DNA of 64,000 nt, from contig CP000070.1 in NCBI GenBank assembly GCA_000002445.1, positions 896,001-960,000 of the forward strand, written 5' to 3'. Of this stretch, positions 1 to 64,000 are shown one piece after another. How positions within the stretch are numbered: the first letter of the stretch is position 1; every line of letters begins with the position of its first letter. The position numbers and the translations under genes were made by a program. The DNA comes from Trypanosoma brucei. Lineage: Eukaryota. The notes under the pieces are model-generated. The model searched no databases and was not told the DNA's origin. It saw only the letters and a list, made by a program, of their open reading frames with translations.

Positions 1-3000
1 TACGAAGGCTGTCTGACTTCGAGAAGACACCGAGGAACGAATAATACGCACAAGCGCCCCAATGTGGCGAAAAGCTACTTCAAGGGGTCTGGTGAAAAAG
101 GTAAGATCTGCACCGATGAGGGAATTTAAAATTCCAAATTTAAGAAACAGAAATTGGGTAAAGGAAAATAAATGCATCAACGACCATCGTCACGTGAAGC
201 AAAACTCGGTAACCCACGGTTCAGTCAACCGATCTGCATTTGGGTGTGTATGGGGGGGGGGGCGCAGCGGTGCCGTGCTGAATAAATGATAAAATCATGT
301 ACACCTAAATCAACGACTCCTTCCATCTGTATCGGCTCCCACAGATCATATGCCATAAGATTCAATTCTGGAAGTGAAAGTCGGTACATGTACTTTCACA
401 CAAAATTCAGATACTGTGAACATTAGCACATGGTTTATGACATAGTTCAGCCAAGCGAAGGGTATCCCGGGGGGTCGAAGTTGCACACTGGACTTCTTTT
501 CTTTTTCCAAAGCAACAAATTCTCCTAAATGTAACTGCGGATACAATGTCCACAGGCTTGAAATTCCAAACACTAAGTGGGAAATGGCAGTAAACCGTTT
601 CAACGACAACTAAGACCGAACCCCCAGAAAACTTTGGCAGAAAACACAACCACTCGTGAAACAAAGAAAACTTGCAAACACAACGGTAAGCTCCGAAAGT
701 CACCGCAATGTTTATTCATGTTTTCCTGTGAGTTTGAAAACCTTTAAAATAGTGCTGTTGAGGACCTTGTGGAGCCCAAACTCCTGAGAGCGAGTCAGTA
801 GTTAAAAAGGGGCGGAAGTTCAATACTTACACAGACGTCCAACGAATTTTCTATCCCGAAAGCACTAGCAACTGAAGTACAGTGTTATGTGAACGGCGAA
901 AGGGGGGGCGTGAACATGGCTTCCCACCTCTTCGCATCCGAAAATCTCTTGCCACACTCCATCAAGTGGGTTAATTTACGTTTTCGGGTGTAACGACACC
1001 CTCGCCGCACCCTTGTACGCTCCAGCGATCGCCATATCCGACACAACCTCCTTAATTTAGCATTAGCACTACCAGGCGATCCCAAAAGTTAGCCACCAGG
1101 ATTAACATTTCCTCGTTGTTTCTTTGAGCCCATCTTTCCATAACCGTTTAACTCCAACGACTGGGCTCGTTGCTGCTTTGTGTGCTGCGACGAATGTATA
1201 ATGAAACGTCGTAACATAGTCACACAGGTGGGAAATGGCTGGCAACTCACCTGACTAAAAACAAGGGGGCGCCGACAAGTTAAATCGCCAACTGAAAAAA
1301 CAACCGGACCCTACGCCACATCGCAGATACACACACCGGTACTCTTGTTCAGTGCATTTGTATTTCAACAGTGCTATGAAGCCGCTCGGCACGGTCCACA
1401 CAAGGCACCTAAAGGGGGTTCAGATCCTCTTTTACTCACTTAAATATGTTAAATAAGGCCATCCCTAGCATAGATCCGCGACCACAGCACCATGCAATGG
1501 AAATAGCAACCCTATCCCCCACTCATCTTCAAGCATGTGCACCAGGTAAGCTCATTAAACTGCAAAGAACTTCACTGAAACGCGGAACGGTAACACCACA
1601 ACCAGTTCTAATAAAAGAAATGTTCAGAGGCACTTCTCAATCCCCCACCTCACCCTCTCCAGAACCAACCCCTCATACCCACCGACTACGAAAGTGAAAA
1701 GTGGCGAAGCGCCCAAAACTGACACGAGGAGTGGGCAGCACGAAGCTACGGTGAGAAGGATCATAAAAGTCAGGCGGGCAACCACGCGTATCCGCTGGGT
1801 CAATATCTAAAAAAAAAAAAAGAGGTTGGCTGACCAACGGGCAGGACGCACCCTGTGCGACAAACAACCTGCAAAGATGGAAAAAAAAAAATGCGCCCCA
1901 CTTCCGAGCGGCAAACCAACCCAAATTTCCATACTCCAAATCGGTATACCCCTGCCCTCTTCCGACCGACGGAAATGTTTTCCCGACGCCGTTAGCAGAA
2001 ACACCGCGAGTCGAAGGACATGAGGGGGCGAACCGGACCGGAACAGGCGCGGAGTCCCCTTCCTTTATAACGGCCGGGCTTTCCGGGTCCAACTGGAGAA
2101 CACCAGTTTACCAGCGAGGAAATCGCAGAAAAAAGGTGCCAGGATTTTGGTGCTCGTCAGGGCAAGGGAGCTTCTCTCCAGTAGAGGTGCCCCGCTCGCT
2201 ACGTCGGCCATCCGCTGGCCTTACTGACCCGAGTAGTTTCTAGTTGGAAGAGCGGGGCGACGCCATCACCTCTCTCGTGGAGGTGGGCTCGCAGGGGGAC
2301 GCCTTATAAAGCCGTGTGTTTCTGGTTGCTAACGGTTGCTTACTCGTAATAACTGCAAAGCCCCGCCATCTTCCGCTGACCGCAGCAGACTTCTACGAAC
2401 CCACACACACACACACAAACCGCCCTCATTACGGGTATTTTCCGAGGCCTCAGGCGCGGGTGGTGGCACGTGCTGGTGTTGTGGTGGACGGTGCCTCGTT
2501 TTCGGGGGAATTGAGCTGAGAGGACGGAGGATTCGCTGGTGCGCCGTGTGGAGGAGAAAGCTGGTGTTTCCGTTCCGTTTGGGGAAGGCCACTTCGTTAC
2601 ATTGTGGTGGGCTGCACTTCCTACATATTCCCTTGGATAGGGAAAGCTTCCAACGGTTGGAATTTGAGGACGGTGCCCGCTAATTAAGTTAGTCAATTTC
2701 GGATTGGCGAGAGATGGCCTGCAAGAGGCTCCTTCTCCTGGTGGTGCCTTAGTGCTAGATTCGCATAAGGGCTGGTGTTGAGTTGAAAAGTGGGTTCTTC
2801 CGCTCCCTCCACACATTCAGTCGTTGGTCCCGCACTGCGGGAGCTAATAAAGGAATTAGACCTTATGAGAACGGCGGAGCGGGAAGCCGCACTGGGAAAC
2901 GGGGTTGGAATGGTTTCTTCCAAAGTTCTGAGAGCCGACAGAAAAAAGACACCATCGTTGAGGGCGGTTGACCCAACACCGAGAGGCAAAAGACAGAACA

Positions 3001-6000
3001 ACGCACCCCACTTCTTTCGCAAACGTTCCCATCTTCGTGCTACTGATTCGATTCGAGTGGTTTGGGACGTCGTTGAGGGCAAGAGCCCATCGCCTTATCA
3101 AGCGTTTTCACCGTAATGGGGTCCAGCGGTCATTGCCCAACGTGAGAGAAGACAGGGGCCTTGTGCTTCACCAGGGCCACTTATAAACAAGTGTATTAGA
3201 CCGCGGCAACACGGAACCAGGCACGGCGTCTAAATGCACCTGAAAAAAAAAAAAGCGAAATTTACACAGTTTTTTTTTTCTACCCACCACCACCTTGATG
3301 CTTTAAGACTTCCGGTGGTTTAACCCTCTTCCGGGGCCTCAGTTTGTCAAACAGTAGGAAAAGGTCGGAAGGAAAGGTGTATTCCACCATTCGCGTGAGG
3401 TTGCCCGGTGCGGGACGTGTGGCTTTGTACTTATCGACGTGGCGCGTCGGGATATGGGGGGCTTTAAAAAAAAATGAAAAGTATATATATCAAGAGTTGC
3501 CCCCCAAACTTTCGGTAACAGAGGCGTATGAGAGAAGAAAACGTCAGCGCGTAGGATAAAGGAGGGGAAAATATGACAGCAAAAAATATGGAGGGAGGCC
3601 ACTGCAGCGACAGGCATCTTCGTGCGAAGTCCGGAACCTCAACCTCGAATTGCAGAAACAGGATGTCAAAATGTGCCCCAACCCGCGCTCTTTTGCACCG
3701 AAGTCGTTTGGATGACGGATATCGACTCATTGTGGGAATGCCGGCAAAAAAATGGGGCAAAAGGAAATGAAGATAAATTTGAATACTACGATAGTGTCCC
3801 GGAAAAGCTATCATAGCACTCTCAGCTCCGGCACGGCCGTGCAAACATTCATGAACATAAGTCCTCGTGCAACGGATTAGGGTGTGCCGCCCAGTAACTG
3901 ACTGCGTTGCATGGTAGCGTACGTGTCGCGCGTGGCCCGCTATCATGCCCGTAAATTTACATCTTGGCGATTGCAAAAAAAAAAAACGGTCATCAGTACC
4001 ATTACGAAGAATAAGTCCGGCTAAACTGAAGAAGATTTCGAAGATTGGGGCAACGAGCCCGGGAGGTTTTACTAGAAGGGTGCTGGGAGGTATTGTGAGG
4101 GTGTCGGTTAGCATCGGCGGCCGCTGCTCGTGAATAAAATCCTATGCCCAATTCGGCGGAAAAGCAATAACGTGGCGTCGGGTCCTGTCGCATTGTACAT
4201 TCATGGGCAGCGGAGAGTTGACAGAAATTTACATCTGCGGAACGCCACTTCCGTGCCTCCGCCCAGGAAATCGATGCATTGCACAGCGTGGGGATCAGCC
4301 GTGTCGTGTTGGAACAGCATTTTCTCTCCCCGTTGGTCGCTGGGCGCACTCTCGTACACTGCCCGCAGCACTACCCGCGCCAAGGAGCTTTTGGAACCGC
4401 AAGGCGCAGGCGTGGGGGGGGGGGCGCACGCCTTTGACGAAAGTGCAAGGACAAGTCAACACACAAAAAAATATAAAACGAACGCAAAGGCATTTCTTTG
4501 CAAATGGACAATCAGGGGTGAGTAGGGGGCGAAGCTGTTACGCTCGCATGGGAGGGGCTGCGGCCGCACCGGGGAATGGGGCCCAGGCACAGGCTCCAGT
4601 TGAAATTCTTCGCCGAAGTGTCGCGACAGCGGATCCACAAGTTTGGGGGGCACTGGTGCCTCGACAGGTCTAAACATTTTCCACAATAGGGGAAGAGGAC
4701 GTGCCAGTTTGGGCTCAATGGAAGTGGGAAGAAGGGGCCGCCCCTCTGGCGAAGTGACTTCGGGGCCGAGATAGCAACCAGAAACCGGGATTTCAACGCG
4801 CATGAAGGAGCGTTGCGGGTCAGATAGCGCTGTGTTGCTAGGGGATGCGGTATTGGGTGGTCAGTGCGATGAAACCTTCAGCATCAGCAGGCAAAGCTGG
4901 AGATCCCCCTCAGCAATTTGTGAGCCACGCGCAGTTTGAGTGAAAACAGGAAAGGGCGGACCCCAAAGACGGGCGACCAAGGAGAGCACCAAACAGATGA
5001 TTTTGGAGTGCAAAACGGGAGAATAGTTTAGCCTCACAGCTGACTAGGCGTTTTTCAGAAGTTGGAAGTAGTGGGCGAGTATGCTAAGGAAAGCGGTCAT
5101 TACTTTCAACACCCCATCCCTCGCTTACCTTCGAAGCTCGTGTGGTCGAAAGTCGATGACTCGCCCGCTGCCACGCGTTCCAGAGCGTTTGAAGAGTTGG
5201 CAGCTTTGATTTCCATTGGGATGGGGAACTGAAAGGTATCACATCACTTGGCTCAGTGTTAATATCTGGCGGTATTACACCTGGTGTGTGTGTGCGTGGA
5301 TGTGAATGTGAAGGGGGGGGGGACCGTCAGGGGAAGAAGTTGCTTTCTTAGCCACGTAAGGGGATCTTAGTACCCCTCCCCGAAGACAAGAAGTTTGTAC
5401 GGGCATGAAGGGCTCTCTTACATGCAACGAGTACTAAGGAGGAAGTTAATTGCGGGGCTTGGAACTGCCTTCGCAATATCTCGAAAAAGTAATGCTGCAC
5501 CCAGTTTAGGGACTCCAGGGACCCAACACCTCATGCAAGTACATGCGTCTCTGTAGTCTGCCTCCTCCCTCGAGCTTTTCTTAGCTGCACCACTCCCTTT
5601 TTTTTAAAAAATCCCGAAACAAAAAAAAAGTAAAGGGATTAAATGTGATTAGCAAGGAAAATAAATGAATGCTTGTTCGGTCGTATTCAATTGAGCTCCA
5701 CAGCAGAAATCACATTGGGACGGCAACGGCGACACCGACCAGCAAGAACGACAACCAAATCCTACCACCTTCGGTCGAGGTATCGGCAGGTTGGATGAAA
5801 TAAACATCTCGAGCAAACACATTGCTGAACCCCCTTCTGTTAATGGTCATCCACGCAAAAGGAGAGCAGGAGAAAGGACAAACAAATGCGTCTGGAGGGA
5901 ACACACTAATGATACGAACCAATGTTCCAAGCGACTAACATCAGCGTTGTTTCTACTCCCTCCTCCTTCCTTCAGCCAAATGTACATGAAACGTAAGCAA

Positions 6001-6879
6001 AGTTGCCAGTTTAGGTGGAATTTATAATTAAACCACCTTGGCATCATGGGCTACCAAACTGTGCGGGTTGAAAAGGAATTGTCTTCAAGGTTTAAAAAAA
6101 AAAAAGATATTGGCATTAGCGGGGGAGCCGATGCGCCACGTCTGCTCTGCGGGCGCCTCCTGCCATGAAACCCCGTTCGGACCCAACACGATGCATCGGT
6201 ACCGCAAGAGCGGAACTGATCCCATCCCCTCCCACGGCAACCGGTGCAATTCCCGCTTAATTCGCCTCCCTGTGCCGTGCCCTACGGTTCGTACAATCCA
6301 GCTGTTCTACGCGGGGAAATAAGTATTCAGACCCGCAGCTCCTTACCCAAACAAAACAGAGAAATGAGAGAGGCGTGACGCGCGATACGCACAAAAAAAA
6401 GAGCTGCAATAATGAGGCAGATAGAAGTTTACAGCCCCACGATGATGTGCAAAAAGAAATGCGAAAGGTAATTGAACTCCATCGCTGTTGCACGCGGGCG
6501 TGCATGTGAATCAAAGTGACATGATCTGGTCAAATTGCCATGACATGCGGGAAAAGCAAACACCGGACGGGTTAATAGGAACACGTAGAACAAATTAACG
6601 GAACAAAAGAGAGCACCGCGACAAAAAACGAGATGATCACATATTTAGTCGACAGGAGTACGGAGCACCAAAAATCACCGCCTCCAATGCGAGGGTGCAC
6701 ATAAGTAAATTAAAACACAATACCGGCCGTTCACTTCCATGAACAAAAGCAAAATGAAAAGAAAAAAGGCAACATTAGGAGTGTCGCCCCCTTGTCCGTA
6801 ATCCGGTGAGAGCGAACTTGGCCCTGGTTTGTGAAACGCAGGCATCGGCAACGGCTGCCCAGTTCATTTCGAGCAACAT

Positions 6880-9360
6880 TTACTTGTATAATCCCCGCAC
6901 GAAATTTTTAACCCCACTCCGAAGTGATTTGGCCGCCTTCCGAACGATTCCTCGTGAATTTCCATTTTCCGACAGCACTGGGTACGTGTAGGGTTCTAAA
7001 GCAACACCGGTCGTTTGAAACTTGAGTATGGCATTCTCTTGTAAAAGGAACGGGGCATCGAGTGCGCGGCAGAAGTCCTTGTCGAACTCGATCACCGCAA
7101 GATGTTCACTATTCTGTTCGGCATTTGTATCCTCCTCCCCGGACGTGTCCTGCTCAAACGTGAGCTGTTTCACGGCACATATAAATTCATCGTGGTACTC
7201 GCCCTCATTGTCTTCGGCAGATATGATGAAAGTCAGCGCATCACTTGAGGTTACGGGAATACCGTCCTCTCGCAATCGGGGTACGACCAAACTGTCCCAT
7301 GCCTTACGCACAGCCTGCTCGATCTCAGAACACGGAACACCTACGGGAATGCCCTTTGCTATAAGGGCGCATCCCCAGTTCTCCACCGGCACAGGGCGTT
7401 TGAGAAAGGCTTGGCTCATAGATGGAAAGTGTATGTCGATGTTGCGCCCGAGCAACAGTTCAATATTCCGAAACTTGCTCTTGTCTTCGAACGCGTTTTC
7501 ATAACGGCGCTGAGTTGCAATCACCATATTGGATGCAGCCGCCTTTAGGCCGCAAATACCCCGCAAAATGTTACTGTGCATGGCGGCCGAGTTGGTGTAA
7601 AGACGCGCAATGGTGTCGCCGTTGTAAACATACAGTTCCGAGAGGGCCCGACCTATGGCGGCGGGGTACAGTGACGGGTTGCACGCCTCCTGCCACGTGG
7701 CCACGGAGTCCCTTCGAGGGGAACCGCTTAACTGCAACATTGCTAAGGTGGTTTCCAGAGGTCTCTCGCCTTCCTGCTCTTCTAGCGGGGGTAGTCGGTT
7801 CTGATCGACGAAGCTGTCGGGCTCCAACCTGAGATAGGCTAACATATTTAATGTTGATTGGAAACAGGTGTAAAAACACCCAATGTTTGTTCGATCCAAT
7901 GAGTCGGCGCAGTTCACTCGCACAAAGCTGGTTTGGCAGGAGTTCCGCGTAACGCCTCCATCAACGCCTATGGTTCCAGCGGTAACCAGTTCGTCTGTAG
8001 AAAATGTGGCGAGCAGGGTTGTCCAAAAGGTTGTAGTGGTGCGGTCAATACCCTGTTCCTTTAACATGTTGAGCCAGTCGACGTGCACGAGATCAAGTTG
8101 AGACCCCGGAAACGCCTGCTGCAGCGCCGCTTGTGATTTCGTGACGGCTTCTGTAAAGTGTTTTGTCAGAGCTTCCTCACTGCTATGATGACTTTGACGA
8201 AGCATATTGACGCAGCGCAACCTGGGGCCCCTGCCGGTGAGCTGTTCTCCCGAGTCGTACCTCATGATGGCAACCAGTTGAGTGAAGACGAAACTGAAGT
8301 ACGAATCGCACCCTCGGAGAACTTCTTCCTTATTTTGACTGAACATCATTGCTGGCTCCGAGATAGTCTTGCTGATTCGTGTTGACCAATGTACGGGAAC
8401 CGTGCCCCTAAGTATTGTGTGTTTGGCAAACTGAATAGGGCCATTGCCACCGCCCTGTCTCCACATCACATACTCGTACACGTGGTCGTTTCCCACCGCA
8501 TTGACTGCGTTCAATCCTCTACCGAAGTACCGGGGGCCTGGATTGAGGTTATTTTGTCTCCCGCACAGCAACACATGAAGGATTGAGCCGTCTTTAAGCA
8601 AAACCTCCTTCTCCGCAGCGAACCCGCGGAGCAACACCGAGCAACAACTTTCAACGCCTGCTGTTATAAACGGTTTTCGTAGCTGCCTTGACCAGTCACT
8701 GTGAAACTGTGGGCCGTTACCGTCTTTTGATGAAACGAACGGAAACGGCCGCCGTAAGTCGCAGTCATCCGAATAGTAATAACCCCCTTCATGGCTATAG
8801 GTCTCAAACTCCTTCAACCTATTTCTATCCCCCGACGTCAGGTACAGGGGTTCCGAACCGGGAATTCCAAACGAAATCCACTCCGTGCCACCAACCCGGA
8901 GGATTGCGCCACCAAATGGCAGCACCGCAGCCTCCTCAACTTTTGTAGCAACAAGGAAATACATCCTGTCGAGACGTAGGCATCCGAACAACGCCGCAAA
9001 CTCCACAAAGGACTCGAATGGACCACACTGTCTGTATGCGTCTCTCAAATTTGGAAACTCTCTATGGCAAAGCTTGTCGTAGCGCTGAATTTCTCCCCTT
9101 TCATCGACCACCAGCGGCACGCAATATGAACCGGCAGACCACTTTTGCCACTCCACCTCGTTTCCCGTTGCGGTTTCAGGTTGTTTGGCCACTGGTGACG
9201 AGGGCTTTTCAAAAAACATTAGCAGTTCCGGCTCTTTGGGAGGAGGCGGTGGCAACGGGCGAGCAAGAACTACAAAAAGTATACTTGTTCCGTCCTTTAC
9301 AGCCACGGCACACCGCTTGCGCGGGCTCTTCTCCACGTACATTTTTTCAGCCCTATTCAA
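6880..9360 (-). CDS. SAC-domain phosphoinositide phosphatase, Fig4/Sac3-like (826 aa)
   Basis: Long minus-strand ORF. It carries SAC catalytic motif CX5R(T/S) as 'RVNCADSLDRTN', plus 'RYFGRGLN' and 'LRGTVPVHWS' blocks that resemble the Sac1/Fig4 blocks RYFSRG and RGSIPVFWSQ. There is no C-terminal TM segment. The size and the catalytic Cys position (about residue 480) fit Fig4 better than Sac1. Confidence 0.7.
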   Translation of the reverse strand: MNRAEKMYVEKSPRKRCAVAVKDGTSILFVVLARPLPPPPPKEPELLMFFEKPSSPVAKQPETATGNEVEWQKWSAGSYCVPLVVDERGEIQRYDKLCHREFPNLRDAYRQCGPFESFVEFAALFGCLRLDRMYFLVATKVEEAAVLPFGGAILRVGGTEWISFGIPGSEPLYLTSGDRNRLKEFETYSHEGGYYYSDDCDLRRPFPFVSSKDGNGPQFHSDWSRQLRKPFITAGVESCCSVLLRGFAAEKEVLLKDGSILHVLLCGRQNNLNPGPRYFGRGLNAVNAVGNDHVYEYVMWRQGGGNGPIQFAKHTILRGTVPVHWSTRISKTISEPAMMFSQNKEEVLRGCDSYFSFVFTQLVAIMRYDSGEQLTGRGPRLRCVNMLRQSHHSSEEALTKHFTEAVTKSQAALQQAFPGSQLDLVHVDWLNMLKEQGIDRTTTTFWTTLLATFSTDELVTAGTIGVDGGVTRNSCQTSFVRVNCADSLDRTNIGCFYTCFQSTLNMLAYLRLEPDSFVDQNRLPPLEEQEGERPLETTLAMLQLSGSPRRDSVATWQEACNPSLYPAAIGRALSELYVYNGDTIARLYTNSAAMHSNILRGICGLKAAASNMVIATQRRYENAFEDKSKFRNIELLLGRNIDIHFPSMSQAFLKRPVPVENWGCALIAKGIPVGVPCSEIEQAVRKAWDSLVVPRLREDGIPVTSSDALTFIISAEDNEGEYHDEFICAVKQLTFEQDTSGEEDTNAEQNSEHLAVIEFDKDFCRALDAPFLLQENAILKFQTTGVALEPYTYPVLSENGNSRGIVRKAAKSLRSGVKNFVRGLYK

Positions 9361-9991
9361 AAACGAGAAAAAAAATCAATAGATATACAAATATATATAA
9401 ATGTGTACGTCTGTGGGTACCAGGGTGGCCAATCAACGCGAGTCTTCTTCCTTGTGTGCAAAGGGCCTTATTTCCACAGTGGTCACCCGACACCAACTTG
9501 GTCGCACTCCTTTCTTCCTTCCGCCTACTCCTCTTACCGAAAACGAAATAAAAATGTAAAAAGGGTAAGCCATACGAAAAATAAAGAACTATTATTGAGG
9601 GGGGGGGGTTGCGTCTGGCACAGCTGACTGACGGCACATACCCTCAATTCCTCCCCCATTTCCTTCTTCTTTCTCCGCTGACAATTCCGAGAGTACCATC
9701 ATTAGTCATATTTGTTTTCTTTATTTTCTTCTCGTTTTTGTTGCTATTTTGAGGACGTTGCGGAAAAATGAAGACCCTAACGGTTAAAAGGGAAGAAAAA
9801 CGATACGATTAACATACACACTTGCACACATGTACATATGTACACATAAAAAAAAAACTAAATGGCTAAATAAATTAAACAGTCTAAAAAAAAAAACACT
9901 GATGCAACAAGACGTTGCGGTGGTGCTTATGCACCGGAGAGAGAAGGATGGGGAAAAGAGAAGACACGGATCGTAGTTAAGGATCAATCTG

Positions 9992-10930
9992 TCACTTTGG
10001 GATGTATTTCTCATTACCCACCGCCTCATCCATCCGCTCCAACCACGGCTTGATTGTTGTTGCTTCGATAATTTCATTGTATAGTCGATGCCCTCTGACG
10101 GACTGCAGCACACCGTGGGTGTCCAAATCCGCGAGATCCGGCTTGGAACCGCCATGAAACTTCTTTTTCCCGTCGAGTAAACCCTCCTTAACAAACCTGT
10201 CAATTTCATTATGGAGTTTCACCTTTGGATCGTCCGTGGGGAGCAAGTCCCCGCTTTTTAGGAGTCGTGGTTTCGTGACGTACTGCGCCACGAGGTACAT
10301 GACCGGTGCACCCACAAGTTTTAGAAAGATCTTGTTCTTATACGGGATAGTTTCGATGTTGTCAATGTACGAGTATGACCCCCATGAGTTTAGGAGGGAT
10401 GAATTGAATTCCAATGTTAAGAGCCGAACCATAGGCCCACGAGCCCACTCACGCCATTTCTTAACTTCAGGGTCCTCCAACTGCTTTCCCATTCCTACGT
10501 GTTTCGCAACGGTACTGACTATTACCTCCGAATCCACGAGGAAAGGACCGTCATCACCCCTTACACAGAACTTCAGCTGTGGCACCTTCTTGTACGCACT
10601 CATGGATATCTCCTTTTTAAACATTGGCTCCACCTCCACACACTCGTATCGGATTTTGTTGTAATCGAGAAAACTCTTCGTGGTGGCACAAAAAGGGCAC
10701 GTTGAGTAGCGGTAGAGAAGAATGGGTGGGCACTTCTTTGGGTCGGTGATATGCGACAGTGCAAACTGCAGCTCCGTCTGGTCCTGCGCAGCGTTGAAAT
10801 CCTCAGCGGTGCAACTCCTGTTTTCCTCCAACCGCCGCTGATATGTCACATAGCCGCCAGCAAAACCCAAACCCGCCAAAGCGCCTGTGGCACACAGAAG
10901 CTTCCGTGACATGGACCCCTTTGTGAACAT
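9992..10930 (-). CDS. Prostaglandin E synthase 2-like protein: N-terminal membrane anchor, glutaredoxin-like CPFC motif and a GST-C-like domain
   Basis: 312-aa ORF. N-terminal hydrophobic stretch 'LLCATGALAGLGFAGGYV', then 'LYRYSTCPFCATTKSFLDY', a thioredoxin-fold CxxC as in mPGES-2, then a GST C-terminal-like region. Confidence 0.55.
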   Translation of the reverse strand: MFTKGSMSRKLLCATGALAGLGFAGGYVTYQRRLEENRSCTAEDFNAAQDQTELQFALSHITDPKKCPPILLYRYSTCPFCATTKSFLDYNKIRYECVEVEPMFKKEISMSAYKKVPQLKFCVRGDDGPFLVDSEVIVSTVAKHVGMGKQLEDPEVKKWREWARGPMVRLLTLEFNSSLLNSWGSYSYIDNIETIPYKNKIFLKLVGAPVMYLVAQYVTKPRLLKSGDLLPTDDPKVKLHNEIDRFVKEGLLDGKKKFHGGSKPDLADLDTHGVLQSVRGHRLYNEIIEATTIKPWLERMDEAVGNEKYIPK

Positions 10931-11345
10931 AACTGTTGTGTCTCTCCCTACCCCTTTATTTGTATTTTTTGTCTAATCTTTTGGTCCTTCGCCCTTCCTG
11001 CTTGAAATGATTGGCCGAATTCTCTGATTCTCCGGAGCTACAAGGGAGCGTAACGGTTGTGAAAGATAACAGGAGGATGTGCATCACGAAAATAGGAATT
11101 AATCCAGAGTAAGAAGAAAAGAAGAAAATGGGGGAATGATAAACCCAACGAACCGGGCAAACGAGGTGACAGCAAAGCCATAGATGGCGCTATACGAGAG
11201 AAAAGGAGTTATAACGATATAAACGTTGTGACCAACGTCGAAAAAGCGTGTGACGTTCATCACCAGATGAACCAACGAGGTTGCGTAACGTGCTTCTGTA
11301 TGCATTGATTTGGCCGTATGTACGTTTATGTGGAGATTATGCTCG

Positions 11346-12794
11346 TCAGGAGCCATAACGCATGGACGGCATCCCGTCTCCCCACGACTTGGTGTGCCGT
11401 GGCCAATCCTCATCATCCGTGTTGTTCAATCCCTTTGCATTAATTCTTGGTTCCTTCCGTAGCTCATTTTCAAGTCCTATCTCCCCAAGTGATGCGTACG
11501 GACGCATCCGGCGCTTTGAGCGAGTCTCCATCTTGCGGTAACGCCGTCCGTATTCATCCTGGTCGCCGTGGACGATGGCATTTACTCTGTTCGCATAAAC
11601 CTTTCGGGAAAGCCTCTTGAAGGGTTTATCGGGGACCTCCAAGGATTGTAGCATCTCGGCAATGCTGCCATCCCCGCTTCTGCCACTTAGCTTCTTGTGC
11701 GCACGCTTCTCCTCCGCGCTCATAAGAAAAGTACGTTCTGCCTCTTCCTTGCTTCGCCTCACACGGGCTCGCGCTAGTTCCTCGGGATCCAACGGCCACT
11801 GTCCCTTGGTATCCAGCCCATTTTCCACATGTTGCGCAATGAACGCGATTCGCTGACTATAGTCTACGACGCGAGAGGGCCATAGTTCGAATGCGTCCGG
11901 TTTCCTCAGGGCCAACCGCCTAAGTATTGATGCACGCTTTTGGCGCTTCCGCTGAAGCCAATGAAAGCGTCGTTTGCCTTGCCGCGCATCACGCAACTCA
12001 GCTAACGTAAGTGTTTCTTCCTTTGCTGCCTTGTACTCCTTTGCCTTTTTCAATCGCTCCCACTCACGCCTTCGTCTATCCAATGGCATGCGCCCTAGGG
12101 TAACGCGAAGGGCCTCATCCTTCTCCGTCAAGCCGAGTGAGCCAAACTTTACTCGGTCTCGTATGCTATAAGGGAGTGCATTCACCCACTCAGGAAAATA
12201 CGTATCGTCATCAAGCATGTAAGCATCAAGGCGTAGGGAAGGATACACGCCGTACTCTTCCACCAACCGTGTTTGATGGCGTTCAATAGTTTCTGCTTCA
12301 TTATCCGCGTGGCGCAGTTCCTTGAACAACCGGTGGAACTCCCTCGCACCGACGGGCTGTCCAAATTTATCCATCATGTGGTTTCGACGGTCAACCTCAT
12401 TTTCCATCAATTCCCGCAACGCGGTAGAGCACTTTTCACCGGGTGTGGGCGAGATGAGCGCCTGTTCATCAATTACTCTTGCGATTTCGTTGGCGTTACC
12501 TCCCAGGGGCTTGTCGCATCCAATATGAAGTTCTCTCTCAGTTACGTAGCCACTCTGTATCTTATCCAACTCTTTTCGCTGCTTCTCTTCACGAAGAAGA
12601 ATATCTTGTTTTTTTGCCACCTTGCTGATGGCTGCTATGCTCTTCTTGTTTCGGTATGCATGTGGCTCCGTGAAGGGATCGCCGCGTTCCCGGTCTGTGA
12701 GGAGCCCTTTGTTGAAATTGACACCACCAGACGTTGAGCGACGCCCGAACGGCAGCCGCTTGAAGGACACGTAACGGAGGGACGAATGCCACAT
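11346..12794 (-). CDS. Hypothetical protein (482 aa), charged K/R/E-rich, N-terminus resembles a mitochondrial presequence
   Basis: Uninterrupted ORF with no low-complexity translation. The N-terminus 'MWHSSLRYVSFKRLPFGRRS' is basic and hydroxylated like a mitochondrial targeting peptide. I recognised no named domain. Confidence 0.5.
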   Translation of the reverse strand: MWHSSLRYVSFKRLPFGRRSTSGGVNFNKGLLTDRERGDPFTEPHAYRNKKSIAAISKVAKKQDILLREEKQRKELDKIQSGYVTERELHIGCDKPLGGNANEIARVIDEQALISPTPGEKCSTALRELMENEVDRRNHMMDKFGQPVGAREFHRLFKELRHADNEAETIERHQTRLVEEYGVYPSLRLDAYMLDDDTYFPEWVNALPYSIRDRVKFGSLGLTEKDEALRVTLGRMPLDRRRREWERLKKAKEYKAAKEETLTLAELRDARQGKRRFHWLQRKRQKRASILRRLALRKPDAFELWPSRVVDYSQRIAFIAQHVENGLDTKGQWPLDPEELARARVRRSKEEAERTFLMSAEEKRAHKKLSGRSGDGSIAEMLQSLEVPDKPFKRLSRKVYANRVNAIVHGDQDEYGRRYRKMETRSKRRMRPYASLGEIGLENELRKEPRINAKGLNNTDDEDWPRHTKSWGDGMPSMRYGS

Positions 12795-13321
12795 GTACGT
12801 TTCCTTTTCTTCCCATACGTGATTAGAGTTATTTTATTAATGTTGTGTGAATATCGACCACCCCGCCGTAGGCGATAAGAATAATGAGAAGTGAAATGGA
12901 GATAAGGAAAGGAGTACAGCGTGCTCTGCTGAAGCGAATTAGAAAAAAAAATGTTGTCAGTAAGACTTGAGGCGTTACACCGTGGCTTGACGCACCGTTC
13001 ATCCTTTTTTTGTTACGTTCACTTGACTTACGTCGTACGGTAGTGGACCCACTTCAAAACGAAAACTGCATGGATATATCAAACATTCGTTTTTCATAAT
13101 CGCGCGAATATACGCGTGCGTTAACTTCGTTTCCCTTCGACTTCCCTTCGATTCATTAAATCTAATTTATATACTCCCCGAGACGGTAGGAGCCGTTCAC
13201 CGCCTTCCTTTCTTTTCCTCGATACCCCAAAATACTCGTACGCACTTCTCTCCCTGTTTTACGGGCATTACAAATGACCGCATCTCACACTCACACTGAT
13301 ACTCATATATGCCATTCCTTA

Positions 13322-13726
13322 CTAATGCAGAGCTTTCGACCTCTTGTATGACATGGCGCGATAAATGTTGTAGCCGTGTACAGCCGCCAAACACACATTG
13401 ACAGCAGCAAGAGACCGACTGCCAGAGTTTTGCGGCTGAATGAGAAGTGCGTACACAAACCACAACAAACCAGTCGTGCAGAGAGCCGCGCTGGAGTTGA
13501 CGTCAATCTTTTCAACCGGTGGGTTCCCAACAAATATACCGTAGAGCGGAACGATGCTCAGCATCCACTTGAACGAGGGCGCTAGATTATAGACAGAATT
13601 CAGGTAAGCAACCACACCATACTTTTCGTACGATTTGAGGCACTGAAACACCCTTCCATTTCCAACATATTTGTGCAGCGGCTTTGGGAACAACTTGGGG
13701 ATGGCTTGTTTTGTGGTTGCAGACAT
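13322..13726 (-). CDS. Mitochondrial pyruvate carrier subunit (MPC family, 134 aa)
   Basis: Small ORF with the MPC/UPF0041 signature 'FVYALLIQPQNSGSRSLAAVNVCLAAVHGYNIYR', which matches the pattern FMRFA..QPRN..L.ACH..N..Q..R. It has 2-3 predicted TM helices. Confidence 0.65.
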   Translation of the reverse strand: MSATTKQAIPKLFPKPLHKYVGNGRVFQCLKSYEKYGVVAYLNSVYNLAPSFKWMLSIVPLYGIFVGNPPVEKIDVNSSAALCTTGLLWFVYALLIQPQNSGSRSLAAVNVCLAAVHGYNIYRAMSYKRSKALH

Positions 13727-13995
13727 GTTTTCTCGTTTGACTCTGCTATTATTTTTCTTCCCCTCTTTCTCCTCCCCCCTTTACACCCCAAAGGACGAGA
13801 ACCGTAGAGGTGAGTGGATTGTTTAAGAGCGGTGAGCGGAAAAAAACAAACACAAGAAATGTCTTCTCCCAAATCATGAAGAAAAAAAAAAGGTGAAAGT
13901 AAAACAATGAAGGGAAGTCGCTTTCCCATTTTCAGGGAAACGATGTTAATAAGTGAAAGCATTTCCAAGTGGCCTCACACTCCGCAAACACACAG

Positions 13996-14050
13996 GCACA
14001 AATATATATATATATATATATATATGCGCATACATATATATATATCTATA
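13996..14050. repeat. (TA)n microsatellite in the 3' flank of the Vac14-like gene
   Basis: 'atatatatatatatatatatatatgcgcatacatatatatatatc'. Confidence 0.9.
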
Positions 14051-14068
14051 TTTGTATGTATCTGTACT

Positions 14069-16144
14069 TTACAAAATGTCGGCATCCCCCATCTGCTGCA
14101 GAAAGAATCTCCGCTCGAACTCTGCAGTGCATCTCTGTGCCTCTTTGCTCTGATTCAAAAGTTGCTCCCAAATGGCGTTGTTGCTGCCCTGTACAGCGTT
14201 TGCTGAATCCTCTCTCTCGAGTCGCGCTAAGGATGGAATTGTTTTGATACGCCGGTATAGAATCATGTATTGCGGAGAGCACTGAGGTAATATCAGCTGC
14301 ATTGCAAAAAGTGTTCTAACAAGCGGAAGACATTTGGATGGCTCCATCAACGCTATTCGCACGTATGAAAGGGCGGGGGTTTCGATAAGCCGGACCAGGC
14401 GCTCCAGTTGCACGAGTGTGTTAGCCGACATCTCACAGGATCCCATGAAACGGACGAGTTGATAAGCGTGCTCGTAGGCACGGGATAAGAAGCAAAGCGA
14501 AAGCGCCGACACGGTGTTATAGCAAAAACAGTTATATAAGCCTAGAAACGCCTCGCGAGCGCGCGCGTCATCGACGCCCCGGTGGAGGACTTCGCGAAGC
14601 GGGAGGAGCTCCCTTGAGGTTAAGAGCATAGTGTTGAGCGTGATTACGAACTTCTCCACGAAACGCTTATCTTTGTGCGAGGAAACAACGTCAGCAAGCT
14701 TGAGACAGAGCTTTTCACATTGACCCAAGTCCTCCTCTTGATACCGGAGTTGCAATTGCTTTATGATTGTTGGCACTTTTGGAAGTAGCACATCCGCCTT
14801 CGTATGGATCAAGTCCACAAGACGAGCTATGAAGTGGTCAAAATGTACCTCACCTGATATCAGACACAATACTTCAATACACTTGTGCACAACGTGGAGG
14901 GAGCGGTCGCACAGCAGCGCTACGGTTGTATCAAAACTCGCATCGAAGCAACACTCCAGGACGTCTGGAGCCGCGTGCAAGACAAGCACTATCCACTCCA
15001 ATGCGGCGACGCGCACCTCCTCGACACTACGATCCGCGAGCTGTTCCAGTACACCCTTCAGGACGGCTTCGTACGGAATAGCTTTTGTGTCGTCACGTGG
15101 TGCCGCAATGAACTGAGTAATCTTCTGGTTAACCTTCTGAGCCGCAAGGCGTGTCTCAAGATCCTTAGACCCTAATTGTGATAGACACGCTTTTACAACG
15201 CCATCAGTGAGATCCAGAAGCTCCAATGCCCCGACGGTGTGCAGCTCTGATATCCACTCCAGCGCACTTTTCTTTGCCAGAGCCGCATTTGCATCCTGCA
15301 CACATTCACATGCTATGGAAACGAGTTTCGCCACCCGTACGTCCACGTGTCGAGTGAACGCATCTTTTGTCTTACCAAGACATTTTTGGAGCAACGACAA
15401 AGCTTCTGAACCGTTACATGTTCCCGAGAGAAGCAACAGGGGTTTTAGCAGCTGCCATAACTGAATAATAAAGTCATCGCCGGGGAGATTAAGAACGTGG
15501 TAAATCCACTCGAGGCACCATTCGACCACAGCTGAGTGAGTGCTGCCTTCATCGCCTGTCGCGCAACAGAAGGGTACCAGGGTTTCGTTGATGAAGGTCA
15601 CAAAAAGCTCCGTCTTGAATGAAAAGTTATCATTCCCCGTAACGAGCTCACGAATGGCGGACGATACCTCCCTTGCGAGCAATACCACACGTTTATCCCC
15701 CTCGCTTATCCCGCAAGCCACTCCACGAAACGTGCGAAGGAAGCAGAAGTTGAGAAGCTGTTGCTGCAGGTTGCGCACAAGTGCATGAGCAGCCTCAAAA
15801 GCTGCCATCCTCACGGACACATCCACATCTGCAACGCTGTCGAATACAATTGTTGCAAGGTCCTCAACCAGCCTCTGTTCATGATTTCTAGGAGGCAGTG
15901 ACGCTATAATCGCCCTAATCGCAATCATGCCACCCCTACGGTACGTCGGGGAAGTGGTCCGAAGTAAACTTCTTTCAATTTCATGCAATTCCTTCGTGGT
16001 TATTTCATATGCCTCTGTGATAGAGCTACTTCGGAATACCGTTGACACCTTTTGTGAGACTTCCTTTGCACCCTTCTGCCGCAGCTCTACCTTCGCGTCT
16101 ACCAAAAGCTTGAACGACCGCGCGGGGACGAAGGACTCCCCCAT
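14069..16144 (-). CDS. HEAT-repeat protein, Vac14-like (scaffold of the PIKfyve/Fab1-Fig4 complex), 691 aa
   Basis: The N-terminal 250 aa show Vac14-like repeat spacing. Blocks 'LRQKGAKEVSQKV', 'YRRGGMIAIRAI', 'DVDVSVRMAAFEAAHALV' and 'DKRVVLLAREVSSAIRELV' are comparable to the Vac14 blocks LYEKRKAAALELEKLV, ARKGGLIGLAA, DQNDQVRYYACESLYNI and NSVRGAAELLDRLIKDIV. The whole protein is an alpha-solenoid. Confidence 0.5.
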   Translation of the reverse strand: MGESFVPARSFKLLVDAKVELRQKGAKEVSQKVSTVFRSSSITEAYEITTKELHEIERSLLRTTSPTYRRGGMIAIRAIIASLPPRNHEQRLVEDLATIVFDSVADVDVSVRMAAFEAAHALVRNLQQQLLNFCFLRTFRGVACGISEGDKRVVLLAREVSSAIRELVTGNDNFSFKTELFVTFINETLVPFCCATGDEGSTHSAVVEWCLEWIYHVLNLPGDDFIIQLWQLLKPLLLLSGTCNGSEALSLLQKCLGKTKDAFTRHVDVRVAKLVSIACECVQDANAALAKKSALEWISELHTVGALELLDLTDGVVKACLSQLGSKDLETRLAAQKVNQKITQFIAAPRDDTKAIPYEAVLKGVLEQLADRSVEEVRVAALEWIVLVLHAAPDVLECCFDASFDTTVALLCDRSLHVVHKCIEVLCLISGEVHFDHFIARLVDLIHTKADVLLPKVPTIIKQLQLRYQEEDLGQCEKLCLKLADVVSSHKDKRFVEKFVITLNTMLLTSRELLPLREVLHRGVDDARAREAFLGLYNCFCYNTVSALSLCFLSRAYEHAYQLVRFMGSCEMSANTLVQLERLVRLIETPALSYVRIALMEPSKCLPLVRTLFAMQLILPQCSPQYMILYRRIKTIPSLARLEREDSANAVQGSNNAIWEQLLNQSKEAQRCTAEFERRFFLQQMGDADIL

Positions 16145-16195
16145 CGTGTGCTTCTAAAAGTGCCTTCGCCAAGTCCCCGTTTAAACAAAAAAGAA

Positions 16196-16242
16196 ATATA
16201 TATATATATATATATAAGATGTCTAATTTCAAGCATGAACGA

Positions 16243-16274
<32 letters not shown>
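16196..16274. repeat. Compound (TA)n ... (CA)n microsatellite
   Basis: 'tatatatatatatatataagatg...cacacacacacacacacacacacacacc'. Confidence 0.9.
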
Positions 16275-17362
16275 CAAGAACTGTAACAAGAAGCATTAAG
16301 ACATGCACTGGCACGTGGCATCGAGGACGCAGAGGGAAAGTAAAAGGAAAGGAAAAATGATACCGGTAGTGAAAGGGAAAAATAGAATTGCAAACATGTA
16401 CTCGTGCCAACCCGGCCCCCACCTTCCTTTTTCGTTTTAAATATTTGCTCGTGGTTGCACTTCACCATTTAGAGGGCATTAAGGAACGAGACCACGTCGC
16501 CTGTGGTTGAAAAAAGCATCACAACCCGAAACCACAGCTCATCTGACAGCGTTATTAAGGGAGAAAAGTGACACGATCTCTCCCCAACATTACAAACCGA
16601 ACGGGATTGTGATGACTGACACGCAAAACATGGGGGTTCACCTCTACAACGAAAGTCGCACGACCCACCACCAGTACAAACCGATACAACGGTTGCTGCT
16701 TTACATTCATTTTACGAAGACTAGCAACCAGTAGACCACATCACGCACCGCGAAGTTCAGGTAAAATCGTCATACTTTTTAAATACCATAGACAAACACA
16801 GGCACATATATATACAATACCGCCCCAAACTGTCATTGACTGATGCTTTATCCATCCCTTCAGCAGCACAAAGCGTTAAGTCGCTGCCGCAGATATCCGC
16901 TGTAAGCGTTACATTGCTTTCACCACTACGTTTCAGGGACGAGCCGCTCTTAGAGTATATGAGGAGTGGTAGAAAACTATCCAATGGTAATGAGCAAACA
17001 TGGAGTAACATAAACCCAGTGATGGACGCAACAACCACACAGCATATCCAACATGTGGTGCCGAAGGGCAAAAGAAGCGAGCAAAGATAGCAATACATGT
17101 GAAGAGACAAAGGAAAAACTAAGCGCAGACACAAGTATACATGAAGATATGCCCCGTACGTACCACGCGAAAAAGCTCCCTTCCGTCCCTTCTCCTTTTT
17201 TTTTCTTCTTTGTGTAGTGAAAAAAATAATTAAGCGGACCCAAGCCTTTGTAAGGAGGGCTCGTGTGTATTGAGGTGTGTGTGTGTGTGGGGGGGGGAGG
17301 AACGAAAGGAAAGGAAAGCAACAGCGGCACGAACACCCCGCCGCTTTTGTTAGCGCATTAGC

Positions 17363-18196
17363 TCACACACTTTCCTCGTCAGACTTGCCTTTATTTGATA
17401 AACTTCTCACAATGGTTCGTGTAAATGCATCCACAGTATGGGGATCAAGCGAATAGGGAATGGTGTTCCCATCGCCGTAAAGGACTTCTTCTATAAGACC
17501 CCACAGAGACTCTTCTGTTGGTTCAATCACACTCTCATTCAGACGTGCAGCATACTCACTTAGTATAACTCCCGTTACTTTAAGCATGAGCTCCATTGTT
17601 AACATGGGGCCTGCCTTTATCATAGTGGGTTTCATTTCGATTTCCCCTTCCCGTCCTTCATTACCTGCAATATCTGTCTCCAGTGGTGGTAGCTTGGACG
17701 GTTGACTGTTTTCATTCCGTTGATTGTTTGAGTCATGACTTATTGCACATTTATTACCACACACTTCCCTCTTTTCTACAGCTGCTGTGGAGCCGCTACC
17801 GACGTTGGAAGGGCCGCGTTGGGCGAGACGAGGTGTGTGCTGCGATGATGTTGGGCGATCGGGCTCCTCGGAAGATGGCGTTACGGGGGCATGCACCAGC
17901 AAACGGCCATAATTATGTAATACACTTGCTGATTGCCCGTCAAGTGGCACATAGCAGCCCTCTTCTGAACTAAAAAAGAACAAATGAGACCCAAGAAGGG
18001 CCGATGGACCAGCGCCTGCTGATTGTTGCTTCAGTTGGACGAACTGATTTCGAATCTGCTGCAACATGTCCTCCGCAGAAAGGGGATTTCGTACCCTCAG
18101 TTGTACTCGCTGCGGTGCCTGGTCGTGCAAGGAAGAGTGCACCAAAAATTCCATTTTGCCAAAGTCACCACATGCCATTTTGTTGCACTTCCGCAA
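17363..18196 (-). CDS. Hypothetical protein (277 aa)
   Basis: Clean ORF with a purine-rich tract on the plus strand (polypyrimidine on the minus strand) immediately upstream. I recognised no domain. Confidence 0.45.
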   Translation of the reverse strand: MRKCNKMACGDFGKMEFLVHSSLHDQAPQRVQLRVRNPLSAEDMLQQIRNQFVQLKQQSAGAGPSALLGSHLFFFSSEEGCYVPLDGQSASVLHNYGRLLVHAPVTPSSEEPDRPTSSQHTPRLAQRGPSNVGSGSTAAVEKREVCGNKCAISHDSNNQRNENSQPSKLPPLETDIAGNEGREGEIEMKPTMIKAGPMLTMELMLKVTGVILSEYAARLNESVIEPTEESLWGLIEEVLYGDGNTIPYSLDPHTVDAFTRTIVRSLSNKGKSDEESV

Positions 18197-18204
18197 ACCG
18201 GTAG

Positions 18205-18365
18205 TTTGGTGGGAAGAGCCGCCGTCAGTAGCAAAGAAAAAGAAACAAATGATGATGTGCGGTACTTACTTCTTTTTTGCCGTTGTGGAAAGTAGGAGAG
18301 ACGATGTGTGCACAGAAGAAATATAACATGAAAAGAAAAAAAAAGAGAACGAAGGCAAACAGAAT
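18205..18365 (-). promoter_or_regulatory. Polypyrimidine-rich tract (on the coding minus strand) upstream of the 277-aa gene. Candidate trans-splice acceptor region.
   Basis: The plus strand is purine-rich ('agcaaagaaaaagaaacaaatg...gaaaagaaaaaaaaagagaacgaaggc'), so it is pyrimidine-rich on the transcribed strand just 5' of the ATG at 18196. Trypanosomatid trans-splicing uses such tracts. The exact AG acceptor is not determinable by eye. Confidence 0.3.
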
Positions 18366-18984
18366 TATGTATGTTACAATTTAACACCTAAAATATCTCA
18401 ACGCTTTTATCATCGCACAACACGACTGGTCCCAGCCTACCGAGCCACTTGTTAAGGGTGCTATGCTGCTTGCTCATACGTAAACCAACTTCAAAAAAAA
18501 ATAAAACAAAATCATCCATCTCCACGATGCACCGGCTCTAAAAGCATCAGGACCCGAAAGCATTTGAACAATTCCCCCCTCTGCAAATTTAACCGAAGCA
18601 CAGCCTTTACGCTCCATTTCAAATGATGGCACGACTCCAAAAGAAAAAGAAGCACCCGCCACTTGCATTCCCCTGCCAATATAACAAAGCTTCATAATTC
18701 GTACTGCACCAATTACCGCCGTTGAGGTAAATCTCCAATATCCTCATTTGCCGCGTTCACGCATTTTGAAGAACCAACAACCAAAACCCATGAAGAATTC
18801 ATATACGCGGATAAGCATGGGTGGAAGAGCAACTAATATATGATACCGTGAACTAACGATAAATAAATCGCACACATATCGTCTCTGCATAAAGGAAGAA
18901 ATGAAATGAAATTTGTACTGAAGATGAAGAATTAAAGCAGATATAAAAACATGAACAGGATCCCAAGCGACCTACACACAAAGG

Positions 18985-19006
18985 CACACACACACACACA
19001 CACACG
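18985..19006. repeat. (CA)n microsatellite
   Basis: 'cacacacacacacacacacacg'. Confidence 0.85.
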
Positions 19007-20672
19007 CATGTGCAAAAGCACGCGCATATATACACAAATCACTTCCCGTATTGAAGGTTCAGGTGTGAGATGGTATAAATATATGTGGATGCATGCGGAT
19101 TCGTGTGTGAGTCGCGAAGATGAGAGGAAGATCTCAGTTGGCCATCGAAAGAACAAGGCTTAAAAACAAAAAAAAAAGATGGTACTCGTTCCCTTCCCAT
19201 TGGAGTGGTGCGAATGCTTCACCCCTCTACGGTTATACGTACATGTGGTCTCTTCACTATTGTTCCCTCACGACACCTTCATCAGCATTCACCTTCTTCT
19301 TCTTGTCAAATCATATTCTTTTTCTTTCGTTTCATTTCCTTTAAAAATGCTTTATTTTATTTGTGTCAATTCAATTCATTACATATTTTTCTCCTTCTTG
19401 TTCCTGCTTTTTTTTAAATTAATTTTCCCCCTTGCGTTCATCGCTTTTCCAACCTCTCCCCCCACTGAACTAACGACCCAACTTCACATAGACGTGGCAT
19501 GTTGATATAATACGTGGTGGTCGGCGAACAAACAAATAATCACAAGCACAATAATCTTCTTCTTTCCCTAAAAGTCAACAAACAGTAAAGTAAACAAACA
19601 AATAATTATATGATTATATATAATTATATATAGAACCAGAAAGAAGGGAAAGATATAAAATGAAATAGAGGCAGGGGCTTGGGCGACGGGGGATGGGGTG
19701 GGGAAGCTTAAAATAAAAAAACAAATAGAAGAAGAGAAATAAAGAGATAGAAGGGGAGAGGGGGGGGGCAAGCGATGCTAGATACAAGGTACACACCTCT
19801 CACTTCCGTACACACCTTCACTGGCACCGACACCTGTACAAAATAGCAGGAAAGCACATACGGAGCGAGTACGTGGTGTGAACAAAAAAAAAAGAAGAGG
19901 AAAAAGAACAAAACAAAATAAAAACATTAAATACAGCTGAAGAAAGGATACACTGCCCCCTCCCCCCGCCCCCATGCTCCTCGAAAGTGAAAAACAAAAC
20001 AAAACAAAGCGCTGATTCCCACACCTTCACGGGTGAACATATATGTTACTGAAATGAGGAAAAACCAGATTGGGGAATGGGAGGAAGGATATACGTAGAG
20101 GGATTATGTGTCCATTTGTTATGGTTTTGTTGTGTTTCACTTCCCGCTGCGCAGGTAACATAGCCCCCATTTCACCTCCCATCCTTCGTTATTCTTTTAT
20201 TTTTCTTTCCTCTATTTCCTCTCGTTTCTGCCTCCTCGTTTCTTTTCCTTTTGTTTTGCTTTTAACATGACGAAAACAAAGAGAAGAATTAATGTCACCA
20301 TCATTTACCCTGTAGGTCAGCCAAAATCCTCATCTTCCACTACTGTCCACGCACAACCACATACATACGCTTAAACTATGTGTCTTCCTTTCTCCACCTT
20401 TTCCTCTTTTTCTTGGCAAACACTTTCGTTCTGTTTTTTCCCTTTCTTTTGTTTTTTCGTTTTCTTCCTAAAATGTCTTTGGGCTTCGAAGTCAACATAA
20501 CAAATACTTCCTCAATGCGCCTTCTCTTCTCTTTATTTCTTTTTTTGTTTCTTAAAGCATTTATTTTTGTATGGGGCTTTAGTATGATGGCTACGCAATA
20601 CCGCTTCATTAGCTTTATTTTTCTCAAGCATCTTACGCCAGCATCCGGTGAAGACACAGTAAAAAAAAAAAG

Positions 20673-20673
<1 letters not shown>

Positions 20674-20701
<28 letters not shown>
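20674..20701. repeat. (TA)n microsatellite
   Basis: 'tatatatatatatatatatatatatata', about 150 bp downstream (in the transcript sense) of the C2-repeat gene stop. Confidence 0.9.
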
Positions 20702-20703
<2 letters not shown>

Positions 20704-20850
20704 TCGCGCACATCTGCCATTGCTGTTGAACTCGCGCTCGGTCAAATGTCACTTCCCTTTTCAACAAAGTGCCGGGGCGTGAGGAAGAGGGAATCTCCCA
20801 CATATATTCCTTACCTCTATATACATCCTTTTGAGGTTCAGAAACCCCTT

Positions 20851-23800
20851 TTAGAAACCTCGCCCAACGGATGATTCGCGGTTTGTTGAAGCGCGTCGGG
20901 AAGAATCACGGTTGCCCGAAGGGTGCCCGCTACTCAATCTCGAATCGCGGGATCGCATCTCTAGTTGCTTGATAGTTTCGGTGCGATTGCGGAATGTGGT
21001 GCGCTTTTCGAGTGGGATGTGGTCCTCATTGCTGGCGTTCTTGGTTGGATGCCACGGCTGCCAGTTGCCGGAGGTGAGACTCGCCCCGGGGCTGATTGAA
21101 AAGTTGTGCTCATCCAATCTCTCACTTGGCCGTCGGACAGAACTTCGCGGTGACCTGTTGCGGGTGTTGGCGGCGGCACCGACATCTGAACTTTCAGCCT
21201 CTGAGGTGGAGGGTTTCCCTTCGGCAGCCCGGGTTCGGCCCGCACTGTCGCCGCGGCCACGTACATTTTCTGCGGAGTCCCGCTGTCCGCTGAGTCTACC
21301 CTTCTTCGTTGCTGCCTCGGGTGAAACCGGTTTTTTCCCCGATCCGGAACGCTTCTCGGAGCCGCCTTGAGATGCTGCCTTCTTCTTTGCGCTACGCTCA
21401 TCTCCTTTGCCAATTGGCGGCTTCCGATCTGGGCTCGGTGTCGGTGGTACGTCGAGTTTCACTGTCCGCTGCTCCTTCCCACCTTCCTTCTCAAAGCGCC
21501 CCTCAGAGCCCTTCGAAGACAATCGTTCACCCCCTTCCTCATTACGCTTCGAGAGCGGCTGCTCCTCTGTGGGTTCCTCCGCCTTGGGCTCATCGAGCTC
21601 CTCCAGATCCTCCTCCGCCAATTCCTTTGGAGAACGGGTATATTCATCCTCCTTCACAGGATACCGTTCATCCGCACCAGCAAGTCCCTGGGGTTCATCA
21701 AGCTCCTCCAAACTCTCCTCTTCTGCAGTGCGCTTTGAAAGAGGCCCATCATCTCCATACCCCTCCTCATCGGCCGACTTACCCGCTGCCTCCGTGGGAG
21801 TGCGCTTTTCTTTGCTTTTTTTGGGGGATTTGCGACTTTTCTCCGATCCTTCTTTAGACTTGCCTGTTGTTTCTCTGGGTGATCGCTTCTCCTTTCCCTC
21901 TTTGGGGGACTTGCGGCTCTTTTCCGACTCTTCCTTTGACTTGCCTGTTGTTTCTCTGGGTGATCGCTTCTCCTTTCCCTCTTTCGGGGACTTGCGGCTC
22001 TTTTCCGATTCCTTTGGGGAACGCTTCTTCTTGCGCTCTCCTCCACTGGGATGTTGTTCGTCCTCAGCAGCGTGGCCCTGAGGATCATCGAGTTCCTCGA
22101 GATCTTCATCTTCCTCATTGCGCTTTGAGAGTGGCTTATCCTGTGCGGAGCGGTCGTCCTCTGCGCTCTTAGCCGCAGATTCATTGAACCTATCCGATCC
22201 CCTTTCTTCTTCACTGCGCTTTGAGAGTGGTCTCTCCTGTGCAGAACGGTCGTCCTCCGCGCTCTTCACCTGCTGCTCATCGAGTTCCTCGAGATCTTCA
22301 TTTTCCTCATTGCGCTTTGAAAGTGGCTTATCCTGTGCGGACCGGTCGTCCTCTGCGCTCTTAGCCGCAGATTCATTGAACCTATCCGATCCCCTTTCTT
22401 CTTCACTGCGCTTTGAGAGTGGTCTCTCCTTGGGGGAGCGTCCATCCTCTGCGCTCTTCACCTGTTGCTCATCGAGCTCGTCAAGATATCTGCCCCCCTC
22501 TTCTTCATTACGCTTCGGAGAAGTGCTCTTTGGTGACCGCGATGTCTGCCTGGCAGTGGAACCTTTGCTGTTACTTTTCCTTGAGCTCCTGGGGGAGCGC
22601 TTCTGCGACCGTTGCTTCGAAGGTGATTTTTCCCTTGCGGACCGCCCCTTCTCCGCACTCTTCTCGCGAGAGTCACTTGCATATTCTGAACCATCTTCGT
22701 TCCTCCTTGAAGAGAGCTGGTCACTCCTCATTTCACTCTGTCGTTTGCTCCCTCCCCGGCCAGATCGTCCGCTCGCGCCTCTCCTGGGACTGGAGCCTTC
22801 CTCCTCCTTTTCATTACTTAGCTCCCTCTTGGACTCACCGTCATCCTCCTCAGTGGATCGGATGAGCTTGTAGGAGACAAGGATTTCTCCCCTCTTCACG
22901 GTTTCATTTTGCGGGTCGTGCATTTTTACGGTCAAGGCATCACTGTCGTTGAGCAACTCAAAGCGCCCACTGCTCACAATTCTCTTGTCGTCAAGAACTT
23001 GAACGTCAATGAAGGCTTGCCCACCGTCCATCTCAATGAAGCGCACCTCTTGATTCCAAGTGATGACATGCGCTAAGCCGTCAGCCTCTACCACAGCTGG
23101 CGCAGAGTATGTTGAACCTTCCATATCACAAGCAAAGACGGAAACCTGTCCCTGCGCCAATGGTTCCCCTTCCCGGTCTGTCAGGTTGAGTCCACGAACA
23201 ACCGTCAAGAACAATGATTCACGTGGTCCTGATCCATCTCTCTGTCCAGTACGGTCATTTGACATTTGTGTACCCTGTCTATCTTCCTCATTACTCTTCT
23301 GAATGGTTGCATATGATATGATTCCCCACTCGACCGCGATCTCACCCCAGAGTACATCCTCTTTGACCTTGGATTCGACGAGCAAAACTGCAGAACCCTT
23401 GTGGTAAAGCTTCTCGAAGTCAAGTGGAACAGCACCGACCACAATGAGTTCTTCGTCTTCTTCGTTTTCGACCTCATCCTTGGTAACACAAATGAGAACG
23501 TGACCAAGTTTCTTGGGTGTAATGAGTTGCAGCATCTGCGAACGGTCCTGGGGCAAGTAGGTACATCCTCCCTTTCCGTAATATGGCGAGGACGACATGG
23601 CTCCCTCACTGTTGAATGTGTAGAGACCTGATTCTGAGCAGTTGTCGTCCGTGTCGCGAAGCAGACACAGCACACCACCGTTGTATGGGAGGGCGCCATT
23701 ATCTGTATATTGGAACAAACGGTGGACAACAAAGTTACAGTTAATGGGGCCGCCCTCAAGGTTTTGCTTCAAGGCCGCACCATCTGCATCGTCCTCCCCG

Positions 23801-24576
23801 TCACGCTTTACATACCATGACACAACGATGGAACCCATCGGCGTTTCCTTCATGCGACCGTAGCTGCGGTGCATCTCCCCTGCCGCACAAACCGGCAAGG
23901 TTTCCTCATCACCGCGAGCGCGATTACGAAGAGCATGTGGGGGGACAACAATACCTCCAAACATGTGGTCGTTTTCAGCTGGAAGTGTGTCATCAACGAC
24001 AAGCACCTCCAAACCCTCCTCCTCATTTGGATACGGGAACTCAAACAGCTCCTCCCACGTGCAGATGGCGCTTCTTCCACGGGGGACCTTTGCTGTTTGA
24101 CCCTCAAACGCACCACAGCGCACAAGGACAGAAACTGGATCACGTGGATCGACATTAATGCTCTTACCATGGTGTACCGTGACGATGAGACGCGTTGTAT
24201 TCGTCTGTCGTCGCGATTTCCGCAGTTCATCTAATGTCGTTGGCGGTAGGGGAATTGCAGGCTGGTTTAGTTCTTCGTCTTCCATGACCCGCTGCAGGTT
24301 GCTGGTGCGCGGGCGGGGGATTGAGGGATGTGGGTTCTTCGCGCGTTCCTCAATGATGTTGATTTGCATTAGCTTTTCACGCTCCAGTTCCTTCTCCTGC
24401 TTAGCAGTGCGCAACAAGTGGTTGCGGCCCCGTGAAGGATTGATCTCCGCGCAGCAACTGCAGGCGTAGTGAACTGGCATTTGATCGTACGTGGAAAACG
24501 GAGGAAACCCCTCCCGGCGAATGAGGGACGTGGCCGTGTCATCCTCATGGGGAAGTGGTTCACCGAATATAGACAT
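20851..24576 (-). CDS. C2-domain-containing protein with a central acidic/basic tandem-repeat region (1241 aa)
   Basis: The N-terminal roughly 600 aa contain two C2-like beta-sandwich segments ('LEVLVVDDTLPAENDHMFGGIVVP...' and 'LTVVRGLNLTDREGEPLAQGQVSVFACDM...VQVLDDKRIV'). These are followed by about three copies of an 81-bp repeat (SEKSRKSPKEGKEKRSPRETTGKSKEE) and about two copies of a 192-bp repeat (PLSKRSEEERGSDRFNESAAKSAEDDRSAQDK...). The PLSKR motif occurs at least 6 times. Confidence 0.6.
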   Translation of the reverse strand: MSIFGEPLPHEDDTATSLIRREGFPPFSTYDQMPVHYACSCCAEINPSRGRNHLLRTAKQEKELEREKLMQINIIEERAKNPHPSIPRPRTSNLQRVMEDEELNQPAIPLPPTTLDELRKSRRQTNTTRLIVTVHHGKSINVDPRDPVSVLVRCGAFEGQTAKVPRGRSAICTWEELFEFPYPNEEEGLEVLVVDDTLPAENDHMFGGIVVPPHALRNRARGDEETLPVCAAGEMHRSYGRMKETPMGSIVVSWYVKRDGEDDADGAALKQNLEGGPINCNFVVHRLFQYTDNGALPYNGGVLCLLRDTDDNCSESGLYTFNSEGAMSSSPYYGKGGCTYLPQDRSQMLQLITPKKLGHVLICVTKDEVENEEDEELIVVGAVPLDFEKLYHKGSAVLLVESKVKEDVLWGEIAVEWGIISYATIQKSNEEDRQGTQMSNDRTGQRDGSGPRESLFLTVVRGLNLTDREGEPLAQGQVSVFACDMEGSTYSAPAVVEADGLAHVITWNQEVRFIEMDGGQAFIDVQVLDDKRIVSSGRFELLNDSDALTVKMHDPQNETVKRGEILVSYKLIRSTEEDDGESKRELSNEKEEEGSSPRRGASGRSGRGGSKRQSEMRSDQLSSRRNEDGSEYASDSREKSAEKGRSAREKSPSKQRSQKRSPRSSRKSNSKGSTARQTSRSPKSTSPKRNEEEGGRYLDELDEQQVKSAEDGRSPKERPLSKRSEEERGSDRFNESAAKSAEDDRSAQDKPLSKRNEENEDLEELDEQQVKSAEDDRSAQERPLSKRSEEERGSDRFNESAAKSAEDDRSAQDKPLSKRNEEDEDLEELDDPQGHAAEDEQHPSGGERKKKRSPKESEKSRKSPKEGKEKRSPRETTGKSKEESEKSRKSPKEGKEKRSPRETTGKSKEGSEKSRKSPKKSKEKRTPTEAAGKSADEEGYGDDGPLSKRTAEEESLEELDEPQGLAGADERYPVKEDEYTRSPKELAEEDLEELDEPKAEEPTEEQPLSKRNEEGGERLSSKGSEGRFEKEGGKEQRTVKLDVPPTPSPDRKPPIGKGDERSAKKKAASQGGSEKRSGSGKKPVSPEAATKKGRLSGQRDSAENVRGRGDSAGRTRAAEGKPSTSEAESSDVGAAANTRNRSPRSSVRRPSERLDEHNFSISPGASLTSGNWQPWHPTKNASNEDHIPLEKRTTFRNRTETIKQLEMRSRDSRLSSGHPSGNRDSSRRASTNRESSVGRGF
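21815..22045. repeat. In-frame tandem repeat, unit about 81 bp, about 2.7 copies
   Basis: Direct repeats 'tttgggggacttgcggctcttttccgactcttcctttgacttgcctgttgtttctctgggtgatcgcttctcctttccctc' are visible in the sequence. Confidence 0.85.
22087..22490. repeat. In-frame tandem repeat, unit about 192 bp (two about 96-bp sub-units), about 2.1 copies
   Basis: 'catcgagttcctcgagatcttcat...ctcttcacctgctgct' is repeated with few substitutions. Half-units are related to each other. Confidence 0.85.
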
Positions 24577-25561
24577 TTACTGCACGCTCACCTCTTCTAT
24601 CTCTTTACAATGGTGCTTATTTGTTTTGCTACACTCCGCAGCAACACACGTACTTCCCTTTTACGTCTTTCTCTCCTAACGCAGGAAAAGTACAGTATCT
24701 TTTTTTGATTTTTTTTATATACAGAATATATATGTATATATAGAGCTGTATACAACACCTCTTCTCCTTTCTCCTTGCTTCTTTTCCTAAACTACTTTCC
24801 TCTTTTTTTTCTTTTTGCCGTTGAAATTCGGTTTTTTACAAATTGTCTGGGGCCTTACCTTCGATCTGGCTCTGTTTGATGCAGTTTTGTTGTGGAATAC
24901 TTTGATAACCGCTGCTGTTATAGTTTTTTCCTTTTTTTTCTTACTTCACAAAACGATGTGGAGACGACGAACAGAGAAGTACACATGGAGAAGTATAGAG
25001 AAATTAAAGAGAAAAAAAATAGGTGAATACAAAGCAATCAATAGTTCGACCAAAGGCGTGCAACGGAAAATAATAACAATAACAGGACCCGAAGGGCAGC
25101 ACAGAGAAAAGTTCAGCATTTAAAACGTATATATATATATATATATATATACGCATGGATATATACAGATATAAATGAGGTGTTGAGATGAAGTGTCGGT
25201 CAACGGACGTGTGCTGATGTCGCCTCCATGTTCATGTTCCTTTTTTTCCTCTCCACTCTCTAGACCCCGGCCAATCTTTCCAGTACTGCATTACTGTTTA
25301 CCGCCCTTTTTTCACCATTAGCCGTTTCCGTGTTCATCCACGCCAGCCCTCCCCCTTCCTCGGTGGCTTGCCTAAAGGGGAAAGGTTTTTTTTTGCAAAT
25401 ACATACATTCGACAACATGAAGGACGGGTCAAGAAGAAGAACAAAAAAGGGAAGAAAAAAATAAAAAATAAACAGTCACTCCTTCCCAAATACATACTGG
25501 TATTGAAGCGCTTCGCTGTTCGTGATGGTGCCAAGGCACAACATAGAGAGAAACTAGCAGC

Positions 25562-28500
25562 TCACCTGCCGGCTGCCATAGCAGCGGCATACACGTGTCC
25601 ACCCTTCGTACGTAGGAGTGCAACTTCTGTTCTCAGTGCATCAATTTCCTCTTGCTGTGCGGCAATAAGGAGACGCAGGTTACTGCGGTCTTCCTCCGTG
25701 GCAACGTTAATGCTATCGTACATTTTGCTGACAACTTTCTGTGTGGACTGCGCCAGCGACCTCTCGACACTCTGCCGGTCGCTCTCCTGGTCGCCGATGG
25801 TTTGCAGCAGGCTTGTGTTATACTCCAGGCTTTCATGTAATTTCTCTCGCAGTACTGCAATCTTTTTATCCCTTTTCCTCAGCTCCTTTTCCCACGACAA
25901 CTCCTCTAAGCGGAGTCTCTCCTTTAATTGCTCTACTTCTCGTGAGCCACACGAGGATTCTAAAACTTCCAAATTTACAATTTGGCCAAACTTAAGCAAC
26001 ATCGCCTCATATATCTTTTCTTCCCACTGTGTATGCAACGCTTGCTTCTCTGATCGTTCGCGTTGCAGGGCTTGCTGCTCTGCAACCATGCTTTTCAACT
26101 TTCCACGCCGATCGTGCTTTTCCTCAGCCAAAGCTCTAATCCGATCGTGTAGACCCGTTATAACTTTGTCTGACACGACCACTAAATCATTTCTACGGAA
26201 AGTATCTGGGCATCGCCCCTCTTCGTCGAGGCAGCGCACTTGACCACACCGCATAGCTACAAGAGTTTCCAACATATTCAACTGTTTACGCTTCTCTCCT
26301 TGAAAGTCTTCAATAGCCTTTAAACACGTAGAAACAGCCGCATTATTCTTGTCCGCAAGCGCTTTATGTTCCTCGATGCGCTGCTCCGTTGCTTCTAACT
26401 GACGCCGCTCCTCTGTAATGGCGTCCACGTAGTCCAACCGAACCTCACGCTTTTCGATTACTTCGCACCAGCGCTCCTCCGAGCAGTTTGGTGGACATAT
26501 TTCTTCCCATGCCTCATCTTCACCCATGTCGTCGTCATCGTCATCATCACTAGTGATATCATCATCGTTCCCCGACATGTCGCTGTGGTGTTTGCGTCGC
26601 TTTATTTGCCGCAGGAAAACCTTTGTGATATACGGTACATGTTCTGCGGGAAAGCTATTTGAAATGAAGATTTCTACCTCCCGACGGAACACTTTGTTGG
26701 CCTCCTGGAGTTTCTCAATGGACGCTGTCTGATCCTGCACAAGACGCTGCAGCTCCTCCATTTCTCTTAGACACCGGTCGCGTGAGTTCCTCGCTTCGTC
26801 GTAGCTACTTTGCAGCTCAAAATCTTTCTGACGGAACACCAATAAGATATTGTACTCACGAAACAACAACAGTGAGTGGGTATGGGCCAAACACAAATTG
26901 GCGTCCACCCTCGAACGTTCCTCGTACATACTCCACAATCGGACATCAAATTCATCCATCATTGCCTGTACTTGCGTGTGTAATCGTTGTCGCTCCGCGA
27001 GTAGTCGGTTCCTCTCAATTTGCAGCTCTTCCTCCTCCATTTCTGTGAGTTTTATATTTTCGTGCTTTACCCGTAGTTCATGGTTCATTCTCTCGCGTGC
27101 GGCTCCTGCAGCGAAGCCACCACCGCTAAAGGGCCTTCCACCCTTTGACGCCGCCAACGTGCCTGTACGTACGCTCCTCGTACGAGCCGCCGCAGTGCCA
27201 AAAGAGTCCCTATTGGCACTAATCGTTACCTTTCTACTATCCTCTCCCTCGCTGCGCCTTGTAGCAGGGGTGTCAGCGCCGCTGGTATCCGTATTAGTGG
27301 CGGGTTCACCAGTGGCGAGATCCGCACCGAAACCACGTTGTGCCTTTTTAGCCGTTTGCTCGCGCAATTTCTCTTCCTGACGCTGCTTCATAAATGCAAC
27401 GAGCCCGTCACGACTTATTTCAAAGCGCTTTCCAGGCATCTCCTCCGGTGTGAGCTTCACATCATCAGCGTGAAAACTCTTATCTTTCAACTTTTCGTTG
27501 ATGGCGCGTATGCGCTGCAAACTAACGTTGAGGGTTCCACACAACCTTTCCTTTTCGTCGCGAAGCTTCAACAGCTCATTGGAGAAGTTGTTGCGCATGT
27601 TGAAAATAATTTCCTCAAGGCGAATTAACTGCTGTAGCTTGATAACCGCAGAAGGCGCCGAGTGGTAAGAGGGATCTGTTCGCAAAATGCACTCGCCACG
27701 GCGCCGTGTTTCACGTCGCAGTTCCTCATTAAGGCTTGCCTCCTCCACCGCAGGATCTGGCTTGTGCGCAAGAAGCATCTCGTAGCCCTTCTTTCTCCAG
27801 TGCCGCTCCTCACGTCGTTCGTCCATTTTGTTGAGGTACTGTCGCATCGTCGTTGTTAGTATCTCCGCCTCCCGATGTGCTGCATTCATTTTTTGCTGTT
27901 CCCCCTCGTTCCGCTTCCTCTCCTCAGAATTTAGCCACCTTACAACCCCAGCGGCGGTTGACAGAGATAAATTACGAGGTGATTGCTGAGACGCCTCTCC
28001 ACTCGCCACGCTAACAATACCACGATCACCGTCACAGGCAAGACTGCTGCACCTTTCAGATCCAAGCAGCTCATCGATTTGTTGTTGGAATAGCTTGATA
28101 GATCCATCTACGTAAGGTGTGCGGAACGACGCAACGGAAAACTCTTTTGAAAAGCTTCGGACGAGGAAGCGGTCGTGGGCAAGGTTGTCAACAAATCGGT
28201 TCCGCATCTTCCTTGTACGAATATTTTCTCTGGCCAGTTCCAACGCCGTGGGTTTCCGTGACTCCTCAACGCGCTGACGCATTTCCTCCTGAAGCTCCCG
28301 GTATATCTGCGGATGTATTGTTATTTCCTCCTTCGACAGGCGATGAGTGAGCGCCAGAGATTGATTTTCCCGCAGAAGTCTGGCATACTTTTGATGCACA
28401 TCCTTCAGCTTATCCAAGAATAAATTGAGCTCACGCCGTTTCTCATCCTCGGCTCGGCGGCGATCATCAAGGTCCTTCTGCTCAGTTATGGAGAACGGAG

Positions 28501-30844
28501 CGAGTTGTGGCTCAACAATCTCCTCCGCCCTCAGTGGTTGGAGTTGGGCAACAGGCGAGGGGGGTTGTGGTGCAATACATCCGTCCAAGAGCTGTGCCAC
28601 AACCAGGCCATCCGACCCAACGGATACCAACATCTTGTCGTCAAAAGAGGTGCAGGCAGCTGCAATGGGCCCATCAAGTCTGTCATGTGCAGACGCCACG
28701 AGTATGGGCTCTAACCTTACTCTCCCCATCTCATCGAGTTGGCGCAAAAGCATCTGAGAACCCTCACATATAACAACAAGATACCTACCAGAATAACTCA
28801 TGCTGGAAGCCTCAGGGGTGTAGTCGCGATAGCACAAGTTCATTAACGGCTCCTCCACGTAATCTGGTGGTTCAATTCCTGTTGGTGGCAGTGGCGGAAG
28901 CTCCTTCTGACCCTCGTAGCGTACATGGAGTCCGTACTTGTAGAGAAGCTCTACTCCACCGGCCCCGATGGCAAAATCGCCGTCTGCCATAGGACAGATA
29001 AGCCGCACAGGCCAAGGTCCCAAATATTCTTCTTCCTCTTCTTCCTCTACGAAGCCCTCCCTCTCACCAGCAGACACATTTGCTTGCTTCTTTTCTACCT
29101 TTTTGCGCTGCCGAATACCTACAAGAGCGTAGTTGCACGTAAACTCATAAGACACGGATTGATCGACCATATCCCTCGTGGGGGCACGAATGGCGAGCAG
29201 CTTACCGCATTCAAATCCTATTAGGCAGCATGATGAGGCATCGTCCCACGCAACGCACGTTGCACCAGGCAAAGGGATCTTGCAAAATCCAATGGGCTCC
29301 AGCGATGAAAAATCGTCCAAAATGGTGAAAAAGAAAACTGTTCCGTGGGCAATAGTGCAAAGTCGATGCTCTGCAGCATCAACCGCGAACAGGGCAAGTC
29401 CATCGTTGTGGGGCCGCCACTGCCCGAGTAACGTAAATGCAGTGCTGCCACGCTTTACCAAGAGAACTGCACCACTCTTACAGCAGGCAAGGAACTTCTT
29501 TTTTTCCGGATCCTTTTGGAAGAAACGAAGACCAATCACCACATTTGGCTGAGGCAGACACATTTTGTACAACTCACGCGGTGTGACGTAGTCAACAAGG
29601 CGTATGGTGCCGTCCTCGCCACCCGTCACCACTGTATGATCAATTGGTGACAGAGCCGCGCTCGTTATGCTGCCGCCGTTGAATTCAAGAGCGGGAACGG
29701 CTTGCTCTTTCGGCTTCGTCACAGCGTTGTTTAATATGTCGTCCGGGTGTACGTATGGCACCCGCCACAACACACCAGCGCTGTCTAACACGACCCACTC
29801 GTCTACATCTTTGCAGTACGTAACTGAGCGAATAAAAGCACCCGCATGAACTAATATTTCGCCGAGACATTCGGGAACATAAAGTGGCGGCGCACCTTCT
29901 CCCTCAGCCACCTCTAGTTCACTTACTCGCCAGAAGCGAAAATAGCCATCATCTCCTGCAGTCATGAGTACGCGACCACCCTCCATCAGCTCCACAACAT
30001 TGATTGCACCTTCGTGGCATGGCGTGTAGTCATAACTCCGCGCCATAAACGTGGCTGCGGTGCCATCATCATCTTCTCTATCAACCTCGCGTGCAAAGCA
30101 GCATCTTATGAGATCACCCTCCCACAATATGATGAGGCCGCTCTCAGAGCCCGATATTACTTTTCCATCCGATAACACGACGAATCCGGAAACATTACTG
30201 ATTTCAAGGCGGCCGAATTTTCCCAGCAGGCCCTGCAGTTTTAGACCAGTGAAAGTGTTGGCCATTGTCCAAAATTTAATGTGTCCCGCACCACCCGACA
30301 CGAGCAGACCGCTATCGAATGGACTGAACAGTACTGTATAAACATCGGTGTTGTGACACTTGCTGCGGAGAACCATTCCACGTGACTCCCAGTCCCAAAC
30401 TGTAAGAAAGAAGTCCGGGTACATTCCAACGGTTGCCATCATGCTTCCATCTTTGTTGAAGGCACACGCACTAAATCCCTTCGTGGCGCCTTTAACAAAC
30501 TCACCCACTTCTGTGCGGGAGGGCCAACTATAGGCACGAATTGCCGGGTCACTGGGTTTTCTCTCACACACAACATAATACTGGCGTGATGGATGCACCG
30601 CGACTGCACCGACACCACCGTTTTCAGGTCCCTGCATTGACTCAATTGTGCCTTTGTGAACGTCTACAAACATTACGAACCTCCCCGAAGCCATGAGAAC
30701 AGTAGAGCCGGTGAGGGCACACACGCCGTTGTACCTCATGGAGTGAATGCCATGATGAGTAAAAATTTTGGTTCCTATCTTCGCCTGAGGATACACGTGA
30801 ATCGGAGGCTTTTCTTTGACCACCGCTTGTGCCGGTGCTGCCAT
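25562..30844 (-). CDS. WD40-repeat plus coiled-coil flagellar protein of the CFAP43/CFAP44 family (1760 aa)
   Basis: N-terminal WD40 beta-propeller blocks. The region '...GRFVMFVDVHKGTIESMQ...IRAYSWPS...FLTVWDWESRGMVLRSK...VLFSP' aligns by eye to the CFAP43/44 N-terminus (G.YVIFINIETKK...IYVYSFP...FELALWNWESS...MSFNP). The C-terminal half is long heptad-rich coiled coil with E and D runs. Confidence 0.5.
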   Translation of the reverse strand: MAAPAQAVVKEKPPIHVYPQAKIGTKIFTHHGIHSMRYNGVCALTGSTVLMASGRFVMFVDVHKGTIESMQGPENGGVGAVAVHPSRQYYVVCERKPSDPAIRAYSWPSRTEVGEFVKGATKGFSACAFNKDGSMMATVGMYPDFFLTVWDWESRGMVLRSKCHNTDVYTVLFSPFDSGLLVSGGAGHIKFWTMANTFTGLKLQGLLGKFGRLEISNVSGFVVLSDGKVISGSESGLIILWEGDLIRCCFAREVDREDDDGTAATFMARSYDYTPCHEGAINVVELMEGGRVLMTAGDDGYFRFWRVSELEVAEGEGAPPLYVPECLGEILVHAGAFIRSVTYCKDVDEWVVLDSAGVLWRVPYVHPDDILNNAVTKPKEQAVPALEFNGGSITSAALSPIDHTVVTGGEDGTIRLVDYVTPRELYKMCLPQPNVVIGLRFFQKDPEKKKFLACCKSGAVLLVKRGSTAFTLLGQWRPHNDGLALFAVDAAEHRLCTIAHGTVFFFTILDDFSSLEPIGFCKIPLPGATCVAWDDASSCCLIGFECGKLLAIRAPTRDMVDQSVSYEFTCNYALVGIRQRKKVEKKQANVSAGEREGFVEEEEEEEYLGPWPVRLICPMADGDFAIGAGGVELLYKYGLHVRYEGQKELPPLPPTGIEPPDYVEEPLMNLCYRDYTPEASSMSYSGRYLVVICEGSQMLLRQLDEMGRVRLEPILVASAHDRLDGPIAAACTSFDDKMLVSVGSDGLVVAQLLDGCIAPQPPSPVAQLQPLRAEEIVEPQLAPFSITEQKDLDDRRRAEDEKRRELNLFLDKLKDVHQKYARLLRENQSLALTHRLSKEEITIHPQIYRELQEEMRQRVEESRKPTALELARENIRTRKMRNRFVDNLAHDRFLVRSFSKEFSVASFRTPYVDGSIKLFQQQIDELLGSERCSSLACDGDRGIVSVASGEASQQSPRNLSLSTAAGVVRWLNSEERKRNEGEQQKMNAAHREAEILTTTMRQYLNKMDERREERHWRKKGYEMLLAHKPDPAVEEASLNEELRRETRRRGECILRTDPSYHSAPSAVIKLQQLIRLEEIIFNMRNNFSNELLKLRDEKERLCGTLNVSLQRIRAINEKLKDKSFHADDVKLTPEEMPGKRFEISRDGLVAFMKQRQEEKLREQTAKKAQRGFGADLATGEPATNTDTSGADTPATRRSEGEDSRKVTISANRDSFGTAAARTRSVRTGTLAASKGGRPFSGGGFAAGAARERMNHELRVKHENIKLTEMEEEELQIERNRLLAERQRLHTQVQAMMDEFDVRLWSMYEERSRVDANLCLAHTHSLLLFREYNILLVFRQKDFELQSSYDEARNSRDRCLREMEELQRLVQDQTASIEKLQEANKVFRREVEIFISNSFPAEHVPYITKVFLRQIKRRKHHSDMSGNDDDITSDDDDDDDMGEDEAWEEICPPNCSEERWCEVIEKREVRLDYVDAITEERRQLEATEQRIEEHKALADKNNAAVSTCLKAIEDFQGEKRKQLNMLETLVAMRCGQVRCLDEEGRCPDTFRRNDLVVVSDKVITGLHDRIRALAEEKHDRRGKLKSMVAEQQALQRERSEKQALHTQWEEKIYEAMLLKFGQIVNLEVLESSCGSREVEQLKERLRLEELSWEKELRKRDKKIAVLREKLHESLEYNTSLLQTIGDQESDRQSVERSLAQSTQKVVSKMYDSINVATEEDRSNLRLLIAAQQEEIDALRTEVALLRTKGGHVYAAAMAAGR

Positions 30845-31141
30845 TTCTACCAGTTTTTTCCCCCTTTCTACAACGATTTATGTGAACGAAAAGTAACTAA
30901 GAAGCAGACGCCCCACAAGGAAAGGAAAAGAAAATGTTTCACTATGTGAAGGTGAATAAGTTGAGTGGAGACGTTGAATGGGACCAATTTGCTCAATACA
31001 CATGCGGGAAACAAGGAAGCACAAAACTTCCTTCACTCTCCACTCCCCACCAAGAGGACGATCGTTCTTTATGAACCTTCCCAATCGGGAAAAAGAAGTT
31101 CAGCACCTTCACAGAAATTTTTAAAGGAAGGATCGTCACGA

Positions 31142-33346
31142 CTAGTTTATCCCAAGTCGCTTCGCTAGGTCTGTGAGAGTGATGACAGGGTGAACACCTG
31201 ATGCCTTAGCATCTTCAGCAACGTTGGGTTCAGCAGTTATGAAAGCAACTTTGGTATGTTTCGCCGCCTGTATTGCATGAAACAACCTAATGCAACGGGA
31301 TTCATTAAGCCGTTCTTCCGTCTTCCACTTTCCCACTGTAACCGCAGCAGGATTCATTGCCAACTGCATTGTGAGAGAAAGGGGGAGCACCACAAACCAG
31401 GCGTATCGTGAGATCCACTCGAAGAGAAACTTTCGACCGTCATCAGTCAACTGTTCGGCTGTGCACACATCAAAGGGAACAAACGCAATGGCACCCATCT
31501 TTGTTGCGTATCCGTCCATCATCTTTGCAAAAGCCTCTGCTAGGGGAGGAGACTTCACGAGACTAGAAATGGCGCTTTCACAAACAACTGTACAGTAAAC
31601 ATGCGGCGACGTCAACAAACCGGCAAGGGCTTGCTCAACTGTGGTGCCGCATGTTTTTTCCGCCAAATCTCTGCCACCCAATAGTGATGCGAGTGGGCGG
31701 CTCTGGGGAATGGTACGGAGCGCATCAAGGGAGGTACCGTCACCGATACCACCGGAGCCGGATGATGCAACCGCAGGGCGCAACGCATAATAGAGAGCTT
31801 CAACGTTAAATGGCTCGACAGATGCCGCCACGCCTGCTGGGGTCGCTCGCCCTCCAAAAAGTTTCACGGGACATCGTAACGAGTTGGCCACTTCACTAAT
31901 GAAGGCACTGGCACCTACAGGCCTTCCAATGTCAATAATCGCACTAAACAGAGCCATACAAACAAATTCATCGCCGTCGCGCACACATAAACGTGCGAGA
32001 CACGTGCAAAAATGCATTTCTAACTTGTCTCGCTCGTTGTTGCTGACATTACCACCTCTCGTACGGATGTTGTTATTGTTGATTTGAGGAAAGAGACTAA
32101 CCGACCCGTGGCGCAACAGGAGATACAACATCAGCGAAGGTGTGGACTGGTGCAACACATCGGCAAGGTAATCTGACATTTGCTTCACATCGCAGAGCAC
32201 TTCTGCAACGCGCGCTACGGAGGAGAGCGTTGGAGTGGACAGCGTACACATTGCCAAAAATACGATGCAAAGCCGGTGATAGTCTTGTGACTCATCACAG
32301 AATCGTAAAAAGGCATCAAAAGCGCCCTGTGTAAGTTGTAACCGACCAGCGTATGCATGTTTGACAAGGTCCCCGCAGTGCATTAGGCGGTCGGCTGCGG
32401 AAAGAGGTACCCTTTCCTCCCGTTCCTCTGCACCACCACTCGCGGAGCACATTACTTGAATTAAATCACTGAGAAAGGCCCCCAACCGTATTGCCGATGT
32501 TCCGTCCGCTGAGGGCGCATTTCGACCACTTAACAACTCAGCCCTCACAAATCCCATAATACTTCCGATGGGGGCCCTGCTCTTTAGTAAAGCTTGCCCG
32601 TAGTAAACAACAAACTTACCGTCAACCGGTCCGTCGTCACGAGCGCGGTATAGCACCTCTCCAAATAACTCAACGAGTGGCCGCTCTAAAGGTGCCGGCA
32701 ACTGCCGTGCCACTTTGTCCAATCCATCACAGAGGCTTGTCCACGCACTCGGGGGAACGGCACCATTCGTTACTAGAGGAGAGAGAGAAAACACAATTCG
32801 CGCCGCACACTGCGGCTGCCCCTTAAGCCCATCTACAATTCGAAGGAGTGTCCACAGGGAAATTGTTGGCGAGTCCATTACAAGATCCTCCGCCAGGTCA
32901 ATAATCGCCTCCGTGCGGTTGAGTTGCTGCAGACGAGTCAAGGCCTGATGTGTAGCAGCCAAACTGGGCGTAACGCCGAGCCGCCGGTCTAATGCAAACC
33001 GAGCGCTTATTTCCTCCGCGCTTCGGGGTTTCTGAAACCAATGAAGTGTTTCCATCCGCCGCTGCGCCACATCGAAACTGTCTTTCACTACATGCAGGAG
33101 GGGTTGTACCACATCACCACATTCATAACCGGGCGCATCGTCGAGACGCCTGCGTTTGTGTATTCCGAGATCATTCCACCGGGTTGCCTTCCAAGCGGTT
33201 ATCGTCGCGGAGTCACCGCTTTCGTTGTCTTCATAACTTGTTTCCGTGAAGGAACGAAAGCGTATACTTCCAGGCAGCTGTATTGCGCTGGGCACTTCCA
33301 AAGTGAGAGAAACCAACCCTCCGTCGGTGTTCCACTCGTCCTCCAT
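31142..33346 (-). CDS. Hypothetical conserved protein (734 aa)
   Basis: Clean long ORF. The C-terminal roughly 110 aa ('...KVAFITAEPNVAEDAKASGVHPVITLTDLAKRL') are weakly reminiscent of a PIN/NYN-like fold. I could not verify this. Confidence 0.45.
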   Translation of the reverse strand: MEDEWNTDGGLVSLTLEVPSAIQLPGSIRFRSFTETSYEDNESGDSATITAWKATRWNDLGIHKRRRLDDAPGYECGDVVQPLLHVVKDSFDVAQRRMETLHWFQKPRSAEEISARFALDRRLGVTPSLAATHQALTRLQQLNRTEAIIDLAEDLVMDSPTISLWTLLRIVDGLKGQPQCAARIVFSLSPLVTNGAVPPSAWTSLCDGLDKVARQLPAPLERPLVELFGEVLYRARDDGPVDGKFVVYYGQALLKSRAPIGSIMGFVRAELLSGRNAPSADGTSAIRLGAFLSDLIQVMCSASGGAEEREERVPLSAADRLMHCGDLVKHAYAGRLQLTQGAFDAFLRFCDESQDYHRLCIVFLAMCTLSTPTLSSVARVAEVLCDVKQMSDYLADVLHQSTPSLMLYLLLRHGSVSLFPQINNNNIRTRGGNVSNNERDKLEMHFCTCLARLCVRDGDEFVCMALFSAIIDIGRPVGASAFISEVANSLRCPVKLFGGRATPAGVAASVEPFNVEALYYALRPAVASSGSGGIGDGTSLDALRTIPQSRPLASLLGGRDLAEKTCGTTVEQALAGLLTSPHVYCTVVCESAISSLVKSPPLAEAFAKMMDGYATKMGAIAFVPFDVCTAEQLTDDGRKFLFEWISRYAWFVVLPLSLTMQLAMNPAAVTVGKWKTEERLNESRCIRLFHAIQAAKHTKVAFITAEPNVAEDAKASGVHPVITLTDLAKRLGIN

Positions 33347-36300
33347 TATTTGTTGCTACCCTCCCCCACCACAATAATAACAGCAATGATACCGCCACAA
33401 CTCCTCTACCCTTTTATATCACGGGAGGCAACTACTTAGCAATGGGAAAAGAAGCATAAGGAAACGAAAGAGGCAAAAACATGAATAAGATCAAACAAAC
33501 CGACTAAAAAGGATATAATATATATATATATTATATGCGGCAAGGGCGCGACAGCGTCTATATGATGTGCAAAAGAAGGCTATGAGAGTAAATACCAATA
33601 ACACCAGTAACAATACATTCCATAACAGAGGGAGAGAGAAGGAGTAACCAACACACTACACCCGATGCATGCCACACGTCATCGCACCGCTGCTGCACCA
33701 AACCGTAGAGAGAAGGAAAGAAAAAAAAAAAAAGTGGGTCATCCACCGTGGAGGGTTTCGCGCACTCACACAAGTAAAACAAAAAAAACAAGATCAAAAA
33801 CTCACCGTTGGAGCAGAGAAAAGAAGTTGAATGGTTTTCTTTTTTTTTTTTGCAGGGAGAAAGGCAAAGCAAAACAGAGTAAAAACAAAAGTAGTCAAAG
33901 ATATAAGTATATATATATATATATATTTATTTATTTATTTATATATCGCAGGAAAGTTAAACGGGAGAAAGCACAGTCGTTAAACAGTTCGTGCGAGCAA
34001 AAAGCCTAAAAAGAGGAAAATTGGAACAAAAACAAACGAGAGGGGACGATTGGTGATTGTGTGAGTAGGGGAAGGTACAAAGTGTTTGTGTGTTTGTGTT
34101 GTCGCTGATTTTTATGAGGTCACGAGGGAGATGAAAGGTGAAGAACGGAACTAAACAAACTCCAAAGGAAAAAAAAAAGAAAACAAATAAAAAAGTAAAA
34201 AAGAAAAAAGGAGAAAAGAAAAGCAAAGAAACCTCGTCTCATGACGTAAACGCTTAAGCGAATTGAAACTTTTATTTAAAAAAATGTTACGGCACTGCTT
34301 TCGGCACCACCGGAAGGTCCCATTTAGTCCTTTTTTTTTTTTTAATTGCCGCGTATTTCTCCTCAGTTTCGAAATTACGCAAACTACAGCTCTTTACCTA
34401 TCTATTTATTGTTTCTCTGTTCCTCAACCCAACTGTACCACCAATCAAACTGTTTTCGAGTCGAAACAAAAGCGAAAAAAAATGGAAGTTGACACCGCTG
34501 CCGCCGTCGGAACGAGAACGAAATACTGATAACAATAAACGGTGTGTGTGTGTTTGTGTGTTTTTGCGGGGTGGAGACATGAGAAGTAAAAACTTTTAGA
34601 AAATAAAATGAAAAAAAGAACACATACACAAGCACAAACAAAGTGAATGGTACTGTGGCCTCACTAACGGTGAATTGTTAGATGCAAAATGCAATAAAGT
34701 CTGCCGATGCACTTTGTTTATGAATATAAACACAAATACCGTAATGGAAGTGAGGAAGGAAGTAATAACAATACCAACATTGAAGGGGGAAAAAAAGAGA
34801 GGTAAAGTAAAGCAAGAAGACGGAGTATAAAACGTGTGTTTCATGGAATTTGGCGCTACGTTGTTTTTCTTTCCCCCCCCCCACACAGCGGCCACGGTAA
34901 AAGAAAAAGTTGAAGAGGAAGGACAAGAGGTACAAAGACAAAACACAGCAGAGAACCGGTAAAGAAAAAGAAAAAAAAGAGAAGTGAAATATGAAAGTGC
35001 TTCACTTTTTTTTTTTAATTAATATCACGCATCAATGCCTTCCTTTTTTCTTTTTCCTTTTTTTAAAAAAAAGGAAAAATGCTGTTGTTGTTTACCTTTT
35101 TCCAGCGGGTATTAAACTCTAATGGGGAACATTTACAAGTTTTCCTACTTTCTCTCCTCTCCCTCAATTCCTCCTCTTTCCCCTTAGGGGCGTGCGCCTA
35201 TGCACGAGAGGAAAAAAATGGAGGGGGGAAAAAAAAAAGCTGCGGCCGCTTCACACTCCATTTCCAAATTCTGAAATCACACGAACTTGTTTTGGTACAC
35301 CATTACACCTCAATGAGCACAGAAGGAAAAGAAAAAAGGAAAGAAAACAACAACAACACACAAACAGACACACACACATACACGTGCAAACAAAACAAAA
35401 CAAAGACACAATTCGCAAAACATTGAAAACTAACAATACTATTTGTCTTCGTGTACGCGCGTGCCGCAGAGAGAATACAAGAAGGAACGAGCGGTGGTGG
35501 GGATGAATAAGACATACACCAAACGAAAATATTATGCGGCAGACGAATGAGGAAATACAACGAAAGAAAGAAAAAAAAAGAAAATATACTAAAAAGAACC
35601 TCCCTTTCCTCCAGCGCCTTTCCTTTAGTTAGACGTTTCATATCATGTCAGCATCGTTCCCGTGATATTGAATTTCTCCTCGTATCGTAAACGTTAAGTT
35701 CGCACCGCATCTTTCCATACATACATACATTCGCTTCTTTTTTTTTTCTTCCTTTCGCTCGTTCATTCTTGAATTATTATTATTTAATATTTTATATTAT
35801 TTTTACCTTTTACATTTGTATTATTTCCTTCCCTTCCTCACCCCATTTCAACGGTTTCAACACACACACACAAACACATACTGTAGAAGCCACCAACTTT
35901 CCCCTCTTTCTTCGTAACAAAGAAGTTATGAAACAGAAAACTACGGCATGGAATCGTATGAGCGCTAGAACACGTTTCCTCCTCCTCCCTCCGAAAAAAA
36001 AGTAGAAAATGACGAAAAAGACAAAAAAAATATCTAAACGCAACGAAACCGACATATTTCTTCTTCCATCTCCTCTCCTTTTGTCGATGAGCTGTATCTT
36101 TCCACGTCCCTGAAAAAGAGAGAGAGAGGAGTAAACTGACTCAATACGGTATTTCTTTTCTCTTCTTTTCTTTTCTTTCCTTTCCTTTTCCTTTTCTTCT
36201 TCTGTCCACCTTCATGGGGTTTCCACTCGTTTAACTTTTTTTTTCTTGTTTTTCCACATCTTCTCTTTCATTTAGTTATTAGCATACAAACCATACGTAT

Positions 36301-37092
36301 CTTTAAAGTATATATATATATATATATACGAGTAAATAGAGTACAATATAAAATACTAATTTGGACTCTGTTCCGTCAAGTCCCGCTCTCAACGATGAAA
36401 ACAACATCCGCTCGTGGTCTCGTTCACTCCTATTCTTTATTCTCTTTATTTATTTATTTTCTTTAATGCACGTCTGTTTGCATTGATACCAGTGACAGCA
36501 TTCGGCATATCCTCACTTTCCTTCGCATCACCTCCTGAAAGCGCACAACATTGAAAGCATACAGTAAACAAGGGCACATCTCATGAAGATAAAACGCGGA
36601 GAATTGTGAGAAGGAAAAAGAAAAAGAAAAAGAAACAAAAACAAAAACAAAAACAAAAAAGATAAGAAAGAGCAGCAACGACAAAGCACATGAAAGTGAT
36701 CATGGCACACACACACACATATATAAACATACATCCTCCTCCTCTCCTTCCCTCTGCATCAAAAAGTTTCAACTACCCAAATTACACACACAACTAACGT
36801 CCTCCACAACACCTAACCTATCTATTTCATTGTACACAATCCATACGAGTCGCAACTGAGGGGTGGAGCCATGTAAAAAAAAAAACTACTACAACAGCGG
36901 CACCATATTCCTTTACTTACACCGCGTACTCACTGAGACTACTAATGACAGCAATTACAAAATAATAATAACAATAACAACAACACCCAACACGTAACCA
37001 ATGAGATGAGACGAAATGCAGATATTACTATTCTCCTCTTTCCTCCCATGCTACACACACACAAATACACGAATGCACAGACACATGTATGT

Positions 37093-38883
37093 TCAAGTAG
37101 CATTCCGCCTTGCGCGCTCCAACGTTGCGCGCTGTAACATCGCCCTAATGTCTAATTGTTGAACCCCAGCTAAATATGGCAGTGGAGCCGGCGCATTTGG
37201 TTGGTGAAGGAATGGATTCAAGCGTAATGCGGTGTTACCGGTCTCCTGCTGACTGCGTTTGTGAGCCCGGTGTTCCGCGAGTCGTTGAAGAATTATACTG
37301 TTCGGTACAACACTCGGTTGCGCGGTGCCCCGACATCCGATGGCGTTGATATTGTGACCTGTCGGGCCGTACTCGCTACTTTGTGGAGGTGCTGCAACAA
37401 CATTTTGGCCATTTTGTCGTCCAGGCCCCAGGATCGCAGTGAAGTGTCGAGCGCTGTTGGGAACTATAGACGGAGCGTTGCTGGGGCTGACACCGGCGTT
37501 ACGCGGCCCAGAAGGCACACACATTGGGTTTGGAGCGGAGGAGTTTTGCTTCACCACTCCATTACCGGACACACTAGATGAGTTGTAGCCGCCATTAAAC
37601 TTTTTGTAATTAATGTACAGGTGCTTCGGTTGCAGTTGTTGCTTTTTGGCACCCGCGTCACGATCCTGGGAGGGGAGCCGGGCCCCATTGAGCTGCTGCG
37701 AAGGTTGCAACGACGGTGTCTGTTGTTGTTGTTGTTGTTGTTGCTGCTGCTGCTGCTGCTGGAAGTGGTCATTTTGCTGTGGCGTCTGCTGCTTCTGTCG
37801 CTGGTCGAGTTGTGGCAATTTCGGTGACAATCCTTCTGATATATCCGTCACCAACGGTGGAGAGCTCCCTCCTGCCGGGATCGGGGACGGCAGTTTCGAC
37901 GGTTTTGTTATTACCTCGGGCGATAATGGTGTTAAGCACTGCGTGCGGTCCCTAGCCGGTAACGTAGTCGGCGCAGCAGGGGGAACTACCGCCGACTTCC
38001 GAAGTGCTGCCACTTGCGACGGAAGTAATCCGTTACGCAGCAGAGTTTCGATGTAATCCTTAGGCATCACATCAGACAGCATCCACTCCCTCAATCTCCG
38101 GTGAATCACAGGGAGATCGAGGAGATCTGACAAACGAATGCGGTGCGCGGGATCTCTGGTTAGCAGACGCGGTACAATATTACGTAACTCCGTCGTATAT
38201 AGTGGAGGAATCGGCTCGTACTGCAGTTTAAGGATCCGCTGCATTAGCCCTTTCATACTTGTCGCGTTGAAGGGGTGCTTCAGCGTCAACAGCTCATACA
38301 CAATAACACCTAATGCCCACACATCGCTACGGTGGTCATATGGACGTTCCATAATGAGCTCTGGTGATAAATAATACGGTGTTCCTACAAATGTTTTGGC
38401 TTGATCGTATGTGCCACTAAGGGTTCGAGCAATACCAAAGTCTCCCAGCTTCAGGATATTCTGGCTGGTTAAAAACACATTCTGCGATTTGACGTCACGA
38501 TGAAGCACCTTACGTTTGTGCACGTAGGACAGACTAAGCGCTAACTGAATAATCCAATCGATAACCTGTGTTTCACGGAAGTTCACCCCATATGATTTCT
38601 TGATGCGGGAACTCAGGTCACCGCCATCTGCGTACTCCATCACAATGCAAATGTAATCGGATTTGTTGGTAAGGAAACTGTCCACATAATTAATCACATT
38701 CGGGTGTTGAAGCGATTTCAGCAGGTGTGCCTCGTTAAGGCTCTGCTGGCGCTCTTTTCTATTCATCTTCGTAAGGTCCACCTGCTTGATTACGTAGAGC
38801 TTGCCGTCTTCGTTATTGCGCACAAGGACGCAGGCGCCCATGTTCCCTTTCCCAATATTACGGACCTTAGTAAACCTATCCAT
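37093..38883 (-). CDS. NIMA-related (NEK) serine/threonine protein kinase with a C-terminal poly-Q / low-complexity tail (596 aa)
   Basis: Kinase subdomains 'GKGNMGACVLV', 'VIKQVDL', 'HRDVKSQNVFLT', 'LGDFGIAR' and 'GTPYYLSPE' are the classic Nek signature HRDIKSQNIFLT. A run of more than 14 Q is encoded by CAG/CAA repeats. Confidence 0.8.
   Translation of the reverse strand: MDRFTKVRNIGKGNMGACVLVRNNEDGKLYVIKQVDLTKMNRKERQQSLNEAHLLKSLQHPNVINYVDSFLTNKSDYICIVMEYADGGDLSSRIKKSYGVNFRETQVIDWIIQLALSLSYVHKRKVLHRDVKSQNVFLTSQNILKLGDFGIARTLSGTYDQAKTFVGTPYYLSPELIMERPYDHRSDVWALGVIVYELLTLKHPFNATSMKGLMQRILKLQYEPIPPLYTTELRNIVPRLLTRDPAHRIRLSDLLDLPVIHRRLREWMLSDVMPKDYIETLLRNGLLPSQVAALRKSAVVPPAAPTTLPARDRTQCLTPLSPEVITKPSKLPSPIPAGGSSPPLVTDISEGLSPKLPQLDQRQKQQTPQQNDHFQQQQQQQQQQQQQQTPSLQPSQQLNGARLPSQDRDAGAKKQQLQPKHLYINYKKFNGGYNSSSVSGNGVVKQNSSAPNPMCVPSGPRNAGVSPSNAPSIVPNSARHFTAILGPGRQNGQNVVAAPPQSSEYGPTGHNINAIGCRGTAQPSVVPNSIILQRLAEHRAHKRSQQETGNTALRLNPFLHQPNAPAPLPYLAGVQQLDIRAMLQRATLERARRNAT
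37551..37772. repeat. CAG/CAA (poly-glutamine) trinucleotide repeat inside the NEK kinase CDS
   Basis: The plus strand shows (tgt tgt tgt ... tgc tgc tgc)n at about 37722-37762. The minus-strand reading is QQQQQQQQQQQQQQ. Confidence 0.85.
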
Positions 38884-39479
38884 TTCCCTTTAGTCTACGT
38901 GAAGCCTATTTTCTTCAGTGGAGAAGGTGCACTCTTGCGCCCCTTTTTGTCCTCTCCTTCTTTTACCTCCTTTCTCTCGTTTAAATACACGTGTCTAATA
39001 TATATATATATATATATATGTCGGTGGGTGGGTTTGTCAATGGAAATGGGCCGCCCGTTCTTCTTTCACTCTTGGGTTTGGCACGCTTCAACCAGTGCTA
39101 GCGTACTCAACGATCCGAAGAAAGAGATGACTCCGGTCCGCTAAAATGCCTTGCGCGCTTTTCTGTGTATGTGTAAAACGGATGCGAGAAATATAACACC
39201 CACAACCCTTAACAACCCCAACGAGTCACACCCTAAAGTAATAGAAGAGGAGTAGACAGGTTCCTTTTCTTTTTTTTTATATTTTTCTGCCTTCCCAACC
39301 CTCTTTTCGACCTGGGCCGGACGTTTGGTAAGAGGAGAGGAACCAACGAATACGAAGACGCGCCCTCCGCTGTCTGATGGTTGACCAATAACTGACTGGT
39401 TACCCCCTCAAGAATTGAGGCGCCAGGGGGTACAGCACCCTTTAGCGAAGCAGATGCCACACAGCAACTATATCAAGGG

Positions 39480-39497
39480 TTCAATATATTTATGTAT

Positions 39498-39533
<36 letters not shown>

Positions 39534-39602
39534 CGAGTGAAGGATATGCGTGGACGCAGAACCTTGAAAGGAGAGTAATATATATATATATATATATATA
39601 TA
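39480..39602. repeat. Two (TA)n / (TATG)n microsatellite blocks
   Basis: 'tatatatatatatatatatatatgtatgtatgtacg' and 'tatatatatatatatatatatatac'. Confidence 0.85.
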
Positions 39603-40437
39603 CTCAGCAACAGGAAGAATCTCCCTGGCCTCCCTCTCCTTCTCTAACACGTGAGTACCTGTTTTAAGAAAAGAGGAGAAAAGCAAAAGCAAAAAAAAGA
39701 GTTAGCAAAGAGGACAAACAGGACACAGAAGCACTCGCACTTTGGTTCACAAGGCGGGGAAACAATAAATTGGACACGTGCACGCCACTGTACTCACATG
39801 CAAATGTGTAGACAGAAACAGGACATACTACGCCAACATGTAGCGACACCGACGGCGCTCCACGTGGGGTCACGTTTCACAGGCTGGTGACACCCTTCCC
39901 GCATCCCGTTCCTCTCTTCCTTAAATTCGTTTTCTCTTCCTCCTAAACATCTTTCCCTTCGTAGGGATGCATCCGTGCGCCAAGCAAACTAAAATGTATG
40001 CGCTATCCGTGTCTGATGGAATAGAGGAATATATATATAGAAAGAGAGAAAGTATCAACTCGTTTTCTTTTTTTTTTTTGTTATTCCCCATCCCCACTCC
40101 CCTTCCCTTCTTACTGTCACTATCACTAATACAATTGTCATCCCCTCTTTCCCTCCTACGTTTTGAAGCCTTCGGCATCAGGCACATGTTCCGCTTGTCA
40201 TAGTTTGGAGGTTGTGGTCAAAAGGCGGCTGTGACCTTTAATATACTTGCATAACAAGCCGGAGCGACCGCATGCACTCCAACCGCACAAACGAAAGCGG
40301 TTTTCGTACATTTAACGAAATAATAAAAAAAAACACCCATATCCTCCTGCCGTCTTTTTTTTTTTTACACGGAACACAACCAAAAGTCAATCGCACTGAA
40401 AGGGTAAACGGTATTGTTGGATGTACACACAACGTTA

Positions 40438-40893
40438 CTAATTCACTATCAAATGCAGGACAGCAAGCGTGGCTAGTGCCGATATTAGCAACCTGCAATG
40501 AGTTTGTAGATAGAGCCAATAAGCAATAAACACCAACACTGCCGTGTGAGCGCAGCTGTTTCCATTGAATCCAAGCGTAGCGAACCCACATCCCCATAAC
40601 ATGAAGCAGACAAAAACAAACCCCGATATCACACGATCCACAACCGATTCCGTCGCCTGTTCTCCAGCTATCCAGTGCCGCATGAACAACTTCCCGGGGA
40701 CGACAGCAGAGACGGGCCGGTATTCCTGCTGCTGTTGGAGTGCTTTCATTTCCTCTTCAGTAAGCGATCGGGAAAAGACGTTGCTGAAATCGTGTCTCGT
40801 TAGGCCGTGACGGCCGTGGCGTATTGATACGTTGCAGTTCGAGAGACCCCAACGTGCGATAATGCCACCGGCTGGAGCTGCGCGGCGAAGCAT
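40438..40893 (-). CDS. Small hydrophobic membrane protein (about 151 aa) with 2-3 predicted TM helices
   Basis: The ORF track gives 40438..41067. The first 58 codons translate a poly-T tract ('LFVFFLQKRKTNH'), so the start is more plausibly the Met at 40893 ('MLRRAAPAGGIIARW...'). The C-terminal part has hydrophobic segments 'VISGFVFVCFMLWGCGFATLGF' and 'AVLVFIAYWLYL'. Confidence 0.35.
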   Translation of the reverse strand: MLRRAAPAGGIIARWGLSNCNVSIRHGRHGLTRHDFSNVFSRSLTEEEMKALQQQQEYRPVSAVVPGKLFMRHWIAGEQATESVVDRVISGFVFVCFMLWGCGFATLGFNGNSCAHTAVLVFIAYWLYLQTHCRLLISALATLAVLHLIVN

Positions 40894-41610
40894 ATGATTG
40901 GTTTTTCTTTTTTGTAAAAAAAAAACAAACAAACTTTTTTTTTCCTTTTCTTTTGAGCTATGCCGAGTGTAGTATCGAAAAACTGTCCCCGCAGGCAATG
41001 TGGTGGAGGCGGGCGTCACACAGACGAGATGATAACAGAGGTAATAAAAGAAATAGTAAATAAGCACAATGATGGAAGCCTCTTATGCGGTAAAAAAAAA
41101 AATCGGATGTGAGACAAAGTGTCTCGAGGTCAAATACTGTTTGAAAGTGTTGCAGCGCGGGAAAGTCAGTGAAAAGAAATAGCTGTCAATCAATATATAA
41201 AAAAAACAAAGCAAAAGAAAGAACTACCAAACAAATGCGCCTACAAATAAACATTCACAGTTATATGTATATACGCATGTACGGACAGCTTCATCTGTGG
41301 TGTTTTCTTTTGGTGTTCACGCCTTCTTTCTTCCTCCCCTGCTCATCACGCAGTGTGCAGAAGCACAAAGAGTTGAGTGTGTGTATAGTATATACCGCAC
41401 AGTAAAACAACAACAAAATAATAATGGCGGAAGGAAGTAAACAATGTATATAAATAAGCACATCACAATGGTATATAAGCGGTGCATTTGATAGCGCCAC
41501 TATACGTGTATACACAAAGGAAAAAATAACAGTAGTTGTTATTATTGCGCGGTGGGCCATCCCACAAATGACCGCAAGTCTCTTGTTCCGCATCAACATT
41601 TATACACCCA

Positions 41611-42354
41611 CTAGGCCACTGCTCGGGTTCCCTTTCGGTTAAACATGCGCTTGATGAGCAACACTTGCAGAGTACAAACAAAAAGGATGACCGCTGTCTC
41701 GGCTACACCACGGAATAGCACCAATTTCTTACTTTCTTGCACTTTCTTCCGTAAATGTTCTTCACGGAGTCTGAAAATCATCTGGTCGTCATGCATGGCC
41801 AACATGAACCGGTCCGAGCCATCCATCATTCGCATGAGTGGATCGATTCGATCCTTCCAGCGCTTGAGGGACGTCATCCCAACGCTCATTTTCACTGTCT
41901 TGATGCTTCCCGTGTACGGCCTGTTGTCTACACAATACGAATACTCGCCAAGCACTCGCTTAGTGAAGTACACACGTTCCTCATCTGCGTGTTCACCAGC
42001 GTATGAGACATAAACCGTTCTGTTGTCCGGGTCGCGGATGTAAAAGTCAAAATCATTGCCACCACGGAGGGAGTGGTAATGAAACATCACTCCTTCACGT
42101 CGATGAACACCATGTGAATACATGCAAACTTCCTCATTATTTATGTCTATGGAAAGTTGCTGTTCTGTGGGCCGCACGCGGACGGCATCAACGCCTCCCG
42201 TGTACGTAGCAAAATAGAAACACACCATCACCAGAGATGAGATTTGCAATGAGTCACGGTGCGAGTTCGTCGTACCACTGCGGTACATCTCTGAAAATCT
42301 TTTAAAGTTATATTTCTTTCTACTTCGCCCACTTCTACCCTCACTTTTATTCAC
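41611..42354 (-). CDS. p24/emp24 (TMED) cargo-receptor family protein with a GOLD domain
   Basis: GOLD-domain blocks 'FHYHSLRGGNDFDFYIRDPDNRTVY' are present. The C-terminus has a single TM helix 'VAETAVILFVCTLQVLLIKRMF' and a short cytosolic tail. The real start may be Met23 (coordinate 42288), which precedes the hydrophobic signal-like segment 'ISSLVMVCFYFATYTGG'. Confidence 0.65.
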   Translation of the reverse strand: MNKSEGRSGRSRKKYNFKRFSEMYRSGTTNSHRDSLQISSLVMVCFYFATYTGGVDAVRVRPTEQQLSIDINNEEVCMYSHGVHRREGVMFHYHSLRGGNDFDFYIRDPDNRTVYVSYAGEHADEERVYFTKRVLGEYSYCVDNRPYTGSIKTVKMSVGMTSLKRWKDRIDPLMRMMDGSDRFMLAMHDDQMIFRLREEHLRKKVQESKKLVLFRGVAETAVILFVCTLQVLLIKRMFNRKGTRAVA

Positions 42355-42792
42355 TTTGAGTTATTGAATGCTTCCACCAGCGTTTGAGGCGGGAAAATGG
42401 GCAATTGCACGACCGTGTAGCGATTGCAGCGGACGGTGGCAAATCTTACAGCTGCAAAAGGGTGCAGAGAAAATGGAAAACGAAGAAAAAACAAAATGAA
42501 AGAGGGAAAAAGATACGGAGCCGGAGATAGAGAAGAGAAAAAAAAACAGGGAAGAATAGCCTGCATAGCGGTGGCAGACATACACCTTTCGTGCAACTGC
42601 AGAATAAGGAAGAAATGATATCTCCAAAGAGACCAGTTGTACCAACCTCTAGTACAGAGGAATTAGGTGCACTATCCCCCCAGTAGAGTACATGCATATA
42701 AAACAAGGCACATAAGAAAAATGTTGTACATCAAAACACATTTACAGGTGATGAGAACGCGGTTCTCTCAAGGGTCCATTATACGTCTTGGC

Positions 42793-44061
42793 TCACGGGA
42801 CGTTGGTACTAATCATGTACTTATCAGCGATGAACTTTGGATGGCACAAGTCCATTACACAGTCCTTTCCATCATCACTAACGGATTCATCGGGCTCCTC
42901 GCGCCATTTAGCAATTGCCGTGTCCACGAGTGCCCGCTGGAGTTCTACATGTGTTGTGCCGAAACTCTTGCAGTCATCATCCGGGAGCCGGTCGAGTAAC
43001 TGAAGCAGCGGCAACCACCCAATCGAACCATCAGTGTGGACGACATCCAAGCAATTCATTAGAAGCTCATGCCGCTTAATCTCTTCACGGAACGTGGAAG
43101 CGGGAACGGTGTAAGTTGGCATGATATCTTCCATAGCACGCCGCACATCAGCGCAAAGTTCGCAAACTTCCGGCACGTACTCACCGAAGACAGATTTGAA
43201 GGCACCCAACATGATATCTACATCAACGAGTGAAATGACGCTGTTGTTCAGCGTGCGCTCCTCCATTATGTATTTGCAGCGCACAAGGATTAGTACATCA
43301 ACTTCTTCGAATATCAGGCTTACACTGGCGATAAGGTCTTCAAAGCTAATGCAGTCTTGGGTGTTCCAATAAAGAAAGCGAAACAAGTATTCTACCTCGT
43401 CTTTGTCTAGCAATTCCTCACCAAACAAACAACCCACCAAATGTGAGAATTCATCAACTGTAACCTCACGCATTCCTAACCGCCGACCCTCAGCACGCAG
43501 TTTCTGCAGAACTTCTCCCCGCTCCATCTCCCGCAACCGGGCTGCAATGGTATTGTTTTTAAGAAATAAATCGGACGAGAGACATGGCAGTAGTGTGATC
43601 ATTGTACCGCGTAGCAACCTGGGTGACGAACTGTCGTCCATAAACGGGAAAAGGTGTTCTGGCATTACGCTTGCCCTTGAGGAGGGGCTACTTTCATGCT
43701 GTGATGTAAGTAGCCTGCAAAGGTTCGGCTCACCGTGGAGTCTTGCTTCAAAAAGATCCAAATTGTTAATGACACCCGATGCGGCATCATTGGAACCCGG
43801 GTATTGAGAAATGGTGATCTCAAAGTCTCTCCCAGTCGAATCCTTTGTCGGAGGAACAGAAACCGACGCATCGGGAATGTTCTGAGGTGATTTGTTTATT
43901 CGTGACCGCTTACGCCACTGGATCGGTTCGGCAGGCGAAATAACACGACATACTGGCCTCGGTGGCTCATGCATCACCGTTCCAACCGTGCGGATGACAG
44001 GTAGCTTTAGCGACTCATGCGATTTACCAAATGGTCGCCCGCCGCTCCTAGAGGACATCAA
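42793..44061 (-). CDS. Hypothetical protein (422 aa)
   Basis: Clean ORF. I recognised no motif. Confidence 0.4.
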   Translation of the reverse strand: MMSSRSGGRPFGKSHESLKLPVIRTVGTVMHEPPRPVCRVISPAEPIQWRKRSRINKSPQNIPDASVSVPPTKDSTGRDFEITISQYPGSNDAASGVINNLDLFEARLHGEPNLCRLLTSQHESSPSSRASVMPEHLFPFMDDSSSPRLLRGTMITLLPCLSSDLFLKNNTIAARLREMERGEVLQKLRAEGRRLGMREVTVDEFSHLVGCLFGEELLDKDEVEYLFRFLYWNTQDCISFEDLIASVSLIFEEVDVLILVRCKYIMEERTLNNSVISLVDVDIMLGAFKSVFGEYVPEVCELCADVRRAMEDIMPTYTVPASTFREEIKRHELLMNCLDVVHTDGSIGWLPLLQLLDRLPDDDCKSFGTTHVELQRALVDTAIAKWREEPDESVSDDGKDCVMDLCHPKFIADKYMISTNVP

Positions 44062-44743
44062 CCTCTACTATCACCGATTACAATGAGTGGGAATTTGAAA
44101 AGACTATCCAGGCAAGCAAACTGACGGACGCAGAGAAATAGTAAATCTAGAGGGGAGTGGAAAATAACCACTTTTTGAATTCACCACGTCGTCGTTCTGA
44201 TGCAACAGCCACGGCTGCACCTCTTCACTTCCTCCCTTGAGTGGTCAGTAAGGAGAGTTGTGGAAAATTGAAGCGCCGTGAGGAATATAATAAGAGGTGC
44301 AATTAAAAAACAAAGGTTAAAGCAGAAAAATCGGAGAGGTTCCGTCGCACAGGGAATGCCATTTTCAACTTTAATGAGTGCCTTTAGAGGTTCTTCAGAC
44401 GACTTGACACTGTCTCAATTTAAACATAACAAATGCCTATCAATCGGAGGAAAGCGGAAACCAAGCGGTTTAGATTCCCAATGTCACAAAATAGCCCATG
44501 TTCGCCCCATTGGAAGGGTTGACGTTGGACCAGTTTTATTTGCAGTTAAATCTGTAACACACAGCCTTCTCTTTTTCCAGCTACCCTGCACCACTGAATT
44601 CGGTCTTACCTTCAACTTCATCCCTTCTTTAGTTGCATAACACAATAACCGTAGCACAAAGGCGACGGCATAAGTGCCAAGGGTAGCGCCGATATCCGTC
44701 CCATTATCTTTAACAACAATAATGATTTGCGCTCTTCACTTAT

Positions 44744-46837
44744 TTACTTACTCTTAGAAAGCGACTTCTCCGCGTTCTTTAGAGTCTGGGCATACTTCTT
44801 CCCTTCCGCAGTGGAAAGAACAGCTTTTGCAGCCGCACACTTATCCAACAGCATCTTGGAAACCGCCTGCTTAAGATCCGCAGGGTGAAGTGCACCTGAC
44901 AGTGCGTCAGCACGCAGCTGCCCCTCTCCTTTGTACGCGACATCGCCACCATTCGCCTCAGTTCGTTCTATCAAGAGGGCTCCCTGTTCTCGCATCAGCC
45001 AAGTCGCAATAGACAGCACTGGGTTGGCGTCTTCGTTAGGGGCACAGTACGCCCTCTTGATCTTACGCCTCATGTCCATATCAGTGTCGTCGATGAAGAG
45101 GATGTCATCCTTGTTGACTGGGCCGCTGGCGAGGGTTTCAGAAACCGGCGGCTCCGCGTTGCTCAGCGGTGGGACAACACCCCCAAGAGCGGGAATAACT
45201 CGCAGTTTACCTTCGTAAAAATCCGTTGCGATCTCGTGGCAACCACGGTCATGTGAAGTGCAGATGGCGTGTGTTGCCTTCAGCATGGCAGCATCTGCAA
45301 CGTACATAAGCGCCGCGACAACAGCACCGGCATTTTTGAGATCTCCGCAGACTTCCTCCACCCGCTGCAGCTTATTCTTCCGACCAACATTGATGGCGGT
45401 GAGCCAGTAGTCGTTAGGATTCGCTAATATCATTTCACTCTGCCGCACTATTCGCACGCGCTCGCTTGGCAACCAGTGGGACTTGAGAATCGCTGCATTT
45501 AACTCGAGCGCGGCGCTGATGTACTTTTCCTCGCCCCCTACATTATTGCACGCCATGGCGGTCCACTCAGGAAGCAACAAAACAGCTTCACCATCTGTGT
45601 TTTCTCTCAAGAACTGTTTTATCGCGTCACTCAAAGCAACAGCAAGATCCACAGGAAACTTGATGCAGGCCGGTAGCCAAGCCACGGCTAATGGCGTCGC
45701 TGACTGCTCTGGAAGTGGCACAGCACTGAGAGGTGGTGCCGCACCGCCGGCCCGAAAAGAGAGCACCTGTTGCAACAATGACGCCGCATGCGGATCCTCC
45801 ACAAAGTGTTTGCGCACAGGCTCAAGTATTCCGTTCAAAAGCTCGATAAGGCCCTCCTTTAACGCCTCCTCGGAGATGTTGCCGTCAACAAAAGCTTTCT
45901 CAAGGTCTGCGTAGGTGTTATACTCCGCACCATCCACCACAGCTGTGGCACCAGGCTTTGAGAAAACGAGGCACTCAAAGTAATCCAACACAGGGTTTTT
46001 GTCTTCCGAAGCAACGGGTGCCCCGTCGTCCGTAACTTCGGTGCTCTTTTGCGCAACACGTGGACAGTACGCCGCACGTATCTTCCGAGCTACATCTTCC
46101 TCACTGTCTTCCATGAATATGGCGCTGTCAGGATCGCTTTTGCTCATCTTTGCATGCCCTTGCTTCAACCCCGCAAGCATGTGATGAGAAAGAATAACGG
46201 GTTTGTTCTTACGACCAATGAGGTCACAGTACTCACGTGCGAGCATGTTCACCTTCCGTTGGTCCAACCCAAGTTGACATATATCGGCCTTTAGGAAGAA
46301 TATATCAGCGCACTGCATAAGTGGGTACAGCACCTGTGCCGCTGTCAGCGTTCCCTCTTGCTTACCCATGATTGTGCAGCATTTCTTAATGCGGGCAATG
46401 GTGTTGCGGCGGCTAATATCAAGGACAAGCTTCCAATACGTGTTCGCATTATTCGTGATCTCGTCACTGCTCCACAAGAAACGCACCCGCTCCATGTTCA
46501 TATTGGCAGCCTTCCACACCTCCGTAAGGTATTCACCGACGATACGGATGCGCTGCAGCTCTCCACCCACCTTATCATTCATCAGTGCAAACCAATCTGC
46601 AACCCAGAAGACAAACTCGCAGCCGCTCTGAGTGCACTTGTTGACGTTAATTGATTTGAACACGCCCTGCGCAACGTGCATGCGTCCTGAGGGCTCGAAT
46701 CCATCATAGCAACGGATGTCGGGTTTCTTTTCCAACATCGCCCGCAGCTCATTCTCTTGAATACACTCCTCCCCGACGCTACGGATTAATTTAAATCGTT
46801 CCTCGACAGACCCCACATCGGCGGTGTTGGTTGTCAT
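44744..46837 (-). CDS. Tyrosyl-tRNA synthetase, double-length pseudo-dimeric form (two class-I TyrRS modules in one chain)
   Basis: The first module has a HIGH-like 'GFEPSGRMHVAQG' and an intact 'KMSKS'. The second module is TyrRS-like but lacks HIGH and KMSKS. The ORF is open up to 46993, but the alignable start is the Met at 46837 ('MTTNTADVGSVEERF'). The upstream 52 codons are probably 5'UTR read-through. Confidence 0.8.
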   Translation of the reverse strand: MTTNTADVGSVEERFKLIRSVGEECIQENELRAMLEKKPDIRCYDGFEPSGRMHVAQGVFKSINVNKCTQSGCEFVFWVADWFALMNDKVGGELQRIRIVGEYLTEVWKAANMNMERVRFLWSSDEITNNANTYWKLVLDISRRNTIARIKKCCTIMGKQEGTLTAAQVLYPLMQCADIFFLKADICQLGLDQRKVNMLAREYCDLIGRKNKPVILSHHMLAGLKQGHAKMSKSDPDSAIFMEDSEEDVARKIRAAYCPRVAQKSTEVTDDGAPVASEDKNPVLDYFECLVFSKPGATAVVDGAEYNTYADLEKAFVDGNISEEALKEGLIELLNGILEPVRKHFVEDPHAASLLQQVLSFRAGGAAPPLSAVPLPEQSATPLAVAWLPACIKFPVDLAVALSDAIKQFLRENTDGEAVLLLPEWTAMACNNVGGEEKYISAALELNAAILKSHWLPSERVRIVRQSEMILANPNDYWLTAINVGRKNKLQRVEEVCGDLKNAGAVVAALMYVADAAMLKATHAICTSHDRGCHEIATDFYEGKLRVIPALGGVVPPLSNAEPPVSETLASGPVNKDDILFIDDTDMDMRRKIKRAYCAPNEDANPVLSIATWLMREQGALLIERTEANGGDVAYKGEGQLRADALSGALHPADLKQAVSKMLLDKCAAAKAVLSTAEGKKYAQTLKNAEKSLSKSK

Positions 46838-48568
46838 ATTTGCCTTTGTTAACACTAAGCAGTGGATTAATGATTTGCGCGAGAGTGAACAATTCAGCTT
46901 CGGACCCGCCAACTCACTCCAACCACAGCGCCTCCAGAATGCTGCCGGCTGCCGCGTTTGAGCGTTAGTTCTTTTTTTTATCTTAACTACCAATGGCCAA
47001 ACGTTCCAGCGGGAGGGGGGTAGGGTGTAAAATATTCGGTAAGTAAAGCAAGCACTTCAGCGTAGCACCAGAAAAGCTATATTACCCAAAAAAGACATAT
47101 TGGGTGTGAAAGAGTAAAATACGAAAATGAAAATACCCTGGAAAAGAGCAGCGCACGACGTTTCCACCGATGCCATCTAGCTGCAAATAGTTTGTAAACA
47201 ACGTAAGCTAAATGTGGGAACGAAAAAAGGAAATAAACCCATGCTTTCACTCATTGTTTGGGTGCTTTGAACAAAAATTAGGGGAATGTAATAATTACAA
47301 ACACTGTGTATACACAGGTGTTAGCATGAAAGATGCAAACTTCACATCCTCTACCTCAAATTTACAGCACTACACTATCCAAGCCCGTGAAGCGGAGACG
47401 TTTCATGTTGTCCTCATCAATCTTGTTTATGTGGTGCCTATTGTACCTTCTTGTGTTTGTGGAATGGCGAGATGTCAGGCCTCCTACCATGCCTTCCTCT
47501 CCCTCTGCCTCCACCTGACCTTCTACTCACATAGTGCTTAAGATACTTTTCGGTATTTAACAGTATAGGCCGGATACAGGGGGTAAGGAGGAGGGAAAGA
47601 GAAGAACCAAAAGAAGGGAAAAGAGGTTAACAATACCAAGAGGCGACTGGGCCATATGCGGGATAGTGGGAGGCGAGAGGAGCGACTCTTGCGCCTCTGC
47701 CATTTTCCAGTGCCCACTTTACACATTTCATATGTGCGTACGAGACCCACACATCATTATTCATATGACACACAGTAGATCCCATGGTGGCGCAAAACAG
47801 ACAGCACTGGAAAAAAAGGGGGGGAAGGCACGAGTCAAGGGAAGCCAGACAGCCATCAGATGTCCATACGTGTGCGCAGGAGAATCACGCAGAGATGGCG
47901 ATGAACAGGGGAATACAAACACACAAAATACAAGAAGACAGAAAGTGGAAGCATCAAATACGGTTTTAAAAAAACACAAAATATAGTTTACAGAAAAGGA
48001 AAACGAGACGTTAGCACATGGCAAACCCAGCACGTTAACTCCCTAACACGTGTGCTTTCGATGTCCTTTTCCCCTTCCTTCTCCTTCCTTTACAAGCAGC
48101 TACCACCTCACTTCCCAGTTTCGCACATCATGCTACTTCGAACAACCTTTTTTTCCCCCTCCTTCTCCATCCTCCGTGCTTCTTGGTGTTGCGGCTGCCT
48201 CAGCACAAACAAACAAACAAATACACACACACACACACACACACGCAGGATTTCCTGCAAAACAATGGGCACCCCCGCGGTTTCCCCCGCCCCGACATGT
48301 CAAGGCTTTTCTACAAATAACAGCAGAAGACACAATACGCATGAGTGAACTCACGTTAGCAAAAAACGTAAACAAAATAGATGTCCCTTCCAGTCCAACA
48401 TTGTTTACCTTTTTAGTTGGCAGTATTCTCCCATTCCTTCCTGTTATGCCCTGCATTACCCACCGTATTTCGCACCTGCAACTGTCATCCTCGCCTCATC
48501 TCGTTTCATTTCATTCCATTATCCAACCCCTTCCCTTCTCCAGGTGCTATGCATAATTCTCCATCCCT

Positions 48569-50110
48569 TTAGTCGAAGTGAAAATAAAACTGCTGAAACC
48601 TTCCACCTTGTCCAAACATTTCGTTGGGGAAATTGAACGGTTGGCCGTGGAATGCATGCTCATCCTGACCAGGAGGTTTCGTAGGATCCTCCCCATTGTC
48701 GTAACGGGCGCGCTTTTCATCGTCGAGCAATATTTCCTTGGCTTCATTGATGTCCCGAAAGCGCTTATCTGCTTCAGCTCGCTCCTCCTTGGAAAGCTCT
48801 TGCGAAGCTAATTTATCTGGGTGAAATGTTTTTGCTAGATGGCGGTAAGCACGGCGAATCTCCGACGAGTCCGCCGTCTTTTTCACACCCAATATCTTGT
48901 AATAATTTTTTCGCAGTCCCACACGTTTGATCCTTTCCATTTTGCGCTTGTACTCGTTCACCTTGCCATCGTTTGGTTGTAGTTGCTGAGCTCGTTGAAG
49001 CATTTCCTCCGCACGCTCCACATTCCCATCCATCAGATAAAGCTCCAACTTTTGCAGTAAAATGCTTACAACAGTTGGGTCCTCGGGGCTATAAAGTTGA
49101 ATAGCCTCGTCGCAAGCAGGAAGCCCATCTTTTGTGTCTTGCATACCCACAGCTGCATCACACCGCCAACGCAATAGTTGATCCTTATACGGTGGGTTTT
49201 CCTCAAACCGCATGGCCCCCTCAATCAACTTCAAAACCTTTCCATAATCCTTTTCTTCTAGAGCCTTCTCCACACCTTGGGTTACGCGGATTTGCTCGCG
49301 GACCAGCTTGTGCAGCTGAGCACAGAGAGCAAATTCAGGATCAAGCGACAAACAGCGACGAAGCTCCCGGCGAGCCTGTTCAAGCGCCCCTAATGCACGA
49401 AGCGCACGGGCACCCAGTGCCACTGCGTCAAGGTTCTGCGGCTCCCTTTGTACTACATACTTTAGTTCCTCGCTAGCAGCCTGGTTGTCCCCACAGGCCA
49501 AAGCACATTCTGCACGCTGCAGGCGCAACCCCGCGTTATCCTTCGCAAACTCACGTATCATGTCGTGCAGAAAGCCCACGCATGCGCACTGTTCATCGCG
49601 TGATAGCGTCACTGCACCCTGTTTCGCTGCTTGGAGTTTGAGCTGAAGCGGTATCCACACCTCCGCATACCGCCGAAGTTGTTGCAACTTCGCCTTGTAT
49701 TCCTGCACCTTAGCAGCCTTGCCCCCCTCGCTCATCACTTCAACGAGTTTCTCGACGTCCCGCACGGCTTCTTTCAACTGCCCCGCCTGCGAGTACAGCG
49801 CTGATCGCAGCACCAAACCGCGTTGGTGTTTACTGTCCAGCTTCAGGAGTTGGTCCAAATCACTCATACATGCATCACGCCGTCGGAGCATAGACAACAG
49901 CTCTGCACGACTGTAAAGTCCACGAATGCTGTTGGGGTTGTGCGTTAACGCCTCTGTGTACTTCGCTAGCGCCTCCTGGTAATAACTGCGCCCCTGCCGC
50001 AGTGCCGAATCACCTTCGAGAAGCAATTTCTTTGTGGTGTCATCATCTGCTACTCCGCTGCACTCAGCGCCAACAGCAGCCCCGACCAGCAACAAAATCT
50101 TCAGGATCAT
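48569..50110 (-). CDS. DnaJ (Hsp40) co-chaperone with TPR repeats and a C-terminal J-domain, DnaJC3/p58IPK-like, with a signal peptide
   Basis: J-domain 'NYYKILGVKKTADSSEIRRAYRHLAKTFHPDK'. Multiple TPR-like helical pairs lie upstream. A signal-peptide-like start 'MILKILLLVGAAVGAECSG' sits at the Met at 50110. The ORF-track start at 50155 adds 15 residues of doubtful authenticity. Confidence 0.75.
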   Translation of the reverse strand: MILKILLLVGAAVGAECSGVADDDTTKKLLLEGDSALRQGRSYYQEALAKYTEALTHNPNSIRGLYSRAELLSMLRRRDACMSDLDQLLKLDSKHQRGLVLRSALYSQAGQLKEAVRDVEKLVEVMSEGGKAAKVQEYKAKLQQLRRYAEVWIPLQLKLQAAKQGAVTLSRDEQCACVGFLHDMIREFAKDNAGLRLQRAECALACGDNQAASEELKYVVQREPQNLDAVALGARALRALGALEQARRELRRCLSLDPEFALCAQLHKLVREQIRVTQGVEKALEEKDYGKVLKLIEGAMRFEENPPYKDQLLRWRCDAAVGMQDTKDGLPACDEAIQLYSPEDPTVVSILLQKLELYLMDGNVERAEEMLQRAQQLQPNDGKVNEYKRKMERIKRVGLRKNYYKILGVKKTADSSEIRRAYRHLAKTFHPDKLASQELSKEERAEADKRFRDINEAKEILLDDEKRARYDNGEDPTKPPGQDEHAFHGQPFNFPNEMFGQGGRFQQFYFHFD

Positions 50111-52080
50111 ATTATACCGACACTTAATAGCAGAGTTCTCCCCTGTAATGTACATTTCCTTCCTGCCTTTCTGACTATCTCCCCTGAGGCCGCTGTTTCT
50201 GTTTGATTTCTCTCTTTTTCTATATTTTTTTATATTTTGTATTTCTCTTCAGTGAGGTGGAAGTGTCGTCAGCCGTAATTGTTGACTGGAGAAGGGACAA
50301 GTGGATCTTCTCCCTGCCGCGTGTTCCCTCAAATCCGCTACCCTTCTCTAGGTTTCCCTTAGCTGTTGCTTTTTACACCTGTAAATAAATATGTGCAGGT
50401 TTGCCTTCTTTTGCTTCCTCGCCTGTTTCTGTTCTCCGCTAACTCTCAGTTTTAATAGTATTTGCAATAATATTGGTAGTGGTAAGAACCAAACAAAGAA
50501 AGTTCCTCCTTGAGGCCTGGGAAATATACCCCAGTGTCTCGGTGTGGTTTTTGCTTGCTGTTTCCAACTCTCCAAAGTAATATTTCCGCCCTCCACTTCC
50601 TCCCGGCACACCGCCACGCTTCAGGCCCGGGAAGGCAGCCGGTAATCTCCCCAGTGAATGAGTAAAAACAAAAAAAAATCCAAAAGAAATTCAAGAAAAG
50701 AAAAGTGTGAAGAGAAAAGATAAAGGAAGGGACAAAGGAAGGAAAATACAGTATGAAATTCCCTACTCCGACAAAGTCGAATGCCTCACAAGTACGCAGT
50801 TGGTCAAGCATCCAAACGAAATTGTGCCTTACTCATTGCGACGCCTCGCATCCTCCAAATACGCACACACACACACACCTGCATATCACCTCTTACGGGA
50901 ATGCAGATGCCGTATTTGCATCAAACATGAAAGGAAAACACCACTCCAACCAATTTTATGTAAAAATTCACCTCCGCATTGGGGTGGTAACAAAATCCCT
51001 GAGTAGTTGAGCAACTGCAAAAGAAATCAGACCCCTTTTGTACGAACGATACTTGAAGTTTGTGATATGGACAGACAAGTGTGATGTTTAGGCAATCAGT
51101 ATTACATCCGAGGGTTAGTCGTGAACACACATCAACACACACACACAAAAAAAAAAAAAAATAGTGTTATCCATGTTATTAACCAATGCAGCAGTAACGA
51201 TCTCCGTAACTAAACCAGAAGCCCTCAACCCAGGCCCACAGTTAGGGCCAAACCGCTGCAATGAAGGCACGGACAGAAGCAGATAGCACCGTGAATTCAA
51301 CAAACATACACACACGCTTACATGACTATGAAAAATATTAACCACATACTTATATATATATGTATACGGATGCGTTTGATCATTTTCGCACCCAAACGTG
51401 AGTCGCCTCCCTTCGCTTCTGCAGTTGTCATCGGTGATGTTTTTCCGATAGATTTGCCTCTCTAGCGGTGCTCAGAGGAAACGTATAAATGGAGTTTCCT
51501 CATAAGAGGGAGCGTGTGAGAGCTCATCTTCCAGGAAGGCACACCAGCGTAATTTGTGCCGGGTGATAACTTCATTTCCGTGTAGCCTTGCGTATTCCCT
51601 TTTGGCAACCAACGCTTCCAAAGATGCCAGCAGTATCCTCGTGTGATTTAAGCAGCTGAATGTGCGTTTGAAGTGAACACAACCAGCTACCTTTTCAAAT
51701 AACCTCGCGACCACGCAGATTCAGTTGGATCGGGGGAGGAGGGTGGGGGAATCAAATGTGGAGGTGATGAGAACAATAATTTTTAGAGTTAAAAATTCAA
51801 CGATAACGCGGTGAGACACGTGCAAACGGGTATATGAATGCACACATGCACAAATGTACATATCCATATGTGTGTATACCTACAGTTCTGAAGGTGAGGT
51901 ATTTTAAAGCTTTCACATTCATCACACTCAGTATTGCTGGAAAGGTAATCATCTTCCTATTACGGTGTAGTAGTAGAATCACTTAAATGAATAGCGACGT
52001 GGGGAAGGCTACCACACATTGGTCACCTGCACCACCTCCTGCTCAGCAGAGGGAAAGTGAGATTAAAAAAAAAAATGCAC

Positions 52081-53136
52081 TTAGGTTCCACATAAAGGCT
52101 CACCATCAGATGGGCCAAGGGTTCCTGCATCAAACAGTATCGTGGGGAAAAAGCAAACACTCCAATTAACACAGTTCTGCTGTAGTGCATCAATGGCCTT
52201 AAAGGCACCCGCAACCGTGTCAAATCGCACGAGCACGCGGACCAGCTCTCGCGCAAAGCGCAACTCCACTTCAACGGGCGTTGATGCGCACTGTTCCAGT
52301 CGTGCACGGACGGCTGTGCGTTGCTCCTCCGTTAGCAAAGCGGGCCGCACAGAGCGCACAATACCATACCGTGCGCACTGGCCCTGTACATTCTCAAGAA
52401 ACGCCAAACCAGCTGCCCTTAAGCTGCCAACTGCACCACCTTCGTTATCCCCCCCTGCGGTGGCATCCTCCTCAAATAAATCGGGAGGCGGGCCGTCGCG
52501 AATAAAACGGATGAGGATAGTTGAACTAGGTTTCCCGGAAGGAGCCTTGCGACCGTCCTGAGCGTTTGTATCCTCCTTCACCATGTAGCCTCCAGCAGCC
52601 AACGTCGACCGCTGAAACACAAGAGGAGCGCTGCTACCGGCAAGCGATGAGGGTGGCAAGCCCATTGATGACATTCCGGATGAAACATCGGCATCTCCAT
52701 TGCTACCGCTCGCGGCGTCGCCGCTGGAGGAAGACGAGGTGGCCATTTTCATGAACTTCTCCAATTTTGATCCTATGCGACCTTTGCGATCCATCCCCGT
52801 GGCCACTTTCACCTTGTGTGCCGCCTCGAGTTCGTCACGTTCCAGTCGGATGGCTGTTGTGATACCGAGTGCTGCGCTCTGCCGTACACGCCGTTGGTGC
52901 AACTCCTCTACGCTGAGGTGAAGTGGCAGTACTTCACTGCTGCCTGGAAAAGACGTGTCTGTCGGTGTTGGCGAGGGCGGCTGCACCATTCCAGGGAAGT
53001 CAAAGGGCGAAGGAGTTGCCAAGATTGATTCCATCGATGTGCGTGAAAGCTTTTCATTTTCTTCTACCTCACGCGCACGCTTCCACTGTACTATTTTAAC
53101 GTCTCGGTAATTGTTAGGTACCGCGGGGTCGTACAT
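52081..53136 (-). CDS. Hypothetical protein (351 aa) with a possible C-terminal RRM/UHM-like domain
   Basis: The C-terminal region 'ILIRFIRDGPPPDLFEED...CARYGIVRSV...VRVLVRFDTVAGAFKAIDALQQN' resembles the UHM pattern (acidic/aromatic stretch, ...KAI.ALNGR). The middle of the protein is S/G-rich and disordered. This is a weak call. Confidence 0.35.
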   Translation of the reverse strand: MYDPAVPNNYRDVKIVQWKRAREVEENEKLSRTSMESILATPSPFDFPGMVQPPSPTPTDTSFPGSSEVLPLHLSVEELHQRRVRQSAALGITTAIRLERDELEAAHKVKVATGMDRKGRIGSKLEKFMKMATSSSSSGDAASGSNGDADVSSGMSSMGLPPSSLAGSSAPLVFQRSTLAAGGYMVKEDTNAQDGRKAPSGKPSSTILIRFIRDGPPPDLFEEDATAGGDNEGGAVGSLRAAGLAFLENVQGQCARYGIVRSVRPALLTEEQRTAVRARLEQCASTPVEVELRFARELVRVLVRFDTVAGAFKAIDALQQNCVNWSVCFFPTILFDAGTLGPSDGEPLCGT

Positions 53137-53150
53137 CGTTCCCGTCTTCG

Positions 53151-53220
53151 TATATATATATATATATATATATATATCTTATTTTTCGTTCACTCACCCT
53201 CACCCTCACCCTCACCCCTC
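53151..53220. repeat. (TA)n followed by a (CACCCT)4 hexanucleotide repeat
   Basis: 'tatatatatatatatatatatatatatc...cactcaccctcaccctcaccctcacccc', directly upstream of the start codon of the 351-aa gene. Confidence 0.85.
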
Positions 53221-54759
53221 TTTCTTTCTCTTTCCCCCCACAACCTCCGACGATAGCTTCCTATTTTTTTTTCCTCTCAACGTGCTGCTGTGGTCACACG
53301 AAGCCAGATGAAGTAGTGGAATCAACGGGAAACAACAACAGAATAAAGTGGTCGAAAGAATCATATGTATTTACATTAGATGAATTCTCCTTGCCACGCG
53401 AGCCGCGCACCCTCCTTTCTTCCTCCCTGTCTATTTCCGTTTCAAAATGTTAGGCTGCTGTGAGAGGCACAATTCCACAGTCTGTTATAATCCCCCTTTT
53501 CTCTGAGGGACAAAACATACAAAAGGATGACATTGGGATAAGGCACTTTTCCCACCTAAAAAAGGTGCACGCCCCTTCCCTGTTCATTCTGTAGCGTCCC
53601 TCCACACATGTATGGGACACGATACGTATGTATATATAAATATATAAATAATTATAAAGAAGGTGGAGGAGAAGGGAAAAAAAAGGGAAAAAGAGGATTT
53701 TCTCCAGCTTGACGCTACAAGTGAAAAAACGGGCTCCTCCATCCCTTTTCTTCTCCCTTATATTTGGACCTTTCAGTGGGCATTACATCGATGAACGGTA
53801 GCATTCACGCTCCATCATCATAGGAAGCTTTTCACTCTTTACGGGAACAAAGGCAGCTTCATTTCCGTGTGTCATCATCCCTTAAGCACTTCAGGTCGCG
53901 GTTATCGTTGGAAAACATTAATTCGCATTTGAAGGAGGGAATAATGAAATAATTAACAAAGGAAAGAAAGGGAAGAAAAGAGAAGAAGAGGAGTGAAGAG
54001 GGTGCAAAACTGCTCATGGTATTCTGCACAACAGATGCCGCACTCGGGTGATCAGTCATTTGAGCAGTCACAAGTGACCAAGTGAGAACGAGCTCATGAA
54101 AAGAAGTGAGAGAGGTATAATAAAAAGAAAAAAATGAAAAAAATGAAAAAAAAGAAAAAAGAGACAAACACAAACATACAGACAAAGTCGAATACCGAGA
54201 GAAAAGGAAAGAAATGGTCGTCGTCGTTGTTGTTAATATATATACTTTTTTTTTCTGCACAGGGTGGTAAGGACGTTTAAATAATGAAAAAGAAAACACA
54301 AAAAAAAAAATTACAATAAAAAAATGGGATGGGAAGTAAGGCACATAATGAACAACCGGAGTTATCACCTCTAAGAATGGATCAATAAACCGAAGTTTTC
54401 TTAAGAAAAAAAAAAAGAAAATAGGAAAACAGGAAAAAGGAAAAAGGAAAAAAAGTACGCATGAGGTTTCCTAGCCCTCCACCTTAGCAGTCATCCACAA
54501 CAATACAAATACGCGGAAGAGACTATAAAGCAAAATTAAAGAAAAAAAACTACAAAACAAAGAAAACAAAAGGTGCGACAACCGCCGAGTAGATGGATAC
54601 ATATGTATATGTATACATGTATATATGTATATGAGTGGATGATTGGATGGTTTTGTGTGTGGAAAGGAAATGTCTGCTGCATGCGATGGTTTTGTCTTCT
54701 CTTCGCTTTCTCATAATCAAATGCACTCATGCGATCACCCGTTCATCCATGCACACATG

Positions 54760-54792
<33 letters not shown>

Positions 54793-55053
54793 TGATCCAT
54801 CTAAACAACTGACTTTTACCCCCAAACCGCGTGGATGACCCCGTACGTTTCCTCAGAGGCACTTCCAGCTGGTAGTAATAATATTACAACCACTCGCACC
54901 ACCAACATCACCCACTTTGATCTTAAATGCCCTCTTTTCTTACTTTAAAAAAAAACGCAAGAGAGGAGCATTTCAGGACTTAATTACTTCCCTTTTTTGA
55001 TACTGCTTCAGCCTCTTTTGCCTTTTCTTTTCTTTTCCCTTTTTTTTCCACCC

Positions 55054-56967
55054 TCAAATATTGGGGAAAGAAACACCCAACACACTTCCTCCCGCACTTC
55101 GCCTTTCCTCGCGTGCGCTATCGCGGTCTCGCTCCTTTTGACAACTGTTGCTAAGGCCACCGTGGCTTTCACTGTGCCGTTTCTCACCACGCCACTCACG
55201 CGGTGTCCTGTTTGATTTTGTGCTACTTTTCCTTGTGCTATTCCCTCCCTTGCTTTCAGAAAGCGAAGATGTCTCTTCTGTACAGAAACTGAAGTGGCTG
55301 AACTTTGGTGTTCGGACGATGTCGTTAAACGCACCGAAAGGTGGTTCAAACACTCCCCCACCGCTGCTACGATCCCGCTGAAGGCTGGGAGCACATGGTG
55401 GAAGGGCAATTGAGCAGGAAAGCTCCGTGTCTTCAGGTGGGTTTTGAATCCATGGGTCCTCCAACAGTTCCAAAGCAGTCGATCGTTTCTCTGGGTCTCT
55501 TTGCAGACAGCGCATAAGGAAATCAAGGGTTTTACTTGAGAAGTTGTTTCCTTTTGGGATCATCGAAGACACCAACTCTCCCTTATGCTCCGCGACGCAC
55601 AACATGGTGCTGTATTGATTTTTCATATGCGAAAAGGGGGCACTGCCAGTTAGCATTTCAATAACACAACAGCCAACGGACCAAATGTCGCTTGACAGTC
55701 CCACCGGATCACCGACTATCGCTTCGGGAGCCATAAAATACGCCGTTCCCGCTGGTGTTGGGGGAACCCCGTTATGTTGCGGAGGTTGATTTTCAACCAA
55801 ACTCTTTGCGGTACCGAAGTCGGAAATCTTCAGAGTTCCATTCGGATCCACCAGCAGGTTGTCCCCCTTGAGGTCGCGATGTATAATATTTTTGCTATGC
55901 AAATACGCCAGTCCCTCCAACATTTGACGAGTGAATCGAGATGCCTGCTTCTCTTGAAACGGTCCGAATGTGCGAAGAACGCTGCTAATGCTGCCACCCG
56001 ACACGTACTCGAGATATATCCGTAGACAATTGTCAGCCCACTCGCCGCCCAGAAACTTGACGATATGGGGATGATCTAGCAGCTTCAAAGTGGTAAGCTC
56101 CCTCCTCACTGTATCCAGCAGTTGGCTGTCAGCGTTACTAGTGAACGCAATTTCCTTTACGGCGATAATCTGGTTTGTGTCCCGATTCATGGCTTGGAAT
56201 ACGACACCAAAGCTTCCTTTGCCAATAAGTGCCTTATGGGCGAGACTAACCCGCAGGGGTGTGCCGTCTCCCACGTCATTTGGTAGAGTAACACAACTTG
56301 GACTGATATTACCAATGGATTGTGTCCCCACCTTGCTACTTTCGTTGCTACTACACTTCCTTCCACTTCCCATAAGTATCCGCTTTTGTATCTCTCTGCC
56401 GCTGCTGCTCCTACTGCTGGGGGTACACTTCTCACTTGCACTAAGCAAACTAAACGGAGTATTGGGTGTCAAGGGCACCAAGTCTCCTGATACGAGGTGT
56501 GGCCTCGGGGGTTTTGCTCTTACAGACGGTGACGGTGAGAAGGCAGAAAGCAGCAGGTTTGAGGGAATGGGAGGTCCCCCTTCCTCACCATTTACTACTA
56601 TGTTGCCTCCTTCTACATTTCCCTGTGAAAGCGTTTTGGATGAGCCATGGACAGAAGATACCTTCCGGCTGGCCGGCACTCTCACGGTAACGTTATTTGT
56701 GCTCCTGCTGCTTGCAGGAGGTGTGCTGCCTTCACGCACTGTCGGGGGATCGGTTGACAAGACCTCCAATACGCAAGTGCTGAATCCGCGTCCTGGCGGG
56801 TTCGGGGGGGAACTGACGCAATTCTGTGGTGTAGATAGCACCCCATTGTTACTTGTGTTCATAGACTCACTGTTAGAGACGGAAAGTGAGTCACGACTCC
56901 CACGTCCCGAGGTCCCGACAACGCGCTTCTCAAAAGATAGTTTTGTTTTGCCACTCGAATTGGACAT
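55054..56967 (-). CDS. STE11-like MAP kinase kinase kinase (C-terminal kinase domain, S/P-rich N-terminal region)
   Basis: 'IGKGSFGVVFQA', 'AVKEI', 'HRDLKGDNLLV', 'ISDFGTAK', 'GTAYFMAPE' and 'DIWSVGCCVIEMLTG' are present. The HRDIKGANIL-type motif is characteristic of STE11/MEKK kinases. Confidence 0.75.
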   Translation of the reverse strand: MSNSSGKTKLSFEKRVVGTSGRGSRDSLSVSNSESMNTSNNGVLSTPQNCVSSPPNPPGRGFSTCVLEVLSTDPPTVREGSTPPASSRSTNNVTVRVPASRKVSSVHGSSKTLSQGNVEGGNIVVNGEEGGPPIPSNLLLSAFSPSPSVRAKPPRPHLVSGDLVPLTPNTPFSLLSASEKCTPSSRSSSGREIQKRILMGSGRKCSSNESSKVGTQSIGNISPSCVTLPNDVGDGTPLRVSLAHKALIGKGSFGVVFQAMNRDTNQIIAVKEIAFTSNADSQLLDTVRRELTTLKLLDHPHIVKFLGGEWADNCLRIYLEYVSGGSISSVLRTFGPFQEKQASRFTRQMLEGLAYLHSKNIIHRDLKGDNLLVDPNGTLKISDFGTAKSLVENQPPQHNGVPPTPAGTAYFMAPEAIVGDPVGLSSDIWSVGCCVIEMLTGSAPFSHMKNQYSTMLCVAEHKGELVSSMIPKGNNFSSKTLDFLMRCLQRDPEKRSTALELLEDPWIQNPPEDTELSCSIALPPCAPSLQRDRSSGGGVFEPPFGAFNDIVRTPKFSHFSFCTEETSSLSESKGGNSTRKSSTKSNRTPREWRGEKRHSESHGGLSNSCQKERDRDSAREERRSAGGSVLGVSFPNI

Positions 56968-59509
56968 TTTTGGTCGTCGTTAGTTGCTTATGCGCACAAA
57001 ACCAAAGGAAACAAACAAAAAGAGTGAAATAACTTTCCTTCCTTCACCCTTCTTTCCCCTGTACTAATGTTAACGATGACTATCGGTTTCCTTCGGCTCT
57101 TTTTTCTTCGTTTTCGTTAATGTGCCCGCTATTTGTTCGTTTTGCCCCAACTTCACCCTTTTGCCTCTCGCTTCCCTGAACAGTTAAATGATGCGACTAC
57201 CAAATGAGTTTCACTCTTCCGTTCCTAGGCGATTCCACAAGAGGGTGAACGCGTTTTGCGTTTGTATATATATATATATATATTAGTATAAGAAACAATG
57301 GTAAAATACGACTGAGGCTCCGCGTTTCTCTACGGCGTTTGGCACAGTTGCGCTAATTTTTGAAACGGAAATATATAATGTTCCGTTGCAACAAAGCAAC
57401 GCGCTCCCTCCCTTTGATGACGCTCAATAAGCCAATAATGATGGCTAATTACGGCAGCTGAGGTAATGATGATATAATGATGACAGTAGTAATAATGATA
57501 CCAAAAAAGAAAAAAATTACTATGAGCAGAATCCACACGCGCTTGAATTTTCTTCCGTTTTCAACTTCTCCTGGTACCTTTGTCCAACTCTTGCTCTTTA
57601 TTCTTCTTTTTCTTTCTAATATATATGTATATATCCCTCCCTTTTATATTCCTCTCCTTCTTTCTCTCTTGTACTGTTTTGTTTCCCCCACCACCACCAC
57701 CACCACGTCTCTTCCCTTATATCCCAACTACTTTCCTTTGCTTCCTCAAGCGCAGGATCAAAATATGAAAGTTACACAAAAGTGGTAACAACAGCAGCAG
57801 CAGTAATATATATTTATATGTTATTGTAGCTGAAGTTGTTGTTACTTCTTAACGCGTCACACACTCTTTTTTTTTTTTTTACTCCTCTCTCTCTCTGACT
57901 TTTATTTATTTTCCTTCTTCCCTCGTACTAAATGAATAAATATTCCTCTCTCGAGTATCCTCCCACACTCTTGCTTTCTTTCCTTCGTGGCACCGCAGGT
58001 GTTCCAAAATCGGTTCGCGGATGACTTTTTGCTTATTTGCTTTGATGAGTGTGTTGATGCGCCCAATCAAAACCTACAAAATATCATATATTGCAATACA
58101 AATATAAATATTTAGCAGAGGGACCCGGTGAGGCAACAGGCCAAAGTTCCTCTTCCTTTCCTTTGCACCACCGCGGCACTAATTTTTCTTTTATTTTCCT
58201 TCTTTCGTTATTTATTGATCTCTCCTCTGCAAGCGCGCGGTTTGAAGGAAAACAAGAGTAATATCAACAACAACAACAACAAAAGCGCAACCAAAACAAT
58301 ACAAAAATCAAACGAGTTAATCTGAAGTAAACAAAAGAAGATGGAAACGGAGATTATAAAAACAACAGATAAAAATTAAATAAGTAAGTTAACTAAAGGA
58401 ACAAGAACAAAGGTCGTAGAGAAAAAAAAATTCAACCTTACAAAAAAAAAAAAACAAGCACAAACACACAAAAAATTAAAAAAAGGTCACAGAATCGAAC
58501 TAAAATGCGAAAATTAAAAAGAAACAAAAAACAAAAAAAGGGATAAGAGAAAGAAACGAGAGCGCGTGTAAGACTAACAAATGAAAACTCTGCACTCACC
58601 GCCTCAGCTACCTTTTAGGGGTATGGAGTGAAGCACTACACATCGTATGCACCAATTGTGGAAGTAATGGAAGAAGTGACAGAAAGGAAAGATGACGAGA
58701 GAAAAAGTCAAAGAGAAAAGAGAAGAGAAGAGAGGAGAAGTGAATTGAAGTGAAATCGACAGGAGATTTATGAAGCATGGAGGAGAAGTTAGAGGCAAAT
58801 TGCTTTATCAATCGTGTTCTTAATGTTGTTGGCATTGCAGATATGTCGTAAGAGGACCTTACGAAATTAACCAAAAGAAAAAAAGAGTACACATCGAAGC
58901 GTCACAAATTAGTAAAGGGTGTAACGGGAGAGCACAAACGATGGTTACAAGAATGAATTAAGCAAAGATAAAAAACGACGGACAAAAGTGAACAAAAACA
59001 TGTTAAGGATTACGTATATGTCTCTGTGTGCATATAGATATAATATATATATATATATATTATAGTTGTTATCATTATTATCATCATTATTATCCATGAA
59101 TGACGACGCATATACTCCCTCTTTAATTATCGCGCACGCCCAGAAGCTGCAGCGCGGGGGAAAACGAAAAAGAAAACGTCGGGAACCACTTTGACATTTG
59201 CAAGAAGGCAATACAGCACCCAACACTTAATTACGAAAGCAGATGGTAAACATCGATTAAAAGGGTTGATGAAGGGCGTAGCGAAGTGGTGATGAAAATA
59301 CACCAGAAAAAAAATGTATATCTGAAAGAAAAAAAAACTTTGTAATCAAAAATAACAGCAGCAGGCCAAGTATCGAAGGGAAAGGAAACCAAGCTGACTG
59401 ACAAATGCTACGTTCACAGCCATGTGATCACGCACATGTGAAGAAAAGCAAATCCAATAAACATAAGGTGGCATTCCTCTTTTCCCTCCGTGCCGTTCCA
59501 CCCCATCCT

Positions 59510-61459
59510 TCAATACGGGAAGATATCTGAAAAGACGTCCTCAAACTTAGCTCCGTTCCACGGTTCCTTTTCACTTAACAGAGAAGGACGAGGCCCATGA
59601 TGTGACACTCCCTTCTGCACCCCCGCACCAGCAACAACATCATCGATGGGCTTCGCTGCTGAGGGGCGACGCGGCAATGGTGACGTGACCAAATGACCCA
59701 CTGGACCCAACTTTGTGACAAAGTTTTTGCGTGGTTGGCCTCGCTTCTTGCTGCTGTTGCTGTTATGAACTGTGCTCACTGGCATTCCCGAAAGAGACGG
59801 ACTGCGGCTGCAGCGTGTTGCCTTCACCTGACTTGAAGGACGGATCAGAGCAACGGAATGGTGATTACGTGGTGGCGATGATGGAGGGGACTGTGGATGT
59901 GACAAAGATGGGGTTTCGTTTCCACCTTCCCAGTGTTTGTCCGACTCTGCAGATTTCGGTTTTGCACCCAGTGGATAAGTCCTACGAGCTGGAGTGGCAA
60001 CATCCGGTGGCAACCGAGGCCGCTTCTTCTCCGTCTGCGCAGCTCCTCGAGCACGCGGTACCACCAACTTGGCGGGGTTTGTTAGCTGAAACCAACTTCT
60101 AGTTGCGTCAGCCTTTTCCTCGCGACGCAGAGGCGACACATCCCGCTGCAGTTTCTGCTTCTTCACCGCCTCCAAATCCAATTGCCGTTGGGTAACTGCC
60201 TCTTGGCGCGCCGCCTCCTCACCTTCCGCGAGTGCACGCCGCGTTAGCAATTCCTCTGCACAAAGTCCTTCACGGGCCTCTTTCTGTAGCAGTAACAAGC
60301 GCCGCGCAAAGAGACGTGCCTCGTGCGCTTTGCGCGCCCTTGACACCTCCCCTTCAAGTTGTGACCACTCCTTGTGAATGTCCGCCGCGCGGGACCGCTG
60401 CCGACAGTAAAGAAGCCGCAAGGCACCGCACAGAAGCCGGAGTGATGCGTTGCGGCGCTGAAAGATGGCCTCTGAAGTGCGTGCCACCTCAAGCTCTTCT
60501 GCGGAAAGGGCCCTTCCACTTTCTGTTTGTGCAGTTTCCTCTTTCAAGCGGTCCCGCTGGCACCGCAAACCTCCCACCCATGTGTTCATCATTTCTGAAA
60601 CAACCTCCGTTTGTGCTTCAGCAGCCGAAACAACCGTATGTAAGAGTCCACACCGCCACGACACGAACCTGAAGTAAACCTCCGCACGCTGGTGCTTTAC
60701 TGCCTGGGTGTCGGCCGCTGTAAGTGCACCCTGTAGCGCCATACGACATATATCGTTGCGTGCTTCAGCTTCTGAAGACTCCACTCGAGCTGCTGCCAGC
60801 TCACTTTCCCTCACCAACTGCTGCAACTCGAGTCTCTGGGCGACGCCGCGCAACCTGTCACTCTCAGCAAGTGTTGCAACGGAGTGCTGCTCATATTCTT
60901 CCCTCAGCCCCGCAGTCAACTGTCTTTCTTGCTTATACGCATCGTCCAAACGCACCGTCTCCGCGCTATGCTCCACCAGACGCTGCGCTACTCGTGAATG
61001 CACTTCACCAACCCGACGTAACACAATGACCAGTTGGTTCACACGCTCCAGATTCTTCACAACATCACCCAGTTGCTCACGAAAGACTTGGCGCTCTTGC
61101 AAGGCATGCAACACCAGTGCCACTCGAGCTGGGTATCCCGCCCACGCGATTTCACATCCCTCCAGAGTCTCCCGTAGTCGCGCGGTTTTCTTCTGTTCAT
61201 CTTTAATGAAAACCGCGAGCGCGCCAAACTTTACGTTACCCTGCTGCAACTGTTGCCGTAGTCGTGAATTCTCTTGCTTCAGTTCACTCAAATCTTGCGT
61301 TCTGCGTTCCACGTCCGTAATGACTTCCTTGAGACCAAAGAAAAGTGACCGCTTCGTGCGCTCCATTTCCATGAGCCGCGCCTCCAGCCGCTCATAATTG
61401 CTGGCTTGCACCACCTTCTGTTGTAGCAGCGCATCGGCACAGCCCTCCAGTGTCGACAT
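59510..61459 (-). CDS. Coiled-coil protein (649 aa), hypothetical
   Basis: Long heptad-rich, E/R/L/Q-rich sequence throughout. I recognised no catalytic motif. Confidence 0.45.
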   Translation of the reverse strand: MSTLEGCADALLQQKVVQASNYERLEARLMEMERTKRSLFFGLKEVITDVERRTQDLSELKQENSRLRQQLQQGNVKFGALAVFIKDEQKKTARLRETLEGCEIAWAGYPARVALVLHALQERQVFREQLGDVVKNLERVNQLVIVLRRVGEVHSRVAQRLVEHSAETVRLDDAYKQERQLTAGLREEYEQHSVATLAESDRLRGVAQRLELQQLVRESELAAARVESSEAEARNDICRMALQGALTAADTQAVKHQRAEVYFRFVSWRCGLLHTVVSAAEAQTEVVSEMMNTWVGGLRCQRDRLKEETAQTESGRALSAEELEVARTSEAIFQRRNASLRLLCGALRLLYCRQRSRAADIHKEWSQLEGEVSRARKAHEARLFARRLLLLQKEAREGLCAEELLTRRALAEGEEAARQEAVTQRQLDLEAVKKQKLQRDVSPLRREEKADATRSWFQLTNPAKLVVPRARGAAQTEKKRPRLPPDVATPARRTYPLGAKPKSAESDKHWEGGNETPSLSHPQSPPSSPPRNHHSVALIRPSSQVKATRCSRSPSLSGMPVSTVHNSNSSKKRGQPRKNFVTKLGPVGHLVTSPLPRRPSAAKPIDDVVAGAGVQKGVSHHGPRPSLLSEKEPWNGAKFEDVFSDIFPY

Positions 61460-62558
61460 GATGTCGAGATTTGGCGCAGTAAAGAGAGATTCAAAAGGAA
61501 GCTAAACACTCTGACAATGATGATGATGATTAGATCCTGAGACGTTAATATCCTTCGGACTCGCTGACTCTTGTAAAGGGACGTCGCTCTTTGCCTCTTG
61601 TCCCTTCTCCTTTATGTTCCCGCCAAAGTAATCGATGCCCTTTGGTTGACCCCTAGTGGAACTGAGAGCTGCAATTATGGACTCTGTATTATTCCCTCAA
61701 TGGGGTAACGGGCGGCAGTTTTGTTCTCTTCCAATCAATTGCTTGAAAATAATACAAGAAAATATCGACGGTAAAAAGAATACGAAGCAAGAAAATGAAG
61801 GAAAAAAAAAAGGAAAACATCGCATGAAACACTTTTCAACTCACGTCTTACTGGCATCCCTACCACGTTTGGGTCTTGCACACCTGTTGGAACAGTATGC
61901 AAATATACGAAAATACCTATACATGGCAGTTACTCAATAACAGAAAAGCACGTGAATGCACCTGTAAGTAGCAGGAAATGATTATGTCGTAAACATTTGG
62001 CGCCATTGTGCACACAGGGCCAAGTGTTCCACAACACACAGCAGCAGCCGCTCCAGCTGAGTGAAGGTGGTAGTTGCCATCTGGAAAGATGTAACGATAA
62101 CAACGACAAAAAAAAATACATTAGCGGTCACCAGACGTGTCTTGGACCAAATTGCACCCCAAGGAAACGACAGAGTAACAGCCTCCCACAGAAAGATAAA
62201 GGGAAAGAAATAGGGGTTAAAGGGTAACAACAACAACAACTATAGGAACGAAAGCTCCTTAAGTGATAAAACGTTGGTTGCAATCACACATAAGAAAATG
62301 TCACGGCCATGTGAAAACTATTAGGGGGGCTGGCCTCATACTGTACAGAGCAGTCTAGAGGGGGGAGGGTGAAAAAAAAAAAGGATCAGAATAAGGGATA
62401 TGTGTCCTATAGTAAGCAAAAAAGATCAAAGCCCTCCTTCATTGTAGTGAGGTCATAAGAGCACGGGAGAACGATCCCGTGGTTTTCTTTCCATAAATCA
62501 ACGCCGGGACCCGTCCCACTGTTTTTATGAGACGCTTAACATTCGCTCGCCCTGTTCC

Positions 62559-63992
62559 CTACGGTGAATTTGCCGAGCATGCTACCATCTTATATACGGA
62601 CAGAAGCTGCTGTAATACAATTTTCGTGCTTTTGAAAACTGTGGGGAAGCGCGCGACAAGACGTCGGAGCTCCCGTTCCAGAAAAGGTTGCGCTGGGGTT
62701 AGTGTTTCCTCTGTTGGTGAGCTGGATCCACAGCCTTCATCCTCATCGTCATCACTATCAAAGGCCGGCACGTGCCGCTGGTTCACTCTCAGTAGAATGA
62801 ACGGCGCAATGTCGTCGTCGTTGACACCATCAGTTGCCACCCTATTCTGGTAGTAGCGAAAGGAATCATCCAGATATGTTTCAATGCCTGAAACAATGGC
62901 GCGTTGAGTGTTCGTTGGGAGAGCAACTAGAGTGCAGGCCAGTAGTGGCCCCATGCTACCCAGGTAGATAAACGACCGCTGATCTGTTCGCGTGAAATTA
63001 AGGGCTTGCACAACAGAAAGAGAACGAAGAGCACGCCACATATGCACAACAAACATCGGGTTTTCATTATTAGTTGTCGGCAACATGTTCTTTAAATCCA
63101 GCACCCCGCCTCCTTTGCTCTGGCGTGACTGCAGCGGGTTAGTTGAATCCATCCTTGCAAAACTATCACCCAAACCCAGACACGGCAATGACTCCAAGGT
63201 ATTACCCATACCACCACTTAAGTTGGACGAAGTTAAGTCACCGTGCCTTTCGTGAGCAGCTTTCACCAGTCGCAAGAGTTCCGCCTGTTTGCCCCCACCT
63301 TTGGCAGACTGCTGAATGAGTGTTAACCTCGTAAGAAACGTGTTTCCCTCTGACTGAAGTCGCTTGACGTAATCGTCGTGAAGCACTGCCTTCACAGTCT
63401 GTATGTCCTGGGCCAAACCACGAACGGACTTAAGGTTAATCCTTGCGCGCACAACCAGTGGATACAGATGACCCAAATCAGATGCAATCTTGTGAGCAGG
63501 AAGCGCCACACAGCAGGAAAAAACAATTGCATCGGGCCTCAACAACCGTGTCAGGGGTTCATCCTTCCGAGAAGATTCGCCTGGACTATCTTTCACATTT
63601 TTGCGGCTACTACCGCGCTCGCTAGTTTCCATGGTTCGCCACTTTTCTACAACGTCTCGCAGCGTCCGCTTCCTGGGGCGTCGCCGATCCTTCACGGCAC
63701 CCCCGACCTCATCCACCTCATCAGTCCTGCTACCACCTGCAGCTTCATTATCCACTAATCCCACGGCAGCTGGGGTTAGACTACAGCGAGGACAATAAAT
63801 TTTTGCAAAATCATGAAACTGACTCTGCTGGCACGCAATAATGAGAACATGACACTGCATTAGTGCCTGTCTTCCTGCATCCTTAGCAACACACTGCACT
63901 CCTTGCGCGGCGAAGCATGCGACAGCTTCGGGTCGTTGCGTGACAATTGTGACACGCGATGGGTGAACCAGCTCACGCACCCTAAGGAGCAA
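62559..63992 (-). CDS. Hypothetical protein (at least 477 aa), possibly N-terminally truncated by the window edge
   Basis: The ORF begins at a Met 8 nt from the window end, and the frame is open upstream of it, so the protein may be longer than shown. No motif recognised. Confidence 0.4.
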   Translation of the reverse strand: MLLRVRELVHPSRVTIVTQRPEAVACFAAQGVQCVAKDAGRQALMQCHVLIIACQQSQFHDFAKIYCPRCSLTPAAVGLVDNEAAGGSRTDEVDEVGGAVKDRRRPRKRTLRDVVEKWRTMETSERGSSRKNVKDSPGESSRKDEPLTRLLRPDAIVFSCCVALPAHKIASDLGHLYPLVVRARINLKSVRGLAQDIQTVKAVLHDDYVKRLQSEGNTFLTRLTLIQQSAKGGGKQAELLRLVKAAHERHGDLTSSNLSGGMGNTLESLPCLGLGDSFARMDSTNPLQSRQSKGGGVLDLKNMLPTTNNENPMFVVHMWRALRSLSVVQALNFTRTDQRSFIYLGSMGPLLACTLVALPTNTQRAIVSGIETYLDDSFRYYQNRVATDGVNDDDIAPFILLRVNQRHVPAFDSDDDEDEGCGSSSPTEETLTPAQPFLERELRRLVARFPTVFKSTKIVLQQLLSVYKMVACSANSP

Positions 63993-64000
63993 TTCAACAA

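What the first reader, a model, noticed from the sequence alone, without database searches (positions are those of the whole stretch)
1..6879. About 6.9 kb gene desert downstream of the last gene of the unit, with G-runs and alternating A/T homopolymers
No ORF longer than 216 aa occurs on either strand, and the ORFs present translate to low-complexity nonsense. That is long for a trypanosomatid inter-CDS region. The segment contains G9-G11 runs (about 255, 4417, 5317). It contains repeated A10-13 runs on the plus strand (1808, 1878, 3243, 3968, 6090), two of them immediately followed by T9-10 runs (3243-3285, 5600-5630). It has a GC-rich block at 2000-3300 holding three 'cttataaa' boxes (2058, 2304, 3181). 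Candidate explanations are a very long 3'UTR, a degenerate retroelement or pseudogene remnant, an unannotated ncRNA locus, or the approach to a transcription termination or strand-switch region.
Basis: seen in the sequence. Interest (0 to 1): 0.5.

Follow-up and report, generated by a model that had tools for sequence, protein, structure and literature searches.

The report
Spacer between two trypanosome transcription units
The 6.9 kb gene-free stretch is the spacer on Trypanosoma brucei chromosome 7 where one long multi-gene transcription unit ends and the next one, on the same strand, begins; published maps already show this boundary, so it is real but ordinary.

Summary
The window is T. brucei TREU927 chromosome 7, 896,001-960,000. 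The desert is real. It measures 7,174 bp between Tb927.7.3490 (SAC/synaptojanin-like) and Tb927.7.3470 (p22), whose ATG lies 295 bp left of the window. It has no Pfam domain in six frames, no codon-usage signal, no Rfam or tRNA match, and no similarity to L1Tc, RHS or trans-sialidase proteins. Its one annotated ORF, Tb927.7.3480, is a chance-length orphan.

The homopolymers are not enriched over ordinary intergenic DNA. The G- and A-runs are pyrimidine tracts on the coding strand. CTTATAAA occurs at chance frequency. What is unusual is the length and a coding-like GC of 0.50, against 0.41 elsewhere.

Kolev et al. 2010 (Table S14) end one Pol II unit at Tb927.7.3490 and start an 'Internal' unit at Tb927.7.3470. 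Ashby et al. 2022 place a Bdf3 peak summit at 895,089-895,489.

Comparative loci show SAC ending its unit elsewhere; in Leishmania donovani it lies 2.4 kb from telomeric repeats. p22 starts a unit on another chromosome or contig.

Best reading: a head-to-tail boundary, with termination followed by dispersed re-initiation, at a junction of two ancestral blocks seen only in the T. brucei group. Already known; low interest.

The parts
1..6879 (-). Non-coding spacer between two head-to-tail Pol II transcription units. It equals chr7 896,001-902,879 and continues 295 bp to the left of the window, up to the p22 ATG at chr7 895,705.
   Evidence: No coding signal. GC 0.503 against 0.41 for other gaps. 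Kolev Table S14 places a unit end and an 'Internal' unit start on its two sides. Coordinates come from Tb927.7.3480 = 899,464-900,114.
6880..9342 (-). Tb927.7.3490, a SAC/Syja_N phosphoinositide phosphatase. It is the last ORF of the unit Tb927.7.3880 -> Tb927.7.3490.
3464..4114 (-). Tb927.7.3480, an annotated 216-aa 'T. brucei spp.-specific' ORF. Most likely a chance ORF, not a gene.
   Evidence: Codon-usage score is in the non-coding range. Its length is within chance expectation. The only hit among 1.84 billion cluster representatives is its own cluster. ORF length differs between subspecies: 216, 222 and 279 aa. It is listed among ORFs without a transcript of their own. It contains the T12 tract at 3975-3986.
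6745..6769 (-). First coding-strand polypyrimidine tract after the SAC stop codon (25 nt, next AG at 6735). Candidate signal that sets a short SAC 3'UTR.
   Evidence: Kolev reports a median of 142 nt between a poly(A) site and the downstream splice site. The role here is inferred, not shown.
1..2382 (-). Promoter-proximal part of the spacer. The coding (-) strand is G+T-rich here, up to 0.626 at 1383-1882, with T13 and T11 runs at 1809 and 1881. Inferred zone of dispersed sense initiation for the p22 unit.
   Evidence: Skew profile. Wedel 2017 reports G/T-run 10-mers enriched on the coding strand of start regions. The Bdf3 summit lies 0.5-0.9 kb further left. The assignment is inferred.
2383..5382 (+). 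GC-rich core (GC 0.49-0.57) in which the + strand is G-rich. It carries G11 at 4414, G10 at 5313 and T10 at 3270. Possibly the antisense arm of a bidirectional start region and/or the termination zone.
   Evidence: Kolev reports sense plus antisense 5'-triphosphate reads at all putative start sites, internal ones included. Low-confidence inference, because + strand G-runs also occur in ordinary gaps.
3243..3279 (+). A12, a 15-nt spacer, then T10. This fits the 'poly(dA) upstream / poly(dT) downstream' pattern reported at T. brucei SNS-seq replication origins.
   Evidence: No mapped origin could be checked.
252..262 (+). G11 run, which is C11 on the coding strand. Its length differs from T. equiperdum, as do the runs at 4414 and 5313.

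Best explanation
The desert is the spacer of a head-to-tail boundary between two RNA polymerase II polycistronic transcription units on T. brucei chromosome 7. Three statements describe it.

1. Shown by published data. The unit Tb927.7.3880 -> Tb927.7.3490, which contains every gene of this window, ends at the SAC gene. A new unit of the 'Internal' type starts with p22 (Tb927.7.3470). Start-site chromatin (Bdf3) peaks at the p22 end.

2. Inferred mechanism. Polymerases arriving from the SAC gene polyadenylate that mRNA within a few hundred bases and terminate inside the spacer. By analogy with other boundaries, this part is expected to carry H3.V, H4.V and base J. Dispersed, intrinsically bidirectional initiation then occurs in open, acetylated H2A.Z chromatin over the left 2-3 kb, where the coding strand is G/T-rich, and drives the p22 unit. 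The spacer encodes no protein and no recognisable structured RNA. Its A- and G-runs on the + strand are T- and C-tracts of the coding strand, the usual trypanosome processing signals.

3. Inferred evolutionary origin. The spacer is a junction between the end of one ancestral unit and the start of another. These lie on different chromosomes or contigs in every other trypanosomatid sampled. Each side brought its own long GC-rich boundary spacer.
For: Identity and coordinates:
- The window is 99.4% identical to a T. equiperdum contig.
- ORF 3464-4114 is exactly Tb927.7.3480 of TREU927, located at chr7 899,464-900,114.

Published unit map:
- Kolev 2010 Table S14 lists 'Tb927.7.3880 -> Tb927.7.3490, -, Divergent' and 'Tb927.7.3470 -> Tb927.7.3250, -, Internal'.
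- The paper's text states that 5'-triphosphate RNA reads are enriched at such internal sites, which coincide with variant and modified histone marks and are bidirectional.

Independent chromatin data:
- Ashby 2022 report a Bdf3 CUT&RUN summit window at 895,089-895,489.
- Its tag counts equal those at 711,377 and 1,020,283, the two divergent start regions in Kolev's table.

No stable transcript:
- No novel transcript lies between 888,471 and 912,285.
- Tb927.7.3480 is listed as having no transcript of its own.

No coding or RNA content.

Strand polarity matches the unit:
- 33 pyrimidine tracts lie on the coding strand against 14 on the other.
- The coding strand is G+T-rich next to p22, as reported for start regions.

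Comparative loci:
- The block Vac14-MPC-482aa-Grx-SAC is conserved, but what follows SAC differs everywhere.
- T. vivax has opposite-strand genes after 5.5 kb.
- T. cruzi has a trans-sialidase-like sequence and RHS.
- T. theileri has trans-sialidases.
- L. donovani has telomeric GGTTAG arrays starting 2.4 kb after the SAC stop.
- p22 lies on other contigs or chromosomes. It is preceded by a 3.9 kb gap in T. cruzi, with L1Tc on the opposite strand, so it is the first gene of its strand run there. In T. vivax it follows a 4.3 kb gap, the largest in that locus, with a same-strand cathepsin array upstream. L. martiniquensis has no called genes in the 10 kb upstream.
- In every species these boundary spacers are long and GC-richer than the ordinary gaps.
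Against: - Termination inside the spacer is inferred, not shown. No H3.V, H4.V, base J or nascent-RNA data for this locus could be retrieved. Kolev's 'Internal' class is also compatible with extra initiation inside a unit that is read through.
- The Bdf3 summit lies inside the p22 coding sequence, not in the desert, so only the left part of the desert is implicated directly.
- The long G-runs lie on the non-coding strand, opposite to the coding-strand G-runs described for start regions. Similar runs occur in ordinary gaps.
- TREU927 and T. equiperdum differ at 1.45 substitutions per kb in the desert. CDS shows 0.77 per kb, and about 0.64 per kb remains in other gaps after assembly gaps (N runs) are removed. 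There is thus no sign of sequence constraint.
- The cause of the coding-like GC content is unexplained.
- T. congolense, the closest outgroup, could not be examined.
Confidence: 0.82

Rival explanations
1. Most of the desert is a very long 3'UTR of the SAC gene Tb927.7.3490, possibly with alternative poly(A) sites, and Tb927.7.3480 lies inside it.
For: [quoted passage not shown] Tb927.7.3480 is in that list. The coding strand carries many pyrimidine tracts, as UTRs do.
Against: The first strong pyrimidine tract with an AG lies only 111-145 nt after the stop codon, and seven more follow within 1.3 kb. In trypanosomes these normally force polyadenylation. A span of 7.2 kb exceeds the reported maximum. 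GC is 0.50 and (TA)n repeats are absent, unlike the other UTR or intergenic DNA here. The published map ends the unit at Tb927.7.3490 and starts another at p22. The stored parts of Kolev's poly(A) tables have no row for this gene, so the point is not directly tested.
Confidence: 0.1
2. The DNA is a decayed relic that now happens to sit at the boundary. Candidates are a degenerate ingi/L1Tc-type element (DIRE), an RHS or trans-sialidase pseudogene, or another dead gene inherited from an ancestral chromosome end.
For: GC is coding-like. The orthologous position carries a trans-sialidase-like sequence and RHS in T. cruzi and trans-sialidases in T. theileri. L1Tc sits upstream of p22 in T. cruzi. 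A weak RVT_1 match (E 6e-4, below the cut-off) lies upstream of p22 in L. martiniquensis.
Against: No Pfam family at E<=1 in any of six frames, apart from one meaningless DUF hit. No tblastn hit better than E 0.1 to L1Tc APE, RT or RNase H, RHS, trans-sialidase or the neighbouring genes of other species. No frame reaches the coding range of the codon-usage score: the maximum is -0.002, against a true-frame mean of 0.143. There are no internal repeats and no TTAGGG arrays. Very old decay cannot be excluded. This rival concerns origin, not present function.
Confidence: 0.15
3. The desert hosts a DNA replication origin or ORC binding site. This could hold in addition to, or instead of, a transcription boundary role.
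For: A12 followed 15 nt later by T10 at 3243-3279 matches the poly(dA)-upstream / poly(dT)-downstream pattern. That pattern is seen at 37% of SNS-seq origins against 9% of intergenic controls. G-runs lie nearby. Unit boundaries are known ORC1/CDC6 sites in T. brucei, as stated in the abstract of PMC6344857 listed.
Against: It is a single motif instance. 9% of random intergenic sites also show the pattern. The second A/T pair is in the opposite order. No origin list containing this locus could be retrieved.
Confidence: 0.15
4. The desert is an unannotated non-coding RNA locus (lncRNA or a small RNA cluster).
For: It is a long gene-free interval with many coding-strand splice and poly(A) signals. 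T. brucei has many lncRNAs (own knowledge).
Against: No Rfam match at gathering score or at E<=1, and no tRNA. Kolev's list of 1,114 novel trans-spliced, polyadenylated transcripts has none in the interval, although four lie elsewhere in this window. That data set covers procyclic forms only.
Confidence: 0.07

Closest known systems
Head-to-tail ('internal', non-strand-switch) Pol II unit boundaries of T. brucei (Siegel et al. 2009; Kolev et al. 2010)
   Same: Flanking genes are on the same strand. The locus itself is listed as an 'Internal' unit start in Kolev's Table S14. A start-site chromatin reader (Bdf3) peaks there. There is no tRNA, snRNA or rRNA gene and no defined promoter motif.
   Different: Nothing essential differs. 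This spacer is longer and GC-richer than the ordinary gaps around it, and its termination marks were not checked here.
Dispersed GT-rich Pol II promoters at divergent strand-switch regions (Wedel et al. 2017)
   Same: The coding strand next to the first gene (p22) is G+T-rich with long T-runs. The region is broad and motif-less. Initiation is reported as bidirectional.
   Different: There is no divergent partner unit. The long G-runs lie on the non-coding strand. The coding-strand G-run enrichment described for start regions is not seen.
GC-rich strand-switch domains of T. cruzi (Obado et al. 2007)
   Same: A long GC-rich, gene-poor spacer between directional gene clusters at a synteny break. 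The orthologous flanks in T. cruzi are GC-rich and adjoin L1Tc, RHS and trans-sialidase-like sequence.
   Different: Those domains consist of recognisable degenerate retroelements and act as centromeres. Here no retroelement similarity was found, and the T. brucei chr7 centromere maps to Tb927.7.6860-6870.
DIRE (degenerate ingi/L1Tc-related elements) at trypanosomatid synteny breaks
   Same: Location at a synteny break. The sequence is full of stop codons and has coding-like GC.
   Different: There is no detectable APE, RT or RNase H similarity by Pfam or tblastn. The signature first 77-79 bp was not tested.
SNS-seq replication origins of T. brucei (Stanojcic et al. 2026)
   Same: One A12/T10 pair lies in the reported orientation inside an intergenic region.
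   Different: It is only a sequence resemblance at one point. No origin mapping for this locus was available.

Membership tests
Head-to-tail Pol II transcription-unit boundary / internal start region (T. brucei) | Flanking protein-coding genes lie on the same strand, with no intervening Pol III or Pol I gene. | tested here: met
   SAC at 6880-9342 (-). p22 on the same strand 295 bp left of the window. No tRNA or Rfam match.
Head-to-tail Pol II transcription-unit boundary / internal start region (T. brucei) | Experimental evidence of initiation: 5'-triphosphate RNA enrichment, or listing as the start of a unit. | tested here: met
   Published table looked up: Kolev 2010 Table S14 gives 'Tb927.7.3470 -> Tb927.7.3250, -, Internal' and 'Tb927.7.3880 -> Tb927.7.3490'. 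Method described.
Head-to-tail Pol II transcription-unit boundary / internal start region (T. brucei) | Start-site chromatin: H2A.Z/H2B.V, H4K10ac, bromodomain factors. | tested here: met
   Bdf3 CUT&RUN summit window at chr7 895,089-895,489, with counts equal to those at divergent start regions. H2A.Z and H4K10ac tracks were not available.
Head-to-tail Pol II transcription-unit boundary / internal start region (T. brucei) | Termination marks (H3.V, H4.V, base J) upstream of the start marks. | not testable with these tools
   Only general statements were retrieved: base J at 10 of 10 head-to-tail regions on chr10, and termination sites enriched in J, H3V and H4V. Nothing is specific to this locus.
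Head-to-tail Pol II transcription-unit boundary / internal start region (T. brucei) | G/T-rich coding strand with long G or T runs in the 5' part of the start region. | tested here: inconclusive
   The coding strand is G+T-rich at 1-2382, peaking at 0.626, with T13 and T11 runs. All long G-runs are on the other strand and also occur in ordinary gaps.
Degenerate ingi/L1Tc-type retroelement (DIRE) | Residual similarity to the APE, RT or RNase H domains. | tested here: not met
   Six-frame Pfam scan found none. tblastn with T. cruzi L1Tc APE, RT and RNase H gave a best E of 0.34.
Degenerate ingi/L1Tc-type retroelement (DIRE) | Conserved 77-79 bp 5' signature (Pr77) and a poly(A) tail with target-site duplication. 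| not tested
Pseudogene of a conserved protein-coding gene | Frame-local codon bias, or homology to a known protein. | tested here: not met
   Maximum codon-usage score is -0.002, against a true-frame 5th percentile of 0.016. No homology. The concatenated-ORF database search failed its own control and is disregarded.
Known structured RNA family (Rfam) or tRNA | Covariance-model match. | tested here: not met
   No match at gathering score, none at E<=1, and no tRNA.
T. brucei centromere | AT-rich tandem repeat array at the mapped topoisomerase-II site. | tested here: not met
   No tandem arrays. The chr7 centromere is mapped to Tb927.7.6860-6870.
Chromosome-fusion scar with interstitial telomeric repeats | TTAGGG/CCCTAA arrays. 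| tested here: not met
   Two isolated hexamers, the same density as in the rest of the window, and no dimers even with 2 mismatches. L. donovani does have arrays 2.4 kb after SAC.
SNS-seq replication origin | Poly(dA) of 8 or more upstream and poly(dT) of 8 or more downstream of the centre. | tested here: met
   A12 at 3243 and T10 at 3270. This feature is weakly specific, being present at 9% of controls.
SNS-seq replication origin | Mapped nascent-strand peak. | not testable with these tools
   The held supplements contain no origin list.

The most novel reading that the evidence does not exclude
The boundary arose when the terminal part of one ancestral unit was joined head-to-tail to the start of an unrelated unit. 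In Leishmania donovani the first unit's last gene lies 2.4 kb from telomeric repeats, and in T. vivax it faces opposite-strand genes. The second unit is headed by p22, which in T. cruzi is the first gene of its strand run after a 3.9 kb GC-rich gap with L1Tc on the opposite strand. On this reading, both a terminator spacer and a promoter spacer survived the rearrangement as portable, sequence-unconserved but composition-conserved (long, GC-rich) modules. The 7.2 kb is roughly their sum; the corresponding sums are 3.9 + 3.9 kb in T. cruzi and 5.5 + 4.3 kb in T. vivax. If so, boundary function in trypanosomes would travel with the local DNA rather than depend on a strand switch or chromosomal position. 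GC-richness would then be a general, so far unexplained, hallmark of unit boundaries.
Probability: 0.45. Interest if true: 0.35.

Novelty: already known. Interest (0 to 1): 0.18.

Why it matters
It matters little beyond correct annotation. The locus is a textbook example of a same-strand boundary between polycistronic units, mapped in 2010 and again in 2022.

Useful by-products:
- Tb927.7.3480 should be regarded as a chance ORF.
- The striking homopolymers are ordinary coding-strand pyrimidine tracts.
- The boundary coincides with a junction of two synteny blocks seen only in the T. brucei group among the species sampled. The long GC-rich spacers on both ancestral sides are conserved as a property, not as sequence. 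This is a small, testable pointer to what defines unit boundaries.

Tried and rejected
It was repeated with X-masked translations and found nothing.
- blastn and tblastn of the desert against the SAC-downstream and p22-upstream spacers of T. vivax, T. cruzi, T. theileri and Leishmania found no similarity.
- tblastn with L1Tc, RHS, trans-sialidase and neighbouring genes found nothing.
- The codon-usage scan found nothing.
- Divergence between TREU927 and T. equiperdum first seemed to show strong conservation of the desert. The high 'intergenic' rate turned out to come from N-filled assembly gaps, so no constraint is seen.
- Look-up of Tb927.7.3480 in the contig index: not on record.
- A concatenated-ORF query to the protein database returned nothing. 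It also missed Tb927.7.3480 itself, so the search is uninformative.
- Supplements of Staneva 2021 and Kim 2021 do not mention these genes. Siegel 2010 supplements are not held. Siegel 2009 and Cordon-Obras 2022 are not held. Stanojcic 2026 supplements hold no origin list.
- Centromere idea rejected from Obado 2007.
- Interstitial telomere repeats sought and not found.
- CTTATAAA 'boxes' are at chance frequency.
Full report
**Identity of the window.** All long ORFs lie on the - strand. The ORF at 6880-9342 (-) encodes an 820-aa SAC/Syja_N protein whose exact sequence occurs on a T. equiperdum contig. That contig is 99.4% identical to the window over 19.4 kb. The 216-aa ORF at 3464-4114 (-) is exactly AAZ12412.1, Tb927.7.3480 of T. 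brucei brucei TREU927. Two published tables place it at chr7 899,464-900,114. Window position x therefore equals chr7 896,000 + x. The SAC gene is Tb927.7.3490. The next gene downstream on the same strand is p22/MAM33, Tb927.7.3470, at 894,923-895,705, so its ATG lies 295 bp left of the window. The inter-CDS gap is 7,174 bp.

**Checking the observation.** The desert is real. No ORF exceeds 216 aa and the longest stop-free stretch is 225 codons. That length is reached in 9% of composition-matched random sequences.
- Runs of 8 or more occur at 1.9 per kb, within the 0-6 per kb range of the other gaps.
- Six of the seven G/C runs in the window are G on the + strand, and three of them lie in ordinary gaps.
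- A-runs outnumber T-runs on the + strand everywhere.

On the coding (-) strand these runs are C- and T-tracts. The coding strand of the desert carries 33 pyrimidine tracts against 14 on the other strand. The second 'A then T' pair is really T8 then A9. CTTATAAA occurs twice in 64 kb against 1.99 expected. What does stand out is length, GC 0.503 (other gaps 0.41, CDS 0.518) and the lack of (TA)n repeats.

**What it is not.**
- X-masked six-frame translations hit no Pfam family.
- A codon-usage log-odds scan trained on the window's genes gives a maximum of -0.002 in any frame. True frames average 0.143, with a 5th percentile of 0.016. The Tb927.7.3480 ORF scores -0.05 to -0.06.
- Tb927.7.3480 has no relative among 1.84 billion cluster representatives except its own cluster. 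Its ORF length differs between subspecies at 216, 222 and 279 aa.
- T. cruzi L1Tc APE, RT and RNase H, RHS, T. theileri trans-sialidases and the neighbouring genes of other species give no tblastn hit better than E 0.1.
- There are no Rfam matches at gathering score or at E<=1, no tRNAs, no tandem repeats beyond (CA)8, and no dispersed repeats other than low-complexity families.
- TREU927 and T. equiperdum differ by 10 substitutions in the desert (1.45 per kb), against 0.77 per kb in CDS. An apparent excess in the other gaps was due to N-filled assembly gaps; three real substitutions remain in 4.7 kb. Nothing suggests constraint. The G- and A-runs vary in length between the two.

**What published maps say.** Kolev et al. 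2010 (PMC2936537) built putative Pol II units from 5'-triphosphate RNA-seq. They state that enrichment occurred at all sites marked by variant and modified histones, including 'internal sites within transcription units', and that all such sites show sense and antisense reads.
- Their Table S14 lists 'Tb927.7.3880 -> Tb927.7.3490, -, Divergent' followed by 'Tb927.7.3470 -> Tb927.7.3250, -, Internal'.
- Their Table S2 lists Tb927.7.3480 among ORFs without a transcript of their own. The text warns that such ORFs are often part of a neighbour's UTR.
- Their Table S7 has no novel transcript between 888,471 and 912,285.

Independently, Ashby et al. 2022 (PMC9241505) list a Bdf3 CUT&RUN summit window at chr7 895,089-895,489. 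Its counts match those at 711,377 and 1,020,283. Those three chr7 sites coincide with the unit starts at Tb927.7.2730/2740, Tb927.7.3470 and Tb927.7.3880/3890 in Kolev's table. Bdf3 is a start-site reader.

**Comparative context.** The block Vac14-MPC-482aa-glutaredoxin-SAC is conserved in T. vivax, T. cruzi, T. theileri, T. grayi and L. donovani. What follows SAC differs in each:

| Species | What follows SAC |
|---|---|
| T. vivax | 5.5 kb gap, then opposite-strand genes |
| T. cruzi | 3.9 kb gap, then a trans-sialidase-like sequence and RHS |
| T. theileri | trans-sialidases |
| T. grayi | the contig ends |
| L. donovani | telomeric GGTTAG arrays and about 100-bp telomere-associated repeats, starting 2.4 kb after the stop codon |

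p22 orthologues lie on other contigs or chromosomes in all of these species.
- In T. cruzi p22 is the first gene of its strand run, after a 3.9 kb gap with an L1Tc on the opposite strand.
- In T. vivax it follows a 4.3 kb gap.
- In L. martiniquensis no gene is called in the 10 kb upstream.

In every species the SAC-downstream and p22-upstream spacers are long and GC-richer than the ordinary gaps of the same locus. They share no sequence similarity with each other or with the T. brucei desert. No interstitial telomeric repeats remain in the T. brucei desert.

**Mechanism.**
- Shown: the desert separates two published Pol II units on the same strand, and start-site chromatin peaks at its p22 end.
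- Inferred, SAC mRNA end: the SAC mRNA probably ends within a few hundred bases, because a 25-nt pyrimidine tract with an AG lies 111-145 nt after the stop and several more follow.
- Inferred, termination: polymerases terminate in the right or central part. Termination sites in T. brucei generally carry base J, H3.V and H4.V.
- Inferred, initiation: dispersed initiation occurs over the left 2-3 kb, where the coding strand is G+T-rich with T13 and T11 runs.
- Weak point: the + strand G-rich core at 2383-5382 could be the antisense arm of a bidirectional start region. Similar G-runs occur in ordinary gaps.

**Rivals.**
- A 3'UTR covering part of the gap is not excluded, but a UTR spanning all 7.2 kb is unlikely.
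- A decayed retroelement or pseudogene origin finds no support, although extreme decay cannot be ruled out.
- One A12/T10 pair fits the replication-origin pattern of Stanojcic et al. 2026, but no mapping data were available.
- The chr7 centromere lies elsewhere.

**Verdict.** The feature is real but already explained. It is a head-to-tail transcription-unit boundary with an internal Pol II start region, mapped in 2010 and 2022. The modest additions here are as follows:
- It coincides with a junction of two synteny blocks seen only in the T. brucei group among the species sampled.
- Long GC-rich spacers flank the orthologous unit end and unit start in other trypanosomes.
- Tb927.7.3480 is best regarded as a chance ORF.

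Noticed in passing
L006 14942-22538 (L. donovani RHLC01000026.1): Telomeric GGTTAG hexamer arrays interspersed with repeats of about 96-114 bp begin only 2.4 kb after the SAC stop codon. The SAC gene is thus the last gene before a telomere in L. donovani. The chain of long - strand ORFs there is an artefact of the repeats.
   Followed up: yes
L003/L004 16426-17596 (+) (T. cruzi): A trans-sialidase-like sequence lies on the + strand downstream of SAC, 28% identical over about 410 aa to T. theileri trans-sialidases (E 1e-24 to 1e-28). The annotation calls a 227-aa ORF on the opposite strand at the same place, which is probably spurious.
   Followed up: partly
L010 5882-7264 (+) (L. martiniquensis, upstream of p22): An ORF with a weak reverse-transcriptase match (RVT_1, E 6e-4, below Pfam's cut-off) sits inside 10 kb with no called genes. 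It may be a degenerate retroelement, but tblastn with T. cruzi L1Tc found nothing.
   Followed up: partly
window 21577-22853 (inside ORF 20851-24576, -): The 1,241-aa ORF contains tandem 81-nt and 96/192-nt repeats, strong AT skew and no Pfam domain. It is a repetitive protein of unknown family.
   Followed up: no
window 16285-16976, 18383-18884, 50794-51703, 53387-53928 (all -): Four 'novel transcripts' of Kolev et al. 2010 (Tb7.NT.34, 35, 36, 37) map to gaps of this window that have no long ORF.
   Followed up: no
window 33347-37092: This is the second-largest gap (3.7 kb). It is the opposite of the desert in composition: GC 0.377, 17 homopolymer runs, (TA)n repeats and long purine-rich low-complexity stretches. 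It looks like a typical long UTR or intergenic region.
   Followed up: no
window 13995-14060, 16189-16217, 20663-20711, 25120-25160, 33900-33950, 39498-39611, 53147-53185, 54748-54800: (TA)n microsatellites of 20-30 bp recur in 10 of the 17 ordinary gaps, including most of those longer than 1 kb, often just downstream of a CDS. They are absent from the desert.
   Followed up: partly
window 252, 1809, 3242, 4413, 5313: All indels between TREU927 and T. equiperdum in the desert are length changes of the G- and A-runs.
   Followed up: yes
window 14069-16144 (-) and 6880-9342 (-): Vac14 (with its Fig4-binding domain) and a SAC-domain phosphatase lie three genes apart in the same unit in all trypanosomatids sampled. 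This is conserved linkage of two likely partners of the PI(3,5)P2 pathway.
   Followed up: no

What the first reader, a model, noticed from the sequence alone, without database searches (positions are those of the whole stretch)
6880..16144. Fig4-like SAC phosphatase and Vac14-like HEAT scaffold encoded about 4.7 kb apart in the same transcription unit
The 826-aa SAC-domain protein has an intact CX5R(T) catalytic motif and a Fig4-like size. The 691-aa HEAT-repeat protein is Vac14-like at its N-terminus. Together these would be two of the three subunits of the PI(3,5)P2-regulating PIKfyve/Fab1-Vac14-Fig4 complex. Trypanosomatid gene order is generally not organised by function, so having physical partners only three genes apart is unexpected. 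It could reflect conserved synteny, or co-regulation through shared processing context. Neither protein has, to my knowledge, a well-characterised kinetoplastid description.
Basis: partly seen in the sequence, partly recalled or inferred. Interest (0 to 1): 0.55.

Follow-up and report, generated by a model that had tools for sequence, protein, structure and literature searches.

The report
Vac14 next to SAC9-type phosphatase
In Trypanosoma brucei a genuine Vac14 scaffold gene lies 4.7 kb from a SAC-domain lipid phosphatase gene, but that phosphatase belongs to the SAC9 family and is not Vac14's partner Fig4, so this is ordinary conserved gene order and not a clustered protein complex.

Summary
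Both ORFs are real, conserved genes at the stated coordinates in a T. brucei chromosome 7 unit transcribed on the minus strand. The 691-aa protein is a clear Vac14 (Pfam Vac14_Fig4_bd 7.8e-52, Vac14_Fab1_bd 7.7e-8). The SAC protein (820 aa from its ATG; by position Tb927.7.3490, 'SYJ2') has an intact, family-invariant catalytic loop, but it is not Fig4. An exhaustive profile search puts SAC9-family proteins (SAC9_GBDL/WW/SAC9_C architecture) at 250-350 bits, against 79.5 for human Fig4 and 72.7 for yeast Sac1. A reciprocal SAC9-only profile scores it 348 bits (Fig4 179, Sac1 118). Its catalytic loop CADSLDRTN is identical to that of Arabidopsis SAC9 (Fig4 has CVDCLDRT). It is a short SAC9-related form without WW, GBDL or SAC9_C modules. 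The three genes in between are MPC2, mitoribosome assembly factor mt-LAF21 and a PGES2-like Grx/GST, none related to phosphoinositides. The Vac14...SAC linkage holds across Trypanosomatidae (Trypanosoma, Leishmania, Phytomonas). It is absent from Diplonema and from four deeper kinetoplastid-like contigs. The literature points to a separate TbFig4, probably Tb927.11.5490. Verdict: observation confirmed, Vac14 half right, Fig4 half and the 'complex subunits clustered' reading not supported. Minor by-product: SAC9, called plant-specific in the literature, has euglenozoan relatives.

The parts
6880..9342 (-). SAC9-related phosphoinositide phosphatase gene (820 aa from first ATG; by position Tb927.7.3490 = 'SYJ2'); last large gene of the minus-strand array
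   Evidence: ORF; ATG start; 100% identical to T. b. equiperdum P0001; Pfam Syja_N 3.1e-31; SAC9-family assignment; gene ID inferred from neighbours
7399..9012 (-). SAC domain region (aa 111-648) aligned end to end with plant-type and Pharyngomonas SAC9
7885..7911 (-). Catalytic loop CADSLDRTN (C478-N486), the SAC9-type variant of CX5R(T/S)
   Evidence: Translation; eight of nine residues invariant and L482 nearly invariant in 29 sequences; same loop in P0072 and P0059 and in Arabidopsis SAC9, decoded from the C459A primer in PMC9436410; Fig4 has CVDCLDRT and Sac1 has CMDCLDRT
6973..7380 (-). Lineage-specific C-terminal alpha/beta domain (aa ~655-790) with an RRM-like (ferredoxin-like) fold; replaces the WW/GBDL/SAC9_C modules of full-length SAC9
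6886..6951 (-). Conserved basic C-terminal helix (aa 798-819, ...KAAKSLRSGVKNFVRGLY); possible amphipathic membrane-binding helix (inference only)
   Evidence: AF2 helix H798-819; conserved C-terminal consensus in A1
9992..10930 (-). Intervening gene 1: PGES2-like glutaredoxin/GST (Tb927.7.3500), CPFC motif, predicted mitochondrial
   Evidence: Pfam Glutaredoxin 3.9e-8, GST_N_3 8.6e-7; PDB 1z9h prostaglandin E synthase 2 2.2e-31; PMC7046469
11346..12794 (-). Intervening gene 2: mt-LAF21, mitoribosomal large-subunit assembly factor
   Evidence: Full-length match (1-482 of 482, 1084 bits) to PDB 6yxx chain E1 'mt-LAF21'
13322..13726 (-). Intervening gene 3: mitochondrial pyruvate carrier MPC2 (Tb927.7.3520)
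   Evidence: Pfam MPC 8.8e-14; same position in L. donovani, T. cruzi and Phytomonas; ID from PMC8092248
14069..16144 (-). Vac14 ortholog (691 aa), HEAT-repeat scaffold of the Fab1/PIKfyve complex
   Evidence: ORF; Pfam; orthologs named Vac14 or carrying the Vac14 domains in other Trypanosoma species
15716..15943 (-). Vac14_Fab1_bd region (aa 68-143)
   Evidence: PF12755 7.7e-8, 33.3 bits vs cut-off 22.1
14237..14791 (-). Vac14_Fig4_bd region (aa 452-636)
   Evidence: PF11916 7.8e-52, 175.8 bits vs cut-off 25, covering 3-179 of 179 profile positions

Best explanation
The interval holds five unrelated housekeeping genes of one T. brucei chromosome 7 polycistronic unit: Vac14, MPC2, mt-LAF21, a PGES2-like Grx/GST, and a SAC-domain phosphatase. 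Vac14 is the real scaffold of the PI(3,5)P2-synthesising Fab1 complex. Its expected partners, TbFab1 (Tb927.11.1460) and a separate TbFig4 (probably Tb927.11.5490), are encoded on chromosome 11. The SAC gene is a short-form member of the SAC9 clade of phosphoinositide phosphatases. It has a catalytically intact SAC domain with the SAC9-type loop CADSLDRTN. The WW, GBDL and SAC9_C modules of full-length SAC9 are missing, replaced by a small RRM-like alpha/beta domain and a basic C-terminal helix. By analogy with Arabidopsis SAC9 it most likely removes PI(4,5)P2 (and/or PI4P) from endocytic membranes as a soluble, peripherally recruited enzyme (inferred, not shown). The proximity of the two genes is inherited trypanosomatid synteny with no functional meaning. 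Shown: gene identities, family assignment, extent of synteny. Inferred: substrate, localisation, identity of TbFig4, absence of a Vac14 interaction.
For: Vac14: both family-specific Pfam domains are above cut-off. SAC9 assignment: (i) In the exhaustive hmmsearch of 1.84 billion representatives, the best non-euglenozoan hits score 250-350 bits and are mostly 1300-1800 aa. Those sampled carry SAC9_GBDL_1st/2nd, most with WW, some with SAC9_C, and the named ones are called SAC9 or SAC9-related in Thecamonas, Anaeramoeba, Riccia, Trichomonas and Diplonema. The same profile scores human Fig4 at 79.5 and yeast Sac1 at 72.7 bits. (ii) Single-sequence phmmer gives 145-224 bits for SAC9s, 39 for Fig4 and 25 for Sac1. 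(iii) A reciprocal profile built only from non-euglenozoan SAC9 SAC domains gives TbSAC 348, Fig4 179, Sac1 118 bits. (iv) The euglenozoan clade has 99% bootstrap and groups with the SAC9/SAC9-related sequences, away from Fig4 and Sac1. (v) Shared signatures are CADSLDRTN, RGT[VI]P and TNSxAMH, and the Arabidopsis SAC9 primer decodes to the same loop. Intervening genes are unrelated to phosphoinositides: MPC2, mt-LAF21, PGES2-like Grx/GST. The rest of the unit is functionally mixed. Synteny: Vac14...SAC is present in L. donovani, T. cruzi and Phytomonas. It is absent within 10 kb in Diplonema and in four deeper contigs (tblastn on L004-L006). Separate Fig4: T. brucei has three SAC genes, and the TbFab1 paper is cited for the essentiality of Tb927.11.5490 (PMC7595295). 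AtSAC9 function: PMC8717918 and PMC9436410.
Against: I could not retrieve the other two T. brucei SAC proteins. That a better Fig4 ortholog exists therefore rests on a literature table plus my recollection that Gilden et al. 2017 knocked down 'TbFig4'; that paper is not held. A SAC gene within four positions of Vac14 is unlikely a priori: about 3 x 8 / 9000 = 0.3% for any of three SAC genes (my own estimate), and the linkage is kept across Trypanosomatidae. The protein lacks every SAC9-specific accessory domain, so functional transfer from plant SAC9 is weak. No SAC9 structure is in the PDB, so structure could not discriminate. The Fig4 and Sac1 references used in Python were fragments transcribed from HMMER output, which slightly lowers their scores; the PDB searches with full chains give the same ranking.
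Confidence: 0.82

Rival explanations
1. One reading: the SAC protein is the trypanosome Fig4 ortholog, so two subunits of the Fab1-Vac14-Fig4 complex are encoded 4.7 kb apart in one transcription unit.
For: Human Fig4 is nominally the best PDB sequence hit (7.3e-9 vs 1.9e-6 for Sac1; 79.5 vs 72.7 bits). The protein is 820 aa, soluble, with an intact CX5R(T) motif and no C-terminal TM. Vac14 is genuine and has a strong Fig4-binding domain.
Confidence: 0.03
2. The SAC9-type phosphatase has been recruited in trypanosomatids as an additional or alternative Vac14-associated phosphatase, and the linkage is kept because co-processing in one unit helps matched expression.
For: The linkage is conserved in Trypanosoma, Leishmania and Phytomonas, even though Phytomonas has lost the Grx/GST gene in between. 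The a priori chance of a SAC gene this close to Vac14 is low (my own estimate, about 0.3%). The lineage-specific C-terminal domain could be a new docking module.
Against: Most trypanosomatid genes stay syntenic regardless of function (established knowledge), so conservation here is uninformative. Deeper relatives lack the linkage. The three intervening genes and the rest of the unit are functionally unrelated. No interaction data exist. SYJ2 is reported as cytosolic and non-essential, whereas TbFab1 is endosomal/lysosomal and essential.
Confidence: 0.05
3. The SAC protein is the Sac1 ortholog (ER/Golgi PI4P phosphatase).
Against: There is no C-terminal transmembrane segment; the model ends in an alpha/beta domain and a basic helix. 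Sequence scores to Sac1 are the lowest of the families compared. The catalytic loop is not the Sac1 type.
Confidence: 0.01

Closest known systems
Arabidopsis SAC9 and full-length SAC9 of other eukaryotes (Pfam Syja_N + WW + SAC9_GBDL_1st/2nd + SAC9_C)
   Same: The SAC domain aligns end to end (28-31% identity over about 570-590 columns). The catalytic loop CADSLDRTN is identical, and RGT[VI]P and TNSxAMH signatures are shared. Profile scores are by far the highest in both directions.
   Different: It is half the length (820 vs 1300-1800 aa). It has no WW domain at the post-catalytic insert (aa ~504-560 is a low-confidence loop). It has no GBDL or SAC9_C domains and instead carries an RRM-like domain plus a basic helix. 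Its substrate and localisation have not been tested.
SAC9-related short proteins of Trichomonas and relatives (Syja_N only, ~1100 aa)
   Same: They have a SAC9-type SAC domain without recognisable SAC9 accessory domains, and a similar score against the SAC9 profile (345 vs 348 bits).
   Different: They form a separate clade in the tree (96% bootstrap), with different lengths and C-terminal regions.
Fig4 / Sac3 (PI(3,5)P2 5-phosphatase, Vac14-bound)
   Same: Soluble protein with an N-terminal SAC domain, a CX5R(T) motif, and a non-catalytic C-terminal extension of similar overall size.
   Different: Only 39-80 bits of similarity, no better than Sac1. The loop is CADSLDRT, not CVDCLDRT. There is no evidence of Vac14 binding. 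A different T. brucei gene is linked to the Fab1/Fig4 study.
Vac14 / ArPIKfyve
   Same: The 691-aa protein has both Vac14-specific domains in the canonical order, within a HEAT solenoid.
   Different: It is somewhat shorter than the ~780-880 aa I recall for the human and yeast proteins (my own knowledge). It has no phmmer-level match to any PDB chain. Oligomerisation and partner binding are untested.

Membership tests
Vac14 | C-terminal Fig4-binding domain (PF11916) | tested here: met
   7.8e-52, 175.8 bits vs cut-off 25, profile positions 3-179 of 179, aa 452-636
Vac14 | N-terminal Fab1-binding HEAT region (PF12755) | tested here: met
   7.7e-8, 33.3 bits vs cut-off 22.1, aa 68-143
Vac14 | Pentameric scaffold that binds Fab1 and Fig4 | not testable with these tools
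   Needs biochemistry or multimer modelling
Fig4/Sac3 | SAC domain with intact CX5R(T/S) | tested here: met
   C478..R484-T485; this feature is shared by all active SAC families, so it does not discriminate
Fig4/Sac3 | Closest sequence relatives are Fig4 orthologs | tested here: not met
   Fig4 scores 79.5 bits against 250-350 for SAC9 with the same profile; 39 vs 145-224 with the single sequence; reciprocal SAC9 profile gives 348 (Tb) vs 179 (Fig4)
Fig4/Sac3 | Fig4-type catalytic loop C-[VI]-D-C-L-D-R-T | tested here: not met
   The loop is CADSLDRT; human Fig4 has CVDCLDRT
Fig4/Sac3 | Binds Vac14; PI(3,5)P2 5-phosphatase activity | not testable with these tools
   No interaction or lipid data; structure prediction reports no inter-chain confidence
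Sac1 | C-terminal transmembrane anchor | tested here: not met
   The AF2 model ends in an alpha/beta domain and a basic helix, and the C-terminal sequence has no hydrophobic TM stretch
Sac1 | Closest sequence relatives are Sac1 orthologs | tested here: not met
   72.7 bits, 25 bits, 118 bits on the SAC9 profile
Synaptojanin/Inp5x (current database name) | SAC domain followed by an inositol 5-phosphatase (Exo_endo_phos) domain | tested here: not met
   Syja_N is the only Pfam hit; the 'synaptojanin (N-terminal domain)' label refers to the SAC domain only
SAC9 clade | SAC domain closest to SAC9 orthologs, in both search directions | tested here: met
SAC9 clade | SAC9-type catalytic loop CADSLDRTN | tested here: met
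   Identical in T. brucei, P0072 and P0059 and AtSAC9 (primer in PMC9436410)
SAC9 clade | WW domain directly after the SAC domain | tested here: not met
   No WW hit; the equivalent segment, aa 504-560, is a low-pLDDT loop. Pharyngomonas and Anaeramoeba SAC9 also lack a WW hit, so this feature is not universal
SAC9 clade | SAC9_GBDL_1st, SAC9_GBDL_2nd and SAC9_C domains | tested here: not met
   No hits at E<=1. I therefore file it as SAC9-related (short form), not as a full SAC9 ortholog
SAC9 clade | Restricts PI(4,5)P2 at endocytic membranes in vivo | not testable with these tools
   Known for AtSAC9 only

The most novel reading that the evidence does not exclude
In trypanosomatids the short SAC9-type phosphatase, and not only the canonical Fig4, docks on Vac14 through its lineage-specific C-terminal domain. 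On that reading the conserved Vac14...SAC linkage reflects a rewired PI(3,5)P2/PI(4,5)P2 control module in the endosomal and flagellar-pocket system.
Probability: 0.05. Interest if true: 0.6.

Novelty: new member of a known kind. Interest (0 to 1): 0.2.

Why it matters
For the finding as posed, it matters little. There is no clustering of PIKfyve-complex subunits, so nothing here challenges the view that trypanosomatid gene order is not organised by function. Two modest annotation gains follow. (1) The gene annotated as 'HEAT repeat-containing protein' in several Trypanosoma species is an unambiguous Vac14, giving the characterised TbFab1 kinase a scaffold candidate that I did not find studied in trypanosomes. 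(2) Tb927.7.3490, labelled 'synaptojanin (N-terminal domain)', 'SYJ2' or 'IP/PI 5-phosphatase', is a short SAC9-type enzyme. SAC9 is described in the plant literature as plant-specific (PMC9436410). Here, full-length SAC9 architectures appear in Heterolobosea, apusomonads, Anaeramoeba and a haptophyte-like lineage, and a truncated form runs throughout Euglenozoa. This suggests an ancient eukaryotic family and gives a tractable non-plant system for studying SAC9 catalysis.

Full report
OBSERVATION. The window is Trypanosoma brucei. The SAC protein is 100% identical to a T. b. equiperdum entry, and the 482-aa neighbour matches PDB 6yxx chain E1 from the T. brucei mitoribosome over its full length. 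The 826-aa figure includes six residues upstream of the first ATG that arise from a TTG start under the bacterial code. The real product is 820 aa (6880..9342). The CX5R(T) motif is present as CADSLDRTN at 7885..7911; eight of its nine residues are invariant and L482 nearly invariant across 29 family members. The gap between the ORFs is 4.7 kb and contains three genes: a Grx/GST-like gene (9992..10930), a 482-aa gene (11346..12794), and a small MPC gene (13322..13726). Every large non-nested ORF from 6.9 kb to 64 kb is on the minus strand. This is consistent with one polycistronic unit in which the SAC gene is the last large gene.

VAC14. The 691-aa protein matches Vac14_Fig4_bd (7.8e-52, full profile length, aa 452-636) and Vac14_Fab1_bd (7.7e-8, aa 68-143). 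Both are above Pfam's curated cut-offs and lie in the canonical order. Orthologs in other Trypanosoma species carry the same domains, and some are named Vac14.

The decisive result came from an exhaustive hmmsearch of 1.84 billion representatives with the family profile. After the euglenozoan orthologs, the best hits (250-350 bits) are mostly proteins of 1300-1800 aa. Those I checked carry SAC9_GBDL_1st and SAC9_GBDL_2nd, most carry WW, and some carry SAC9_C. The named ones are called SAC9 or SAC9-related in Thecamonas, Anaeramoeba and Riccia, with unnamed equivalents in Pharyngomonas, a Diacronema-like haptophyte and Spirogloea. A second tier (160-190 bits, about 1100 aa, Syja_N only) includes Trichomonas 'SAC9-related family'. 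None of the top-150 hits that I checked is a Fig4 or Sac1.

Three further tests agree. With the single T. brucei sequence, SAC9 proteins score 145-224 bits, a human Fig4 fragment 39 and a yeast Sac1 fragment 25. A profile built only from non-euglenozoan SAC9 SAC domains scores the T. brucei protein at 348 bits, the same as Trichomonas SAC9-related (345), against 179 for Fig4 and 118 for Sac1. A neighbour-joining tree recovers a euglenozoan clade (99% bootstrap) among the SAC9 and SAC9-related sequences, separated from Fig4 and Sac1 by a long branch. With only two outgroup sequences, that tree is supportive rather than decisive.

Pairwise alignments run through the whole SAC domain (28-31% identity over about 570-590 columns) and reveal shared signatures. 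The catalytic loop is NCADSLDRTN, where Fig4 has NCVDCLDRTN and Sac1 has NCMDCLDRTN. The others are RGT[VI]P and TNSxAMH. The C459A mutagenesis primer published for Arabidopsis SAC9 decodes to RFN(C>A)ADSLDRTN, the same loop (PMC9436410).

GENE IDENTITY AND THE REAL FIG4. Tb927.7.3520 is TbMPC2 (PMC8092248). Tb927.7.3500 is an uncharacterised GST/glutaredoxin with a CxxC motif (PMC7046469), and the 312-aa ORF here has CPFC. By position the SAC gene is therefore Tb927.7.3490 and Vac14 is about Tb927.7.3530 (inference from the numbering). PMC7595295 lists three SAC genes in T. brucei. SYJ1 is Tb927.9.10640. SYJ2 is Tb927.7.3490, cytosolic and non-essential in bloodstream forms. SYJ3 is Tb927.11.5490, essential, and the table cites the TbFab1 paper of Gilden et al. 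2017 for it. The same table gives TbFab1 as Tb927.11.1460, endosomal/lysosomal and essential. I recall that the Gilden abstract reports knockdown of a 'TbFig4'. I could not read the paper. The mapping TbFig4 = Tb927.11.5490 is therefore a reasonable inference and not a demonstrated fact.

SYNTENY AND CHANCE. The order Vac14, MPC, ~480-aa gene, Grx/GST, SAC is found in L. donovani and T. cruzi. Phytomonas has it too, minus the Grx/GST gene. Equal contig lengths for both proteins suggest linkage in T. grayi, T. conorhini and T. theileri as well. In two deeper kinetoplastid-like contigs the Grx gene still lies near SAC, but no Vac14 is present within 10 kb (tblastn). A JGI contig, an ENA contig and Diplonema papillatum show neither neighbour. 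The juxtaposition is thus trypanosomatid-wide and, as far as sampled, no older. Because most trypanosomatid genes remain syntenic whatever their function (established knowledge), this conservation says nothing about selection on the pair.

The three intervening genes are MPC2, the mitoribosome assembly factor mt-LAF21 and a prostaglandin-E-synthase-2-like Grx/GST. The rest of the unit encodes a WD40 protein, two kinases, a p24/GOLD protein, a class I tRNA synthetase and a DnaJ-TPR protein. A rough a priori chance that one of three SAC genes lies within four positions of Vac14 is about 0.3% (my own estimate from about 9000 genes). This probability is post hoc, because any plausible functional pairing in the window could have been flagged.

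MECHANISM. Vac14 most likely scaffolds TbFab1 and the separate Fig4 ortholog on late endosomes and the lysosome (inference from the conserved domains and the yeast and human complex). The SAC9-type enzyme is most likely a soluble, peripherally recruited phosphoinositide phosphatase. By analogy with AtSAC9, whose loss raises PI(4,5)P2, lowers PI4P and impairs endocytosis and which needs its catalytic cysteine, it would clear PI(4,5)P2 from internalised membrane. This is inference from family membership. The accessory domains that localise plant SAC9 are absent, so targeting must differ.

VERDICT. The finding is ordinary, with small annotation gains: a Vac14 label, and a SAC9-type reassignment of 'SYJ2' that undercuts the 'plant-specific' description of SAC9.

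Noticed in passing
window 6880-9342 (-); P0059-P0084: SAC9 is called 'a plant-specific protein' in PMC9436410. Yet full-length SAC9 architectures occur in Pharyngomonas, Thecamonas, Anaeramoeba and a Diacronema-like haptophyte, and a truncated form occurs throughout Euglenozoa (kinetoplastids, Papus, Entosiphon, Diplonema). The family looks ancient in eukaryotes.
   Followed up: partly
window 9992-13726 (-): All three genes between Vac14 and SAC encode mitochondrial or mitochondrial-type proteins: PGES2-like Grx/GST Tb927.7.3500, mt-LAF21 (matches PDB 6yxx_E1 over its full length) and MPC2 Tb927.7.3520. Probably coincidence.
   Followed up: partly
L004 5570-6547 and L005 3265-4242: The Grx-like gene stays within one or two genes of the SAC gene in two deep kinetoplastid-like contigs that lack Vac14 nearby. 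The Grx-SAC adjacency is therefore older than the Vac14-SAC adjacency. Phytomonas (L008) has lost the Grx/GST gene from this block.
   Followed up: partly
L003 ~960-3000: In T. cruzi assembly GCA_003177095.1 the Vac14 coding sequence is split over several reading frames (tblastn fragments), whereas it is intact in GCA_013358655.1 (L002). This could be assembly indels or a strain-specific pseudogene.
   Followed up: no
window 1-6880: Downstream of the SAC gene there is no ORF of 220 aa or more, no tRNA, no Rfam hit and no Pfam hit on the small ORFs, and GC skew turns positive at 2-6 kb. This probably marks the end of the polycistronic unit. In T. cruzi the equivalent side has opposite-strand genes followed by an RHS gene, and in L. 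donovani the block lies near a contig end.
   Followed up: partly
window 13900-14060: A TA/CA-rich simple-repeat tract (it reads as 'YIYIYIY' in translation) lies just downstream of the Vac14 stop codon. This is typical trypanosomatid intergenic sequence.
   Followed up: no
[not shown]
   Followed up: partly
window 20851-24576, 31142-33346, 42793-44061, 52081-53136, 59510-61459, 62559-63992 (-): Six sizeable ORFs (351-1241 aa) in the same unit have no Pfam domain at E<=1e-3 or stricter. They are probably kinetoplastid-specific proteins.
   Followed up: no
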